Part shown: one piece after another, positions 1-52,503 of the stretch
How the letters are laid out: each line of letters begins with the position of its first letter
How positions within the stretch are numbered: position 1 is the first letter of the stretch
Source of the DNA: a virus
Taxonomy: Duplodnaviria; Caudoviricetes
Strand: one strand, 5' to 3'
IMG/VR virus record: IMGVR_UViG_3300033417_000012
Span: 1 to 52,503 of that record
Length of the DNA: 52,503 bases
Notes under the pieces: generated by a model
The model's input: only the letters and a program-made list of their open reading frames with translations
Told to the model about the DNA's origin: nothing
Database searches by the model: none
Position numbers and translations under genes: made by a program

Positions 1-94
1 GGCACTTCAGGTTGCGGGTGGTGACGCAGGCATCTTGATGAACACGATTGAGATCGCCGGATCAACTGTGTCTTTGCTGGTCATCCCTGGTGCT
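1..94. repeat. Terminal overlap (assembly circularity), copy 1
   Basis: Identical to 52410-52503 except T78 vs A52487. Confidence 0.95.
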
Positions 95-694
95 GTGGCG
101 ATCGTAAACGACTCGCTTACCATCATCGCAACCCCCGAATCATTGGTGGCTATTGCGACAAGCTCTGTCGCCCTTGATGCTCTGGTGGTTGCGTCGTCCA
201 TCGAGGATATGTTGGCGATTGGTGGTGCGGTATCGGTTGTTCTATCTGGTGCGTCCCTATTAGCCTCTCCTGAGGATATGACTGTGGTTTCGGGGGGCGT
301 GATTGCACTTCTTGATGCGCTTGGTTTGAGCGCCTCACTGGAAGATCTGACATCGGTTCCTGGTGATGCGGTTGTGTCAGCGTCCAGCGCTGTGCTCGTG
401 GGGAGCGCTGAAGGGTTGACCCTGGTTCCTGGTGCGATCACGGTCGCTACAAGCTCCCTGTCTCTTGTGAGCGCACCGCAGTCTATCTCAGTAACCTTTG
501 CTGGTTTGCTTGTTACAAACTTGTCTCTGCTTGGGGATTGGAGTTACGATCATAGCCTGCAAGGGGACTGGAGTTACGATCATAGCCTGCAAGGGGACTG
601 GAGCGAGGATCATTCGCTTGACGGGGATTGGGGCGAGGATCATTCGCTTGACGGGGATTGGGGCGAAGATAAAGACTTGAGTGGGAGCGTGTGA
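2..694 (+). CDS. C-terminal part of the large fibre-like protein that starts at 49054 and crosses the junction
   Basis: Same reading frame as 49054-52503 through the overlap; 23-aa PGA-type repeats continue; stop at 692-694. Confidence 0.85.
   Translation, partial: ALQVAGGDAGILMNTIEIAGSTVSLLVIPGAVAIVNDSLTIIATPESLVAIATSSVALDALVVASSIEDMLAIGGAVSVVLSGASLLASPEDMTVVSGGVIALLDALGLSASLEDLTSVPGDAVVSASSAVLVGSAEGLTLVPGAITVATSSLSLVSAPQSISVTFAGLLVTNLSLLGDWSYDHSLQGDWSYDHSLQGDWSEDHSLDGDWGEDHSLDGDWGEDKDLSGSV
533..682 (+). repeat. Five ~30-bp in-frame tandem repeats (GDW[SG]xDHSLx)
   Basis: ggggattggagttacgatcatagcctgcaa-like units at 533, 563, 593, 623, 653. Confidence 0.9.
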
Positions 695-695
695 A

Positions 696-1049
696 ATGGC
701 GCTTGAAAACCAGGACGAAACCATACACCAGGGACAGGACGCCACCTTGACCTATGCAATCACGGAAGGAGGTTCACCGAAGGATCTGGCTGGAGCCACG
801 ATCACGTGGAAGCTGTTCGATGATCCATCCGACGACGACGGTGACGCGCTGATCTCGAAGACCGCGAGCATTGTGAATGTGAACGCTACGGGTGATGGGG
901 CGCGCGTTGCTCTTGAACCGGCCGACACACAGGGGTTTTCGTCGGGTCTGTATTGGTCCGAATTGTGGGCCATTGATGGTGCTTCAAACGAAGTTCCACT
1001 TGCCACAGGATGGATTACCATTAAGCTTAGTCCACAAGGACGCTCGTAA
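696..1049 (+). CDS. Virion-associated protein, BppU-like N-terminal domain
   Basis: QGQDATLTYAITEGGSPKDLAGATITW pattern; follows the fibre gene. Confidence 0.55.
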   Translation: MALENQDETIHQGQDATLTYAITEGGSPKDLAGATITWKLFDDPSDDDGDALISKTASIVNVNATGDGARVALEPADTQGFSSGLYWSELWAIDGASNEVPLATGWITIKLSPQGRS

Positions 1050-1051
1050 CC

Positions 1052-1080
1052 TTGCAAAGCCTACGGGGTTTTGCTATTGT
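1052..1080 (+). promoter_or_regulatory. Putative sigma70-like promoter TTGCAA-17-TATTGT
   Basis: Spacing and position upstream of AGGAGG and ATG 1103. Confidence 0.35.
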
Positions 1081-1102
1081 AAACCAAACATAAGGAGGAA
1101 TC

Positions 1103-1432
1103 ATGCTTCAAGAATTGGTTGTTCAGTTTGTCGCCCTCGCAGGGTTTGCGGCGCTGGTCGCGGTGGTCATCAATATCCTGAAAGCGCTTGGTATTGTTGG
1201 TGATGGTCAGGCGCCGAAATGGTCTCTGGCCTTCAACCTCGTTGGTTTTGCCCTGTTTGTTCTTCTTGGGCTTGTGGGTATCGACTTTTCCGCGTTTGAT
1301 CCGGTATTCGCTCAACTCGCATCGATCCTTACGGCGGTTCTTGGGATCATCGGTATGCTCGGTGTCAGTCGGGTCTCGCACGCTATCGTGCTGGGGATGC
1401 CTCTGATTGGCAAGACTCACAGCCCCAACTAA
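1103..1432 (+). CDS. Holin-like membrane protein (about 3 TM segments)
   Basis: Strong RBS, hydrophobic helices, last gene of late arm. Confidence 0.6.
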   Translation: MLQELVVQFVALAGFAALVAVVINILKALGIVGDGQAPKWSLAFNLVGFALFVLLGLVGIDFSAFDPVFAQLASILTAVLGIIGMLGVSRVSHAIVLGMPLIGKTHSPN

Positions 1433-1459
1433 GCATTCTCCTCCTTGGTCCAGGGGCAC

Positions 1460-1490
1460 AAAAAAAGCCTCCCCTTTTGGGGAGGCTTTT
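1460..1490. terminator. Bidirectional intrinsic terminator
   Basis: aaaaaaagcctcccc-tttt-ggggaggctttt between convergent arms. Confidence 0.9.
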
Positions 1491-1497
1491 CGCTTTG

Positions 1498-2688
1498 TTA
1501 GTGGTTCAGGATCATTGGTAAGAACAATTGATAGAACGACGTCCACGCCAGGGGTCCCTGGGTGTGCATCCCGTGAGCGTCCCATAGAACCATCGGAGCA
1601 TCTATCGTTGAGATCGAAGCTGGTCCAGGCGGCACAGGGTCAACCCATATCCTATCGATCATCACGGGGTCAGCCACTGCGTTCGATAGCGCGTAGAAAA
1701 GTATCGTGAAGGACGACCCCTCCTCCCATATCACGGGTGAGCCATGCATCGTGATCGTGAAACTATCAGACGGTGCAGGATAGGGCAGCAATTCCAGATC
1801 ACCTTCACCAACACCATCGGCCTCGCCGGTTAGCAACGTCGGTGGTCCACTCAAACCCAACCAGCAGCTTGTCCCAAGGGACACCTGAAGGCACAAGCTA
1901 TCTGGATCTGTAACGACAAGATCTATGCCAAGCTGAACGGTTGCTCCTATAAGGTTGTCGCTCATAAGATCAAAGCCGAACGTTCGAGAGGAAAATCCTG
2001 TGCCCCCACCCTGGAACCGGGCTTCGTATCCTGAAGGGTGAAGTGTGCTGTCGTGGTTGTCACGGGGATCCGATCTGCCACGCCCTATCGATCCGGTTGG
2101 TTCATCTGGAATCAGCGGCGGGAATGTAACGGGGATCAGTCTCCATGTGCCGTCGTGTTGGAGGCGTTCAATAAGCACCGTTGCCCTTGTTATTCCCCAT
2201 GCGACTATGGCTTCATCCGTCGTTGAGAAATCCCAAGTCCACCGCCACACGTTGTCCCTGTAAGGACAGTTTTCCGGTATCCCCGACGCTCCACCACTAC
2301 AAGGCCAGATGTCATAAGCGGTGTAGGTGAGCGGCTTCGTCGAAAGACTAATTGGTTGGTTAACCCAGGTCCAGCCCTCGACGTGCATCAGGTGGAGTCT
2401 GTCGCTTGTGTTCTCCAGGGTGCAGCTTGCCCAGTGGTTGCTTAGTGCATAAACACGCAGGGCTGGAGGCCCTCCTATGTATTCGTAAACTCCGGTTTGA
2501 ACCTCTTGGATGCAGCTGACGCCATTGATCGTGTCCTCCCGCCCCCATGTGACGGGAGGAATCAGGATCTCTGCATCATCAGGTGGAACAGGTGGTGGCA
2601 AGTGCGCCTCTGCTGGTCTGGTGGTTAAATAAAAAATAACCCCCGCCAGCATGGTTGATGCAACAAGAAATGCGACGATCCTTTTCAT
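1498..2688 (-). CDS. Secreted/surface protein with signal peptide and C-terminal YxLFLPMI motif
   Basis: MKRIVAFLVAS...PAEA signal; C-terminus FYQLFLPMILNH. Confidence 0.75.
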   Translation of the reverse strand: MKRIVAFLVASTMLAGVIFYLTTRPAEAHLPPPVPPDDAEILIPPVTWGREDTINGVSCIQEVQTGVYEYIGGPPALRVYALSNHWASCTLENTSDRLHLMHVEGWTWVNQPISLSTKPLTYTAYDIWPCSGGASGIPENCPYRDNVWRWTWDFSTTDEAIVAWGITRATVLIERLQHDGTWRLIPVTFPPLIPDEPTGSIGRGRSDPRDNHDSTLHPSGYEARFQGGGTGFSSRTFGFDLMSDNLIGATVQLGIDLVVTDPDSLCLQVSLGTSCWLGLSGPPTLLTGEADGVGEGDLELLPYPAPSDSFTITMHGSPVIWEEGSSFTILFYALSNAVADPVMIDRIWVDPVPPGPASISTIDAPMVLWDAHGMHTQGPLAWTSFYQLFLPMILNH

Positions 2689-2891
2689 TTCTCCTCCCTC
2701 AAGAACGATATGGCGGTTTGGTAGTGGGATCGGGTGACTCGGACAGCGAGCCCCTGATCCAGAAGCCTCATGGTCTCTCCTTCCTCAAGATCGTCAACCT
2801 GCCTGAGAACCGCGGGGATGCAATATGCGATTTCGTTCCAGGGTATTTGTGTTACGTTGTCAACGATCAGCCTTCGCGTGTTAGTGTTCAT
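2685..2891 (-). CDS. Hypothetical protein
   Basis: Overlapping start/stop in operon, AGGAGG upstream. Confidence 0.6.
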   Translation of the reverse strand: MNTNTRRLIVDNVTQIPWNEIAYCIPAVLRQVDDLEEGETMRLLDQGLAVRVTRSHYQTAISFLREEK

Positions 2892-3228
2892 CGTCGGCCT
2901 CCTGGATGGCTTTATCATGCCAGTATTTCGCTTTAGCAAACAAAACTTGCTTGTCTGCTTTCAAGTGTTCGTTTTCCTCCCGCAGCCGCTCGACATCGCT
3001 CGCCAAATCGTTGTTCGCTCTAGCCAAGGATTCCAAGTCAATCAGGCATTCGCGACGCTCGTCCCCTATCCACTCCCTAACTTCGTCTTCGGTGGGCGCT
3101 TTCTCCGCGATCAACTCCAAAGCCCAACCTACGCGCTCGTCAGGTCCATCCCCAATGCGCTCCGGTGGTTCCGGCAATCGCATCAGCGCCTCGTGCATTT
3201 CCTTGCAGTACGGGCAGTTCGGGTCCAT
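2881..3228 (-). CDS. Hypothetical CxxC/coiled-coil protein
   Basis: MDPNCPYCKE start with GGAGGAG RBS. Confidence 0.65.
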   Translation of the reverse strand: MDPNCPYCKEMHEALMRLPEPPERIGDGPDERVGWALELIAEKAPTEDEVREWIGDERRECLIDLESLARANNDLASDVERLREENEHLKADKQVLFAKAKYWHDKAIQEADDEH

Positions 3229-3341
3229 AAGGCTCCTCCGTAGAATCAACAACCCTGGTCTCGAGCCACACTGCCCCGAAGACCAGGGTCGCAATCAGGA
3301 TCGCTGCAAGCAGCAAAATCAGGTAATCGGTCCAGGTGTTT

Positions 3342-3590
3342 TCAAGTATCCACCTCATCGCTGTCATCCTCCAGGTATTCCAGCACGAGCGGGTGATCGG
3401 GCCAGACGTCGCAGGCTTTTTCCATCATGCTACCGAAAACCTCCAGCATGTGTTCGGGGGACACAAAGATCATGCCAATGCTTTGCGGTCCGATTCCAAT
3501 GTGGCTCGTGTCGATGATCGCCTTCACATGATCCGCGTGCGCCTCGAATGTCATTTGTGAATTTCCTGCGAAGAACGGTGCTCTAGCCAT
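3342..3590 (-). CDS. Hypothetical protein
   Basis: AGGAGG RBS, operon context. Confidence 0.65.
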   Translation of the reverse strand: MARAPFFAGNSQMTFEAHADHVKAIIDTSHIGIGPQSIGMIFVSPEHMLEVFGSMMEKACDVWPDHPLVLEYLEDDSDEVDT

Positions 3591-3598
3591 GCTGCCTC

Positions 3599-4303
3599 CT
3601 ATATGTTGGTTGGGGGCCAGTGTTGAACAGGCTCCCTCCAGTAATCTCGATAATTTCCGAGCGGTACGGATTTACAGGCGGTTGGGATCGAGCAATTGAT
3701 GATCGAGACACCTTGTTCGTTTGCCCACTCCACGAAACTTCCCGCCTCAATGCACCAAGATTTCATCCACAAGCCCTCTTGATCGTCATAGTAGTGAGGA
3801 ATATGACTCCTTCCTCCTGATCGAAGGTCGTCTTTCGATGCCGGTTTTTTTGCATGGGTGCAATCGAATCCGACCCAAAGTATGCGCTTTGCCCCCATGT
3901 AGATCGCAAGGTGCGAAGCAAACAGAATCGATGTCCCATAGCGTACGCCTTGCTGCTCTCCACGCGCCCATGACATCTTAGGGATCTTTACATCGAACAC
4001 CAAGGGGATCACCGTTCCGTCATCGGACAACCAGCCCTCGCTCTTAGCTTTCTCGTATCCCCAGGGTGACACAAACTTGGGTATGCCTTGCAGGATGTCC
4101 AGGGTCATGTTCTCCATACAAGGCGGGTCCAGCGCGCACCAGTAGCTCGGTCGTAGCCATGGCGTCCAGTGGTGAAAGTAATTGATCGTGAAGTTTGGGT
4201 ACGCTTCGAGAAAGGCGAAGGGAATGTTCTTGAGTCCTGGCCCGTTACCCGCTATCACGACTGTCTGACCCGCCAGGGTCGACTCGAATTCCTGTAGATT
4301 CAT
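3599..4303 (-). CDS. MptE-like/DUF115 (sialyltransferase-like) putative glycosyltransferase
   Basis: VIAGNGPGL, N...D, AIYMGAKRILWVGFD, INCS motifs. Confidence 0.7.
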   Translation of the reverse strand: MNLQEFESTLAGQTVVIAGNGPGLKNIPFAFLEAYPNFTINYFHHWTPWLRPSYWCALDPPCMENMTLDILQGIPKFVSPWGYEKAKSEGWLSDDGTVIPLVFDVKIPKMSWARGEQQGVRYGTSILFASHLAIYMGAKRILWVGFDCTHAKKPASKDDLRSGGRSHIPHYYDDQEGLWMKSWCIEAGSFVEWANEQGVSIINCSIPTACKSVPLGNYRDYWREPVQHWPPTNI

Positions 4304-4443
4304 ATCCTCTTATCGCCTCTCTCACTTGTCCCATGCTCCAGAATGCGCCGCACCTGCGACACCGGAAACCTGAGACAACAAAAGCAAGATGCTTTTCCGT
4401 GAACTCGCCCTTTAACTCAGGAATCATCGCTTGGTCGGGGTGA

Positions 4444-4710
4444 TTACAGATCAGCTTTGCCATTTTCACTGTCCTTGCTCTCAACCTCGATCTGCACGAA
4501 CAGATTGGGGATGAAGATTGTTTTGCCGACCGCAAATCCGAACTCCACCTGAAACATTTTTATGCCGTCCTTGGTGAGGAATACTTTGATCGTGTCTTCG
4601 GTGGCCCTCAGAATTTGCAGACCGTTGCACTCAACCTCGCTGCCCAACATCCCCTTATCGAGCAAGTCTTGTGACACTTCAGTCAGAGTCATTCTTGGTG
4701 TTTCGCTCAT
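4444..4710 (-). CDS. Hypothetical protein
   Basis: Operon context, AAGGGAG RBS. Confidence 0.6.
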   Translation of the reverse strand: MSETPRMTLTEVSQDLLDKGMLGSEVECNGLQILRATEDTIKVFLTKDGIKMFQVEFGFAVGKTIFIPNLFVQIEVESKDSENGKADL

Positions 4711-4878
4711 TCAATATGCTCCCTTCGAGTTCAGGGTGCGCTCGCAGTTTTTACAAAACCGCAAGCCCAAACCCTTAAGATAATCCCTGTCATATTCGTA
4801 ATGCAGGTTCAGCGGTCTGGTTCTGCCGCACTCGGTTTTCTCATTGTCGCGCATTGGATGCGCGCACACGCCGTTCAT
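4711..4878 (-). CDS. Small Cys/His zinc-binding protein
   Basis: H...CG...CKNC; ATGA coupling with upstream gene. Confidence 0.5.
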   Translation of the reverse strand: MNGVCAHPMRDNEKTECGRTRPLNLHYEYDRDYLKGLGLRFCKNCERTLNSKGAY

Positions 4879-5279
4879 GTATGCGATGAATGGTCCCCGA
4901 TGGTAATGCGCGACGTTTTCAGGGGCAGACTGTTGTTCCATGATTGCATGTGCTCCAGTCCGTAGATGCGGATCATGCGCTTCAAGAACCATTCTCGAAA
5001 CGCGGTACTGTGCCCGTACTTGTGGTGAAACGTGCTGCACACCAGCGAGCAGTTTTCGGGGCAATAAAACTTCAGTTGGTCATCGAAGTCCAGCTTTTCG
5101 AAACGCCTGCGCGGGTACAGGACCTCATTCAAGTCGATTTTGCCCGCGCAGTAATGATCGTGCATGTGAGTCATTTCGCACGGAACGTTATCCTTCCCTG
5201 CGCGCCTTCTATCGTGCAGCAAATACATGGCAACGTCAAAGCGATGGTTGGAAAGAATCTCCCGCAGTTCGGAATTCAT
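4875..5279 (-). CDS. Degenerate HNH-like nuclease-fold protein
   Basis: PCE...C...ENCSLVCSTFHHKYGH pattern. Confidence 0.45.
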   Translation of the reverse strand: MNSELREILSNHRFDVAMYLLHDRRRAGKDNVPCEMTHMHDHYCAGKIDLNEVLYPRRRFEKLDFDDQLKFYCPENCSLVCSTFHHKYGHSTAFREWFLKRMIRIYGLEHMQSWNNSLPLKTSRITIGDHSSHT

Positions 5280-5740
5280 TTGCCGGTTTCCTCGATCCTG
5301 CATAGGGGGTTGCAATAAATCTGGTTCCAGTTGATTTTGAAGAACGGCTCACCACAGTGCGGACAGATCTCAGACTCGCCGCGCAGGATCGATCCATCAT
5401 CAACGGTCCCTGGAAAAACATACACAGTTACGGGAACCATCGCCCCCTTTATTGGGTGTCCGCTCTGCTTCTGGTCCCAAACTGCATAGAGCGCCTTGTA
5501 AAGCAATCCGTCTGGAGATATTTCACACCAGCCACTTGCCGCGTTTTCGATGTAGCTTTGGTGAAACGATAGACGATTCACACGCTTTGCAAGCGCATCT
5601 GCAACCCTGCGTTTTGTGCGCGCTGTCGGGTTGCTTCCTAGAAGGTCGTGGAGTGTTTTCACGGGGTCAAACGGGGAGCGCTTAGAATCGCTCTCGTAGC
5701 CTCCTGGGGTGGTTTCTTGTTTTGTGGTTGTATCAGTCAT
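5276..5740 (-). CDS. Hypothetical protein with C-terminal zinc finger
   Basis: CPHCG...YCNPLCR. Confidence 0.65.
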   Translation of the reverse strand: MTDTTTKQETTPGGYESDSKRSPFDPVKTLHDLLGSNPTARTKRRVADALAKRVNRLSFHQSYIENAASGWCEISPDGLLYKALYAVWDQKQSGHPIKGAMVPVTVYVFPGTVDDGSILRGESEICPHCGEPFFKINWNQIYCNPLCRIEETGK

Positions 5741-5770
5741 GTTAGCGCTCGATTCGTCTATTAGGTCCTA

Positions 5771-6115
5771 TTAGGGGTCGTCCTGGTCGTCCTGATCGTG
5801 CTCGCGCTTGATGTAGTCCACAAAAAGCCTCATCCAGCTGATAGCGGTCCCGTCGTCGAGTTGCTTGAATGTGATTCGAAACACGGTCCAGCCAAGCAAT
5901 TCCGCAAGGTTGTATTTGTCCACGTCGGAGTGATAGCGGTTCCACCTGGAGTGTCCTTTGCCCTCATACTCGATGCAGATCAAGAGGTCGGGCCACGCGA
6001 AGTCCATACTGAAATCGCGCGTCGGGTGAAAATGGTGCTCCCTTGTCCAAGGTGGCGCGATCATGCCCGCGAGAACATTGTCGATCCAAAGCTCGCCTTT
6101 GCTAATCTTTGCCAC
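5771..6115 (-). CDS. PD-(D/E)xK endonuclease (DUF559/Vsr-like)
   Basis: REHHFHPTR..DFAWP...IEYEG..H...D..K motifs. Confidence 0.75.
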   Translation of the reverse strand: MAKISKGELWIDNVLAGMIAPPWTREHHFHPTRDFSMDFAWPDLLICIEYEGKGHSRWNRYHSDVDKYNLAELLGWTVFRITFKQLDDGTAISWMRLFVDYIKREHDQDDQDDP

Positions 6116-6794
6116 TTGTCCTCCGGTTTACTCCCTCGATCCCCTGTTCGATCATCTTCAAGCCGCGTTGGATCATCGCTCTTTCGGGCCAGTCGGGGAT
6201 TTTCTGGAATACCTGCACGGCGCTGTTGTAGCGCTCCGTTAACATTTCAAGCATGATCTTCTCGAACGGTTTCCTGGTCTGGTTCTGAGACTTTTCAATG
6301 ATCTCGCGCTCGACCCTGGTGTATTCGTCGAGGTCTTCCACGGTCCAGTCTTGCCTTACGCACTTCGAGAGAAGATGCCGGCGGCGATCAGGTTGAAGTT
6401 TTGCGATCACGCTGTGGTGAGAAAAGGACGGGGGCCACATGCGCTCCTGGTACGCGTACTGATTGCAAACCCATGCGTAGTTTTGGATCGTCTTGATTCG
6501 AACGTTGCGAGCGGTGAAAACCTGTGTTGGATCCTGGTCCTTCTTGAACGCCATCAGTCCAAATCGATAAGCGTCCCCGATAGACCACTGCGACGCGTTG
6601 TGATGAGTAATCAGGGCGTTCACGTCGTCGTCATAGGTCTGCCAATCGATGCTGCGCGTTGTTATCCACAGTCCTACGGGAGTGACCCTTGCCCAACTGA
6701 AGCTGAAAAGCTCCTGTGTTGCAACCTGATAGTGCTCGTCTGTATCCCAGGGCAGAGCCGGTGCTTCCAGTCTTACGTTTAGTTCTGCCACCAC
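6102..6794 (-). CDS. Putative DNA-binding protein (LmbU-like)
   Basis: QWSIGD...SFSHH...WTV motifs. Confidence 0.55.
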   Translation of the reverse strand: MVAELNVRLEAPALPWDTDEHYQVATQELFSFSWARVTPVGLWITTRSIDWQTYDDDVNALITHHNASQWSIGDAYRFGLMAFKKDQDPTQVFTARNVRIKTIQNYAWVCNQYAYQERMWPPSFSHHSVIAKLQPDRRRHLLSKCVRQDWTVEDLDEYTRVEREIIEKSQNQTRKPFEKIMLEMLTERYNSAVQVFQKIPDWPERAMIQRGLKMIEQGIEGVNRRTSGKD

Positions 6795-7153
6795 AATTCT
6801 CCTTGTCTGTCTTGAGGCGCTTCAACCTCAGGGTTGTAAGGTTCTTCTTCCTTGTCGATGTCAAACTCCCCCTGTTCGTCGGGCTTGCACACGGGACACG
6901 GGAGTCGAAACAGTTTCCCCTTGACTGTTCGTAGATTGCCGTGGGCGTCCGACATGGTTATTGAGCGAATGTGATCGATTTCGAGGGACAAGACCTTTAC
7001 CGCAAAGAGCGAGCCTGTCAGATCCTTGCAGTTGTGGCAGGTCCCTTTTCCGTAGCCATCTCCAGCCACGGGATAGACCTTGCCTTCCTCCAGCTGGTCC
7101 ACGCGCTCATAATCGTGAACATCAATCGGGTAGCGCACTCCGGTCTCCTCCAT
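6779..7153 (-). CDS. Zinc-binding hypothetical protein
   Basis: CHNC...CPVC. Confidence 0.6.
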   Translation of the reverse strand: MEETGVRYPIDVHDYERVDQLEEGKVYPVAGDGYGKGTCHNCKDLTGSLFAVKVLSLEIDHIRSITMSDAHGNLRTVKGKLFRLPCPVCKPDEQGEFDIDKEEEPYNPEVEAPQDRQGELWWQN

Positions 7154-7676
7154 TGGTGATCCTCCTGTTGCTGCCTGCGTTCAGCTTCTTCGATAACGCG
7201 GCGATTAGCTTGGGCGGCGCGGTCGCCTTTTCTTCCCTATATCGGGAAGCTCGCGCTGTGTAATGATCTATGAATCTTGCCCGATCTGCAACGGTCATAG
7301 ATCCTTGTGCGATGTGCCTCCAACCGCCTATATCTTTGACGCACTGCATGATGATCGGGTGCAGCTTTGCTTCTGCTCGAATGATCGCGTCACCAGCGCC
7401 GTATGATATAGCGGACAGAACCATTCCCCACGCCTCATAGGGGTCGGGCAATCGCTTGACCTCGATGTGAAACTCCGACGCCGCCTCTCGCAGCGCATGG
7501 ATCGTGGGGAAAAATTCGCTTCTTGAGATAGCAAGTCCAGCAGCAGCGGAGAAAACTTCTGCCGGTAAGTCGTTGAGCATGGTGTAGTAAACATCCCAGG
7601 TCTGATCGGGGATTTCCTTGTGAGGGTAAGCGGAAGCCATAAAAGCAAAGGTTTTTGCAAACTCCTCCGGTGTCAT
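7122..7676 (-). CDS. Replicative helicase loader/inhibitor (SPP1 G39P-like)
   Basis: AYP...WDVYYTMLNDLP...FFPTI; follows initiator. Confidence 0.7.
   Translation of the reverse strand: MTPEEFAKTFAFMASAYPHKEIPDQTWDVYYTMLNDLPAEVFSAAAGLAISRSEFFPTIHALREAASEFHIEVKRLPDPYEAWGMVLSAISYGAGDAIIRAEAKLHPIIMQCVKDIGGWRHIAQGSMTVADRARFIDHYTARASRYREEKATAPPKLIAALSKKLNAGSNRRITNGGDRSALPD
7233..7248 (-). promoter_or_regulatory. 16-bp palindromic site TTCCCGATATAGGGAA (copy 1)
   Basis: Also at 15123, 18603 and (15/16) 43275. Confidence 0.7.
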
Positions 7677-7780
7677 CAGAGCACCCCGTTCAATAGCAGG
7701 CACATCACGTATAGCCATGCGCTAAACATGATGAACCCAACCATTTGTGCCGCTGTCCAACGCATAGGATCCTTGTTCAT
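7676..7780 (-). CDS. 34-aa membrane peptide (not in ORF track)
   Basis: MNKDPMRWTAAQMVGFIMFSAWLYVMCLLLNGVL; overlaps both neighbours' start/stop. Confidence 0.5.
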   Translation of the reverse strand: MNKDPMRWTAAQMVGFIMFSAWLYVMCLLLNGVL

Positions 7781-8628
7781 GGCCTCTCCTCTTGCATGTG
7801 TCGCTTGAGAAATTCCCTTCCCCCCTGGAAGCCCTTGGGTTCACCGGACCTTCTCAGCGTGCCGCGCTTCGCTTTTGCAGCGATAGACTTCGCGACTTCC
7901 AGAATCGATTGAGGCGCAGAAATTGTCAGACCCTCGCGGTCCATCTGATCTACGGCCATGTCGATCAGCATTTTTGTTTCTGGAATGTCCCATTCGCAAA
8001 CATCAAGTAGCTCTCTTATGGGTTGCCACCAGCGCACTGCTGCGGCGCGTCTCTCCTTTGCTGTTCCTGCTTTGGGGGGGGCGAGCTTATGGGGAAAACA
8101 GAAATGCTCCTCGATGACCTTGCGAATTTTGTCTTCTTCGTTTTTGCTGCGAGCCCCGTTTTCCGAGCCGTGCGAGGAAGTGATCTTTTCAGTCTTTGGT
8201 GATTCAGTCTTTGGTGATTCAGTCTTTAATACATCCCGCGGTTTTCCAGACCTGGATGATCCAGCCGTGGATAATCGCGGTATGGAGCCATCGTCTTCAC
8301 CATACCGCGATTTTTGCGGTGTGGTTTCAGGCTCTTTCATGGGTCGTTCGTGCACCGTTTTTTCCCATCGATAGGTTCCATCTTCCGTGCGGTACTTGGT
8401 GCGGGTGATGTATCCGTGCTCCTCCAGGGTTTTCAGAATTCGCAATACTTTGTATTCGCCTGCGCTGGTCTGGTTTATGAGGTCGTTCGTGTTCAGGGTC
8501 CAATCGTCGGGTTTGCTCAATAGATACGCCATCGCACCCCTGCATTCCCAATCGAGGTTTTTGTCGTTGATGGATGTGTTGTCGATGATCGAGAAGTTGC
8601 CGGTTTTCTTTACTCTGATAATGCTCAT
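7777..8628 (-). CDS. Replication initiator / replisome organiser (winged HTH)
   Basis: NFSIIDN...L...RGAMAYLLSKPDDW...LEEHGYI; strong RBS. Confidence 0.8.
   Translation of the reverse strand: MSIIRVKKTGNFSIIDNTSINDKNLDWECRGAMAYLLSKPDDWTLNTNDLINQTSAGEYKVLRILKTLEEHGYITRTKYRTEDGTYRWEKTVHERPMKEPETTPQKSRYGEDDGSIPRLSTAGSSRSGKPRDVLKTESPKTESPKTEKITSSHGSENGARSKNEEDKIRKVIEEHFCFPHKLAPPKAGTAKERRAAAVRWWQPIRELLDVCEWDIPETKMLIDMAVDQMDREGLTISAPQSILEVAKSIAAKAKRGTLRRSGEPKGFQGGREFLKRHMQEERP
8179..8227. repeat. 15-bp tandem repeats inside initiator gene (possible iterons)
   Basis: tcagtctttggtgat x2 plus tcagtcttt. Confidence 0.6.
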
Positions 8629-8646
8629 GTGTCCTCCTAATGCAAA

Positions 8647-8746
8647 GCTGCCTTTCCGGTAACTTGTAGCTGTCGCGTTCCCCTCTGGAGAAGGGGAGCT
8701 ACAAGCTACCGAAAAGGCAGCGCTCTCCAGATTTCCGGTCGCGACA
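8647..8746 (-). ncRNA. c4/CI-like structured RNA with upstream complementary boxes, 5' of initiator
   Basis: ~25-bp stem 8647-8671/8697-8721; loop UCUCCAG and segment CGCGACA complementary to boxes at 8724-8730 and 8740-8746. Confidence 0.65.
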
Positions 8747-8929
8747 ACCGTTAGGTTTCTAGGATTTTATTGTACCTTGACTTTTTCCGTTTGCGCTCGA
8801 TCCGTTGTCCTTCTTTGCGGATTGCTTCTTCTGTGAGGGCAAGCGCGTTGTGACGCGTAATGGTTGTTCTACCCCAACTGTGGCGAAGCAAGCGCACCTT
8901 TGTTGCGGTCCACATGATGTCCCTTTCTC

Positions 8930-9077
8930 AGCAAACCAACACCGAGCGCCGGGGGCCTCTTGCAAGCATCGTTGGATTGAGCACATTGACGCGCGCAGCG
9001 GTAACTGGAGGTCAGCATGGCACGATGTCGAAAGGGGGTCGCGCGAGACCCGCGGCGCTCGGTGTTGGTTTGTGCTC
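8930..9077 (-). ncRNA. Rod-shaped small RNA, putative antisense regulator
   Basis: Ends pair over ~20 bp (8932-8951 with 9053-9072); begins just after a consensus promoter. Confidence 0.65.
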
Positions 9078-9083
9078 AAATTG

Positions 9084-9111
9084 ATTATATATCAGGTTCA
9101 GGCCTCGTCAA
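9084..9111 (-). promoter_or_regulatory. Sigma70-type promoter TTGACG-16-TATAAT
   Basis: Near-consensus hexamers on minus strand. Confidence 0.75.
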
Positions 9112-9538
9112 CCATCTGGTCCAACATTTTAAGGTACTCCCATTCGGACAGATCTCGTCCGGCATCTTCTATCGTCTTTGCTATTTCCCGTTCCGATGTC
9201 CAGGCATCGATCTCCTCTTTGTGGAGCTTCCACTCTGGAGGGAATGCGGCGACGAAGGACCATTTGAAATCCTGGTGCAGCACGACAGCGGGGTGTACGC
9301 CCTGGTTGATGTGCTCCTTTGTGACGCGCCCCCACTTCTCATGAAAGTAGTCTGTCAGGATCGAGAGCGCGAGATCGGCCGGTCCGCTTCCTCCGTAACC
9401 CCACTCAAAACCAGTGGGGCTATGGTGCTCCACGTGCTTAAGTGGGTGTGAGTAAACGAGTCTTTTTTCGTAGTCCTCGATTACGACGATGACGTGCGGG
9501 TCAGGCAGTCTTCTGCCGCTATACGTTTTGATTGCCAT
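9098..9538 (-). CDS. DUF6166-like protein
   Basis: HSPTGFEWGYGGSGPADLALSIL motif. Confidence 0.7.
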   Translation of the reverse strand: MAIKTYSGRRLPDPHVIVVIEDYEKRLVYSHPLKHVEHHSPTGFEWGYGGSGPADLALSILTDYFHEKWGRVTKEHINQGVHPAVVLHQDFKWSFVAAFPPEWKLHKEEIDAWTSEREIAKTIEDAGRDLSEWEYLKMLDQMVDEA

Positions 9539-9752
9539 TGCTTGTGCTCCCTCCGTAGTTTTTCCAGGACAGGTGAATGAAGCGAAACCGCTCGATCTGG
9601 CGGGCTGCTATTGTGTCAACGGCCTCGATGACCGTTCCGTCTGCAACCTCCCGTTCTCGAAGGATGTATTGTGCATGGGAGCGAGATCGTCGGAGGTCCT
9701 CGACGATCCACTCTTCGCCCCTAGGAAAGTGAACGAACGGGCCTGTGCTCAT
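9519..9752 (-). CDS. Hypothetical protein
   Basis: ATGA coupling. Confidence 0.5.
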   Translation of the reverse strand: MSTGPFVHFPRGEEWIVEDLRRSRSHAQYILREREVADGTVIEAVDTIAARQIERFRFIHLSWKNYGGSTSNGNQNV

Positions 9753-10039
9753 GGTCTGTACCGAACGTCTTCGAGCATCGGGAACGCTGCTCGAGCCACG
9801 CCTTCGACCATTTTGCACCCGTAGCTTTTGACTTCATCGAACCCCGCTTCATGACCTTGCGTGCTGGCCCCGAAGTAGCAAGCCCAGTCAAACGGGTCCC
9901 AATTGAAGATCGTTACAGATGCTATTATGTACAGACCGTAAGCGCCCTGCTGGTTGAAGTATTGATACAGGTAGCCTTTTCCGTTTCCGGTCGCGTCCAG
10001 ATTCAGTATGTCGTAAAGAGCTTCATTGTGTTTTGGCAC
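9749..10039 (-). CDS. Hypothetical protein
   Basis: AGGAGA RBS, GTG start. Confidence 0.6.
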   Translation of the reverse strand: MPKHNEALYDILNLDATGNGKGYLYQYFNQQGAYGLYIIASVTIFNWDPFDWACYFGASTQGHEAGFDEVKSYGCKMVEGVARAAFPMLEDVRYRP

Positions 10040-10042
10040 GTC

Positions 10043-10294
10043 TTATCTCCTGTTGTATGTCTCCATCGTGCCGCACTTCCTGCAAGTGCGCACATAAATG
10101 GTGGCTCCGGTATTGATTTGTCTGTAGGTGCTGACAACATCTGGATGGATCATGACGTTGCAGTCGTGGCATTGATGCCCTGCGATGAAACCGATCTGTC
10201 GCCTGTCCTCCTGGGTTGTTAGCGAGTTTTCCACCTGACGATAACCCTCGGATAGCGCCCACTGGAAAAGGGCATTGAAGTTTTTGAAGTGCAT
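10043..10294 (-). CDS. Zinc-ribbon protein
   Basis: CHDC...CRKC; AAGGAGG RBS. Confidence 0.65.
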   Translation of the reverse strand: MHFKNFNALFQWALSEGYRQVENSLTTQEDRRQIGFIAGHQCHDCNVMIHPDVVSTYRQINTGATIYVRTCRKCGTMETYNRR

Positions 10295-10311
10295 GTTGCC
10301 TCCTTGGAATC

Positions 10312-10399
10312 AAAAAGGCGCCGCCCCTGCGTCAAGCCCGTATCGTTTGCTCAGGAGGTGCTTACGGGTATGGGCTAAGTGTCACGACAGGGGTAGCGC
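10312..10399 (-). ncRNA. Stem-loop RNA with anti-leader loop GCACCUCCUGAG, followed by a U tract
   Basis: Outer stem 10318-10333/10384-10399; inner stem; loop 10350-10361 complementary to the early-gene leader. Confidence 0.65.
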
Positions 10400-10404
10400 T
10401 TGTA

Positions 10405-10608
10405 TTATTTGCTTCGGTCCAGTAGCGCGACCAGGTTTTTCAGTTGCTCAACCAGACGCGTTAGCGCGTCTATGATTTGGGACAGTGTAAGGATAACCGC
10501 AAAGAGCATAAAACACACCCCGCCAACAACACTTACGGCAGGGACGCTCTCAAAGTACACAGCGGCTCCGAGTACGGCGATCGTAAATCCCAATGCTGCG
10601 AGTTTCAT
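10405..10608 (-). CDS. Small membrane protein
   Basis: Two TM segments, ATGA coupling. Confidence 0.65.
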   Translation of the reverse strand: MKLAALGFTIAVLGAAVYFESVPAVSVVGGVCFMLFAVILTLSQIIDALTRLVEQLKNLVALLDRSK

Positions 10609-11690
10609 CGCACGCGCTCCGCAAGGTCGCGTTCAGCGATTCGAGCGTGGATCAGTTCACCCGCCATCACTTCCATGTTCTCGCGGGTGTCGTTGCTCTC
10701 GATGCCCCCCGCGACGTCCGTTGCGTGGTTGATGACATCGAACAGGGAAACGCGACCCTCCCTGTTCGCCTGCATCTGACACAGGTTCAACCATTGAGTG
10801 CCTGCATCAACCACGATCCCGTACTTCTTGTTCCAGCGCTCGACGATATTGCTGACGGATGTGGCTTCGATCAGGGTTGAGCGCGTTTCGAGAAATGCGG
10901 TCGCGGCTTCCTCGCTCATGTTCATGGCGTCGGCGATCATTTCATTGACCAGCAAACCAAGGTGTTGATTGCTGCGGCCACGATGCACGAGACTGTTTTG
11001 GCGCTCGGTGCGGTATCCGTAGATCAGACCGTTCATGCAATAGGATCGATAAAGCCCTGCATGGACTCGAACCTTCCCCGTTCCGATCTCGCTGTTGCTG
11101 ATATAGATGGCGGGTTTCATGCCTCCAGCGCCTCCACCGTCGCCGTTCGTGATGTTTCCGTTTCGATGCTCGGTTGCACCGAAGTCGATTCCTTCCACAA
11201 GGACGTAAGTCCTCAGTTCATCCCCCACCTGTGGTCGCCACACCCTCACGTCGATCCCCGCTCTGGTTATCGCGTCGCTGATCGCATCAACAAAGTCGAT
11301 GTGATTGTAAACGCCATAGCGATTTGAAAGAACAGCGCGCGTGATTTCGCCGGACGGTGTAATGCGATTTCGTAGTAGAAAGCGCTTGTCGTAGTGCGCC
11401 AGCTTCCAGTTTACGATCTCGCCTCGAAGCTCGTCTGGGCAGCGACCTTCGTCCCTGGCCCACCCTGCGGGGATGTCGAGCCTCCCGCAAAGCTGGTTGA
11501 AGGCGTGATCGTTAAGATGCGTCTGACGAAAAACGTTCCCTTGCGCCTGCTCACCGATGATCTGGTCCACAAAGAAATTGCTTGTGTATTCCAGTGCGTG
11601 AGGGGAGCAAGTGTCGTCATAACAGGTCTCGTGCCAGTCCTGCACCTGTTCCTTCAGGTCTTTCAGGGTTGTAAAGTGATTTCGTGCCAT
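10605..11690 (-). CDS. DUF932-like protein
   Basis: HAFNQLC...RAVLSNRY...ISNSEIG...YCMNG motifs. Confidence 0.75.
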   Translation of the reverse strand: MARNHFTTLKDLKEQVQDWHETCYDDTCSPHALEYTSNFFVDQIIGEQAQGNVFRQTHLNDHAFNQLCGRLDIPAGWARDEGRCPDELRGEIVNWKLAHYDKRFLLRNRITPSGEITRAVLSNRYGVYNHIDFVDAISDAITRAGIDVRVWRPQVGDELRTYVLVEGIDFGATEHRNGNITNGDGGGAGGMKPAIYISNSEIGTGKVRVHAGLYRSYCMNGLIYGYRTERQNSLVHRGRSNQHLGLLVNEMIADAMNMSEEAATAFLETRSTLIEATSVSNIVERWNKKYGIVVDAGTQWLNLCQMQANREGRVSLFDVINHATDVAGGIESNDTRENMEVMAGELIHARIAERDLAERVR

Positions 11691-11722
11691 GATAGTGCGC
11701 CTCCTTGTGTTGTGGGGTGTGC

Positions 11723-11998
11723 TCATTCCCCGTCGGAAAAAACGCTATTGATCTTCTCAAACACGTACGCCGTCAGATCTCCTTTCTCCAGGTTTACTTT
11801 TCTAAGGGCACGGGACATTGCCATGCGAACAGAGTTGTGTTTGATGTCGATCTGATTCGCGATGTACTTGTTGTCCTTCCCCATAGCCGACAGCTTGAGG
11901 ATAAGAAGCTCGCGCCTGCTCAAGGTGTACTTGTACTCGCGGAACGGCTCGTCAAGAATTCTCCTCAATTCGAGTAGGGTCAGGTCGCTTTCATCCAT
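11723..11998 (-). CDS. LuxR-type HTH transcription regulator
   Basis: LSRRELLILKLSAMGKDNKYIANQIDI. Confidence 0.75.
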   Translation of the reverse strand: MDESDLTLLELRRILDEPFREYKYTLSRRELLILKLSAMGKDNKYIANQIDIKHNSVRMAMSRALRKVNLEKGDLTAYVFEKINSVFSDGE

Positions 11999-13181
11999 CG
12001 CTTTTTTGCCACGCTTTGATGGTGCGCTCTCCAAAGCGTTTGTTCACGCTCTGGTTGTCGTGGTTCTCTCGCGCCCAGGATGTCGTCGCTTCCTTCGCTG
12101 CACTTTCGGATGTCTTGTGCTCCGGTCGAACCGTGTTGTAGATTTCCAGCCAATCGCTGATCCACTTCCAGGGATCATCTTCGCGGAACGGTGACTTGTT
12201 GAGTCTTCCCTCGATTTGCTGAGGCGGGGCGTCGGCGAGTTCCTTGAAGTTTTCCCTGATCTTCGTGACGATTTCGTTTCCCCAGGTGCGAGAGCTTGTT
12301 GGCTTGATCTCTCGCGGTTGCTCGTTATCCCAGGGGTTTGCGTCGGGCCACAGTTCGCTTGCTGCATCGGAGACTACCTTTTTTCTGGCCTCAGCGGTCT
12401 CCTCGTCTTCGATTTCTGCCTCCTTCTCGACCTCGCGCCACTGCGCTTCGGGGATGTACTCCTCGATGGTTTCACCCTTGAAGGAGCCACCAAGCGGAAG
12501 ATCGAACATCTGCTTGATCGCCATCATGTAAGCGCGCTTCTGTGTTCGCTCGACGTGAGTCATTTTGTTACTTGAGTCACGGTCGAGGTTTGCCATTTCC
12601 TCTTTGGTGAGAATTCCGAGACCAAATACGAACGGCGGTTCCGCTCCCAAGCGTCCGAGTCCAATCTCAAGACCCTGTTTGCGCGCTTCGACCACGCTGT
12701 CCACCGCCATCTTCCAGGTCTGTACGGTTTTGTGGTCGTAGATTGCGCACTCCCAGGCCATAGCACCTTCGGGCACACCCAGGGTGTCACGGCGATCCTT
12801 GTCCGTGACCTGCGTGTATTCGGGCCAGAAGTGCGTTCCGCGTTCCTGGGCTTGCTGGTGAGCGTGTCGCAGCAGGCCTCGTCGTCCAGGCATGATCTGG
12901 AATTTTCTTTCACCGTGCTTGGTGACGTACACCCAGGCCCAAATCTCCCCGTTGAATGGGTTCAGTTGGGTCGCTGCGCTGATCTGCGCTAGGTGCGCGG
13001 CCTCCGACGCTTTCATCTTGTGCTTGCCCGTGTCCAGCTGCATGATCCTGCGCGTCATTTCGTGCAGGGCCTTGGATGGACCATAGGGGACAAGCGGGTG
13101 GAGCCACTCGTTTGCGGACTTAACAATCTGCTTGTTAACGTCCACGCCCAAGCTCTCCTCGAACACGGATTCGTCTGTCAT
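11991..13181 (-). CDS. RecT/Bet-like single-strand annealing protein
   Basis: LNPFNGEIW, G..GLLR.A, KRA...AIK..F; acidic C-terminal extension. Confidence 0.65.
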   Translation of the reverse strand: MTDESVFEESLGVDVNKQIVKSANEWLHPLVPYGPSKALHEMTRRIMQLDTGKHKMKASEAAHLAQISAATQLNPFNGEIWAWVYVTKHGERKFQIMPGRRGLLRHAHQQAQERGTHFWPEYTQVTDKDRRDTLGVPEGAMAWECAIYDHKTVQTWKMAVDSVVEARKQGLEIGLGRLGAEPPFVFGLGILTKEEMANLDRDSSNKMTHVERTQKRAYMMAIKQMFDLPLGGSFKGETIEEYIPEAQWREVEKEAEIEDEETAEARKKVVSDAASELWPDANPWDNEQPREIKPTSSRTWGNEIVTKIRENFKELADAPPQQIEGRLNKSPFREDDPWKWISDWLEIYNTVRPEHKTSESAAKEATTSWARENHDNQSVNKRFGERTIKAWQKSDG

Positions 13182-13272
13182 TTGTAGTACCTCCTGTGTG
13201 CTAGGGGTCGATCCGAATTGATCGCCCACGACCGCACCCTACGTTGTAAGGTGCGGAACGTCGAAGATCAAT

Positions 13273-13509
13273 TTATAGCGACCAGTCCTTCGACGACTTG
13301 TATCGCCCTGCGACATAGGTCATGCCGCAGTCGGTTACGAATGTCACTTCACCGTCGGTGTCTCCAACCGGCTCCGATAATGTGCGCTCGCACTCCACGT
13401 TGAACAGATCGAGAAATTCTTGCGTACCCTTAAGGTCGGTGATGCGCGCTTTGCAAGCTCTGTGATTTGGGCACTCCCCCTCGAACAGCACGGGGATGGG
13501 GTTGCTCAT
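13273..13509 (-). CDS. Hypothetical protein
   Basis: AGGAGG RBS, coupling. Confidence 0.55.
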   Translation of the reverse strand: MSNPIPVLFEGECPNHRACKARITDLKGTQEFLDLFNVECERTLSEPVGDTDGEVTFVTDCGMTYVAGRYKSSKDWSL

Positions 13510-13908
13510 TTGCGGCCTCCTTTCACGGGCCAGTTGGGGTGATAGACCTTGATGGTTTCACCTTCAGGATGCGAGTCCTCCGGTCGCGCTACGCGGACGA
13601 AGGATTTCAGTTTGGGCCAAGCTCGGAATACCGCTTCATCTGCTATCTGCGGATCGCCTGTCAGTTGATAGCGCAGCGTCCACAGTTTTACTAGCGCGTC
13701 ATGGTCGGGCGTACTCACTTCGTTTCGTCCTTCCAGCCGCACTTCTCGCAGCGCTCAGAGGGGGGGTCTAAATCCTCGCCGCACTCCGGGCAAATCCCAT
13801 TTTCCAGACAGACGCACATTTCCAGCAAACGTTCGTATGCGACGGTCGATCCCCAGGGGTGCGCCTGGGATGTTTCTATCCAGCCTCTTCCCATGCAGTA
13901 TTCGCACA

Positions 13909-14106
13909 TCATTGTTGCTCCCTCTCTGCCCATCTCACGCGGTCTATCAGCAGCATGGGACACCACTGATTGAGTTTCGCCCACTCCCTTAGCGCCCTGA
14001 GTTCTAATTCTGTAACTTCTATGGGCGTGCAACCGGAGGATGGTTTTTCGTTGAAGCTCGCTGTTCCATCGTAGTAATTGTGTACGTCAACATATATCGT
14101 CGGCAT
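13909..14106 (-). CDS. Hypothetical protein
   Basis: Operon context. Confidence 0.5.
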   Translation of the reverse strand: MPTIYVDVHNYYDGTASFNEKPSSGCTPIEVTELELRALREWAKLNQWCPMLLIDRVRWAEREQQ

Positions 14107-14120
14107 GTTATCCCCTTTCT

Positions 14121-14414
14121 CTATGGCTCATCCTTGATGAACAGCATGTTTTCGCTGTCCTTGATTTTGTATAGCACTCCAGGAATGTCGTAGGTCATTC
14201 TGAAAAACTCACACTGCACGGCGTGAACCCTACCGTCCTCGTGATGACGCGCCAGCTTCAATTGAATGGGCCAAGCGGTGATTTTCAGATCGCTCAACAG
14301 AAAACCACCAGACACATTGATGTCCCTGGCGTCCACCTCGACGATTCCGTTTTCGTTTGGTTCAACGTCTGGCTTATGCACATACACTTCGGGCATTTCA
14401 CGATCTCCTTTCAC
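14121..14414 (-). CDS. Hypothetical protein
   Basis: AAGGAG RBS near MPEVY. Confidence 0.55.
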   Translation of the reverse strand: MKGDREMPEVYVHKPDVEPNENGIVEVDARDINVSGGFLLSDLKITAWPIQLKLARHHEDGRVHAVQCEFFRMTYDIPGVLYKIKDSENMLFIKDEP

Positions 14415-14522
14415 CTGTTTGTGGATTTGTCACAGAACGCGCCAGGATTGAATCTAAGCGATTCGGTGATGGATCACCCGTTACCCACAGAAAAACCGCT
14501 ATTAGGTCCCATTATGCGCTCT

Positions 14523-14912
14523 CTAGTGGTTCCCTGACATAAATTGTGCACTGAATTCCACGACCGAGAGCACAAAGGACAACTGATGCAGGTTCATGAC
14601 GCCGTTTTCGTCGTCGCTGACATAGGGTTTGAGGCGCACATGAAGTGCATAGGCGGGTGAGGTCGGGATAGCGGGTCCGTGCTTGGTCTCTTTGTCGCCC
14701 CATACCAGCAGGAAAAACAGGAAGAATAGTGGTTCAACTTGCCAGCGGTCGAATTCATGCAGCACGTCGAGTGCGGCTGCTGATGCTAGGTCTTCGCGCT
14801 CCTCTTCGTTTCTGGCAAACTGGATGCGGTGCGCGTGCTCTCTGGTGATGGGGTCGAGTCGTTTGCGCAGTTGTCGCGCGCGGTCGATCATCAAAATGTT
14901 TTTGTGTGGCAT
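14523..14912 (-). CDS. Hypothetical protein
   Basis: AAGGA RBS before MPHKN. Confidence 0.55.
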   Translation of the reverse strand: MPHKNILMIDRARQLRKRLDPITREHAHRIQFARNEEEREDLASAAALDVLHEFDRWQVEPLFFLFFLLVWGDKETKHGPAIPTSPAYALHVRLKPYVSDDENGVMNLHQLSFVLSVVEFSAQFMSGNH

Positions 14913-14933
14913 TCGATTTGTCCTTTCGTGTGT

Positions 14934-15140
14934 ACCTACCCCCACCTACCCTACCCCCCCTGCCAGCCATCTGTGGGGTTGCGGTGCGTTAAGGCTGTGG
15001 TGGGCTGTGGGCTGTACCTACCCCCTATCTACCCACCCTACCCACCCACCCTACCCCCTGCCGTTTTTCGCGAGGGCGGCTGTGGGCTGTGTGGCGGCTG
15101 TGGGCTGTGTGGCTGTGCGCTTTTCCCGATATAGGGAAAA
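14934..15140. repeat. Cluster of TACCC and GGCTGTG polar repeats plus palindrome TTTTCCCGATATAGGGAAAA
   Basis: Directly visible low-complexity motif cluster. Confidence 0.85.
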
Positions 15141-15267
15141 TTGCCGGAGCCGTGCCGGTGGGCGAACTCCGTGCCGGTGGGCGAGGGTTTTGAGCGTCGC
15201 CAAGGGCAAGCAGCCAGGGATCGGGGCGCGCTTCACCCTTCTCCCTGGCTACACTTTCCTGGGTGCA

Positions 15268-15543
15268 CTAATGGTCGATCCAGCCGGTCGTGTCTTTGCC
15301 CTGTCGGTCGAGCAGCTTATAGATGCGGTTTTGGGCGTAGTTCGGGGGCAACCAGTGACCGTTTTCGCACAGGCAGGATGCTACGGCGATGTCGGATAGC
15401 GTGATCTCGTTGTAGCGCCCTTCCGTGTGCTTGACGTAGAGGTCGTTGGCCCACTTCGAGACCTGTGGCGACGATTTTTCATAGTGGACGACGATTCGCC
15501 CGAAAAAATACTCGACCTCGCTGAAAAACTGGATGGCGTTCAT
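15268..15543 (-). CDS. Hypothetical protein
   Basis: ATGA coupling, MNAIQFF start. Confidence 0.6.
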   Translation of the reverse strand: MNAIQFFSEVEYFFGRIVVHYEKSSPQVSKWANDLYVKHTEGRYNEITLSDIAVASCLCENGHWLPPNYAQNRIYKLLDRQGKDTTGWIDH

Positions 15544-15773
15544 CGATCGCCGTCCTTTCCGTACCATGTGGCCTCGACCCACTCAAGCGTGCCCGGAATC
15601 TGTCGTTCGTTTCTGATGTCCGCGCCATAGGATGCGAAGATAAAGCGGGTGAGGTTTCGGCGTGACGGGTTGATGTATGTCTTTTGCCTTGGATGGGCGT
15701 TAACATAGACGTTCTGCTGCCCGTTGAATTCGTTCAGGTCGATCAGGCAGGTCTTTGGATAGTATTTGCCCAT
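15540..15773 (-). CDS. Hypothetical protein
   Basis: MGKYYPK start right after radC-like stop. Confidence 0.6.
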   Translation of the reverse strand: MGKYYPKTCLIDLNEFNGQQNVYVNAHPRQKTYINPSRRNLTRFIFASYGADIRNERQIPGTLEWVEATWYGKDGDR

Positions 15774-15774
15774 G

Positions 15775-16260
15775 TCAGAACCCCAAACCTCTCGCTTTGA
15801 GCGACACGAAGCGCCCTTTGCCGATGATGATGTGGTCGAGCAACTGGATTCCAAGCAACCTTCCGGCATCAGCGATTTCTGCGGTCACGCCCACGTCTTC
15901 TGGGCTTGGACTTGGGTCGCCGCTTGGGTGGTTGTGAACCACGATGATCGCGGCGGCGTTCTTGATGATCGCGTCTCGAAACACCTCGGCGATGCGCACC
16001 ATGTTGCTGTTGAGTGTGCCTTTGTAAAGCTCCACGATCTCGATGACGCCGTTGCGAGAGTCCAGTATGGCGACGCGAAAGTGTTCCTGTTGAAGCGCCG
16101 ACATTTCGTAAAGCAGCAGCGCTGCAACGCTTTCGGGCGCATCGAATCTCACGCGGTTCGGCTGGTCCTCTGCGACCTCTCGAAGAACGCCCATAAGACC
16201 ACCGAGATCGCCATTGCATATCATGGTTGCGACCTCCTGGGCATTGTCCTTGTAGGACAT
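15775..16260 (-). CDS. radC: RadC-like JAB/MPN domain protein
   Basis: QEHF...VHNHPSGDPSPSPED...LLDHIIIG. Confidence 0.9.
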   Translation of the reverse strand: MSYKDNAQEVATMICNGDLGGLMGVLREVAEDQPNRVRFDAPESVAALLLYEMSALQQEHFRVAILDSRNGVIEIVELYKGTLNSNMVRIAEVFRDAIIKNAAAIIVVHNHPSGDPSPSPEDVGVTAEIADAGRLLGIQLLDHIIIGKGRFVSLKARGLGF

Positions 16261-16349
16261 TGTGCACCTCCTGTGTGCCTAATTAGGGTCGGATCACCCT
16301 CGGACAGGGCGCTGCCAGCGAACAGCGCCCTGCTGCGACGGAGATCGAC

Positions 16350-16838
16350 CTATCTCCTACCGTTTTGCCAGGGCATAATCAGCGCCCTGCGTTTGTGCGT
16401 GGTGAACTCTTTGGCGCCTTCCAGAACGTAGGCCCTGTTCTTGCGGGTCTGCTTGATGGCGACGAAGCGGAGACCCTTTCCGATGTCGGCGAAGAAGGCC
16501 GGGTCGATGTCGAAGCTCTCGATGGGGATGGGCGACCCTTCTTGGTGGTACTCCCACAGGCCGTCGATGTCAGGGTATTGGCCCTCGTAGGGGCGAAGGG
16601 TGATGGTCCCGTTGTTCAGGTGGCTATGAACCAGTTGGTACAGGCCCGGTTCCACTTTGAGATCGACTTCGTTGAGGTCGGCGCGGTGTGCTCTAATACC
16701 GTCACTGGCGTCGAGCGTTGCGCCCGTCCAGCGGATCGCGGACAACACGGATTCGTTGTCCTTTTTCTTGGTGGCGAGGGCGACCCATCGCGCGGTCTCG
16801 ATGACCTTTTTCTCGGCATTGATGGTCGTTTCGTTCAC
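16350..16838 (-). CDS. Beta-sliding-clamp-like single-domain protein
   Basis: VLSAI...ASDGIRAH...EGQYPD pattern; GTG start after leader motif. Confidence 0.5.
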   Translation of the reverse strand: MNETTINAEKKVIETARWVALATKKKDNESVLSAIRWTGATLDASDGIRAHRADLNEVDLKVEPGLYQLVHSHLNNGTITLRPYEGQYPDIDGLWEYHQEGSPIPIESFDIDPAFFADIGKGLRFVAIKQTRKNRAYVLEGAKEFTTHKRRALIMPWQNGRR

Positions 16839-16927
16839 GATTGCACCTCCTGAGTGCTTTTTGTTGGGGGCGAATTCCCCAGGGACGCCCTGGAACCTGC
16901 GCTCCAGGGCGTGACCTTGAAAATTCG

Positions 16928-17263
16928 CTACCATCCTGGCGGGGACCAAAGCTCGCTTTCGAAGGCGCTCTTGAGTACCCGTCGCCATGCTTTACCGTAC
17001 CTTCGGCAACACACGCAGACACAGTTCTGGCTATAGGGGTGGTTCTCCAGTTCCGGCTTGTACCAAGTGGCGACGATCCAGGTTCGCCCCATGTCTTCGT
17101 ATGTGTCCTTGTAGGTGGCGCTGTCCACCAGTTTTTGCAGTCGCTTCATGCTCGATGGCGTTGGGTTTTCGTGCACCCGATAGTCGCCCCCGATTCTGCT
17201 GTTGGGATAGACATAAACGGCGCGTTCGTCCTGGTATAGCCCCGCAACCACTGTCTTAGTCAT
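16928..17263 (-). CDS. Hypothetical early protein
   Basis: Coupled to upstream gene. Confidence 0.6.
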   Translation of the reverse strand: MTKTVVAGLYQDERAVYVYPNSRIGGDYRVHENPTPSSMKRLQKLVDSATYKDTYEDMGRTWIVATWYKPELENHPYSQNCVCVCCRRYGKAWRRVLKSAFESELWSPPGW

Positions 17264-17450
17264 CGCCCTTCTCCAGTAGCCGGTCGAGGTATTCCGACGC
17301 CGCTTCTAGGTTTCCTTCGAGCGTGCCTTGGGACTCCATGTCCTCAAACTCGCGTTCGGCCATAGCGATATTGCGCTTGGCCTCGTCGTAGGAGAAGCCC
17401 ATATCGATCAAGTTGAGTATCGATATGTACTGCCAGCATCTGTCGCTCAT
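17256..17450 (-). CDS. Small acidic early protein
   Basis: GGAGG RBS, coupling. Confidence 0.6.
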   Translation of the reverse strand: MSDRCWQYISILNLIDMGFSYDEAKRNIAMAEREFEDMESQGTLEGNLEAASEYLDRLLEKGDD

Positions 17451-17779
17451 GACGCCCTCCGTGTTTCGGAGTGGTCGTCGTTGACGCCCGTTGCTTCGTC
17501 GAGGAGCGCCGATTCATCGTCCAGGCCATCGAAGAAACCACCGTACTCGGCGTCTTCGAGCATGACAGCTGCGCCGTCCAGGTCATCCCCAAGAAGATCC
17601 ATAAGGATGCCGGAAAGCTCTGCTCGAATCGGGTTGCCAGTCTGGTTGCACTTGAACCCAATGCCCGTACAACCCTTGGAGTAAAACGCGTCCTTGGCCT
17701 CCTTGAAGGTCATGCCGGGTATGTCGTGGAGTTCGTCAAGCCCTAGCGGTTCGCCGCAGCGCCTACAATAGATGTCCAT
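17447..17779 (-). CDS. Acidic zinc-binding early protein
   Basis: MDIYCRRCGEP; leader motif upstream. Confidence 0.7.
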   Translation of the reverse strand: MDIYCRRCGEPLGLDELHDIPGMTFKEAKDAFYSKGCTGIGFKCNQTGNPIRAELSGILMDLLGDDLDGAAVMLEDAEYGGFFDGLDDESALLDEATGVNDDHSETRRAS

Positions 17780-17884
17780 TTGTGCACCTCCTGAGTGCTT
17801 GGGCCGTATTGCCCAGGGGTGCGCAGGAACCTACCCTACCCAGGTAGGCTCCTGCGCACAGTCTGGATCATACGACGACGACGG

Positions 17885-18550
17885 CTATGCAGTTTCGGCT
17901 GTGGGCTGTGGAGCGAAGTTGTCCTGCCAGCGCTTGCTTTCGGGCTTTGACCACCCTGGCGTTTCCTTTACCCGCCGAACAGGGCGACTCGACATGATGA
18001 ATCGTTCAAGCTCATCCATGTTGTTGTTGGCGAAGACCTTGGTGATGAGGTCCTTCGCCTGTTCCTCGGTTCGGGCGATCACGGTTTCCCAATGACGCAC
18101 ACTGCCTTCCACCTTGTCTTTGTCAACCATCCAGCCTGGGTACTCATTCGGCGGGAAGTCGAGGTAGGTGGAGATCGGCGTGAGGCCGTTGGTCCGGCCG
18201 TCGTTGACGACCTCGGTGGCGATGTCTTCAAGCCTGTTGCACAACTCGATGGGCGTCGGGGTGCTGTTTTCTTCTTTCGGCATGACCCGATACACCACGG
18301 CGGTCGCGTCTTTCCATTCCTGGCGGGTGCTGCTTTCGCTAGGCTCGATGCTCATGCCGTACCAGTGGGTCGCTTCGCTGTCGGTCTGCCACCGAAAGGT
18401 GACAACGGGCCGAAAGTACGGGCTGCTGTTCCAGTGAACCAGCGAAATGTCACGCCAGATCCGAACAAAGCCGATTGTGTAACGGCCCTCATGACGAATC
18501 CAGGTATCGAAGGCGAGCTTGGTCTTGATAGCCATTTTTCCGTTCAACAC
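17885..18550 (-). CDS. Hypothetical early protein
   Basis: Leader motif immediately upstream. Confidence 0.7.
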   Translation of the reverse strand: MLNGKMAIKTKLAFDTWIRHEGRYTIGFVRIWRDISLVHWNSSPYFRPVVTFRWQTDSEATHWYGMSIEPSESSTRQEWKDATAVVYRVMPKEENSTPTPIELCNRLEDIATEVVNDGRTNGLTPISTYLDFPPNEYPGWMVDKDKVEGSVRHWETVIARTEEQAKDLITKVFANNNMDELERFIMSSRPVRRVKETPGWSKPESKRWQDNFAPQPTAETA

Positions 18551-18634
18551 GTTGCACCTCCTGAGTGCGGTTGTTGGGGCTGGATTGCCCCCGCACGCCC
18601 CCTTCCCGATATAGGGAAAGGGGCGCTCCGGCGA

Positions 18635-18880
18635 TCATCCAGCTTTTATCCTAAGTCCGGCGTCCAGTCCTTCGCCAAGCAGGGTATTGATTATTCTGCC
18701 TGACGCTCTCTCAACGATAGCGAAATCGTTCATGCCCCAGGGGACCAGCCGGTATCTCTGTCGAAATACCCGCTGGCCCTTCTGTCCGATACGCCGGTAG
18801 TGTTCCACACCATATCGTTGCAGGGTGGCGATACCCCCCAACCTACCCCGTTCTGCCGGTGTCATCGGTCTGTCGCTCAT
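18635..18880 (-). CDS. KGG-repeat-like basic protein
   Basis: ERGRLGG...RRIGQKG. Confidence 0.55.
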   Translation of the reverse strand: MSDRPMTPAERGRLGGIATLQRYGVEHYRRIGQKGQRVFRQRYRLVPWGMNDFAIVERASGRIINTLLGEGLDAGLRIKAG

Positions 18881-19092
18881 GCAGGCTGCACCTCCCTCGC
18901 AAGGGCTGTGTAGATGCGACCCAAGCGCTTGTGCCCGCACGGGGTTTCGCCGCTGAACCAGTCGTTGTGAAACTGGAGAACGGCGACTGCACCTTCGCGT
19001 TGCGCCTTCGTCATTTGGGAGATGGCGTCCCGAAGCTGCTGTTCTGCTTGCTTGGCGTTATCGTCCCATTCCTGCGCGTTGAACTGTGCCAT
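18877..19092 (-). CDS. Hypothetical early protein
   Basis: MAQFNAQEW after leader motif. Confidence 0.7.
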   Translation of the reverse strand: MAQFNAQEWDDNAKQAEQQLRDAISQMTKAQREGAVAVLQFHNDWFSGETPCGHKRLGRIYTALAREVQPA

Positions 19093-19173
19093 GATGTGCA
19101 CCTCCTGTGTTCTAAGGCCCGGATTGGCCTCCCTCCGCGTTGGAGCACGCGCTCCAACGCGGAAGGCGATCAA

Positions 19174-19395
19174 TCAGAGATTCCAGACATTGGGCGAGTC
19201 CGTGAAAGCGACCAGGAGTTTCAGGTCGCCCACCTCGTTTCCGATAGCCTGGATGGTTCGATTGACAAACGTTTCCTGCGATGGCGTCAGGTCGTACCCC
19301 TTGATGGCGTGTACCTGACGTTGCGCCTGTTCGAGCGTTTGGACTGCAAGCTCGATGCGCCCGACTGCTGCTTGGAATTCCTCTTTCGCTGCCAT
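19174..19395 (-). CDS. Hypothetical early protein
   Basis: MAAKEEF start after upstream stop. Confidence 0.55.
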   Translation of the reverse strand: MAAKEEFQAAVGRIELAVQTLEQAQRQVHAIKGYDLTPSQETFVNRTIQAIGNEVGDLKLLVAFTDSPNVWNL

Positions 19396-19399
19396 GATG

Positions 19400-19648
19400 T
19401 CAGAGTCCAGTCCCGATCCAGGGCCGCTTGGAAGCTGCTGCCCTGATCGCTTTGGTTGTTTCTTCGATGGCGGTGTCGAGGTGGAGGATGACATCCTGGT
19501 ACAGGCTATACAGGTCTTCACGGCTCACGTCGTCGTTCTCGATCAGCCATGTAAGGTCTTCTTCCATGCCTGCGTGTGCAGACTGGAGGTACTGTCGAGC
19601 GGCGACCATCTTTGCGCTGTACTTTGCGAGGTTGGCCTTGACAGTCAT
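19400..19648 (-). CDS. Hypothetical early protein
   Basis: GGGGGTG RBS, MTVKANL. Confidence 0.55.
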   Translation of the reverse strand: MTVKANLAKYSAKMVAARQYLQSAHAGMEEDLTWLIENDDVSREDLYSLYQDVILHLDTAIEETTKAIRAAASKRPWIGTGL

Positions 19649-19652
19649 GGCG

Positions 19653-19934
19653 TCACCCCCGCTTCCAGGGGTTCTTGAACGGCGTGTTGCTTTCGAAGCG
19701 TCGCCTGTCCCTGTCAAACTCGTTCACGTAGTCGCCACGGGCGTTCATCAGGTCTTCCACAGAGCAGCCACCCTGTTTCACGAACGCCATCGCGTCACAG
19801 TCTTCCTCCAGATAGGCGTAGTTCCTATCGTAGAAGCTGTACGCCGTGAAGGTCATGCCCTCAACGGCTTCGATGGGTACGGACAGCCATGCGTGACCAG
19901 GATCCTGGATCCAACGAACGTCTTTTGTTGCCAT
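19653..19934 (-). CDS. Conserved-looking phage early protein (DPGHAW...YLEEDCD)
   Basis: Leader motif upstream; motif typical of phage hypotheticals. Confidence 0.7.
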   Translation of the reverse strand: MATKDVRWIQDPGHAWLSVPIEAVEGMTFTAYSFYDRNYAYLEEDCDAMAFVKQGGCSVEDLMNARGDYVNEFDRDRRRFESNTPFKNPWKRG

Positions 19935-20025
19935 GTTGCACCTCCTGAGTGCGAATGTGATAGGTCTGGATTGACCTACCCATTCAGCCTTGCAAGTACC
20001 CTACCCTGCAAGGCTGAGGGGGCTT

Positions 20026-20358
20026 TCAATCCTGTGCTTGGGCCATGCGAGCGATCACCGGCTGTGCGGTGTCGAGAACCCATGCGATCTCGGCGGCTAC
20101 TTCGTTGAGAACCAGCGATTCGAGGTAACAGGCGACCCGATGCTTGCAGATCACCCCTTCGGCGCTGCGGTACACGCTGTCCGGGCATTCGCAGGTTTCA
20201 ATGGACGCGTTGTACTGCGATCGCCAGCTTTGGTCGTCTTGCATTAGATACCCCAAAGCGGCGCGCAGTCGTTTGTCATCGAGGAAACCCTTGCGCCGTT
20301 CGATATTGAAGTAGCCCATCAAGATCGACAGATGAAGCGGATTGTGCCTGTCGATCAC
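20026..20358 (-). CDS. SWIM-type zinc-finger protein
   Basis: CECPD...CKH. Confidence 0.7.
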   Translation of the reverse strand: MIDRHNPLHLSILMGYFNIERRKGFLDDKRLRAALGYLMQDDQSWRSQYNASIETCECPDSVYRSAEGVICKHRVACYLESLVLNEVAAEIAWVLDTAQPVIARMAQAQD

Positions 20359-20430
20359 GGTGCACCTCCCTGGCGAGGGGATACCCTACCCGAAGGATAC
20401 CCCCTTCGCCCTTCCACCCTGGGTCAGCCG

Positions 20431-20547
20431 GTGGGCTGTGTGACCCTGGGCTGTGCGGCTGTGTACCCTACCCTACCCTACCCGCTGCCTTTTGAGCTTT
20501 CGAGGCGCATAGGCTGTGGGCGGCTGTATTACGGCTGTGCGGCTGTG
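20431..20547. repeat. Second cluster of GGCTGTG and (TACCC)4 repeats
   Basis: Directly visible. Confidence 0.85.
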
Positions 20548-20776
20548 CAAAGATCGCGCGACGCCGCCGAGCGCCGGGCTCGCCCAGCGAGTGGTTAGGC
20601 GGGTGCCGGAGCCATGCGCATAGTCGAAATGCCCAGGGCAAACCTGGGCGCGCGGATAGGGCCGAGTGCAAGGTCATTTAACGACCTTGCACCATGCGCG
20701 ACCGCGTTGGTCGCGCATGGTGCAAGATTCAGGAGCACGCGCGGTCGCGCGTGCTCCTGCTAGTGCACTCCTGATT

Positions 20777-21166
20777 TTACTTGTCGCGTTTTGTCGCTAT
20801 GACCTGATTGCGCAGTACAATCGCGTTCTCAGGATATTCGACTGAATCGAGAGATTCGATAAACTGCGCAATCTCGCTAGCCGCGCGCTTAAATGGTCGC
20901 GTGCGGATTGCAACAACACCCGCGTTTTCGTGCTCCGCGTCGCGCGGTGCGCGCGCTTGCAATTCGCGTGCAAGTTTTGCAAGGGTTGTTTTGTTGGATG
21001 CAAGGTCACAGTAAAAATACTTGCTTGACTCGCGGATTGACTCGCGGATTGCATCCGCGACCTTCGCGCCGATTTTAGTGCTTGCAATCGAATCGAGCAT
21101 AGATTCGACGTGCGGGCGCGTGTTGCTAGCAAAGTACAATCTTAAATACGCTTCGTTCTTAGCCAT
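20777..21166 (-). CDS. Hypothetical basic early protein (start MAKNEAY)
   Basis: UAUGAC-UCAGGAG-GUCAUA leader at 21172-21190. Confidence 0.7.
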   Translation of the reverse strand: MAKNEAYLRLYFASNTRPHVESMLDSIASTKIGAKVADAIRESIRESSKYFYCDLASNKTTLAKLARELQARAPRDAEHENAGVVAIRTRPFKRAASEIAQFIESLDSVEYPENAIVLRNQVIATKRDK

Positions 21167-21256
21167 GATCTTATGACCTCCTGAGTCATACAATCGCGAA
21201 TCCGGATTGACTCGCGTGCTCCGCGTTGCAATCACTTGCAACGCGGAACACGTGAT

Positions 21257-21403
21257 TCAATTTATAGAACAAATAGCATATGGAATGCATCCGCGAATAA
21301 AACCTACAATAAACGACCCGTCTTCAAATAGCATATAACCGGCCGATTGCACAAATATTGCAAGGTCGAAAACGCGGATTATCAGGAGCACGATTAATAA
21401 CAT
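21257..21403 (-). CDS. 48-aa hydrophobic peptide (not in ORF track)
   Basis: MLLIVLLIIRVFDLAIFVQSAGYMLFEDGSFIVGFIRGCIPYAICSIN; starts 2 nt after upstream stop. Confidence 0.55.
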   Translation of the reverse strand: MLLIVLLIIRVFDLAIFVQSAGYMLFEDGSFIVGFIRGCIPYAICSIN

Positions 21404-21405
21404 GG

Positions 21406-21546
21406 TCACATTCCCGCGGCGATTGCGTTAATCGCGTTGGTCGCGATTGCAATCACGTCGAATCCCAAACGCGATGCAATCCATAACGCGCCAGCGAAAA
21501 CGAATAGAACGTAAAAGGTCGAAAACGTTCCAGCGCTGATTCTCAT
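21406..21546 (-). CDS. 46-aa membrane peptide, first gene of early arm (not in ORF track)
   Basis: AGGAGG RBS; MRISAGTFSTFYVLFVFAGALWIASRLGFDVIAIATNAINAIAAGM. Confidence 0.6.
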   Translation of the reverse strand: MRISAGTFSTFYVLFVFAGALWIASRLGFDVIAIATNAINAIAAGM

Positions 21547-21559
21547 CTCAGAAGACCTC

Positions 21560-22051
21560 CTGCAATGTCACGCGTGACGGATTCACGCGTTTTAAAGCTT
21601 GCAAGTGTAAGATGACCTTGCAAGCTTTAAAACGCGTAGAAACGTTTTCAGACGTTTCTACGCGCGTGTTTTCAGAAGGTGCACTCAGGAGATTCGTATT
21701 TCAGCGCGACCGCGCGACCTTGACAGTCTGGCCTACACCACGGAAACCGTTTCTACTCCGCGCGTTCATAGTCTCGCGCATCATGTTTTGATGCACTCCC
21801 AATTTGTGCGCGCGTCCGTCAAACGTACCGCGCCGGTGTAGGATGCTGCTAGGGTTCTATTCGCGTTTCGGAAACTTTCGGAAATGATTGCGACGCGACC
21901 GCGGATTCGTCCTTCAACGCGTGGTCGCGGGATAGTCGCACTATCCTGGTCGCGCCGTTCGCGTGTCTGTCATCTCTGGTCGCACGGTATAGTGATACCC
22001 TTATGGAGAGGGGTCGTTTCCGCGCCTGGTTGTTAAGGTGCTCAATCCAAC
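21560..22051 (-). ncRNA. Long structured 5' leader of early arm
   Basis: No credible ORF; 21-bp perfect stem 21585-21637; stem 21732-21739/21835-21842; boxA-like GCACCTTAACAA near its 5' end. Confidence 0.5.
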
Positions 22052-22054
22052 TTG

Positions 22055-22084
22055 ATAATACACCATTTGTGACGTTTTGTAACA
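22055..22084 (-). promoter_or_regulatory. Putative early promoter (-10 TATTAT) with overlapping imperfect palindrome TGTGAC-N5-GTAACA
   Basis: AT-rich patch at head of leftward arm; -35 is weak. Confidence 0.45.
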
Positions 22085-22447
22085 TACGCTTACATTAAAG
22101 ATTCTGAGCACTCGCGCGCCCACGTTTTGATGCTATGTCATAGCAGGAGCATATATCATGCTATGCGAATCACCTTATGACCTTGCACTCTCATTAATCC
22201 GCGTTCTCTCGATTCGTTTTCGCGCTTTGCTTTGCGCTCCGCGTTCCATGATTCGAATCGTGCGAATCGTTGTGGCGCGCCGCCCCCGCGCCCACGCGCC
22301 TGCTCCGCGTGGAATGCGAATCCGTGGGTTGGGCGCGCCCAGGATGACCATTAATACACTTAAATGATAGGGCCGAATCTCGCGCCGATCATTCCACGAA
22401 TCCGATAATTGCAAGGTCGCGTATTTTAGGATGCAATCATGGCGCGG

Positions 22448-22490
22448 TAGTGATTGCGCATAGTGATTGCGCATAGTGATTGCGCATAGT
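22448..22490. repeat. 13-bp tandem repeat TAGTGATTGCGCA x3, with a partial copy at 22539
   Basis: Directly visible. Confidence 0.9.
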
Positions 22491-22830
22491 CGGGCGCGCC
22501 TGTGCTTGCATGGTAGGGGGGCGCGTGGTCGCGTGGTGTAGTGATTGCGCGCGTGGTGTAGTGCTGGTACGCGCCCGCTCCTGCTATTGCATGATTGCAT
22601 CGCGCGCCTTTGCTTTGCGTTTTGATTCGATTGCCTTCGCCTTTCGATTGCCTGCGCCGACTGGCGGCTGCCTTTTTGGCTCGTTGGCACAGCCGACTGG
22701 CGGCATGGGTTTTCCTCAGGGCGAGCCTTTGTGGCGCGAGCCTTCCCCTCTCCCGAAGTTTTCCAAAAAAATTTTTCTGGGCGAAAATCCGAGAAATGGG
22801 CTAAGATGTGGGGGGAAAGGAGGCAATAGG

Positions 22831-23034
22831 ATGGGCATAAAGCGAAAGACGGCGTACAAGATGGGGATTGATGCGTTGGAAAGGGAGATGGGGAGGATCG
22901 GCGGGGATGGGTATGTGGATGCGCTGTACCCAGGTGCGTTCGTATATGCGGCGAGGATGGGGGAGGAGGTCGAGCGGATGAGGGAGGCGATTCGGATCTT
23001 GGAAAGGGAGATGGACAAAATCGTGGGGGCGTGA
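22831..23034 (+). CDS. Hypothetical protein
   Basis: AAGGAGG RBS, MGIKRK start. Confidence 0.65.
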   Translation: MGIKRKTAYKMGIDALEREMGRIGGDGYVDALYPGAFVYAARMGEEVERMREAIRILEREMDKIVGA

Positions 23035-23056
23035 GAATTGCACAGGAGGTGCGAAG

Positions 23057-23311
23057 GTGGGCGAAACGATCATGCTCGTGCTCGGATTTTTCTTTTTCCT
23101 CGCGGGTGCGTGGTGCTACCTGAGGGCTGAGGGCTTGTACCATTTCGCACGAAGTGTGTTGAGTGAGGAGGAGGCGATTCGTTCGATGCGAGGGGGTCTT
23201 AGCGTGCGTGCGCTGGAAGCGGTGCATAAGCTGAGACAAAGGGAAAACGGGGGTGGGGGGGTTGTGGAAAACCCTGTGGACGGCTTCCTGGGGGTGCGTG
23301 ATGCGCATTGA
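23057..23311 (+). CDS. Membrane-anchored hypothetical protein
   Basis: CAGGAGGTGC RBS; N-terminal TM. Confidence 0.6.
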   Translation: MGETIMLVLGFFFFLAGAWCYLRAEGLYHFARSVLSEEEAIRSMRGGLSVRALEAVHKLRQRENGGGGVVENPVDGFLGVRDAH

Positions 23312-23421
23312 CGAGGACAGGCAAACCGAGGCCGCGGGGTGTGTTGGATTGATCGTGCTTGCGAGCGCGGCGATGCTTGTGTGCGCGCTGTTGTTTGTTT
23401 GCGCGCTCATCGGTTTTTGAA

Positions 23422-24033
23422 ATGGACGATCTTATGTGGGCAAAATTCCCGCACATTGTGACGATTTATTTTCTACTTGCGGTCGCGTTTTATGTGGTGA
23501 GCGGCGACGACCGTTATTCGATTCCGCTGCGCTGGTTCTGCGTGCTTGCGTGTTTGGTCATGCTCACGTTGGGCTTGCTGCAACTGTTCGACTGGATTGG
23601 AAACAGTCGCACCGAGCGCGGTGACGTGCGGAAGCGTACTGCGCTTCTGGATCAGAACACGATGCGGCTGGAGATCATTTCAGCGATGACTCCATCGCAG
23701 CTTGAATTTGCTCGTTGGAATACCGAGGCGATCCAGTGGGAAGTGCTACCCGCAAGCGGTGGTCCGGTCTTCAAGCTCGTTGGCTCGACAATTCCGATGA
23801 GTTTTGTCCGTGAAGTGCTGGCGGACTCGACCGCGACCCACGTTGCACCGCAGCGCAATTATTCAGAAGGCAGCACGGAGCGCGGCTGGTACAACGAGTT
23901 ACTTGGTCTGATGTGCGACCGATGGGGCATGGCGAAGCGCACAACGGGTGGTCCGAAGTCCGCGACCTGGACCGTCGATTACAACCGCGTTCTGTGGCGT
24001 TTCGGAATGCTGGATGAGGAGGCCTTGTCATGA
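23422..24033 (+). CDS. Membrane protein (2 TM) with soluble C-terminal domain
   Basis: Hydrophobic N-terminus; coupled to next gene. Confidence 0.65.
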   Translation: MDDLMWAKFPHIVTIYFLLAVAFYVVSGDDRYSIPLRWFCVLACLVMLTLGLLQLFDWIGNSRTERGDVRKRTALLDQNTMRLEIISAMTPSQLEFARWNTEAIQWEVLPASGGPVFKLVGSTIPMSFVREVLADSTATHVAPQRNYSEGSTERGWYNELLGLMCDRWGMAKRTTGGPKSATWTVDYNRVLWRFGMLDEEALS

Positions 24034-24239
24034 ACGAAATGACAGCGGCCAGGGTTTTGTTGGCAACGAAAGCAAGCGACCCGCGCTTTGCGGTGGCGCT
24101 CAAGGTCCTTGGACCACAATCGCTCCTGCGCGTGAAGAATGCGCTCTCGAACAAACCTGGAACGCGCAGGGAGCGCCGGAAGATCGAGCAGCGTTTCGCT
24201 CGTCTTGAGCGCAAGGACCGAAGGAAGAACAAGACATGA
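24030..24239 (+). CDS. Small basic protein
   Basis: ATGA coupling on both sides. Confidence 0.6.
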   Translation: MNEMTAARVLLATKASDPRFAVALKVLGPQSLLRVKNALSNKPGTRRERRKIEQRFARLERKDRRKNKT

Positions 24240-24934
24240 GCAAGCTGAAAGCCGCGGAGGTTCAGGGTGGGGATCGCTTGAGCATCCTTTACGTCCGCGT
24301 CAGGGACGCTCGCCGGTGGGATCGTAACCCCAAGCTGCACGATATGGAGGCGATCAAGGACTCGATCCGCCGGTACGGTTTTCGGGACGCTCCGATTTGG
24401 GATGACACGCTCGACGCGTTGCCGGCCGGCAACGGTCGCACGCACGCGCTCTATGAAATGGAGGCCGCGGGAGAGGAGCCGCCTCTCGGTGTGTTGCTGG
24501 AGGAGGGTACAGGGTTCTGGTGTATGCCTTTGCAGGTTGGGATTAATGCGCGCTCGAAGCTGGAAGCGGAAGCATTCGGGGTCGATCACAACAACCTGAC
24601 CACGGGGGGTTCCGGCCTGACTGCGCTGGAAGTAAGTTTCCTGTGGAGCGACGACTATCCAGCGTTGCTCGCAGAGTTGAAGGGTCAAGGCGACCTCCCT
24701 GTCTCGATAGACGACGACGACATGGACGCGATCAGCAAGGCAAGAAAAGCCCCAAGCCTTCAAGAGATCGAGGAGAGTCTTGAGGGGGAAGACGTGGAAG
24801 ATCAGGACTTTTGGCCCACGATCCACGTCAAGGTGCGACCTGAGATTTTTCGCAGGTATCAGACCGTCATGCAGGAATTGGAAGGTCGCACGGAGGGAGA
24901 GCGCTTTGCAAGGCTACTGGAGGTCTTCGAGTGA
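24236..24934 (+). CDS. ParB/Srx N-terminal-domain protein
   Basis: RNPKLHD...SIRRYGF..PI...AGNGR..A. Confidence 0.8.
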   Translation: MSKLKAAEVQGGDRLSILYVRVRDARRWDRNPKLHDMEAIKDSIRRYGFRDAPIWDDTLDALPAGNGRTHALYEMEAAGEEPPLGVLLEEGTGFWCMPLQVGINARSKLEAEAFGVDHNNLTTGGSGLTALEVSFLWSDDYPALLAELKGQGDLPVSIDDDDMDAISKARKAPSLQEIEESLEGEDVEDQDFWPTIHVKVRPEIFRRYQTVMQELEGRTEGERFARLLEVFE

Positions 24935-25791
24935 CGCATGAATACCTCAGGGACATCAAGCCACGGATCCTTTGCTCCTATCACTACTTTCGAGGGGAAA
25001 AGCTGCGATCCGACCTTAGCCGCTATTTCGGTCAATTGGACGTGGACGTTTTCGCGGACAGCGGAGCGTTTTCCGTATTTGCATCGGGAGCCACAATCCT
25101 TGTCGATGAATACGTCTTCTGGCTCAAGGAGAACGCGGACCTGATCGAGGTCTATGCGAACCTGGACGTTCACGGCGAGTCTGAGACTACGCTGCACAAC
25201 CAGGAGCGCATGGAAGCGCTCGGCCTATCCCCCATTCCGGTTTATCACGCGGAACTGCCTTTGAGCGTTTTCGAGAGTTACGCGGAGCGCTACCCGTATG
25301 TGGGTGTCGGGGGCGTGGCGGGGATGAAGACGGGGGCCAGACCGTTAATGAATATGTTGTTGCAGATTTTTAAGATTGCGCAGAAACACGGAACCGGACT
25401 GCATGGTTTCGGCCTGACGTCCAGGCACGTTCTCGAAAACTTTCCGTGGAAATCGGTTGACAGTTCGAGTTGGAGCGCATCTTTTCGGTTTGGTCATGTT
25501 CCCGTTTTCCATCCACGAAGGGGGATTTTCTACGACGTTCACATCGGGAACGCCAGATCCTGTTATCGAATGAAAGAGGTGATCGAAGGTTACGGTTTTC
25601 GAGTGGAGGAGTTTGCGGACAGGGAGAAGAACGACCGCAAGCGCACAGCCACGCTTGCATCGCTTTCGTGGTGGGTTGCTGAAGGACACTACCGAAAACG
25701 GCATGGAAGCGACCTAAAGATCTACTTGAGCAACGCGAATCGAGCAGACGATTGGATTTTAATGCCTGAAGTTTTCGGAGAAGCGGCATGA
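24931..25791 (+). CDS. dpdA: DpdA/TGT-like 7-deazaguanine DNA transglycosylase
   Basis: DSGAFS, NLDV, PVYH, VGVGG, LHGFG, SVDSSSW TIM-barrel motifs; next to queC. Confidence 0.7.
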   Translation: MTHEYLRDIKPRILCSYHYFRGEKLRSDLSRYFGQLDVDVFADSGAFSVFASGATILVDEYVFWLKENADLIEVYANLDVHGESETTLHNQERMEALGLSPIPVYHAELPLSVFESYAERYPYVGVGGVAGMKTGARPLMNMLLQIFKIAQKHGTGLHGFGLTSRHVLENFPWKSVDSSSWSASFRFGHVPVFHPRRGIFYDVHIGNARSCYRMKEVIEGYGFRVEEFADREKNDRKRTATLASLSWWVAEGHYRKRHGSDLKIYLSNANRADDWILMPEVFGEAA

Positions 25792-26648
25792 AGGTTAGTG
25801 TTGGCATTGTCACCTACAAACGACCCGAATACCTGAACGTGTGTCTGGCTTCGCTTATGCCCTGTGTCTCTCAGATCGCCCAGGTAATCATCGCAACAAA
25901 CGACCAGGACAACGAGAGCATAAACGACGGCACAAGGCAGCTTTTGCGAGCGCTTCAGATCGCGGGTGTCAGTGTGGAGGTTTTGGTATCGAGCAACCTT
26001 GTGCACAGCAAACTTCTGATCGGCGAGGCTTCGAAAGCGGAAGTTGTTCTGATTCTGGACGATGACGCCGTTGTCGGTGAACGCTACATGGACCTTGTTC
26101 ATCATTTCGGAAGGCCCGATGTCGGCGCCGTGTCGGGTACGATACAGACACCCATTAATCCAGGTTATAAGGACTGGAGTCAGGAGCCGGTTGATTTCCC
26201 CGAAGATCTGAAGGTGTGCAACCGAATGGTTGTCGTCGATGGCGTTATTCAATGGCTCGACAAATACCAGTTTTACATGCACAAAAGTGGACCTAGCGTG
26301 ATTGGAGCCGACTTCCTGGGTGGAACCGCGCTGTTTGTTCGCAGGGAGTTGGTTCAGCTTTGGGATTTGCAATCAATACGTGAGGGAGGTGACGGCGAGT
26401 GGGTTATTGAAGGTGAAGAAATAGACTTTTGTCTATCGGTTCGAAAACTTGGTTATGGTCTGATCTATGACGCCTCTCGGATTTGCTGGCACTTGTTTGC
26501 AAGGAGCGGACGGGTTCGAGGATCAAACTACGATCAGAGAATTGAAAACTGGAATTACATCCTGGGCAAGCACGGTTTTCCTCTGATCGATCACTATCCT
26601 AGCGTATGGGAAAAGGACTTACCTCCAGAATGGCAACCGAAAAGCTGA
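25788..26648 (+). CDS. GT2-family glycosyltransferase
   Basis: VSVGIVTYKRP...LDDD...GEEIDFC. Confidence 0.85.
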   Translation: MKVSVGIVTYKRPEYLNVCLASLMPCVSQIAQVIIATNDQDNESINDGTRQLLRALQIAGVSVEVLVSSNLVHSKLLIGEASKAEVVLILDDDAVVGERYMDLVHHFGRPDVGAVSGTIQTPINPGYKDWSQEPVDFPEDLKVCNRMVVVDGVIQWLDKYQFYMHKSGPSVIGADFLGGTALFVRRELVQLWDLQSIREGGDGEWVIEGEEIDFCLSVRKLGYGLIYDASRICWHLFARSGRVRGSNYDQRIENWNYILGKHGFPLIDHYPSVWEKDLPPEWQPKS

Positions 26649-27400
26649 TTGTACTCACGTCGGGTGGTTTGGACTCGATGATCGCCCACTATTATGCGGT
26701 CAAACAAGGTTTCGAAGACATTGAGGCGCTGTGGGTGGACCTGGGACATCCCTATGCAGCCAAGGAGCGCGTTGCGATAGGGGAACTTCCCTATGAAGTG
26801 CGAATTTTGGAGTGTAAAACGCTCCAGGACGGCCTGGGTAACATGCCTACCCTGCAAGACCAGATCATTCACGGCAGAAACTTGCTTCTGGTTACGATTG
26901 CCGCTTCGGTTGGAGCGGATCGAGTGTGGTTGAGCGCGTTGGACGGTGAAATGCACGCTTTTATGCCCGACAAAACACACGAATTCTTCTATCTCGCATC
27001 TGGACTGCTGTCTTTCGTGTTCAAAACGCGCACACAAAGAATTTTGGTCGAAACGCCCTTCGAATCTATGAGCAAAACCGAAATTGTGCGCTGGGCGCTC
27101 GAAAACGGGGTCTCAAAAGAAGCGCTTTTGAAAACTTCGTCTTGCTATCACCCTGATTTCTTCAGTTGCGGAGCGTGCGGCACTTGCTTTAAGCGTTGGG
27201 TTGCGTTCCAGAACAACGGAATCGAGGATGACAGTTATTTTGTCAATCCGTGGTCTTCCGATTACGCCGAGGAGCAGATCGGCACACTGCTGGACGCCCT
27301 GAGCAGAGGGGATTTCTCGCATTACAACCTTAAGCGGATTGAAGAAACATTCGATGCTCTTGAGAGCAGGAGAAACGGTGAATCATGGCAGAGATCCTGA
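26630..27400 (+). CDS. queC: 7-cyano-7-deazaguanine synthase
   Basis: SGGLDS PP-loop, GRN, SK.EIV, SCY...CGACGTC..R. Confidence 0.9.
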   Translation: MATEKLIVLTSGGLDSMIAHYYAVKQGFEDIEALWVDLGHPYAAKERVAIGELPYEVRILECKTLQDGLGNMPTLQDQIIHGRNLLLVTIAASVGADRVWLSALDGEMHAFMPDKTHEFFYLASGLLSFVFKTRTQRILVETPFESMSKTEIVRWALENGVSKEALLKTSSCYHPDFFSCGACGTCFKRWVAFQNNGIEDDSYFVNPWSSDYAEEQIGTLLDALSRGDFSHYNLKRIEETFDALESRRNGESWQRS

Positions 27401-27849
27401 AGGGCGATAGGTTTGATCTTGTTGAATTCGATTTCATCCTTGATCGCGTGTCCTATTCGCCTGAAGTTCGTGTGGAGTGTTCCATTGGAGAAAAGGTTTT
27501 CGTTGGCGAGCTTCTCATTGAGTTTGAGGGGTGCACGACCGTATTGGAGTACATGAGTTTCGAAGGATGGTTGAGAGAGGAGGTCGAGGCAAAGCCAACA
27601 ACCATCGAAGAAGCGACTCGCATGATTTTTGATGAGGTCGTGCGGGCGCTTGGTGACATTCCGGTGCGCGTGCTGATGCGCGCGACGACCGCCGTACATG
27701 CTCCCGTGACCGTGGAGATCAAATCAAAATTATGGAGGCTTCGAGATGGACAGAAATACGATTCGCATGGTGGTTCTGCTCGTTGGTGGTTACGTCGGTC
27801 TTCAACTTATAGCGGACGTGGCAGCAACCCGTCTGGTTCAGGTCGGTAA
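27385..27849 (+). CDS. QueF-like T-fold protein
   Basis: EC..G, LE..S, IEE...IFD.V pattern; lies between queC and yhhQ; catalytic Asp not evident. Confidence 0.6.
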   Translation: MAEILKGDRFDLVEFDFILDRVSYSPEVRVECSIGEKVFVGELLIEFEGCTTVLEYMSFEGWLREEVEAKPTTIEEATRMIFDEVVRALGDIPVRVLMRATTAVHAPVTVEIKSKLWRLRDGQKYDSHGGSARWWLRRSSTYSGRGSNPSGSGR

Positions 27850-28483
27850 TTATGCAATCCCCGCAGGAACGTTCATATTCGCCCTCACCTTTACCTGGAG
27901 GGACCTTCTACACAAGCGTCTTGGAAAAGAGTGGGCTATTGCGAGCATCCTGGTCGCGGCCGCAGTCAACCTCGTCATGGCAATCTACCTGCAAGCAGTT
28001 GGATCGCTTGGAGTTCCAGCGTTTGTACCAGGGGGATTGGACGAAAGTTGGCGAGGAATCTTCGCGTTCGTTCCGGCGATCGTTGTCGGATCGATCTGCG
28101 CGGAGGTCGTTAGCGAGTGGGTTGACACGGAGGTCTATCACCGCCTTCGCGGGTTACGAGGAAAAGCACAGGGCCTCCGAGTCTTGGGGTCAAACGCGGT
28201 CTCGCTTCCCCTCGACTCCATCATCTTCGGAGGACTTGCCTTCGTCGCTCTCCCATTTCTATTCGGGGGAGAACCATTACCGCTCGCTGCTTTGCCGCCT
28301 ATTGTTATCGGTCAGGTTGCGTATAAGGCAGTCGTTACATTGGTTTCGCTCCCGCTGATCTACTTGGTTCCAGAGAGGCAAGGGATAGATCCCTTTGCTT
28401 GGAGTCAGGGAACGGCGACGGACGGGAGAGCAGAAGGAGGAGTAGCAGGGTATGGACGAATTTCCATCGGGGACGAGACTTAA
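27746..28483 (+). CDS. yhhQ: YhhQ/VUT-family preQ0/preQ1 transporter
   Basis: Multi-TM; AGTFIFALTF..RD, SE..D, R...SN.VS...DS..F. Confidence 0.85.
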   Translation: MDRNTIRMVVLLVGGYVGLQLIADVAATRLVQVGNYAIPAGTFIFALTFTWRDLLHKRLGKEWAIASILVAAAVNLVMAIYLQAVGSLGVPAFVPGGLDESWRGIFAFVPAIVVGSICAEVVSEWVDTEVYHRLRGLRGKAQGLRVLGSNAVSLPLDSIIFGGLAFVALPFLFGGEPLPLAALPPIVIGQVAYKAVVTLVSLPLIYLVPERQGIDPFAWSQGTATDGRAEGGVAGYGRISIGDET

Positions 28484-29330
28484 GCGCGGTAGGCGAGAGA
28501 TCGAGCGCAAGGATGACGGGTTCTGGTACGACGTCCAGGGGGGAAGGCCCGTTTGCGGTCGAAGAACAAAATCTTGCAGCGTGAAATCTGACGGGTGCGG
28601 TCACAGATTCCCGGCGTCCGAGTACGACGATTTATACTGCCCCGAATGTGGGCTGGATCGATTGTGCAGGAGCTTTGTAGAGGAGGCTGGACGTGCCTGC
28701 TGGTTGCATGGTGGAAGGTCGCTGAGGGGGATCGAATCAGCGACCTTTAAGCATGGTAGGTTCTCAAAGTATCTGCCCGACAACCTGTTTTCGTCTTATG
28801 TTGATTTCATGGATGACCCGCGAAAGTTGGGCCTTGATGACGAAATGGCGCTTGTCCGTGCGATGATTGGGGATCGACTGGAGGATCTGGACGGACTTGG
28901 TTCTGCAAAGACGTGGCATCAACTGAAGAAGACATACGGCAAGATGATGACGGCGCAGGAGCGCAGAGAGAAGCAGCGATTCGCACAATACCTGATTGAA
29001 ATTGGTGAGATCATCGATCACGGACACGATCAAACCAGCACAAGGCAGGAGATCGTAAAGCTGATCGATAGCGAAAGAAAGCTGATCGACACGCAGCGCC
29101 AGTTATTCATCGACATGGGCGAATTCATAACGCGTGGTATGGTTCTCCTGATTATGCGCCGGATTATGGATTCTGTTACGGAGGAAGTGCGTGAACTCGA
29201 AGGAGGACCCGAGGCAATTCAATCCGTCGCCGACACCATTAGAGGACTGGCTGGTTCATTACGTGGCGGACGGTCTTCAACAGGAAGTGTCACTATCGAC
29301 GTCGAGCAAGAACAATTGGCCGACAGATGA
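28452..29330 (+). CDS. Terminase small subunit (HGGxS-type)
   Basis: CWLHGGRS...FKHGRFSK; directly upstream of TerL. Confidence 0.7.
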   Translation: MDEFPSGTRLKRGRREIERKDDGFWYDVQGGRPVCGRRTKSCSVKSDGCGHRFPASEYDDLYCPECGLDRLCRSFVEEAGRACWLHGGRSLRGIESATFKHGRFSKYLPDNLFSSYVDFMDDPRKLGLDDEMALVRAMIGDRLEDLDGLGSAKTWHQLKKTYGKMMTAQERREKQRFAQYLIEIGEIIDHGHDQTSTRQEIVKLIDSERKLIDTQRQLFIDMGEFITRGMVLLIMRRIMDSVTEEVRELEGGPEAIQSVADTIRGLAGSLRGGRSSTGSVTIDVEQEQLADR

Positions 29331-30714
29331 CAACGGTTGGATTGTAAAGCCCGACGGTAAGCACTACAAACCGACTCCTGGGCAGAATGGTTTTCATGAA
29401 GATCCTGCTGCGATACGGCTGCTGATCGGTGGTCGTGGAGCGGGAAAAACAACCGCTGGAGTGCAGGAGGCGAGTAAAAAGATCGAGCAGGGCCAACCTG
29501 GACTGATCCTTGCTCCAGACAACGGGCATTTCAAAAAATCGACGTGGGTCCAGCTTAACGAATGGATTCCTATCGATCCTGAATTGACTGGCCTGCCTCA
29601 ATCCCCCTTGGTGGAATACTGGTCCAAGGGGGATAAGGTTATCCGCTTCACGACCGGGGCGACTGTTTGGTACGGTGGAATTAAAGACCCCGATGGGTGG
29701 CGCGGTCCGAATGTAAACTGGATCTGGTACGACGAACCTGGACGCCACCCGATGAAGACGAGCTTCCTGATCCCCATCGGTTCGTTGCGTGTGGGCCAGG
29801 ATGTTCGTATGTGGTTGACGACGACGCCACGCGGCGTGATGCACTGGCTCTATCCGATCTTCGTCAAGAAGGACATCGGGGATGACGTTCTCAAAGCGCT
29901 GGAAGCCGCGGGGTTCCCGCCCGATCCGAATTTGCTCTTTTCCTGGGTCAGAACATCGACATACGACAACCGAGAGAACCTGAACCCGCTGTACTTCGCC
30001 ATGCTGCTTGCGAGTTATCACGGCAGGTGGAGAGAGCAGGAGCTTGAGGGCAGATTTGTGTCCTTCGAGGGTCTGGTGTATGACGTCTTCGATCCTGAGG
30101 TTCACATTGTTGATCGCTCTCAGGTTCGAATGGAACCCTGGTGGCCTCGCTGGCGCGTGATCGACTTTGGGTATAAGAATCCATTCGTTTGCCAGTGGTG
30201 GACGCGTGATCCAGAAGGCCGATACATCATGTATCGAGAGATTTACATGACCGAGCGGACGGTAGCAACTCACGCACAGCAGATCAACGCGCTCTCTCAC
30301 GGCGAAAACATCATACAGACGATTTGCGACCACGACGCCGAAGATCGTGCTACTCTTGAGGAGAACGGCATCGACACAACACCGGCCGTCAAAGCAATTT
30401 CTACCGGAGTACAAAGCGTATCTCGCATGTTGTCGCACAACGACGACAAGCGTCCAGATCTATACTTTGTTCGCGATGCGCTGATCGAGAAGGATCCGAT
30501 GCTTGTCGCGAAGGAAGAACCGATCAGTACGATTGAGGAATTTTCCCGATACTCGTGGCCCCAAGATTCTACAGGAAGGCCGCGCAAGGAGGTTCCGCTT
30601 GATTTATACAATCACGGCATGGACAGCGTTAGATACATGGTTCAAACCCTGGAGGGAGGCTTTATGGACGGCATCGAGATTGGTAAAAATTTCTTGCTCA
30701 ATTACCGAGGGTGA
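29191..30714 (+). CDS. terL: Terminase large subunit (start uncertain)
   Basis: Walker A GGRGAGKT, WYDE, TTTP, IDFG, HGMDS.RY. Confidence 0.95.
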   Translation: MNSKEDPRQFNPSPTPLEDWLVHYVADGLQQEVSLSTSSKNNWPTDDNGWIVKPDGKHYKPTPGQNGFHEDPAAIRLLIGGRGAGKTTAGVQEASKKIEQGQPGLILAPDNGHFKKSTWVQLNEWIPIDPELTGLPQSPLVEYWSKGDKVIRFTTGATVWYGGIKDPDGWRGPNVNWIWYDEPGRHPMKTSFLIPIGSLRVGQDVRMWLTTTPRGVMHWLYPIFVKKDIGDDVLKALEAAGFPPDPNLLFSWVRTSTYDNRENLNPLYFAMLLASYHGRWREQELEGRFVSFEGLVYDVFDPEVHIVDRSQVRMEPWWPRWRVIDFGYKNPFVCQWWTRDPEGRYIMYREIYMTERTVATHAQQINALSHGENIIQTICDHDAEDRATLEENGIDTTPAVKAISTGVQSVSRMLSHNDDKRPDLYFVRDALIEKDPMLVAKEEPISTIEEFSRYSWPQDSTGRPRKEVPLDLYNHGMDSVRYMVQTLEGGFMDGIEIGKNFLLNYRG

Positions 30715-30717
30715 GCC

Positions 30718-32316
30718 ATGAACAATGACTTTGGACTTTTCACGCGGCTCGTTTCTGGCTTTCGTGCATTTCGCGAGGAGTTTTTGTCGTCATCCTTGCA
30801 AGAGGAGCGCGCCTTAAATGACTTCGAGGATTGGGAGGCCAGAAAGCTCAGGTATGAGATATTCTGGGCGCTCTACGAAAACTCGATCTATCGCAGGGTG
30901 CACAAATGGTCAAACAAGTACAAGGCAGACTACGCCCTCTATCGCTTCATCAGGAACATTTACAACCCTGCCTATCGGATTGGAGAATTCTGGAAGACGC
31001 ACCTTATGGGCGGGATCATCGATCCGTCCGCTGGTGACGGAAAGGGCACTCACACGGCTCTCCCCGTCGTCATTCCCGACTCCAACCAAGGCAACGAGCA
31101 AAGACTTAGAGAGGCACTTACGAAGATCTGGAAGTGGTCGAATCTACAGATCATGAAGGATCAGCTTACTCTTTACGGCGCTGTGATGGGTGATGTTTTT
31201 ATCGAGGTCATATCGACGGAAGACCGAGTCTACCTGGACGCCGTTCATCCAGGTAAGTTTCCAGAAGTTGAGTTTGATGATCGCGGAAATATCAAGGGGT
31301 ACATCCGATTCGAAGATCGATTTCATCCCGAAAATGAAAATCAAAAAGTTACCTACACGGAAAAGTGCACAAACGACAACGGTGTGATCGTTTACGAAAC
31401 GCGTCTGAATGGTGAGCCTTACGCATGGGATGATGAGTTGGGTGCAACCTGGACGGTAGATTGGGGTTTTGTGCCGCTTGTTATGGTGAAGCACAACGAT
31501 GTTGGAAAATCGTTTGGCTGGTCAGAGTTTCATCCAGGGCGCATAAAATTCATGGAGGCAGATGACCTCGCGTCCAAGACCCACGATCACATTCGCAAGA
31601 ACGTTGATCCCGCGTGGTTCATGTCTGGCGTCACCAAGAGCAGCGTGAGCGCCGATCTTCGAAAGGCTTCTCAGGAACCGGACCAGGATGATGTTGCACC
31701 GGATCGAGAGAGCCTTCCAATCATTTACGCTTCCAATCCACAGGCAAGGGCGATGGCAATGGTAGCCAACCTCGATCTTGAAGCCGCGCTGAAGGCCATA
31801 TCAGAGCTTCTTGATGAGCTTGAGCGCGACTATCCCGAACTGAGAATGGATGAGCAGATCGCCGTTCAGAGCAACTCAAGTCGAGCGATCAGGGTCGCAA
31901 GACAGCGCAGTGAAGCCAAGGTTGTGCAGCGAAGACCAAACTACGACAATGCACTTGTTCGTGCGCAGCAAATGGCGATTACTATCGGCGGGATGAATGG
32001 TTTCTTCAGCGGGTTTGGTATTGACTCTTTCAGCAGCGGTCAGCTTGAGCACTACATAGGCAATCGTCCCGTTTACGGGACCGACCCCCTTGATGAGCTT
32101 GAGATCGAGGAGAAATTCTGGACCGTCGCCGCACTTGCTGCGCCCCTGGTTGGTCTCGAATTTTTCCTAAACCAGCACGATTGGGACAAGAAAGATGTGG
32201 TAGAAGCTGTGGCTGCATACGAGAGACTGAAACAGGAAAACAGGGATGCGATGCAGAGCAATCGCCCAGACCAGGACTTGACAAGAAGGCCGGAATTCAC
32301 TAACAATGATCGATAA
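30718..32316 (+). CDS. Portal protein
   Basis: Size and position after TerL; GFVPLV motif. Confidence 0.8.
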   Translation: MNNDFGLFTRLVSGFRAFREEFLSSSLQEERALNDFEDWEARKLRYEIFWALYENSIYRRVHKWSNKYKADYALYRFIRNIYNPAYRIGEFWKTHLMGGIIDPSAGDGKGTHTALPVVIPDSNQGNEQRLREALTKIWKWSNLQIMKDQLTLYGAVMGDVFIEVISTEDRVYLDAVHPGKFPEVEFDDRGNIKGYIRFEDRFHPENENQKVTYTEKCTNDNGVIVYETRLNGEPYAWDDELGATWTVDWGFVPLVMVKHNDVGKSFGWSEFHPGRIKFMEADDLASKTHDHIRKNVDPAWFMSGVTKSSVSADLRKASQEPDQDDVAPDRESLPIIYASNPQARAMAMVANLDLEAALKAISELLDELERDYPELRMDEQIAVQSNSSRAIRVARQRSEAKVVQRRPNYDNALVRAQQMAITIGGMNGFFSGFGIDSFSSGQLEHYIGNRPVYGTDPLDELEIEEKFWTVAALAAPLVGLEFFLNQHDWDKKDVVEAVAAYERLKQENRDAMQSNRPDQDLTRRPEFTNNDR

Positions 32317-32325
32317 CGGGAGGAA

Positions 32326-33003
32326 ATGATGTTCGAGAACTTTCTGTTTTCTATCTTCTTTGCACCGGATGACCCGCCGAGTGGTGGGCAACTCGACGAC
32401 GAAGAAGAAAAGGATGAACCTCAAGATGAGGCCCTCGAAGACGAGGCCGATCCAGAAGAAGACGAGGGAGAAGACGAAGGTGAGGATTGGGATCACGCGC
32501 GCGGTATGTCAACAATCCGCAAGCTGCGGAAAGAGGTCAAGGACAAAAGCAAGCGTGAAAAGCAACTCGAAGCGGAGCTAAGTGATTTCAGAAAAGAAAG
32601 ACAGCGCCGCGAAGACGAGGAAAAATCCGAACTCCAGTTGGCGCAGGAAAAGGCCGAGGCCCTTGAGCGAGACAAACAAGAGCTTGAGGACAGACTCCGA
32701 ACCAACGCGATCAAATCCTCCATTGAACGGGAGGCGCGGGACCTTGGTTTTGTTGACGCCGAGGACGCCTACCACCTTATCGTCGCCAGAGATTCCGAGT
32801 TGGAACTTGACGAAGACAAGGGCACAGTCAAGGGTGCAAAGAAGCTCTTGAAAGATCTGGCGGACGAAAAACCATATCTACTCGAAAACGAAGATCAGGG
32901 GAAGAACAGAACGCCTATTAGAGGTCGAAAACCTGTTCCAGCCGAGAGGTTGAATCAGGGCGATCCGAAAGAGGCGCAGCTGGTTGTCCCCGTTGACTTC
33001 TAG
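32326..33003 (+). CDS. Capsid scaffolding protein
   Basis: Acidic N-terminus, coiled coil, KPYL motif. Confidence 0.8.
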   Translation: MMFENFLFSIFFAPDDPPSGGQLDDEEEKDEPQDEALEDEADPEEDEGEDEGEDWDHARGMSTIRKLRKEVKDKSKREKQLEAELSDFRKERQRREDEEKSELQLAQEKAEALERDKQELEDRLRTNAIKSSIEREARDLGFVDAEDAYHLIVARDSELELDEDKGTVKGAKKLLKDLADEKPYLLENEDQGKNRTPIRGRKPVPAERLNQGDPKEAQLVVPVDF

Positions 33004-33014
33004 GGAGAACAAAC

Positions 33015-33422
33015 ATGACTGTCATTACGCGAACTAAGGCGCAGGTCAGTCCAGTCTTCCAACAGCAGGCCGAGATCTTGGACATCATCGCTTCGGTTGC
33101 GGTAGAGGCCGGTGAGGCCGTTACTATCGGGACCGATGGTCAGCTTGATCTTGCAATTGGCAACACGGGCGGTAACGCTGCTTCGTGTCGCGGTATTGCT
33201 TTGCAGGATGGGGCGATCGGTGATGTTGTGCCGGTTCTGAAACGTGGTGGACTGGAAGGATTTGCGGTAAGCGCACTGGACGCTGATGCCCCTGTTTTTG
33301 TTTCCGCAACAGCCGGTGAACTCGACGACTCTGCGGCCGCAGTTTCTAAACAGGTTGGCGTCGTTTATCAACTGACGAACGGGGATAAGATCATCTACAT
33401 CGACGTCCCCTGGAATAACTAA
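33015..33422 (+). CDS. Capsid decoration/cement protein
   Basis: Small beta-rich protein between scaffold and MCP. Confidence 0.6.
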   Translation: MTVITRTKAQVSPVFQQQAEILDIIASVAVEAGEAVTIGTDGQLDLAIGNTGGNAASCRGIALQDGAIGDVVPVLKRGGLEGFAVSALDADAPVFVSATAGELDDSAAAVSKQVGVVYQLTNGDKIIYIDVPWNN

Positions 33423-33439
33423 CGCGGGAGGAATCTATA

Positions 33440-34516
33440 ATGTCTGGCCTATATGGTCTTCTGAACGTAGGCGATTCCGAACGCGTTTTCGTGAACACGT
33501 TGGGTCAAGACGTTGTTTACGACGCTATCGGAATGCTTGTTTCTCGCCACAATCAGGAGGTTGCAGCCGCAATCTCCACTTTCGTCGAGGAAACAACCGA
33601 GAATTTCAAAGAGCGCTACAAGCTGCCTGGAGGCGGTCGGATGCAGAGAGTGTCCGATCTTGCTGCACCGGCAGAAGTGCGCGCTTACGGTGGTTGGGAT
33701 GTCGCGTATCCCCTTGAGGGCTACGGGGACGCGGTTGGTGGTTCTCGCATTCGCATGGCCTACATGACCGTGCGCGATTTGCAGCGCCACATCGATACCG
33801 TAATGATCCGCAACACCAACACCGTCCGCTTCGAGATCCTGCGGCGCCTTTTCAACAACACGCAGAGAACGTTCGTCGATGATGACCACGGTTCTCTAGC
33901 GGTTGAATCACTTGCCAATGGTGACACCATCGTGTATCCACCCGTGATTGGCTCGGAGAGTGAAGCGACCGAGAATCACTACTATCACACCGGATACGCA
34001 GCCACGGGGATTTCGGACACCAACAACCCGTATTCGACCATCGTTGCGGAGTTGGAGGAGCACTTTGGTAAACCCCTTGGTGGTTCCAATATCGTCACTT
34101 TCATCAATGTTGCCGAGCAGCCCGAAACTGAGGCTCTAACAGACTTTGTTCAGGTCCCTGACAACTTCGTGCGCCCTAGCGCCCTGACTGCGACCCCGAC
34201 CGGACTGCCGACGAATATCCCCGGCAGAATCATCGGGCGCGTTAGCGGTGCTTGGGTCAGCGTTTGGGACTGGATCCCCGCAAGCTATATCCTCGGTATT
34301 CACCTTGGGGCAGGGCGACCCCTGAAGATGCGCGTTGATCCGGCTTTCACCGGACTGCCGCGCGGGTTGGCCCTGGTCGCTCGTGAGGAAAAGTATCCGC
34401 TGGAAACCGCTTATTGGGAGCACCGCTTCGGCATTGGTGTTGGAAACCGGCTCAACGGTGTGTTTCTGGAGTTTGACGACTCGACCTGGGACATTCCGAC
34501 CGGCTACACCTACTGA
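33440..34516 (+). CDS. Major capsid protein
   Basis: 358 aa, position, strong RBS. Confidence 0.8.
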   Translation: MSGLYGLLNVGDSERVFVNTLGQDVVYDAIGMLVSRHNQEVAAAISTFVEETTENFKERYKLPGGGRMQRVSDLAAPAEVRAYGGWDVAYPLEGYGDAVGGSRIRMAYMTVRDLQRHIDTVMIRNTNTVRFEILRRLFNNTQRTFVDDDHGSLAVESLANGDTIVYPPVIGSESEATENHYYHTGYAATGISDTNNPYSTIVAELEEHFGKPLGGSNIVTFINVAEQPETEALTDFVQVPDNFVRPSALTATPTGLPTNIPGRIIGRVSGAWVSVWDWIPASYILGIHLGAGRPLKMRVDPAFTGLPRGLALVAREEKYPLETAYWEHRFGIGVGNRLNGVFLEFDDSTWDIPTGYTY

Positions 34517-34527
34517 GGAGGGTAACA

Positions 34528-34839
34528 ATGGCGACTAGCACAGCGTTACTCAAGCGGCTCGAGCAAAGACTTGCTCTCATTGAGCGGTATGTGATTCGTC
34601 TCGCCGACGATGCGGGTATTGATGTCTCGGAGAGCGATCTCAGCCGGAACCTTCCGGCTGCGCCATCGCGTCACGAGTTGAAATATCCGTCTGGTCCTTC
34701 CAAGAGCGAGGGTTTTGACGCCACGGACAGCGCCCGTGAGCTTGCGAGCGAGGCGGGTCTGGACCTTTCCTCGGTGCAGGGCACAGGCGCAGATGGGCGA
34801 ATCACAAAGGGTGACGTAGAGAAAGCGCTACAGGAGTAA
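34528..34839 (+). CDS. Small protein with E3-binding (PSBD) domain
   Basis: ATDSARELASEAGLDLSSVQGTGADGRITKGDV. Confidence 0.8.
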   Translation: MATSTALLKRLEQRLALIERYVIRLADDAGIDVSESDLSRNLPAAPSRHELKYPSGPSKSEGFDATDSARELASEAGLDLSSVQGTGADGRITKGDVEKALQE

Positions 34840-34872
34840 GCGAGTAGCTTACTATCAACCGGAGGCGCTTCT

Positions 34873-35331
34873 ATGACGATCACCCGCGCAAAGGCTGAAA
34901 CGATTCTCATTGAGCGGGTCGGTGCGCTCATGGTTGCTGCTGGATTCGATGGGGACACCCATGACGGCAGCAATCAAAACCTCAACGACCCGCTCTTGTA
35001 CGCCCTTTGGAAGACAGGAAGCACATCTGTTGAGAACGTCATCGGCGTAACCGATGATGATCTCGACGCGCTTGCAGCGGCTGACTACGCGAAGTTTTTC
35101 GACCTAGCAGAGCTTCGTCTTCTGATGAACATTCGCGGAAACCTTTCCGACGTCGATATTACTGTTGGACCCCGACGTGAAATGTTGAGTCAGAGGGCGC
35201 GTCTTCTCGACGACATGATAAAGCGCAAGCAAATGAGCGTTGAGCAGGAGTACGGAATCGGTTCAAGCGAGCTTCAGATAGGACAAATCAACCTGAACTT
35301 CCAGGCCAAAAATGATGATGTGATCGTGTGA
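34873..35331 (+). CDS. Head-tail adaptor
   Basis: Position and size. Confidence 0.55.
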   Translation: MTITRAKAETILIERVGALMVAAGFDGDTHDGSNQNLNDPLLYALWKTGSTSVENVIGVTDDDLDALAAADYAKFFDLAELRLLMNIRGNLSDVDITVGPRREMLSQRARLLDDMIKRKQMSVEQEYGIGSSELQIGQINLNFQAKNDDVIV

Positions 35332-35690
35332 TGATGATGGCACAAACACCTTCATTCTCAAAGATGGCGACCAGCACCATGACGACGACCAGGACACCAG
35401 CGGTGTCCGGTGGCAAGCATGGGCCTCCAGAGGCTCACCTTACAACGGGAGTCCCATGCTTGCCCGTAATGCCCGTCGTTGAGCAGGTTGCCGCGGCGCT
35501 TCAAATCAACACACCGTTCGAGGTTATGGAAACCTACGTTGATGATGATATAGATGTCGAGGAGGGGGATTACGCCACAATCGATGGCCTGGAATACGAG
35601 GTCTTTGCTGTTGGTGACTGGCCCTGGGTTTCTCAGCAAACCATCGCCTTCAAGCATCTGATCTTGAGACAGGTAAAGGGTAGGGCCTGA
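35328..35690 (+). CDS. Head closure protein
   Basis: DVEEGD..IDG.EYEV pattern; position. Confidence 0.55.
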   Translation: MMMMAQTPSFSKMATSTMTTTRTPAVSGGKHGPPEAHLTTGVPCLPVMPVVEQVAAALQINTPFEVMETYVDDDIDVEEGDYATIDGLEYEVFAVGDWPWVSQQTIAFKHLILRQVKGRA

Positions 35691-36082
35691 TGCCTATCAA
35701 GGTTTACATGGAAGGTCAGAGACAAGCCATCGAAGCCGTCAATAAAGCGATTCGCGCTGGACGGTCTGGTGACGGACTTTTCCTGCTCGTGGATTTGGTG
35801 ACTGCAAGGGCAGAGACCTATGCCTCTCGAATCGCACCGTACAGGACAGGCACGTTGCGCAGTGCGCACAGATCGCACATGGTTAGCGGTGTGGCCGGTG
35901 AAGTGTATATCGACCCGACGGTTAGAAACCTTATTTTGGGTGGGTTTCCCGTCGCTTATGGTCCAATGGTGCACGCAATGGGCTTCCCTAGAAACTGGAT
36001 GGAGAGAACCACGATTGAAGGCAGAAATGAAGTGATCGGTAAAGCTGCATCGTTCTGGTCGCAGGAGTTTCTAGGTCTATGA
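35690..36082 (+). CDS. HK97 gp10-like neck protein
   Basis: APYRTGTLRS motif. Confidence 0.65.
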   Translation: MPIKVYMEGQRQAIEAVNKAIRAGRSGDGLFLLVDLVTARAETYASRIAPYRTGTLRSAHRSHMVSGVAGEVYIDPTVRNLILGGFPVAYGPMVHAMGFPRNWMERTTIEGRNEVIGKAASFWSQEFLGL

Positions 36083-36534
36083 CATATTCCAGGGAAGAAC
36101 GTCGTGAAAGGCTCGTGTCGCACCTGTCAACTGATCTGACGGGCACGGGCAATCCTGCTTATGCGGTTTTTGGTCATGCAGTTCGAGACTTCAAGGGCGA
36201 GTCTCCGGTCGTTGTGGTTCTATCGTCTGGTTCTGCGAGATCCCCGCACGGCCTGGGTTCGTCAAAATACGCGATGGTTTTCAGGTTTGCCATACTCAGC
36301 TTTGTTCGAGAGGCCGACCCTGACGATGGTTGGACTTCGGAAAACGTGGAAGACGCCCTCGATAGCCTGGAGGCCGCAATCGCAGATTCGATCATGGTGC
36401 ATCGCAGTGATCCGCCATACTGGATCAACATGATGTACAGCGGGGATTATTCCGAGGTTCTGCCCGTTACGATTGCCGGTGATCCCTACAAAATGGAGGG
36501 TGCTGTCGTAGAAATGGAGGTCTTTGATGCCTAG
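36079..36534 (+). CDS. Tail terminator protein
   Basis: Position before tail tube gene. Confidence 0.55.
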   Translation: MTYSREERRERLVSHLSTDLTGTGNPAYAVFGHAVRDFKGESPVVVVLSSGSARSPHGLGSSKYAMVFRFAILSFVREADPDDGWTSENVEDALDSLEAAIADSIMVHRSDPPYWINMMYSGDYSEVLPVTIAGDPYKMEGAVVEMEVFDA

Positions 36535-36724
36535 AAAAATCGTCGCTCGATACACGGGCGAAGGATATGTGTTTGGGGTTCCGGCCAGAGACTTGAATGC
36601 TGATGAATGGAGCAACCTTTCTGAAGAAAACAGAAAGATCGCCCTGTCGTCTGGCACACATCAAATGGTGCAGGAGTCTCCTAAATCGACCAAGAAGGAG
36701 GTGAATGACAATGGCGAACAGTGA
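36527..36724 (+). CDS. Small hypothetical protein
   Basis: GGAGG RBS; GVPARDL motif. Confidence 0.6.
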   Translation: MPRKIVARYTGEGYVFGVPARDLNADEWSNLSEENRKIALSSGTHQMVQESPKSTKKEVNDNGEQ

Positions 36725-37703
36725 GGTTGATCTTTTTCAAGTACAAGCCGGTGAGCAAACCGACTTCGACACTGTAGCTGCCCCCACGGTTAAGCTGATG
36801 GGGGTTGAGAGCTTTGACATCGATCCGATTGTCGAGGCGACACACGTTCCAGAAATGCGGGGCGACCTTACACCCGCTTACCAAAGCGTTGTTGATCGAG
36901 CAAACTGCGAGTGGACTATCAACGGCACAATCCAGTTCGAGGACATTTGCTATTTCCTGGACAACGCCTTTGGTGAAGCATCACCTGCGGGTACTGGTCC
37001 TTACACGCGAACCTACAATGGAGCCGGAGCGAAGCCTGCACCGAAGATCCTGACCCTGGTAAAGGGTTCGACCGAGGGAGTTTATGGGGTTGTAGGTGCG
37101 CTTGCGACCACGCTCGAATTGACGTTTGAGAAAAACATGCGAGCCACCTATTCGGTCAGCGGCTTCGGTAAGCAGTTTGACGAAGACGCTCTTGCGACGT
37201 TGGCTGATCGTGCAGTGACCATCTGTCACGGAAATCAGGTCGCCCTTTCAATGGACCCGTTCGGTTCAGCGGCGGGTACGACAACTTATCCAGGCGTGAA
37301 GACAAGCGCCACGTTGAGCGTCGATCTTGCGCGCGCGGTGAAGGAGGGACTTGGGTCCCTGAACCCCGTTGGGTGGAAACAAAACAAGGGGGAGCCTGGA
37401 TCAAACCAGCTTTCAGTCACCTTGGAATTTGACGCCACGACCGGAAGATCAAAGGATTTTCTGGACGCGCTGAAGGACGCAACACACACGCCGTTCCAGC
37501 GGGTCATGCGCCTCCTGGCGACCTACGACGCCAATCATGCTCTGCGCGTGGACTTCGCAGGATTCACGGAAGAAGCCCCCTCGGTATTCACAGATGAGGA
37601 CGGGATTGCAACTCTTGAGTTCAACTTCAGTGCGCAGTATGAAGCAACCCTAGGTGGGTGGCTTCAGATCGTCGCGACCAACCAGGTTTCAGCGCTGCCT
37701 TAG
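36711..37703 (+). CDS. Major tail tube protein
   Basis: Size, beta-rich, AAGGAGGTG RBS. Confidence 0.75.
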   Translation: MANSEVDLFQVQAGEQTDFDTVAAPTVKLMGVESFDIDPIVEATHVPEMRGDLTPAYQSVVDRANCEWTINGTIQFEDICYFLDNAFGEASPAGTGPYTRTYNGAGAKPAPKILTLVKGSTEGVYGVVGALATTLELTFEKNMRATYSVSGFGKQFDEDALATLADRAVTICHGNQVALSMDPFGSAAGTTTYPGVKTSATLSVDLARAVKEGLGSLNPVGWKQNKGEPGSNQLSVTLEFDATTGRSKDFLDALKDATHTPFQRVMRLLATYDANHALRVDFAGFTEEAPSVFTDEDGIATLEFNFSAQYEATLGGWLQIVATNQVSALP

Positions 37704-37741
37704 CGCTAAACATCGCTACATCCAAGAGGATAGGAGCGGAA

Positions 37742-38068
37742 ATGAGCAACGAACCTAAGACAGTTGAGATCGAGGTGAGAACCGTCGATCTTGAGGGACC
37801 AAAGTTTTGGCCCAAGTACCGCAAGGTCATCCAGATGAAGGAAGTCTTGATGCGCCCCATGAATGCGACCGTGGATGATGTCGATGCCGCGTTCGAATTC
37901 CTGCTTGACCACGTTGTGAAGCCGGAAGACCAAGGGGTGAAGCGAGAGATCCTTGAAAATCTGGAGGGCGAACAACTCATCAAGTTGTTCGACCAGATTG
38001 TTGGAGGTGCGCAAACCGCGGTCCCCCCGTCGAATGGCGCGGTCTCAGAAAATACTTCGGACTCGTAA
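37742..38068 (+). CDS. Tail assembly chaperone (G)
   Basis: Between tube and TMP; slippery C CCC CCG at 38023-38029. Confidence 0.75.
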   Translation: MSNEPKTVEIEVRTVDLEGPKFWPKYRKVIQMKEVLMRPMNATVDDVDAAFEFLLDHVVKPEDQGVKREILENLEGEQLIKLFDQIVGGAQTAVPPSNGAVSENTSDS

Positions 38069-38286
38069 AATCAGGGTCGGATGATCCGCCAGACTGGATT
38101 CTTCTGATGGAGGCCGCGAAAGAGGATCCCTTGCGAGCACAGGAGATCGAGGCGGGCTTGAACGGAAAGTGGTTCAACAGGTACATCGCCTGGATCGATA
38201 TAAAGGGTCAGTCGATCAAAAAAGAACATGACAAGCTCAAGAGAGAGCGCGAGCGGGTAAGTCGCAAGGCCAAGCGAAGCAGATGA
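38023..38286 (+). CDS. -1 frameshift extension of tail assembly chaperone (GT)
   Basis: -1 frame open from slippery site to TGA at 38284-38286. Confidence 0.65.
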   Translation, partial: PPVEWRGLRKYFGLVKSGSDDPPDWILLMEAAKEDPLRAQEIEAGLNGKWFNRYIAWIDIKGQSIKKEHDKLKRERERVSRKAKRSR

Positions 38287-38292
38287 GGAACA

Positions 38293-40500
38293 ATGGCATC
38301 AAGAGCCTACGAGATCGTTATTCGTGTGACAGGCGAGGACAAGGCCAGCGGTCCGCTAGGTTCAGCGGCCGGCGCCCTTGGGAGAGTCGGAGAAATAGCG
38401 GCGGGGATTCTGTCTGCTCGCGTCTTCGAGGGGATAGCTCGTCAAATCGGATCCCTGGCTTCTCAGGCTCTTAGTGGTGCAAAGGAATTCCAGACTCTAA
38501 CGATCGCCCTTGAAGGCTTGCTTGCTCGTGAAATCGTTGGTCAGGGCACGACCGACGATTTTGCTGTAGCGCTGTCTCTTGCAGCAGAACCCGCGGAAGA
38601 TCTTCTCAACTGGATCAAGCAGATCTCGGTAACAACCCCATTTACGGCAGACAACCTTTCTAAAACCGTTCAGATCGCTATGGCGATGGGTTTCACGTCC
38701 GACGAGGCTAAAAACCTTTCGCTTGCGGTCGGTAACTTTACGGCTGGCATGGGTTTGTCCGGTGAGACTATGGAGCGGATCATCTATAACTTCGGACAGA
38801 TGATCCAGCAGGGTAAGGTCACGGGCACAGAGCTTCGAGACTTGGCAAGAGGCTCATTTGTTCCTGTCACGGATGTTCTGAAGCGTATGCAGGAAAACCT
38901 TGGTCTCACTGAAATGTCGTTTGAGGACTTTCGCGAACAGGCGTCCGCTGGAGATCTTCCGGTCGAGGAGTTTTTCAAGGCGTTCACGGACATCGCCACA
39001 GAGCAGTTTCCTGGTGCGATGGAACGCATGTCGAAAACCTGGGAGGGGGTTACGTCGAACATCAAAGACTTCATCCAGGTTGTTCTTGGCACAGAAATAA
39101 TCGGACCGACGCTTGATCGCGTTTCGGGGTTTCTGTCTAGCGCCCTGGATTGGCTTCTTTCCCCTGATGTTATGGCGGGAGCAAGGAGAACGGGTGAAGC
39201 GCTTCTTGAAGCATTTGATAAGGTTGTCGCAGTTCTTGAAAGCGACCTCGTGCCTGCAATCGGGGATTTCCTCGACAAAATAGGTGCGGGTGAAATGAAG
39301 TTGCCTGCGCTGTCGGACGTACTGGAAGATGTTGGTGATGCTGTCGCCGGTTTTATTAGCTGGTTCAGCGAAGCCATTGTTGTTGTAGGGGATTTCCTAC
39401 AAAAGCATGGCCCGTTTCTCAAAGAGGTGTTTCTTGGGATCGCGGTTGCACTGGGCGCAATCCTTGCTGTTTCTGGAGTCGCGTCTGTCATTGGTGGAAT
39501 CGCAGCCGCAATAGCCGGTATTGCCGCCGCGGTTTCATCGGCAGGGATCGTGGCAGTCATCGCTGGTATCGCTGCCGGAATAGCTCTGCTTGGTCTTGCC
39601 TGGACGAATAATTGGGGTGGGATCAGAGACATTCTTACGGAGGTTTGGGAAACGTACCTTCTACCTGCCTTTACGGAGATCAAAGCGTGGCTGGACACCA
39701 ACCTACCGATGGCCATCGCGTTTCTCTCTGATTTGTGGACCAACACGCTGCTGCCAGCGATACAGACGGTCGTTGAGTGGGCTACAACGACGCTGTTTCC
39801 TGTACTCGCGGAAATCGCACGGGTTGTTGGTGAAGTTGTAACTGCTGCTTTACAGGCTCACGCAAATTTTTGGGAGAACGTCTTGAAGCCCGCCATCGAG
39901 ATCGTGTGGGGGTTTATTTCCGGTTCCGTAATTCCGCTTCTTCTTGAGCTTTCGAATGTTTCCAGGGCCATACTTGGTGTAGCGCTCACAGCGCTTGCCG
40001 GATTATGGCAGAACGTTTTGCAACCTGCGCTACAGGAAGTTTGGAAATTCATCAAGGGTAGTGTTATTCCCGTGATTGAGGATGTGGCGCGCGTGATAAA
40101 GAACGTCTTGGGACCTCCGGCAAGTTGGCTGGCAAATACAGTTTTGAGCGGGATGAAACGATCCCTGGACAATGTTTCAAGTTCAATTCGAAAGATCATT
40201 AATTGGCTCAGGGAGCTTGCATCAAAAATCAGGAGCTTGAAACTACCAAGCTGGCTTACCCCTGGATCACCGACCCCGCTTGAGTTGGGCTTGATTGGGA
40301 TTGAAGGGGCCTTGAAGAAGGCAAACCGAACGATGGGTCGATCTCCACTTGTCGGCGCTAATGGTATGTCTGCAACTGCCGGTGGTTCCCCTGGTGGTTC
40401 TGTGAACCATATTGAGATCAACGTTTCGGGTTCCGGCGACCCCGAAGCCGTTGCAAGCGCTATCCTTCGAAAACTGCGGCAACAAGGGGTTGTCCCCTGA
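38293..40500 (+). CDS. Tape measure protein
   Basis: 735 aa; TPF, GKVTG.EL motifs; TM stretch; W-spaced repeats. Confidence 0.9.
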   Translation: MASRAYEIVIRVTGEDKASGPLGSAAGALGRVGEIAAGILSARVFEGIARQIGSLASQALSGAKEFQTLTIALEGLLAREIVGQGTTDDFAVALSLAAEPAEDLLNWIKQISVTTPFTADNLSKTVQIAMAMGFTSDEAKNLSLAVGNFTAGMGLSGETMERIIYNFGQMIQQGKVTGTELRDLARGSFVPVTDVLKRMQENLGLTEMSFEDFREQASAGDLPVEEFFKAFTDIATEQFPGAMERMSKTWEGVTSNIKDFIQVVLGTEIIGPTLDRVSGFLSSALDWLLSPDVMAGARRTGEALLEAFDKVVAVLESDLVPAIGDFLDKIGAGEMKLPALSDVLEDVGDAVAGFISWFSEAIVVVGDFLQKHGPFLKEVFLGIAVALGAILAVSGVASVIGGIAAAIAGIAAAVSSAGIVAVIAGIAAGIALLGLAWTNNWGGIRDILTEVWETYLLPAFTEIKAWLDTNLPMAIAFLSDLWTNTLLPAIQTVVEWATTTLFPVLAEIARVVGEVVTAALQAHANFWENVLKPAIEIVWGFISGSVIPLLLELSNVSRAILGVALTALAGLWQNVLQPALQEVWKFIKGSVIPVIEDVARVIKNVLGPPASWLANTVLSGMKRSLDNVSSSIRKIINWLRELASKIRSLKLPSWLTPGSPTPLELGLIGIEGALKKANRTMGRSPLVGANGMSATAGGSPGGSVNHIEINVSGSGDPEAVASAILRKLRQQGVVP

Positions 40501-43196
40501 TGCCTTATCCAAATCGCCTCGATCTCACCGTTATGATGGATCTGCGAGACACGACCGACTGTCTTGATTTCGACTCGACGCCATCAGATTACATGATCGT
40601 CGATCCGATCACGATGCCCACAACGGGTATTTCTATTGAAATGTGGATAACACCTGACACGTCGTCTGGCGGAACCATATTTTCTTATGCGCACTCCGGT
40701 GAGCTAGAAGCGCTTGTTCTGCGCAACCCTGAAAGCCTGGAGTTTGTTGTCGATGGGAATGCGTTTGACACAGGGGTCGCGATCAACGACGGGGGCCAGC
40801 ATCACATTTGCATCGTTTATTCGTCCCTTTTCTCTGGCTCATTCAACCTTTACGTGGACGGGAAAGTTAGGGACGGAGACCTCCCTGGTGGGAGCCTTGT
40901 TTCTGGTGGCTCTCTTGTTCTTGGTCAGGCGCAGGGTTCTGTCGGCGGCAACTTCTCGGATTCGTTTGGAGGGAAGATTTTCGACGTCCGAATTTGGGGT
41001 GGCACGCTCTCTTATGACGTGATCTACGCCAACCTCAAGGTTGAAACCCCGACTCACCCGACGATCTCTCTGGTTCACAGGTACTTGCTGAACGAGGGCT
41101 CGGGGACGACTGCAAACGACACAGGGACGGACAACGAAGACGGGACCATTTCTGACGCCGACATGTGGTCAACGTTCGGAAGCCCCAGGTGGGTCGAAGT
41201 GCAGGAAGACATCGTTCCAGGAACTCTCAGCTTCACGGATACGCTAGGACGATCAGTCCCGACGTGCGATTTCTCTCTGGAGGGCTGGTCTGGTACGCCT
41301 CCTGAAAAATGGGACGAAATCATCATAGAAGATTCGGGCACTCGAATCTTCGGTGGGTTTGTAACTTCTATACAGGAATCATTCGGGGAAGGGGCGACGA
41401 TCAAGTATTCGGTTGGGTGCTCCGGTTACGCCATTTATCTCGATCATGCAATAGATCGGGTCGAGTACGAGAACACAACCGACCAGGACATCATTCAAGA
41501 CCTCGTGGGCAGGTTTGCCCCCTGGATCGGTGCGACCCAAATTGGACTCGTGGAGGAAATCAACACATTCGAAACCTATCGCATAAACAGATTGACTGTC
41601 AGGCGGGTTATCGACGATCTTGCCGATCTTGGGGATGCCTCCTGGTATGTCGATTCTCTGGCCGATCTGTATTTCTTCAGAAGCAACGTTAGCGCATCGC
41701 CCTACGATCTCAGCGACAATCCTGACTACTCGACCGAAATGCCCTACTTCGGTTTGGTTGTTCACGAGGGTGGGGCAAATATCACGAATCGGATTGAGGT
41801 CATAGGCGACTACTATCTTGGCCCCGACGAGATAATTGTGTTTCCAGGGGACGGTGAGAGCAACATCATCCAGATGCCCTTGCCCATGCAGGCCCCCGAA
41901 TCTCTCAGCACCCTGAAGGTCGAGAGAAACTTTGCCGTACCATCCGAAAACTTGGTCCCGAATCCTAGGGCTGGTGTCGATACTTCGCTGTGGACAGCAG
42001 AGAGCGGCTTGACGCTCTCTCGCGTCACGGGTCAGCCAGACGTTGAGGGTGGAACTGCTTTTCAGCTTTCGTGTGGTACTGGACTGTCCTCCAGGCTGAT
42101 TTACACATCCCTGGTTGATGAAACGCTCGATGAGGGAACGATCTACACTGCCCAGGTCAAAATACGCGGTACAGGATCTACGGTTGGTAGGGTTGCGGAT
42201 ATACGGGTAGTTGCGCAGGGTGGAGCGGAAGCAGACGAACAGCTTGGCATAGGACAGATCGTTGGGCTGGTCAACGGATACCAGCAAGCCTACGTCACCG
42301 TCGAGGTGGATGAACCCGACCGGACGAATCTTCTGGTTGAGATTCACATGTCCGGCCCAACATCCGGCGACATCATCTACGTTTCGGAGGTTCAGTGCGA
42401 GGTAGGCGAATACCCGACAGAATATATCGATGGTTCCAAGGGGACAGGTTATTCGTGGGCTTCGACTGCTCACGCATCGAGAAGCATAAGGACGTCTGCC
42501 GCTGCCGCCGAGTGGGTTCAGCTAACAACGCTCGTCGGTGGCGTGGATACGCTCACGGATCACCTGGATGTTCTTCACCATCAAGAGCAAGCGCGTCTTG
42601 AGCATCTTTATCCGTGGCCTGATCTTTCAAGCGCCGCGATGGTTACGGGCAGGCGCGAGATACCGCTTCGTCTTCGTCTTACGGACATAGCCAGCTTCGA
42701 CTTTTACGGAAAGTGGTTCGACGACTTCATTTACGATCCAGATCTCATTGACGTCGAAACTGCTCGCCTTCGAGGGCTTGCCGAGCTTGCGTTGCGAAGC
42801 CTGGGTACGACAAGTGTCACGCTGCACGTCAAAGAACCTGGACTTCATTCAGGCCAACAGATTCACCTAGTTAGCGGTACGTTTGGAATTGACGGTGATT
42901 TCCTGATTCAACGCGTCGGGGGTGATGTTCAAACATATGGTAGAACGACCTATCAGATTTCTCTTGGGGTTTGGAACCCTGATCTGATCGACATCCTTCT
43001 GGAGCTTTGGCGAAAGCGCAATCCGCTCCCGCCCTGGAGGGACGAGGTGCCCTTCGATCATATTTTGGACTTTCGAGAGGGTGTAGAGTTTTCCGAGTCC
43101 GCAAGTTCACCTGTTGGCTCGTCGGGGCCTTACGTTTGGGACCCCGCGGGAACGGGTGACACTGTTCTGACTTGGGATCATGGAGTTTGGGGATGA
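40500..43196 (+). CDS. Tail tip/hub protein with LamG-like and carbohydrate-binding-like domains
   Basis: ISIEMWI...HHIC...LYVDG...DVRIW; ENLVPNP insert. Confidence 0.75.
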   Translation: MPYPNRLDLTVMMDLRDTTDCLDFDSTPSDYMIVDPITMPTTGISIEMWITPDTSSGGTIFSYAHSGELEALVLRNPESLEFVVDGNAFDTGVAINDGGQHHICIVYSSLFSGSFNLYVDGKVRDGDLPGGSLVSGGSLVLGQAQGSVGGNFSDSFGGKIFDVRIWGGTLSYDVIYANLKVETPTHPTISLVHRYLLNEGSGTTANDTGTDNEDGTISDADMWSTFGSPRWVEVQEDIVPGTLSFTDTLGRSVPTCDFSLEGWSGTPPEKWDEIIIEDSGTRIFGGFVTSIQESFGEGATIKYSVGCSGYAIYLDHAIDRVEYENTTDQDIIQDLVGRFAPWIGATQIGLVEEINTFETYRINRLTVRRVIDDLADLGDASWYVDSLADLYFFRSNVSASPYDLSDNPDYSTEMPYFGLVVHEGGANITNRIEVIGDYYLGPDEIIVFPGDGESNIIQMPLPMQAPESLSTLKVERNFAVPSENLVPNPRAGVDTSLWTAESGLTLSRVTGQPDVEGGTAFQLSCGTGLSSRLIYTSLVDETLDEGTIYTAQVKIRGTGSTVGRVADIRVVAQGGAEADEQLGIGQIVGLVNGYQQAYVTVEVDEPDRTNLLVEIHMSGPTSGDIIYVSEVQCEVGEYPTEYIDGSKGTGYSWASTAHASRSIRTSAAAAEWVQLTTLVGGVDTLTDHLDVLHHQEQARLEHLYPWPDLSSAAMVTGRREIPLRLRLTDIASFDFYGKWFDDFIYDPDLIDVETARLRGLAELALRSLGTTSVTLHVKEPGLHSGQQIHLVSGTFGIDGDFLIQRVGGDVQTYGRTTYQISLGVWNPDLIDILLELWRKRNPLPPWRDEVPFDHILDFREGVEFSESASSPVGSSGPYVWDPAGTGDTVLTWDHGVWG

Positions 43197-43738
43197 AAAA
43201 TTCTCGATTGAGTCTGGCTGGTGTGTCCACGCTGACCTTGTGGGACCAGGGAGCAATCCAGCACTTTGGCTACTCTCCCGATATAGGGAACAACGCCGAC
43301 TACCTTCTCGCCAGGATGCTCGCAAAGAGAAACGGCCACTTGCGAGACTATGATGTCGTGAAAAACCTGATTGTTGACGACGGCCTTGAATTGGTGATCG
43401 ATCTTCTTCTGGATTTGGACACAGGTTTGTCCTATCATGCGGTTGGCACGGACGACACAACGGCCGCTATAGGGGACACAGAACTTGGAGCGGAGCACAC
43501 GCGAAGGGCGTGGGCGCATTCAAGCAGAACATCACAGGCAGGGTACTACTCAGTTTTTTATCTGGCGTCTGAGGTGAACATTGTCATAGAGGAGGCTGGT
43601 GTGTTTGGTGGCTCCGGAGCCAGTGCGACAGCGGACAGTGGTACGTTGTTCAGCCACTATCTGCAATCCTATGACAACTCCGGTGGTTCACCACTAGACC
43701 TTACATTCGACTGGAATGTAGAGGCGGCAAGGGGTTAA
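43193..43738 (+). CDS. Minor tail/baseplate protein
   Basis: NLIVDDG...AVGT...IEEAGVF pattern. Confidence 0.65.
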   Translation: MKNSRLSLAGVSTLTLWDQGAIQHFGYSPDIGNNADYLLARMLAKRNGHLRDYDVVKNLIVDDGLELVIDLLLDLDTGLSYHAVGTDDTTAAIGDTELGAEHTRRAWAHSSRTSQAGYYSVFYLASEVNIVIEEAGVFGGSGASATADSGTLFSHYLQSYDNSGGSPLDLTFDWNVEAARG

Positions 43739-43743
43739 ATAAT

Positions 43744-44802
43744 ATGGCTATATCTAGCGAAGTAGTAAGCGGTGAGCCGGCTGCGGCAAGCGATGTCAAC
43801 GACATTCGCACGGACGCGCTAAACATTCACGCGTCGGTTGGGTCTGAACAGACCATAAGCAGCCAACAAGTCATTATTTCTGTTGACGACAACACCTTCT
43901 ATAGAATCGATACGTTTGGGGATGCGGCGGAGAGTGATCTTAATAGCCTGTTGGCTGGTGTGAATGGTCGTGTTCTGATAATCGCACCAGCGGTTGACAA
44001 AAGACACATCATTGTTTCACCCACGGGTGGCAGCATTACTCCGGCGTCCGGTTACAAATCAACCCTTCACGATATGCACGACAATCTTATTCTTGTGAAA
44101 AATCCTGGCACTGGATTCTGGACAGAACCTATTCATACACCAGCAAAGACCGGCTGGGTTCGCGCGTCTTGGGCGGCAAACGATGCCTGGGATTATGTAA
44201 GTGCGACAACGCTATCGATACCGGACGTGGACTACACAAGCATCCTCTACAAGGGGATGAAACTTCGCCTTCTCCAAGACTCAACCATAAAGTATTTTTA
44301 CATCATCGATGTGACCTATTCAGATCCAGACACCATAGTCACCGTTACGGGCGGTGATGACTATTCTCTTGCGAACGAATCAATTTCATATGCGTCGTAT
44401 TCCATGGCAGACAACCCGCAAGGTTTCCCGTCTTACTTCGAATACACACCAGCCGCATCAGCGGACGGAAGCATGACCTGGACGACCATCGCGGCTCGAT
44501 ACGGCTTCTTCAGGATTGTTGGTGGTTACGTTCACTTCACAGCGGAGATCAATGCCACGACCGGAGGTACTGCGTCCAACGCCCTCGGGATAGGTCTTCC
44601 TGTCACGGCTGATGTTTCTGCAATTGGTTCTCAGGGTATAAACATTTCAACTTACGTGGCAAACGGATCTGACTCTGTTTCTGGAGTTGGCTTCATAGCG
44701 AGCACAACACCGACGGTTGTTCGTTGCAGGCAATATAACGCCACGAACTATGGCCTTGGATCAGGTCGATTGGCTAATGCAAACGGGATGTATCCAATCT
44801 AG
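43744..44802 (+). CDS. Tail fibre / receptor-binding protein
   Basis: Position; NPQGFP, beta-sandwich head with GLPV. Confidence 0.65.
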   Translation: MAISSEVVSGEPAAASDVNDIRTDALNIHASVGSEQTISSQQVIISVDDNTFYRIDTFGDAAESDLNSLLAGVNGRVLIIAPAVDKRHIIVSPTGGSITPASGYKSTLHDMHDNLILVKNPGTGFWTEPIHTPAKTGWVRASWAANDAWDYVSATTLSIPDVDYTSILYKGMKLRLLQDSTIKYFYIIDVTYSDPDTIVTVTGGDDYSLANESISYASYSMADNPQGFPSYFEYTPAASADGSMTWTTIAARYGFFRIVGGYVHFTAEINATTGGTASNALGIGLPVTADVSAIGSQGINISTYVANGSDSVSGVGFIASTTPTVVRCRQYNATNYGLGSGRLANANGMYPI

Positions 44803-45840
44803 GTGGTGATGATGACGACAGACTTAGGCATTAGTCTTGGGCAAGCGATCAGGGATGGCCTGGATCTCGGAATCGTGCACGACATTGAGTCTATTGCGAT
44901 TCTTGAGGCGACTGCCCCGGACTATCCCATACACGAGCTGCCTATTTGCACCGACGTGTCATTCTGGCAAGGAGAGATATATTGGCCTGGAGCCTGGGAA
45001 GACGGGGTAAGGCTTGCTACAATACGGGCCGGTCAGCGCCACGGGTTGAGTGGTTGGACGGATAGCAGGTTTGTTGAAAATTGGACCAACGCTCGGTCGG
45101 CGGGACTTCTTCGAAATCTGTATTGGGTGTGGGATCCTTCCGCAAGCGGCCAGCAGCATTTGGACGGAATCCATCGAGCACTGGATTTGGTCGGTGACAG
45201 CGGTGAGCTTCAGGGTGTATTTGACCTTGAGCTTGAGCCTGTTCGGTGGGGTGACGTGGATGTCATCATTACCGGAATGAATGACATTTGGGGGCGACCA
45301 CCGATTGTTTACAGCGGAGCTTGGTTTTTGAATCGCGTTGTGGTTCCACCGTGGTTCAGGGCGCTTCCTCACTGGCTAACCGGATACAACAGCATTGGAC
45401 CAGACTATCCACGCGACTATTCGCCAACTGTGATAGAGTGGCAGCAAACGTCCTCCTGGGTTGTCGATTGGGTGGAGAGCACAAGTGTTGACCGCGATTA
45501 CTGGCTCAATTTGCTATTGGGCCTCTGGAGGTATGCAAACGTGACAGATAAAGTTGTGAAAGTGAATGATATTCTCGAATGGTTGGCGCAGAATCAAATC
45601 GATTGCGACACTGAACCTGAGCCGCCTCCTCCAGGTGAGTTAGACGAGTATGAAGTTGTCGTTCTCGGAAACTTCAGGACCAGCCCAGGAACGGGCAACA
45701 ACCTGATCCGGCTCATCAATGCCGGTGAGCATGTTTGGGATCTTGGTGAGCGCGTGGATGATTGGTGGAAGGTCCGCGATCAGAACGACGTGGATGGGTG
45801 GTTCTGGACCAACGAAGGCGTAAAGCTGAAAGAGGTGTGA
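44803..45840 (+). CDS. Endolysin, GH25 muramidase plus SH3-like domain
   Basis: DVSFWQG, D.RF..N, DLE, IVYS, WQ.TS, VDRD; C-terminal NFRTSPG...GW. Confidence 0.85.
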   Translation: MVMMTTDLGISLGQAIRDGLDLGIVHDIESIAILEATAPDYPIHELPICTDVSFWQGEIYWPGAWEDGVRLATIRAGQRHGLSGWTDSRFVENWTNARSAGLLRNLYWVWDPSASGQQHLDGIHRALDLVGDSGELQGVFDLELEPVRWGDVDVIITGMNDIWGRPPIVYSGAWFLNRVVVPPWFRALPHWLTGYNSIGPDYPRDYSPTVIEWQQTSSWVVDWVESTSVDRDYWLNLLLGLWRYANVTDKVVKVNDILEWLAQNQIDCDTEPEPPPPGELDEYEVVVLGNFRTSPGTGNNLIRLINAGEHVWDLGERVDDWWKVRDQNDVDGWFWTNEGVKLKEV

Positions 45841-45841
45841 C

Positions 45842-46609
45842 ATGACCGACCTGCGGAAGATCGTCGAGCTAAACCTTATAGACGGCGTACTTGTAGGTAC
45901 GGACGACCAGGGAAATGAGGTTCATCTTCTTGCTCTTGACGGTGATGAACCGATTGACCCTCTGCCACCTACAGATCCAGATGACCAAGAACCAACTGAA
46001 CCTGCACCTGATCCACCTGTAGAGCAGGGCGCATCATTCAATGTTCCTGGAGAACTCTGGATTCAGGGATCTGGAGGCGAATTCACGCTGCGCGGCTCGT
46101 GGTACAAGGATGAAGAATCGGGCGATTTCGTCATGGCGAGGATCAATGGCGATCAGGAAACAATCATCGACGAGGACCAGGAAAATTCCCGCCTGCGCTT
46201 TTGGGTCGATGGAGACAATCTTGTGATCGACTTCCACAACGGACAATGGAACGTCACGGGGAATGGGCCTCTCTGGTTTGTGCCGCTAGGTGCGGGTCAA
46301 CCCAGGTCTGGTCTTTCGCTTTTCCGAACAGGTTTCGGGCATATCTACGACGAGAGCAAGAACAACTATTATCCTGCGCGCCTCAAGTGGGGCGCAATTT
46401 CGTGGCATCCGCACGTGAATCGAGCGGTGCGATTTCACTACGCGAATCCCGTCACGGTTGGTACTGGTCCAGGCGGACTCATTTCATTACAGAACCAGGA
46501 AGGAGTTGTCGCGCCGGACAACCCTGTTGGGGGGTTTGACGTGGATGGTGGATGCGGACTTGGTGGAGAGATCGGTCTCAGTAATCCATTTCGAGTAGCA
46601 ACCGAGTAG
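45842..46609 (+). CDS. Hypothetical protein with Pro/Asp linker
   Basis: GAGGTG RBS; lysis module. Confidence 0.7.
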   Translation: MTDLRKIVELNLIDGVLVGTDDQGNEVHLLALDGDEPIDPLPPTDPDDQEPTEPAPDPPVEQGASFNVPGELWIQGSGGEFTLRGSWYKDEESGDFVMARINGDQETIIDEDQENSRLRFWVDGDNLVIDFHNGQWNVTGNGPLWFVPLGAGQPRSGLSLFRTGFGHIYDESKNNYYPARLKWGAISWHPHVNRAVRFHYANPVTVGTGPGGLISLQNQEGVVAPDNPVGGFDVDGGCGLGGEIGLSNPFRVATE

Positions 46610-46628
46610 CGGCAGAGATAGGGGTCAT

Positions 46629-46847
46629 ATGGACATAGGTGAACTGTTTCGCGAGGTCGCTTTTCCCATCGCGGTGAGCGCCTACCTGCTGATCGTCACG
46701 ACCCGCCGCCTGGAGCAGATCAACACGTCGTTGCAGGAACTCAAGGCTGAGTTGGTGCTCAAGTTGGCGCTGCTGCTGGATCGCATTGAGCAGAGCAGGG
46801 AGCGCGACGAGGTGATCGAAAGGCGCCGGATGGAGGCCAATAAGTGA
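46629..46847 (+). CDS. YvrJ-like holin-type membrane protein
   Basis: FPIAVSAYLL then coiled coil. Confidence 0.6.
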   Translation: MDIGELFREVAFPIAVSAYLLIVTTRRLEQINTSLQELKAELVLKLALLLDRIEQSRERDEVIERRRMEANK

Positions 46848-47167
46848 TTTGGGATGCGGTCGGCGACGTCATCTCAGCGCATGGATTCCTGACGATCCTT
46901 GGTTGGAGCTATGCGACAGCGATGTTGCTCGGCGGCACGTTGGTCCAGTCACGCGACGAGTTCCTGCGTTGGGGGCTGACGGTGGGAATATACGCTGTGT
47001 TCCTGGAGATCGCCCGGCGCGCGCTGCTAACGAGCATCGGCCAGGAGGTCACGCTCAGGCCGCTTGCGCTGGCTATCATCATGACCCTGATCTACGGCCT
47101 GGGCATCGGAATGGGAATGATTCTGGTCAGGGTGACATCGGCAAGAACGCGAAAACAAGGAGAGTAA
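46844..47167 (+). CDS. Membrane protein (3 TM)
   Basis: Hydrophobic; GTGA coupling. Confidence 0.65.
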   Translation: MIWDAVGDVISAHGFLTILGWSYATAMLLGGTLVQSRDEFLRWGLTVGIYAVFLEIARRALLTSIGQEVTLRPLALAIIMTLIYGLGIGMGMILVRVTSARTRKQGE

Positions 47168-47208
47168 GACGATCATCGGGAGAGACCGAGAGAGGCTTGA
47201 GTAAGGTT

Positions 47209-47889
47209 ATGCGAAGTGCTCTAATTCTTGGGAATGGCCCTAGTATTCAACACCTGTCCCAGGGCGATCTTGTTGGTGACGTTGTATTCGCGTGCAACAA
47301 GATCCACAAGCACCCGCTTTGGGAGCAAGGGTGGCGTCCCGACGTTTGGGTGCTTGGTGATAAGTTTGGTACGCCTGTTCAGGAGATCAGGTCTCTCGTG
47401 AATCTTCACGCTCGTGAAGGTCACGACGCCTGGGTGAAGTCGAGCATTCTTGAGCTTTGCAGCAACACGGAAATGGTAGCGGAAGATCGATGGGATTGGT
47501 TCAGGTACGATCAGATCAGGACCTATGCGAATTGCGCTCATTCTCTTGACTGGCCCCCTGGTGGTTGGCACGATCCTCACATTTGTTGTTTTTCGGGCAG
47601 CGTTTATAGCATGGTGCAAATCGCGGTTTTGTACTATGGTTGCGACGAGGTTTTTTTCATGGGTATTGACGGAAACATATCAAAGGGGAGAACAGGAAAC
47701 CATTTCGCAGACGACTATCAATCCGTCTGGTATGGCCCACCTCTTGTTGACAGGATCAACAAGGAGCTACGTCTTGGGCACGAAATAACTGCGCGAGAGT
47801 TGAGCGCCAGAGACATTCCCGCTGTCAATCTGACACCAAACTCAGCGTTCAGTGCCTACAACTCACAGCCAATGGAGAGAATTCCATGA
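47209..47889 (+). CDS. Second MptE-like/DUF115 putative glycosyltransferase
   Basis: ILGNGPSI, ACN, QIA..YG..EVFFMGID, NHF. Confidence 0.7.
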   Translation: MRSALILGNGPSIQHLSQGDLVGDVVFACNKIHKHPLWEQGWRPDVWVLGDKFGTPVQEIRSLVNLHAREGHDAWVKSSILELCSNTEMVAEDRWDWFRYDQIRTYANCAHSLDWPPGGWHDPHICCFSGSVYSMVQIAVLYYGCDEVFFMGIDGNISKGRTGNHFADDYQSVWYGPPLVDRINKELRLGHEITARELSARDIPAVNLTPNSAFSAYNSQPMERIP

Positions 47890-48371
47890 ATCATGTGCAA
47901 TCTTTATGGGCCAGATTTCATGTTCTGCGCGCTGCGATTCTGTCTTACCTAAATAGGGGTGTGTCGGAAACCGATCAGCGCGTCATTCAGGCAAGACACC
48001 AGCAGCGCATGGTTGCAGAGCAGCTTGTCGAGGCTGGCGCCGCCAGTGGAATTGCTTTTGCGAGGGATGGAGACCTTAGCCCTTTTCAGAAGAAAAAGGC
48101 CAAAGACTTCCAGGTTCAAGATGAGCCGACCAGAGGCCCAAGGGATCAGGTAGTAGGTTTGAAGACCGTTCGATTTTCGGGTGAAGCAGGTAGCGTGAAT
48201 GAGCCTGTCACGGAGAAAACATCTCTCGGTAGCATCGAAGGTTTACTTTGGGAGGCAAGGGTGTCTTCTTCGCTCGGCAGAGGGTTGAGTCATCTGGAAG
48301 GTTCGATTAGAGTCGATTATGTAATCGACAATGATCCAGAGAGCGGCATAGACTTCTACATACCGCTGTAA
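47886..48371 (+). CDS. Hypothetical protein
   Basis: ATGA coupling. Confidence 0.55.
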   Translation: MNHVQSLWARFHVLRAAILSYLNRGVSETDQRVIQARHQQRMVAEQLVEAGAASGIAFARDGDLSPFQKKKAKDFQVQDEPTRGPRDQVVGLKTVRFSGEAGSVNEPVTEKTSLGSIEGLLWEARVSSSLGRGLSHLEGSIRVDYVIDNDPESGIDFYIPL

Positions 48372-48389
48372 GATGTGATGGGAGGAACG

Positions 48390-48605
48390 ATGGCAAACGA
48401 ATATGAAGGAATGAGCCTAGAGGACCTTGAGGTTGCTCGCGATGATCTCCAGGCGCAAATGGACTCCATAAAGCAGCGATTCCGAGCAGCCGGAATCGCG
48501 CTCGAAAAAGCGCGCGCAAGCACACCGAAGGCAAAGGCGTTGAAGAAGCTACATGATGCAACGGCCGAACTTGCGTCGTTGCAAGCGGAGGTGAGCGATG
48601 GCTGA
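48390..48605 (+). CDS. Small coiled-coil protein
   Basis: GGAGG RBS. Confidence 0.65.
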   Translation: MANEYEGMSLEDLEVARDDLQAQMDSIKQRFRAAGIALEKARASTPKAKALKKLHDATAELASLQAEVSDG

Positions 48606-49053
48606 GGGCGATGGCGTTATTTATAACGCGTTCAAAGAAGATGTCATGGAGGGTATTCATGACCTCGCAACGGGTGGCGACACCTTGGAGGCCACGCTTC
48701 ACACCAGCTATACGCCCGACATTGACACGCACGTTGTTTGGGCGACTTCTGGTGTTTCGAGCACGGAGTATGGATCGGGGTCTGGCTACACCGCTGGTGG
48801 AGAATCTCTTGCCAGCCAGGATGTCACCCAGGACAACACAAACGACCGCGGCGTATTCGATGCCGCAGACGTAACCTGGACATCGCTCGGTCCGCTTTCG
48901 CCAGCAACACCAGGGCACGTCATCTTGTGGAACAACACACCGGCTACTCCAGCAGACCCCTTGATTGCCTATTGGGAGCTTGGAACCACGGCGACGAATG
49001 GTGGTAACTACACGCTTCAATGGGGCGCAAACGGGATCATCCTGCTGACCTAG
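48598..49053 (+). CDS. Virion structural protein, fibre-associated (FDAADVTW type)
   Basis: GY.AGG..L, FDAADVTW, NGG.YTLQW motifs. Confidence 0.65.
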   Translation: MAEGDGVIYNAFKEDVMEGIHDLATGGDTLEATLHTSYTPDIDTHVVWATSGVSSTEYGSGSGYTAGGESLASQDVTQDNTNDRGVFDAADVTWTSLGPLSPATPGHVILWNNTPATPADPLIAYWELGTTATNGGNYTLQWGANGIILLT

Positions 49054-52000
49054 ATGTATGGTGTATGGGGTGTCGGTCGAGCAAACTACGAAACGGTAGC
49101 CAACCAGCTTGGTGCGGATACCGTTACGACGTTTTTAAGTGTTGCGAATCCGTCTGACCTGGGACCAACGTTTGACGACGCCATAGCCAATGGTCTGCGC
49201 GTCATCATTGGTGTCAGGGAGTCTCCTGAGGTCGCGTGGACCTGGACCGAGAACGCTGGATCGAACATCTTTCCGAGCACTGCACCGGAAGGGGTCTGGT
49301 CCTGGCACGGTTTCTTCGACACGCTGTTCAACCTCCTCAATACAACACCCGCATATCAAGACGCCTTCGAGGGTCTATACATTCGCGACGAACCCTATTG
49401 GGCTGGTCGCGAATGGTGTGTTGGGTTCTGGACAGAATTCCAGATGCGGAGGTTGCGCGCGCAACTAAGAGAGGTCGTGCCTGGACTGAAGGTTTACTAC
49501 GACTTCGGTGGCTTGCAGTGGGATGATTGGGCGCGCGGCATCGACGTCCCACCCGCAAGCGCCGGATGCTATGAGGGTCTGACCTACGTTACCGATCAGG
49601 CGTTTGACATCCTTACGATCTATGATCCTCCCTTCCTGGATGGCCAGGAGTACGATCCAGCGCTTGCGATCGCCAGGATCGACAATGCCCGTCAGGTGAT
49701 CGAGAGAAACAATCTCTCGATCAAGCTACTTTATCTATGCAGTGCTTATGCGTTTTCTGGCCCAGGGTATCGGATGCCCACCGAGGCCGAAGCTGCGCAG
49801 TACGTTCAGGACGTTTGGGACGCTGGTAAAGACATCCTCGCCGGTGTGCTTTGGTACACGTGGCCTGGGTTGGTCCAGTACGACGATGGGATCAGCACCA
49901 ACCCGCAGCTGTGGGACGAGATCGCAGCGGGTGCTTCCGTGGTCAACGCCCCGCGCTGGACAGAGGAACCGGCGAGCCGAGCGCTCAAAGCCGCGACCTT
50001 TGTCGATCCTGACAACCCGGCGAAAAAGCGGTTGATAGCGTCGGTTGCACCGCTGCATTACCAGGACGAGGGCGGTGTCTGGCAACCCGCAGATATGAGC
50101 GTCAGGCGGGTGACGAACGCGGCGCTAGATGGTTGGATCGCTGACAGCGCGGGGTGGCATTATGCCCTTGGTCAGCCGAGCGACAAGGCTAGCGACGGAT
50201 GGTTTGGGTTCGGGGGTCGCCGCGGCCAGCACTGGCTAGAGTTTCGGTTGTTTCGGATTGGGTATATCCACTGGCCCACGCGCACAGCAGATTTGTTTTC
50301 TGGTGCTCCAACCTACAGTAGAGCCAATCTATCTCAGGAGACAGTGACCAGGACAATGCCTGACGGTAGCGAGAGGGTTGCTGTTACCTCTGCAACTTGG
50401 TCCGATCTGTGGCCTGCTCTGCCTGGAGAAGCGCAGGTGGACATGCGCTTCGGGGCAAAGACCGGACGACTTAAGATTGATGTGGTTCTAAATCAGGCGA
50501 CGCGCACCTGGGTTCAGGACAACCACCCTCCGGCGACCCCCGCCGCTGAAACCTATTTCGGGGTGATATTTCAAATCGACTGGAACGACATCCCAAAGAT
50601 CATCCGTCAGGCGGTCGAGCAGAATAGGGACGGAGATTTCTCCGACGACGGCCAGGGGATCGAGCTTCGAAACGCGCTCGATGAGCTGCTCGCTTTTATG
50701 CCGCTCGACTTTGCATACGTTGAGCGCGAGGACGACGTACCGGCGACCGTCGCGCTGCGGAAACGCTTCTGGCAAGAGGACGGTAACTTCTTCCTGCTGG
50801 TCGGCGCGCCGGTTCCTGAGCTGGCCGCCTTGCCCGCGGGCAACCTGGTGTTTGACCCGACGATTGACACTTCGATTGCCGCCAGCGCCGATGATGCCTA
50901 CGAGTTCACCCAGGATACAGGGTTCACCTATACGTCGCCGACGCTTTTCGCTGACAGCTCCTCGACGGCTAGTTTCAATAAGATCGCCGGGATGCGCTAC
51001 GATGGCCTGACCATCCCGGCAGGATCGACGATTGATTCGGCGATCAGTACGCTTTATTGCGTTTCTACTTCATACGACGACCCGAACGTAAGCATCCATT
51101 GTGATGACGTTGACGATTCGGTGGATTTCGCCACCGATCAGGACGTCGAGAACCGCGCGCGCACAACGGCAAGCACCAATTGGGCAGACACGGGAATCGG
51201 TACTGGATTAGCCGATTCACCCGATCACGCCAACGCGCTTCAGGAAGTCGTGGACCGGGCGGGGTGGGCCAGCGGACAGGCGATCACGGTCATATTTCGA
51301 GGTAACGGGGTCGGTGGGAATCGCTTACAGTTTGCGGCCTATGACCACGCATCCGTGGCCGAACCTGCGATCTCGATTGACTACACCGAAGGTGGTGGTG
51401 GTCCCGTCACGATAAGTATGGACGCTCTAACGCTGGCATCGTCCGGTGTGTCGTCGTCTATTTCACCGGGCGCTGTAGCTGTTGGAGCCGGTTCGGTGAC
51501 TCTGGCGGGTTCCCTTCCGTCGCTGGTTGTGTCTCCTGGTGCTGTTTCTGTCTCAATCAATGATTTGTCGCTTTTGTCTTCACCACAGGATTTGACGGTT
51601 GTCCCTGGTGCTTCTTCCGTCCTACTTGCTGCGTTGTCGCTTGTTGGGAGCGCAGAGACCCTCAGTCTTATTCCTGGTGCGATCAGCATTCAAGCAGGTG
51701 AGCTTACGATTGCTTCATCGCCGGAAGATCTGTCTGTAACAAGTGCTACATCGGTGCTCTTGGATGTGCTAACGGCGGTCGGGGCCACCCAAGATTTGTC
51801 GGTCGTCGCGGGTGCTGTCTCAGTTCTCATGGATGTGCTCTCGCTGATTTCTAGCACTGAAGACCTGACGGTTGTTGGCGGGGCTGCGTCGGTCTTGCTC
51901 GACGAGCTTTCCGCTGCCTCAAGCGCGGACTCTCTTTCGGTTGTTACAGGTGCAATAGCGGTTCTCCTTGACGCTCTTTCTCTTGCATCCAGCGCAGAAG

Positions 52001-52503
52001 ACTTGACGGTATCTCCAGGGGCCGTCGCTATTCTTATGGATGTTCTCAGTGCAGTATTTTCGCCGGAGGACTTGACTGCTGGTTCAGTTGCATCGATCTT
52101 GCTTGACGCCCTGAGTGCGTCACTTGCCATAGAAGCACTCAGTGTCGTTCCTGGTGCAACGTCTGTGGTCGTTAACGATGTCTCTCTGGTTGGCTCTCCT
52201 GAAGGTTTAGACGTCGCCCCTGGTGCTGTCGCGATTGTCTTGGACGATCTTTCGATCACGGGAAGCATCGAAGATTTGTCCGCGCAGGTTGGCGAGGTTT
52301 CAATCCTGCTCGAAACCCTGAGCGCGGCGCTCTCAACACCTTCGTTTGTGGTGGTCCCTGGTGACGCCAGCGTTTTGCTGGACGCTTTGTCCCTCGCAAG
52401 TTCTATTGAGGCACTTCAGGTTGCGGGTGGTGACGCAGGCATCTTGATGAACACGATTGAGATCGCCGGATCAACTGTGTCTTTGCAGGTCATCCCTGGT
52501 GCT
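49054..52503 (+). CDS. ~1349-aa fibre-like protein: GH-like N-domain, middle domain, carbohydrate-binding-like domain, 23-aa repeats (continues to 694)
   Basis: ATG immediately after upstream TAG; no in-frame stop when read by hand to the window end. Confidence 0.85.
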   Translation, partial: MYGVWGVGRANYETVANQLGADTVTTFLSVANPSDLGPTFDDAIANGLRVIIGVRESPEVAWTWTENAGSNIFPSTAPEGVWSWHGFFDTLFNLLNTTPAYQDAFEGLYIRDEPYWAGREWCVGFWTEFQMRRLRAQLREVVPGLKVYYDFGGLQWDDWARGIDVPPASAGCYEGLTYVTDQAFDILTIYDPPFLDGQEYDPALAIARIDNARQVIERNNLSIKLLYLCSAYAFSGPGYRMPTEAEAAQYVQDVWDAGKDILAGVLWYTWPGLVQYDDGISTNPQLWDEIAAGASVVNAPRWTEEPASRALKAATFVDPDNPAKKRLIASVAPLHYQDEGGVWQPADMSVRRVTNAALDGWIADSAGWHYALGQPSDKASDGWFGFGGRRGQHWLEFRLFRIGYIHWPTRTADLFSGAPTYSRANLSQETVTRTMPDGSERVAVTSATWSDLWPALPGEAQVDMRFGAKTGRLKIDVVLNQATRTWVQDNHPPATPAAETYFGVIFQIDWNDIPKIIRQAVEQNRDGDFSDDGQGIELRNALDELLAFMPLDFAYVEREDDVPATVALRKRFWQEDGNFFLLVGAPVPELAALPAGNLVFDPTIDTSIAASADDAYEFTQDTGFTYTSPTLFADSSSTASFNKIAGMRYDGLTIPAGSTIDSAISTLYCVSTSYDDPNVSIHCDDVDDSVDFATDQDVENRARTTASTNWADTGIGTGLADSPDHANALQEVVDRAGWASGQAITVIFRGNGVGGNRLQFAAYDHASVAEPAISIDYTEGGGGPVTISMDALTLASSGVSSSISPGAVAVGAGSVTLAGSLPSLVVSPGAVSVSINDLSLLSSPQDLTVVPGASSVLLAALSLVGSAETLSLIPGAISIQAGELTIASSPEDLSVTSATSVLLDVLTAVGATQDLSVVAGAVSVLMDVLSLISSTEDLTVVGGAASVLLDELSAASSADSLSVVTGAIAVLLDALSLASSAEDLTVSPGAVAILMDVLSAVFSPEDLTAGSVASILLDALSASLAIEALSVVPGATSVVVNDVSLVGSPEGLDVAPGAVAIVLDDLSITGSIEDLSAQVGEVSILLETLSAALSTPSFVVVPGDASVLLDALSLASSIEALQVAGGDAGILMNTIEIAGSTVSLQVIPGA
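52410..52503. repeat. Terminal overlap, copy 2
   Basis: Matches 1-94 with one mismatch. Confidence 0.95.

Follow-up and report, generated by a model that had tools for sequence, protein, structure and literature searches.

The window analysed here is the whole of an IMG/VR virus record, 52,503 bases long, with an estimated completeness of 73%. It comes from a tailed phage: beyond about 29 kb the plus strand encodes the terminase large subunit, the major head protein, a tail protein and a tape-measure protein. Between about 22 kb and 1 kb the genes are on the minus strand, with divergent promoter-like sites at about 22,050. No tRNAs were found in the window. The genes with family hits that flank the hairpin described below (DUF932, DUF6166, RecT, GerE/LuxR) all share the minus-strand orientation, and most of the remaining genes between 13 and 21.5 kb have no family match. 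The features of the locus, in the direction of leftward transcription, are as follows.

16260-15775, minus strand: RadC-like gene (family hit)
13181-11991, minus strand: RecT-like gene (family hit)
12034-11723, minus strand: GerE/LuxR-type HTH gene (family hit)
11690-10605, minus strand: DUF932-like gene (Pfam-supported)
10405-10608, minus strand: gene for a 67-aa hydrophobic protein, 5' of the hairpin, with its stop codon UAA at 10405-10407
10400-10410, minus strand: A-rich 5' flank of the hairpin, AAAUAAUACAA, which contains the UAA (10405-10407) of the 67-aa gene
10318-10399, minus strand: compound hairpin of 82 nt, with an 11-bp G+C-rich base, internal loops and an apical 9-nt loop
10350-10361, minus strand: anti-leader 12-mer GCACCUCCUGAG at the hairpin apex, opening cost 3.3 kcal/mol
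10312-10316, minus strand: U5 tract, one base past the hairpin (GGCGC-C-UUUUU-GAUU), from sequence and fold
10043-10304 including its SD, minus strand: gene for an 83-aa protein with CxxC pairs, 3' of the hairpin, start at 10294, SD AGGAGG at 10299-10304
9538-9098, minus strand: DUF6166 gene (family hit)
8628-7777, minus strand: replication-initiator/DnaD-like gene (family hit)

The 67-aa gene is start/stop-coupled to the DUF932-like gene, its ATG overlapping the stop codon of the latter (ATGA), and the hairpin begins (10399) 5 nt past the stop codon of the 67-aa gene. For the minus strand at 10312-10399 the earlier note had proposed nested stems with UUUUU after them, and folding confirmed this. 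Minus-strand RNA from 10300-10410 has a minimum free energy (MFE) of -39.1 kcal/mol (z -3.96), and none of 200 shuffles was as stable; the minus-strand hairpin alone (10318-10399) folds at -34.4 kcal/mol. The same hairpin was recovered at -34.4 kcal/mol, with the tail CUUUUUGAUU, in a scan for U runs. Two G-C pairs close the apical 9-nt loop ACCUCCUGA, and in the ensemble the loop bases are mostly unpaired with a probability of 0.8-0.9, that is, accessible. On the 3' side the AGGAGG SD of gene 10294 follows the U tract after just about 12 nt and pairs with it in the MFE fold. The A-rich 5' flank becomes a U-rich tail on the plus strand, which gives the element the shape of a bidirectional terminator; strong or bidirectional terminators typically have A-rich 5' and U-rich 3' flanks. 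A canonical small bidirectional terminator is present elsewhere in the window, at 1466-1487.

Several properties expected of an intrinsic terminator are found at the locus, namely a stable G+C-rich stem-loop, an adjoining U tract and a position past the end of a gene. In size, however, the hairpin departs from the canonical form, its stem being interrupted and its loop 9 nt long where a contiguous stem and a loop of 3-8 nt are usual. For this reason it was absent from the 15 hits of a simple consensus terminator scan.

The two strands of the hairpin are not equivalent. Folded alone, the plus-strand RNA is more stable than the minus-strand RNA (-42.2 versus -34.4 kcal/mol, a difference of 7.8), three plus-strand G-U pairs being A-C mismatches on the minus strand and one the other way round. 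In all eight other hairpins compared (seven in leaders and one in front of gene 8628) the transcribed strand gives the more stable fold, and the small terminator at 1466-1487 is about equally stable on both. The three-versus-one asymmetry in G-U pairs is insignificant alone, but its direction is opposite to that in the rest of the phage and it counts mildly against a role for the minus-strand RNA. The plus-strand fold reaches -45.5 kcal/mol (z -3.50; 1 of 200 shuffles as good), and the hairpin is followed on that strand by UUGUAUUAUUU. A plus-strand gene with the motif as its ribosome-binding site, an alternative named in the earlier note, was not found: downstream there is just ATG-GGC-TAA, 11 nt past the SD (6-8 nt in the real leaders).

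The hairpin apex holds a word that recurs in the early region. CTCAGGAGGTGC is present in five exact copies in the window, one on the plus strand (10350-10361) and four on the minus strand (16843-16854, 17784-17795, 18554-18565 and 19938-19949). The loop GCACCUCCUGAG complements CUCAGGAGGUGC exactly in the leaders of four early genes, and it is complementary to three more leaders with one mismatch. The 12-nt complementarity to leaders at 16842, 17783, 18553 and 19937 reported previously was thus verified, the coordinates given for it being one base off. Of the near matches reported alongside it, those at 16263 and 19097 have one mismatch and those at 13189 and 21175 have two (13187-13198 and 21174-21185). 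None of 100 dinucleotide shuffles of the window contained any exact copy of the 12-mer, for which simple arithmetic gives about 0.003 expected copies per strand. When up to one mismatch was allowed, 8 matches were obtained against 0.31 expected, the extra three being at 16264-16275 and 19098-19109 on the minus strand and at 23041-23052 on the plus strand.

Eight of the 12 letters (CACCUCCU) form a generic anti-SD core, which we take to be identical to the conserved 3' tail of 16S rRNA; therefore only the other four (CUC and C) are specific to these leaders. The 8-mer core occurs nine times in the window (1.41 expected); eight of these copies are ordinary SDs before start codons, and the ninth is the hairpin loop, in antisense reading. 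By arithmetic, the four non-core letters would match by chance about once in 256 cases. The complementarity between loop and leaders is real and non-random. Pure chance is regarded as excluded, at about 1e-3 or below, because of the approximately 0.003 copies expected, the 0 of 100 shuffles and the position of the word at the apex of an intergenic hairpin.

Each of about nine early genes is preceded by a three-part module, which consists of a long, almost perfect hairpin that lacks a U tract, a short one with the loop CAAUCCRG or a variant of it, and an SD hairpin, GCAC-UCAGGAG-GUGC. AGGAGGUG is the extended SD of these leaders, and the minus-strand copies of the motif all lie 6-8 nt upstream of start codons. 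The earlier proposal that the leaders display UCAGGAG in a loop of their own agrees with the MFE folds for 18550, 17779, 16838 and 16260, in which a GCAC(U)/(G)GUGC stem presents the SD in its loop. The early region is also rich in other one-strand DNA repeats: CACAGCC is found 17 times on the minus strand and 4 times on the plus strand, and GGGTAGGGTA 7 times on the minus strand and not at all on the plus strand. The leaders that match the hairpin loop are listed here with their predicted net pairing energies.

16843-16854, minus strand: SD hairpin in the leader of gene 16838-16350, exact complement, net -16.1 kcal/mol
17784-17795, minus strand: SD hairpin in the leader of gene 17779-17447, exact complement, net -13.0 kcal/mol
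18554-18565, minus strand: SD hairpin in the leader of gene 18550-17885, exact complement, net -17.9 kcal/mol
19938-19949, minus strand: SD hairpin in the leader of gene 19934-19653, exact complement, net -17.8 kcal/mol
16264-16275, minus strand: leader of the RadC-like gene 16260-15775, 1 mismatch, net -12.4 kcal/mol
19098-19109, minus strand: leader of gene 19092-18877, 1 mismatch, net -12.5 kcal/mol
23041-23052, plus strand: leader of the rightward gene starting at GTG 23056, 1 mismatch, net -13.0 kcal/mol
13187-13198, minus strand: leader of the RecT-like gene (start 13181), 2 mismatches, net -9.8 kcal/mol
21174-21185, minus strand: leader of gene 21166-20777, 2 mismatches, net -4.5 kcal/mol

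Pairing was scanned across a curated list of 68 start regions of the phage (43 minus-strand, 25 plus-strand). Genome-wide use of the whole 91-nt RNA produced meaningless long interrupted duplexes, and the apical 22-nt core was taken as the pairing surface instead, with the opening energies of both partners included. In support of the multi-gene pairing that had been proposed, a net energy of -12.4 kcal/mol or better (range -12.4 to -17.9) was predicted for seven of the 68 start regions (18550, 19934, 16838, 17779, 23056 on the plus strand, 19092 and 16260, from best to least); the next-best regions reached -10.6, -10.0 and -9.8 kcal/mol. These predicted energies fall within the range of working sRNA-mRNA pairs. 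A 9-nt loop facing a 5-7-nt loop, with at least seven complementary loop bases, is the geometry of known kissing complexes. Raw hybrid energy was controlled with 1499 random 22-mers taken from the same transcripts: 34 of them reached -26 kcal/mol or better on some start region, and 40 had at least four start regions at -20 kcal/mol or better. The 10 start regions of the core at or beyond -20 kcal/mol only equal the maximum of the control. Raw hybrid energy is thus not discriminating, and what carries the case is the exact, contiguous match at the accessible apex and not energy alone. Action in cis on the adjacent SD of gene 10294 was also considered as the main reading and was rejected, as the match there is only 6 bp and that SD pairs with the U tract in the MFE fold.

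We then compared the locus with other sequences. No phage record matched 9000-12000 by megablast, and scans of IMG/VR for close relatives with the DUF932-like protein, the 83-aa protein and the protein of a 532-aa portal-size ORF gave none. For the DUF932-like protein 18 homologues were detected, the best non-self one at 46% identity. A profile built from 11 of its homologues detected two viral loci and three metagenome loci (34-37% identity) and none in the species genome contigs; none of the distant DUF932-like loci has the same leader. Across phage records, IMG/VR, JGI metagenomes and species genomes, no usable relative closer than 46% protein identity was found. One locus (L007) has a repeated leader of its own, with no opposite-strand copy either in the locus or in its whole record, that of the distant relative G001, where all eight copies are on one strand with none antisense.

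A 16-mer of the leader gave 19 single-copy hits in IMG/VR, and two of these 19 loci (L012 and L016), both from one record (G002), contain three leader-like copies. In that record a CAC-UCAGGAG-GUG hairpin precedes three genes, its four leader copies are all forward, and none is antisense. G002 gave 0 hits to the window by tblastx at 1e-5 and is unrelated to it. The use of a CAC-UCAGGAG-GUG leader by an unrelated phage therefore points to a favoured SD context and not to a private code. A pattern for the two-box module had 0 hits in the species genome contigs, a looser one had 65 single hits in IMG/VR, and in a tblastx screen of 87 candidate loci only three that were already known (L028-L030) matched.

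The window sequence is present in 15 runs, all of them DNA. Contigs from four runs (X3, X5, X8 and X10) over 10000-20200 showed 0 differing letters where covered, and one X3 contig spans 10104-10708, so that the hairpin is identical there. No match to Rfam was obtained at the gathering score over the whole window, and at E values up to 10 the segment 10200-10500 gave only two unrelated weak hits, both outside the hairpin.

We consider it probable, at about 60%, that the hairpin is an intrinsic terminator or 3'-end hairpin of the leftward early messages. Its start 5 nt past the stop codon of the 67-aa gene places it at the 3' end of the early message; the fold, the U tract, the position past a stop codon, the complementarity and the accessibility are observed, and termination itself and any effect of the loop are inferred. 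As proposed, this terminator-type hairpin would close the leftward early block, from about 22 kb down to 10.4 kb, which includes the RadC-like, RecT-like, LuxR-type, DUF932-like and 67-aa membrane protein genes, and would form the protected 3' end of the early messages. The genes beyond it (10294 to 9098) would be expressed via read-through, because no promoter fits between the hairpin and the next SD, and since these genes would need read-through, the hairpin would act as a regulated early/delayed-early boundary. Its apex holds an inverted copy of the consensus SD leader of the phage, and each terminated early transcript would end in a stable hairpin showing the anti-leader loop. We infer as well that the leaders and the hairpin are on one transcript. 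Against a terminator stand the short U tract (5 U only) and the stem, more stable by 7.8 kcal/mol as plus-strand RNA. A plain terminator needs no 20-nt apical region, and it leaves the exact 12-mer match unexplained.

In addition to the terminator role, the loop may regulate the leaders by pairing with them, either in cis or in trans; this is possible, but we put the odds against it. The earlier note had the loop carried by a discrete middle-phase small RNA, a claim that was not sustained: the hairpin starts 5 nt past a stop codon, and a scan for sigma-70-like minus-strand promoters found none between 14511 and 9111, hairpin included, the nearest upstream site being at 14540-14511. The scan is a weak test, as its consensus may not be that of the host. 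The analysis also gave no support to the host mRNA targets suggested in the note. In an adjusted form of the note's model, which we hold to be less likely than not, the hairpin would have no gene of its own and, once freed by termination and decay of the early message, would be a multi-target antisense RNA. Its loop might then kiss at least 6-7 early SD hairpins, either block 30S or make an RNase III substrate, and thereby turn off early translation, a step we hold with equally limited confidence.

For such an antisense RNA speaks the exact 12-nt complement at the apex, a word absent from 100 of 100 shuffles, together with the four matching letters outside the anti-SD core (about 1 in 256). 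The cost of opening the loop is just 3.3 kcal/mol, and seven of the 68 starts are predicted to pair at -12.4 to -17.9 kcal/mol net. By eye, distant leaders pair over 12 bp and the adjacent SD of gene 10294 over 6 bp. The 12-mer is perfect while its flanks have no significant likeness to leaders, which suggests constraint on the word. Precedents, as far as these sources describe them, are the anti-SD motif of the icaR 3'UTR (PMC3868564) and the c4 antisense RNA of P1 (PMC8198154). These points have to be set against the asymmetry of the stem, which favours the plus strand, against the lack of an antisense copy in two phages with repeated leaders that are counted as unrelated (G001 and G002), and against the raw duplex energy, which fails to single out the loop (34 of 1499 random 22-mers). 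The stoichiometry is also adverse, with one loop per transcript bearing 8-10 leaders, and the sigma-70-like scan gave the RNA no promoter of its own.

In a more elaborate and rather doubtful form of the antisense proposal, the delay of transcription would act as a timer with the hairpin as its read-out, and the system would be an RNA counterpart to T4 RegB, housed in a terminator loop. Polymerase would take minutes to cross the leftward early operon of about 11.7 kb, and the hairpin would be made only afterwards. As the most nuclease-resistant part of the message it would persist and build up as a 3'-terminal fragment of about 90 nt, whose loop would form kissing contacts with the SD hairpins of at least 6-7 early cistrons, one of them on the rightward arm. 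Early translation would be shut off, perhaps with duplex-specific cleavage.

The main neutral alternative is an inverted leader copy: the loop would be a functionless by-product, the remnant of an inverted leader module in a hairpin that serves only as terminator or stabiliser. We regard this too as somewhat unlikely. Such a remnant could possibly have arisen by short-homology recombination between inverted leaders, or by template switching at GCAC...GTGC, and have been flipped later. The phage encodes a RecT-like annealing protein, its leader copies occur in either direction (the one at 23041 is on the plus strand), and the stem folds better as plus-strand RNA. The same CAC-UCAGGAG-GUG leader in the unrelated G002, a sign of a commonly favoured SD context, fits as well. 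Plus-strand 10315-10379 aligns with the leader of 21166, including the GTCAAxCC box and ATGG(G)CTAAG, with a score of 17 versus 11.3 +/- 1.7 in a null in which the 12-mer was held fixed and the flanks were shuffled. A fraction of 0.017 of the shuffles equalled this score, but it is the best of 11 leader comparisons and is lost after correction, and 10 of the 11 leaders show no extension past the 12-mer. A neutral old remnant should moreover not retain 12 of 12 letters within unrecognisable flanks, and a recombination scar leaves unexplained about 30 bp of flank-flank pairing with the motif exactly at the apex. A perfect 12-mer in unrecognisable flanks argues that the word is either under constraint or the site of a recombination junction.

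A role of the element at the DNA level or through plus-strand RNA is improbable, be it as a protein site in either orientation, a mimic of the leader or a terminator of antisense transcription. The stability of the plus strand (-45.5 kcal/mol, z -3.50; -42.2 for the hairpin alone) would be accounted for, and the leader core GCAC-N7-GTGC is, by eye, a small palindrome with operator-like geometry in an early region full of one-strand DNA repeats (CACAGCC, GGGTAGGGTA). However, neither a plus-strand gene nor a promoter-like site was found upstream of the hairpin. The left half-site GCAC is lost at 10346-10349, which reads TTGC, so that a palindromic operator would be half missing; and the fixed distance of 6-8 nt between motif and start elsewhere is explained by SD function. 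Least probable is pure coincidence, a terminator loop having acquired an anti-SD-like word by chance. A single orphan 8-mer core could be expected at random (1.41 expected), but the exact 12-mer could not (0 of 100 shuffles, about 0.003 expected per strand), and its place in the apical loop lowers the odds further.

If the regulatory proposal is true, the hairpin would be a compact end to the early programme of a phage, in which one terminator both stops transcription and yields a multi-target anti-leader RNA, and the loops of mRNA terminators would join the known sources of riboregulators. If the loop is not functional, it is a warning that an inverted copy of a repeated SD context can imitate an antisense regulator. 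Repeated SD contexts are common in phages, with two further examples here (G001 and G002).

A literature search of titles and abstract openings, which is no proof of absence, returned no description of a phage terminator-loop anti-leader RNA. The terminators tL1 and tR1 of lambda are timing terminators regulated by read-through. Like these phage intrinsic terminators, the element has a G+C-rich hairpin and a U run past a stop codon, an A-rich flank and putative read-through downstream; it differs from them in its 82-nt interrupted stem and 9-nt loop, and no antiterminator was identified. In Gram-positive bacteria, C-rich hairpin loops of the sRNAs RNAIII and RsaE kiss SD regions. In E. coli, terminator loops of sRNAs are reported to drive repression of fepA, "likely without base-pairing" (PMC11979758). 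The phage hairpin resembles both in the use of a hairpin loop, even a terminator loop, as the proposed regulatory surface. The RNAIII/RsaE and fepA regulators are, unlike it, host sRNAs with their own promoters.

Among phage RNAs, the CI RNA of P4 is an antisense RNA comparable to c4 of P1 and P7. As outlined in PMC8198154, c4 and its targets belong to one transcription unit, and c4 pairs at repeated sites that cover a ribosome-binding site. The loop proposed here would be similar in being part of a phage-made small RNA, with targets in its own transcription unit and pairing in trans; in that outline c4 differs in lying upstream of its targets, in being processed, in serving temperate-phage immunity and in having two target boxes (PMC8198154). 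As there was no Rfam match, c4 included, the hairpin is not a member of the c4 family.

In Staphylococcus aureus, the 3'UTR of the icaR mRNA contains the anti-SD word UCCCCUG, which is complementary to an SD further 5', with a translation block and an RNase III substrate as the predicted outcome, as summarised in PMC3868564. The likeness lies in a C/U-rich anti-SD word, here CCUCCUG in the loop, within the 3' untranslated end of a message (PMC3868564). The icaR case, as described in that source, involves one SD on the same monocistronic mRNA with a long 3'UTR (PMC3868564), whereas here the word is in a terminator loop and is matched in sequence by 6-9 SD hairpins of a polycistronic phage message. 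The RegB endoribonuclease of T4 inactivates early messages via GGAG in their SDs, in the accounts drawn on here (PMC1702504, PMC3014915), and the logic of an early shut-off through a signal inside a common SD would be shared (PMC1702504, PMC3014915); RegB is a protein nuclease, and the proposed effector here is an RNA loop. In structure, then, the closest known element is the intrinsic terminator, and as a proposed regulator the hairpin is closest to the icaR element, to c4 of P1 and P7 and, in its logic, to T4 RegB, as far as these sources describe them. By analogy with these systems, pairing of the loop would be a plausible variant of known anti-SD riboregulation.

About nine early genes in the window are preceded by a leader that predicted minus-strand folds divide into three parts.

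13180-21560, minus strand: three-part leader module

The first part is a long and nearly perfect hairpin that lacks a U tract, and the second a short hairpin whose loop reads CAAUCCRG or a variant of it (CAATCCRG lies on the minus strand of the window at 18587, 19126, 19973 and 21209). The third is a hairpin that carries the Shine-Dalgarno (SD) sequence, GCAC-UCAGGAG-GUGC. Possible roles for the first two hairpins are as processing sites, as stabilisers or as a protein-binding site. An SD hairpin of the same form, CAC-UCAGGAG-GUG, precedes three genes in an unrelated 59-kb phage record (G002 and G003, loci L012 and L016); this form of leader arises repeatedly and independently.

For genes 20358, 19934 and 17779, the long hairpin of the leader carries GGGTAGGGTA in its loop. 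This word occurs seven times on the minus strand versus none on the plus strand; the minus-strand occurrences include a (GGGTA)4 run near 20464-20483. CACAGCC is likewise counted 17 times on the minus strand versus four on the plus strand. Two non-coding stretches are dense in such one-strand repeats.

14930-15120, minus strand: repeat-dense non-coding stretch
20380-20560, minus strand: repeat-dense non-coding stretch

The pattern resembles that of iterons, of an origin or of a regulatory array. When contigs were compared with the window, one contig from sequencing run X5 was found to carry an extra CCCTACCCTAC at window position 15035, so samples differ in how many copies of the GGGTA-type repeat they contain.

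Two distant relatives have about 500 nt of non-coding DNA 3' of their DUF932-like gene (L007, 7230-7720; L028, 11000-11520), with blocks in common. A search of this stretch against Rfam gave no match, and at the position after the DUF932-like gene the window has no counterpart of it. The stretch may represent an unnamed structured RNA. One ORF of the window also matches enzyme families whose genes are, as a rule, associated with 7-deazaguanine modification of phage DNA.

24931-25791, plus strand: ORF matching phage queuine tRNA-ribosyltransferase families (phrog_887, E 4.6e-40)

Downstream of the studied hairpin, a predicted 9-bp hairpin at 10295-10317 on the minus strand can form between the U tract with its flanking bases (GCCUUUUUG) and the SD that serves the following gene (CAAGGAGGC), so that in read-through transcripts this SD may be masked. 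Further signals of the window are the following.

1466-1487: canonical bidirectional terminator (9-bp stem, 4-nt loop, T runs on both strands)
9111-9084, minus strand: promoter-like site, near-consensus TTGACG-16-TATAAT
8648-8742, minus strand: second very large hairpin, directly 5' of the SD of a replication-initiator-like gene (8628-7777)

The energy of this second hairpin is -55.5 kcal/mol on the minus strand as against -41.6 on the plus strand, and its layout, a hairpin followed by a U-rich spacer and AGGAGG, is shared with the studied element at 10318-10399.

Follow-up and report, generated by a model that had tools for sequence, protein, structure and literature searches.

RNA phages such as MS2 couple the translation of neighbouring cistrons by long-range RNA pairing, with the end of the upstream reading frame pairing to sequence that adjoins the downstream ribosome-binding site. 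There are four further described systems pertinent to the locus considered here. In the start-associated sequences of Cluster K phages, as portrayed in PMC3203893 and PMC12699233, a short invariant sequence with outer dyad symmetry embeds an SD core a few nt before starts, in many copies per genome, nearly all in one orientation, confined to the non-structural part and accompanied by a single inverted copy, and the genes so preceded have spacers of >50 bp. The inverted repeats of the extended version are reported there as non-compensating and were read as DNA sites. T7-type RNase III sites are rods of imperfectly paired RNA, some two helical turns long and interrupted by small internal loops. 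In the account given by PMC3867540, most T7 transcripts have such a site, the ideal Escherichia coli substrate is 22 bp, and cuts of a single strand leave stabilising 3′ hairpins. T4-type PeSLs, going by the descriptions in PMC2839356 and PMC4122927, are small conserved intergenic stem-loop cassettes that flank orphan genes, bound indels between close relatives, and consist of a strong sigma-70 promoter plus a terminator. CsrA/RsmA hairpins, as characterized in PMC7652899, have a short AC/GU-closed stem, GGA in the loop and overlap with the SD.

The window (the whole stretch of 52,503 nucleotides analysed) is from an uncultivated, siphovirus-like phage. Its first-pass annotation drew attention to a 16-nt SD mini-hairpin, here H3, before early genes; these belong to a leftward operon that is presumably early, to judge by position only. 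The copies of GCAC(U/A)CAGGAGGUGCA on the minus strand between 16.2 and 20.0 kb, ending 2–4 nt before start codons, are real: a search of the whole window allowing up to 3 mismatches gives 9 matches where shuffles lead one to expect 0.54, and 0/100 shuffles reach 9. Four are exact, at 16842..16857 (3 nt before GTG 16838; dG −5.8), 17783..17798 (3 nt before ATG 17779), 18553..18568 (2 nt before GTG 18550) and 19937..19952 (2 nt before ATG 19934); that at 16263..16278 has one mismatch (2 nt before ATG 16260; dG −4.5) and that at 19097..19112 has two, one of them breaking the stem (4 nt before ATG 19092; dG −1.1). The remaining three matches, each with 3 mismatches, are at 13186 (minus; a degenerate H3, 13186–13201, before the RecT gene start at 13181), 21681 (plus) and 37607 (minus, with no start nearby). 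Gene starts, 78 in all, are our own rough predictions, partly picked by SD; on this basis the hairpin GCAC/(U/A)CAGGAG/GUGC is ahead of 5/78 and a variant with a 6-bp stem ahead of one. H3 is restricted to promoter-proximal genes of the leftward operon and is at none of the 35 right-arm genes (23359 onward), which runs counter to its being an ordinary SD equally frequent before late genes. Sites given earlier as variants, at 20361, 18887, 13189 and (plus strand) 23040, are present, but what they have in common is limited to AGGAGGTGC-type cores.

What the first-pass annotation, partly supported overall, had missed is that H3 is the 3′ end of a larger covarying RNA element, an intercistronic cassette of 81–105 nt that fills the spacers before small genes of unknown function. 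It has three parts. The first is a rod comprising a lower stem, in which sequence around the upstream stop codon (the U-strand) is base-paired to a D-strand containing a CAAUCC-type box, and an upper perfect hairpin, H1, whose sequence is different in every copy. The second, H2, is a local hairpin in which the same box pairs with the next 5–8 nt, so that H2 and the lower stem are mutually exclusive. H3, invariant, is the third. The MFE fold has a rod of 24–30 bp in 6/7 canonical cassettes, all on the minus strand: before the RecT start at 13181 (13216..13273; H1 13232–13256; 24 bp), before 16260 (16287..16350; H1 16304–16333; 26 bp), before 16838 (16865..16933; H1 16885–16912; 28 bp; lower stem CGAAUUUUC/GGGGAAUUCG directly 3′ of the UAG stop), before 17779 (17803..17876; H1 17819–17859; 30 bp), before 18550 (18579..18643; H1 18595–18626; 25 bp; lower stem GCUGGAU/AUCCAGC, the final nucleotide being the U of the UGA stop) and before 19934 (19968..20032; H1 19984–20017; 24 bp; lower stem GGAUUGA/UCAAUCC, which holds the upstream UGA stop). 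In the cassette before 19092 the rod is absent from the MFE fold, which retains a 16-bp H1 (19131..19166, minus) and no lower stem, an upstream AAUCUC pairing with the SD. A search of Rfam with the rods gave no match.

Eight cassette regions compared with shuffles have folding z scores of −3.9 to −6.6, with 0/200 shuffles as stable, and folding favours the sense over the antisense strand in 8/8 spacers. Among intergenic spacers of at least 45 nt, all nine that show the cassette arrangement (from the one before 13181 to the one before 21546) have z ≤ −4.3, and the sole other spacer with a value that low, before 8628, is mis-delimited and without a rod. Pairing in the lower stem is specific to the partner. 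Leaving H1 out, the mean for U:D duplexes is −15.9 kcal/mol between cognate strands and −10.4 between non-cognate ones (permutation p 1e-4; 7e-4 in an earlier version of the test), the cognate partner ranks first for 5/7 cassettes, and a box that deviates has a partner that deviates to match (AAUUCG with CGAAUU; AUACG with CGUAU).

H2 is on the minus strand at 13209..13224 (5 bp, loop AAUUCG), 16285..16301 (5 bp, GAUCCG), 16867..16880 (4–5 bp, AAUUCG), 17800..17815 (5 bp, AAUACG), 18576..18591 (5 bp, AAUCCA), 19114..19131 (6 bp, AAUCCG) and 19959..19980 (8 bp, AAUCCA). In nine window copies, chosen by a hairpin scan and hence subject to ascertainment bias, changes on both sides are seen at 7/7 pairs, 84% of cells are paired and 0/500 shuffles reach the score. 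When the U-strand is blocked, 7/7 cassettes form H2, at a cost of 3–13 kcal/mol. For H3 itself covariation evidence is weak, only 3 cells in 11 aligned copies changing on both sides, as also happens in 10–43 of 500 shuffles. H3 stems and flanks are invariant while the H2 stems of the same cassettes vary freely, and such invariance beside a freely covarying neighbour argues for sequence-specific reading, which has also been proposed for Cluster K start-associated sequences (PMC3203893). The features listed above for the latter are found here too. However, the sequences are unrelated (GGGATAGGAGCCC in the published descriptions versus the present 16-mer), as are the phages, a blastn search against deposited phages having given no match, and whereas the extended repeats were read as DNA sites the upstream helices here covary and favour sense RNA.

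A second phage, the distantly related L027, has the same arrangement; its RecT is 47% identical, and it also has DUF932 and RadC in common with the window. L027 has at least 11 cassettes of 66–80 nt with rods of 18–30 bp, arranged as in the window but without H3, and pairing is between a UUGA(A/C)C box, usually containing the UGA stop, and (G/C)UCAAC. Ten L027 H2 copies covary (5/7 pairs change on both sides; 0/500 shuffles reach the score). When cognate and non-cognate partners are compared with the basal box alone, p is 0.06 because the boxes of L027 are conserved; a later, stronger figure was inflated by poor delimitation of H1. A covariance model built from the ten copies detected no window H2 at E < 1 (best 4.5 and 8.7), so that common descent of the cassettes rests on shared architecture and the short shared box. 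The U-box is retained even at sites that have their stop codon in another place (L027 6407 and 11090; L092), and is therefore primarily a pairing element, its role as a stop codon being secondary. L092 is 99.5–99.7% identical to L027 and has one extra 69-codon ORF bounded by cassette copies. These copies are alike over a U-box of 15 nt and over 29 nt of D/H2/SD sequence, and their H1 hairpins are unrelated to each other; cassette-bounded gain or loss of a gene has thus been seen once.

What might such a cassette, whose parts covary and prefer the sense strand, be for? We put at about even odds (roughly 0.5) that it is an RNA element for processing, stability and provision of a standard ribosome-binding site, and a recombination joint as well. 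The rod would be an intercistronic processing or stability element, its two turns offering a double-stranded substrate like that of the RNase III sites found between early genes of T7. Cutting of the lower stem, or its opening by a terminating ribosome, would leave H1 to cap the 3′ end of the upstream message; the freed box would refold into H2, capping the downstream message at its 5′ end, and H3 would present a strong SD of one standard kind. In this way every small gene would carry an expression unit of its own, and the conserved cassette ends could serve as the homology through which gene cassettes are gained and lost. It is rod length and position alone that hint at RNase III, and a passive role of the rod, such as blocking Rho loading, would look identical. 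The likeness to T7-type sites is in the rods, in their place between cistrons of an operon taken to be early, and in the 3′ hairpin that the proposed single-strand cut would leave; the present rods differ in starting on a stop codon, in having an alternative H2 and a fixed SD motif, and in lacking any sequence likeness. The PeSLs are paralleled in the stem-loop cassettes and in the L027–L092 difference, but no promoter or T-run terminator was found in the present cassettes, whose conserved parts are RNA helices and a ribosome-binding site.

A role in translational coupling is compatible with this cassette reading, though as the explanation we consider it rather doubtful. A terminating ribosome would open the lower stem that holds the stop codon, H2 would form and the downstream ribosome-binding site would be activated or handed the ribosome, folded H1 and H2 bringing stop and SD close together; without upstream translation the rod would persist. 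The 5′ strand of the lower stem does overlap, abut or directly follow the stop codon in 6/7 window cassettes, the rod begins upstream of it in 8/11 of L027, there is selection on both competing helices, and with a ribosome footprint modelled on the stop H2 forms in 7/7 cassettes. In two of the seven the SD is also predicted to become more exposed, its unpaired fraction going from 0.10 to 0.60 before 19092 and from 0.33 to 0.60 before 13181. For the other five, however, accessibility is predicted at about 0.6 in both states; every gene has its own strong SD at ideal spacing, and the retention of the U-box away from stop codons also counts against coupling. The SD is, likewise by prediction, mostly unsequestered, which together with repetition at every gene in a DNA phage operon sets the element apart from MS2-type pairing. 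The first-pass annotation had envisaged a translational regulon with an RNA or a protein as reader, and for the former there is a candidate: an inverted copy of the motif in the leader (21674..21696, plus, with an exact 11-mer at 21681–21691), which in the minus transcript reads as the complement of H3. Co-transcribed with the early genes, as a leader or short RNA, it could pair through an exposed stretch with 11–13 nt of H3 at six or more of them and block or time translation, which would explain the invariant flanks beside the freely variable H2 stems. This proposal, also compatible with the cassette reading, is to be taken as tentative and somewhat improbable. The inverted copy is the sole one on the opposite strand, an exact 11-mer where 0.02 exact matches are expected window-wide, and it lies in non-coding sequence upstream of the first leftward gene, predicted mostly unpaired, 12 nt upstream of a 14-bp hairpin (21633–21664) followed by UUUU. 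Predicted duplexes with the six H3 sites (−22.9 to −28.5 kcal/mol) are the top six of 78 initiation regions (median −14.7), but such scores follow by construction from an inverted copy. That strand has just one sigma-70-like site, matching at 9/12 positions (22083–22055), a terminator is called on the plus strand only, and the copy could be what remains of a ribosome-binding site of the plus strand that has decayed. In the 17 kb of L027 that was searched, H3 and the inverted copy are both absent. A parallel is phage Anaya (PMC3203893), with 16 start-associated sequences in one orientation and one inverted copy, in a 385-nt gap and within a hairpin loop; the fold there is no better than shuffles (z −1.1).

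That the reader is a protein, a CsrA/RsmA-type one of the host or a phage RNA-binding protein that binds the GGA-loop H3 (or H2) and represses the set, we regard as distinctly unlikely. The CsrA likeness noted earlier is genuine in that H3 has a 4–5 bp stem, AC/GU closing pairs and GGA in the loop, features of the SELEX-derived ligands as given in PMC7652899, and invariant flanks would suit it; it falters in the loop, which is of 5–7 nt and not the 6-nt ARGGAU of the SELEX consensus, and in the absence of the ACA-R-GGA spacing that is invariant in the SELEX set described there. A scan of some 60 predicted proteins found no CsrA or other RNA-binding Pfam family, a 69-aa protein with an arginine-rich tail (24030–24239, plus) has no PDB or Pfam match, and the H2 ‘loop’ is accounted for by U-strand pairing. 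Transcriptional elements, be they terminators or attenuators, a nut/boxB-like antiterminator site or a PeSL-like terminator-promoter unit, are highly improbable. Strong hairpins do lie directly 3′ of stop codons, PeSLs too flank orphan genes and mediate indels (PMC2839356 and PMC4122927), and the phi21 boxB hexaloop CUAACC, as it appears in PMC12550061, loosely resembles the L027 box. Yet no T run comes after any of the cassette hairpins; there are 13 terminator-like sites versus 14.3 expected, with none at H1, and 4 sigma-70-like sites versus 5.1 expected, with none within cassettes, where an internal promoter would in any case start transcripts within or downstream of the conserved SD. Lambda-type antitermination calls for a single site in an operon and not for a site at each gene, and both the G-U pairs and the preference for the sense strand speak for RNA. 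Scarcely credible is that there is nothing special, the motif being no more than the host's usual strong SD, multiplied by recent spacer duplication. The SD common throughout the window is AGGAGG or GGAGG, and the six copies do span just 3.7 kb, but the flanks GCAC(U/A)C and GCA are absent from all other predicted starts; H1, lower stems and H2 have completely diverged while the 16-mer is unchanged, and the exact 16-mer has a single match in each of only 19 unrelated IMG/VR contigs.

Outlying relatives of the cassette remain to be mentioned. At 21172..21190 (minus, before ATG 21166; dG −6.0) the 6-bp stem TATGAC/GTCATA with the TCAGGAG loop unchanged is present as first described, though the argument drawn from it for selection on structure rests on this one copy and on weak covariation; it is preceded by an 8-bp H2 with loop AAUCCG (21195..21216, minus), itself preceded by a 16-bp hairpin. 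Before the first gene of the leftward operon a 7-bp H2-like hairpin (21570..21590, minus; loop AAUCCGU) is followed by AGGAGG and ATG 21546. On the plus strand, an H3-like SD hairpin, TTGCAC-AGGAG-GTGCGA (23038..23058; dG −6.4, 0/200 shuffles), is before GTG 23057, the start of the first rightward gene. With no SD after it, an H2-type hairpin of 8 bp and loop AAUCCG (16740..16761, minus) lies inside the gene 16838–16350.

Between the small genes of its leftward operon the phage carries a repeated sense-strand RNA element, here called the cassette, in which two competing and covarying helices are combined with a fixed ribosome-binding motif. The motif (H3, a 16-nt SD mini-hairpin), GCAC(U/A)CAGGAGGUGCA, is exactly as the first-pass annotation reported it, with four exact copies, one with a single mismatch and one with two. 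These six are all on the minus strand, at 16,263-19,952, with 2-4 nt between the motif end and the start codon; relaxing the search to 3 mismatches gives nine matches in the window against 0.54 expected from shuffles. The variant at 21172-21190, with its 6-bp stem TATGAC/GTCATA and unchanged loop, is likewise present as described. Starts of other genes have plain AGGAGG or GGAGG without the H3 flanks, and of the right-arm genes, 35 in number from 23359 onward, not one is preceded by the hairpin. The reading of the motif as the ordinary SD context of the host, which would be equally common at late genes, therefore fails. The flanks lie, we presume, outside the usual pairing of an SD with the 3′ end of 16S rRNA.

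Folded in isolation, exact H3 copies reach −5.8 kcal/mol, the 21172 variant −6.0 and a plus-strand relative before 23057 −6.4, with the copy at 19097 at just −1.1 and those at 13186 and 18887 not predicted to form the mini-hairpin. The compensatory stem change that had been claimed is real in the 21172 copy, but as covariation it is thin: over 11 aligned copies three cells are changed on both sides, all from that one copy, and the score is equalled by 10-43 of 500 shuffles. H3 stems are otherwise invariant, whereas the stems of H2, a second hairpin of the same cassettes, vary freely, which suggests that the H3 sequence itself is read, and not its shape alone. The exact 16-mer has 19 single matches in IMG/VR, on contigs without tblastx likeness to the window, and these are taken as chance matches.

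Each H3 copy closes a spacer of 81-105 nt between genes, and these spacers have predicted folds far more stable than those of shuffled sequence. In eight cassette regions the fold z-scores are −3.9 to −6.6, with none of 200 shuffles as stable, and folding is better in the sense than in the antisense strand in all eight spacers. Among spacers of at least 45 nt, some of whose lengths are wrong where genes overlap, all nine before the starts 13181 to 21546 have z ≤ −4.3, and the sole other one to do so, before 8628, is mis-delimited and has no rod of the kind described below. Upstream of H3 are H1, a long perfect hairpin, and H2, which is short, with stems that vary and the loop AAUCCR, AAUUCG, GAUCCG or AAUACG. 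In nine window copies of H2, both-side changes occur in 7 of 7 pairs and 84% of cells are paired (32-48% in slid controls), the covariation score being reached by none of 500 shuffles; the choice of copies by a hairpin scan biases the percentage paired and not the partner-specific shuffle test. A perfect 8-bp H2-type hairpin with the loop AAUCCG is also found at 16740-16761 (minus), within the coding region of gene 16838-16350 and with no SD after it.

When the upstream context is included in folding, the predicted partner of the H2 loop and 5′ arm is the stop-codon region of the upstream gene, at the stop or just after it. Predicted lower stems of this kind are GGAUUGA:UCAAUCC (with the UGA stop inside), GCUGGAU:AUCCAGC, CGAAUUUUC:GGGGAAUUCG and GUCGUAU:AUACGGC. 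In six of seven canonical cassettes the lower stem encloses H1 to give a single imperfect rod of 24-30 bp; in the seventh, before 19092, the upstream AAUCUC pairs with the SD instead. With H1 excluded, cognate lower-stem duplexes have a mean of −15.9 kcal/mol and non-cognate ones a mean of −10.4, and the cognate partner is the best for five of the seven (permutation p 1e-4; p 7e-4 in an earlier version), so that the variant H2 ‘loops’ are compensated by their own upstream partners. Lower stem and H2 are mutually exclusive: with the upstream strand blocked, H2 forms in 7/7 cassettes at a cost of 3-13 kcal/mol. Rfam, searched at gathering and E-value thresholds, matched nothing meaningful, and the CAAUCC-type box of the lower stem combined with the 16-mer had no match in the metagenome and genome collections. 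DNA contigs of four sediment or soil runs carry this sequence in pieces, and as none of the helices shows a variant they afford no population-level test of covariation; the runs listed as containing the sequence include none of RNA.

What might such an arrangement do? The most likely role of the rod is that of a processing signal, in form like the RNase III sites of early T7 RNA, which lie between early cistrons and have about two helical turns with small internal loops. A rod of at least about 20-22 bp with internal loops is found in 6 of 7 cassettes here, beginning at the stop codon. In one account of RNase III the ideal substrate is of 22 bp, and the 3′ hairpins left by single-strand cuts are described as stabilisers (PMC3867540). 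We infer a signal for both processing and stability between cistrons: once the rod is cut, or is opened by a ribosome at termination, the upstream message would be left with H1 as its cap, while on the 5′ side of the downstream message the box would refold into H2, and H3 would offer a single standard SD. The main alternative is a switch that couples translation of neighbouring genes and is worked by the ribosome as it terminates, which may coexist with processing; in simple calculations the predicted accessibility of the SD changed in just two of the seven cassettes. It is possible that a CsrA-type protein binds H3. The likeness to CsrA/RsmA sites noted earlier is partly borne out, exact H3 copies having GGA in the loop of a short AC/GU-closed hairpin, but the loop is CAGGA or (U/A)CAGGAG with CA abutting GGA, so that the six-nt ARGGAU loop and the invariant ACA before R-GGA, both given for CsrA ligands (PMC7652899), are unmatched; the roughly 60 predicted phage proteins that were scanned include no CsrA.

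Other readers of the box were considered and set aside. The phi21 boxB loop is given as CUAACC (PMC12550061), which prompted the idea of a protein-binding, boxB-like H2 loop; this was rejected as the main reading on finding that the loop pairs with the stop region instead. Nut sites of the lambda type number one or two per operon, and their boxB loop is read by N protein, while the cassettes number one per gene, and no N-like family was found in Pfam and PDB searches. An arginine-rich 69-aa protein tried as an N-like reader had no PDB or Pfam support. That protein, encoded at 24030-24239 (plus), has a strongly Arg/Lys-rich C-terminal tail and a net charge of +14. Pairing of the H2 loop with the 16S 3′ region was also discarded: the boxes of the two phages that have them would need different registers, and the partner in cis explains the boxes.

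One inverted copy of the H3 motif is present in the window, an exact 11-mer at 21681-21691 (plus; 0.02 exact matches expected window-wide) within about 1.4 tandem inverted motif lengths at 21674-21696, and a minus-strand transcript of it would read as the complement of H3. Most of it is predicted to be unpaired, and 12 nt separate it from a downstream 14-bp hairpin that has UUUU after it. Of 78 initiation regions, the six H3 sites have the best predicted duplexes with it, a ranking that arises because it is an inverted copy of the motif, and the only promoter-like site on the minus strand here is a weak match at 22083-22055. That an antisense RNA from this leader would read H3 is an unlikely proposition. 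Were it right, it would be a simple, portable switch of the whole gene set, operating at the ribosome-binding site. We are similarly doubtful of the wider scheme in which an anti-H3 RNA would time the early accessory genes and account also for the start-associated sequences (SAS) of Cluster K mycobacteriophages, with rod and H2 as a two-state switch worked by terminating ribosomes.

SAS have been without an assigned function since 2011, and they have conserved positions for which pairing with the 3′ end of 16S rRNA does not account. H3 resembles them in being short, asymmetric and invariant with the SD core inside, in copy number, in start-adjacent placement in one orientation, in preceding non-structural genes only and in having long spacers, with SAS at 3-7 nt and H3 at 2-4 nt upstream of start codons. 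However, the H3 sequence is unlike the SAS consensus GGGATAGGAGCCC and the phage is outside Cluster K, so that H3 is SAS-like in its working and not a member of the family. The extended SAS are described as having 17-bp imperfect inverted repeats upstream with departures uncompensated (PMC3203893), whereas the helices upstream of H3 compensate. An unrelated phage thus presents a motif of the SAS kind within an RNA element with covarying helices, and given those helices, mutants of stem, box and motif can be designed directly. Single inverted SAS sites are remarked on in the SAS paper (PMC3203893), and phage Anaya (L103) agrees: it has 16 SAS in one orientation and one inverted copy, at 31871-31883 (minus), which lies just after an intrinsic terminator where gp96 and gp97 are 385 nt apart. 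The inverted copy is in the 10-nt loop of a hairpin with a 7-bp CGCGCGG/CCGCGCG stem, whose fold is not better than that of shuffles; a transcript running rightward would present this copy as an exposed anti-SAS.

A second lineage has a comparable architecture. RecT homologues are at most about 50% identical, and their profile retrieved a metagenome contig, L027, with a RecT of 47% identity, shared DUF932 and RadC and a GC content of about 62%. Upstream of RecT it has at least 11 cassettes of 66-80 nt, in which a UUGA(A/C)C box, usually holding the UGA stop and kept downstream where the stop is elsewhere, and its partner (G/C)UCAAC enclose a variable hairpin in rods of 18-30 bp. Its alternative hairpin has the loop AACCG and is followed directly by GGAGA and the start codon; over 10 copies, five of seven pairs are changed on both sides, with the score reached in 0 of 500 shuffles. 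No H3-type motif was found on L027, and a covariance model of its hairpins retrieved the window copies only at non-significant E-values of 4.5 and 8.7. Cognate preference of the basal box by itself gives p = 0.06 there, and the L027 part of the H1-excluded test is inflated by poor delimitation of H1. What the two phages have in common, then, is the architecture and a short UCAA-type box, a likeness that falls short of demonstrable sequence homology of the element, and the cassette is seen in these two lineages only.

The L027-type cassette pattern has 22 loci in IMG/VR, of which one, on the near-twin L092, is the only relative. L092 is 99.5-99.7% identical to L027 and has one extra 69-codon ORF flanked by two cassette copies, which have an identical 15-nt upstream box and 29-nt box/H2/SD stretch but unrelated H1 hairpins. 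The cassette ends that fold in RNA are thus also the bounds of an indel between near-identical relatives. An indel bounded by cassette copies is as in PeSL, the promoter and terminator cassettes described for T4-type phages (PMC2839356, PMC4122927), with the proviso that it is seen between L092 and L027 and not in the phage of the window. A strong sigma-70-like early promoter belongs to PeSL; here promoter-like sites number four against 5.1 expected at 12.5-24.5 kb, none of them in a cassette. T-run terminators are not enriched and none is in a cassette; the terminator scan listed no H1, and the strong hairpins that cassettes do have are all without a T run, a rule that may not be that of the host. 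Taken whole, the cassette is a combination of features of T7 processing sites and of PeSL shuffling cassettes, uniting post-transcriptional control of early genes with the modular shuffling of orphan genes, usually treated apart; in the literature searched, with searches aimed at other subjects, no description of a combined element of this kind was found.

In IMG/VR the RecT profile found only L025, an unrelated phage contig of 43% GC without the cassette, and in genome_contigs it had no match, so that it gives no lead to a host. L025 has a start-associated repeat of its own at 6793-17551 (plus), GAAAAAGGAGCCCAAAA, directly before ATG, of which five copies are present at 3 mismatches or fewer where 0.17 would be expected; its core GGAGCCC is the 3′ part of the Cluster K SAS consensus. 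Single-protein searches with RecT or a 221-aa ORF found no related loci, and blastn in distant mode found no deposited phage resembling the region or the terminase-portal genes.

With its 52,503 bases the window is the whole of a linear IMG/VR virus record, which is estimated to be 73% complete. On our own gene predictions (codon scores and SD-guided starts), the plus-strand right arm, from ~23 kb, encodes terminase, tape-measure protein and other virion proteins, and the minus-strand left arm, from ~21.5 kb down to 1.5 kb, encodes RecT, DUF932 and RadC-like proteins and many small ORFs. We infer that the leftward operon is early from its position adjoining the divergent non-coding region at 21.5-23.0 kb. 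Ten cassette-gene ORFs at 16.3-21.2 kb gave just two sub-threshold matches in Pfam and PHROGs, and a search for tRNA genes found none. Among central genes at 25788-28483 there are matches to Pfam QueC, Vut_1 (of the queuosine-precursor transporter type), glycosyltransferase 2 and MptE-like, families placed in the region and not ORF by ORF; the set hints at DNA modification of the 7-deazaguanine type.

The leftward operon has further repeats. GGGTAGGGTA occurs nine times with up to one mismatch (0.84 expected) at 14947-20483, every copy being on the minus strand within 14.9-20.5 kb, and four units overlap at 20464-20483, while two cassettes have copies within their H1 hairpins; the repeat could be G-quadruplex-forming or protein-binding. 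A non-coding stretch of 418 nt within the operon, 20359-20776 (minus), has two long perfect hairpins, one of 13 and one of 18 bp, together with CACAGCC repeats and the GGGTA run, is without an Rfam match and could be a non-coding RNA or an origin. Inside it, some 40 nt at 20539-20579 are at much higher depth in all four metagenome runs, on contigs unrelated on both sides; this sequence, common to other organisms, could be an attachment core or a chance GC-rich likeness. The second gene of the operon, 20777-21166 (minus), has CAATCCGCGAGT twice in tandem and further CAATCC copies in its coding sequence. Overlapping the control region is a 411-codon ORF at 22175-23410 (minus), which has 53 arginines, is rich in Ser, Pro and His and looks non-coding. 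The control region itself, 21547-23056, is large, divergent and non-coding; it has a palindromic hairpin at 21633-21664, which has the form of a terminator when read on the plus strand, four exact copies of GTGATTGCGC at 22450-22550 (three in tandem with a 13-nt period) and other GATTGC-type repeats, and its repeats are likely to be operators or iterons.
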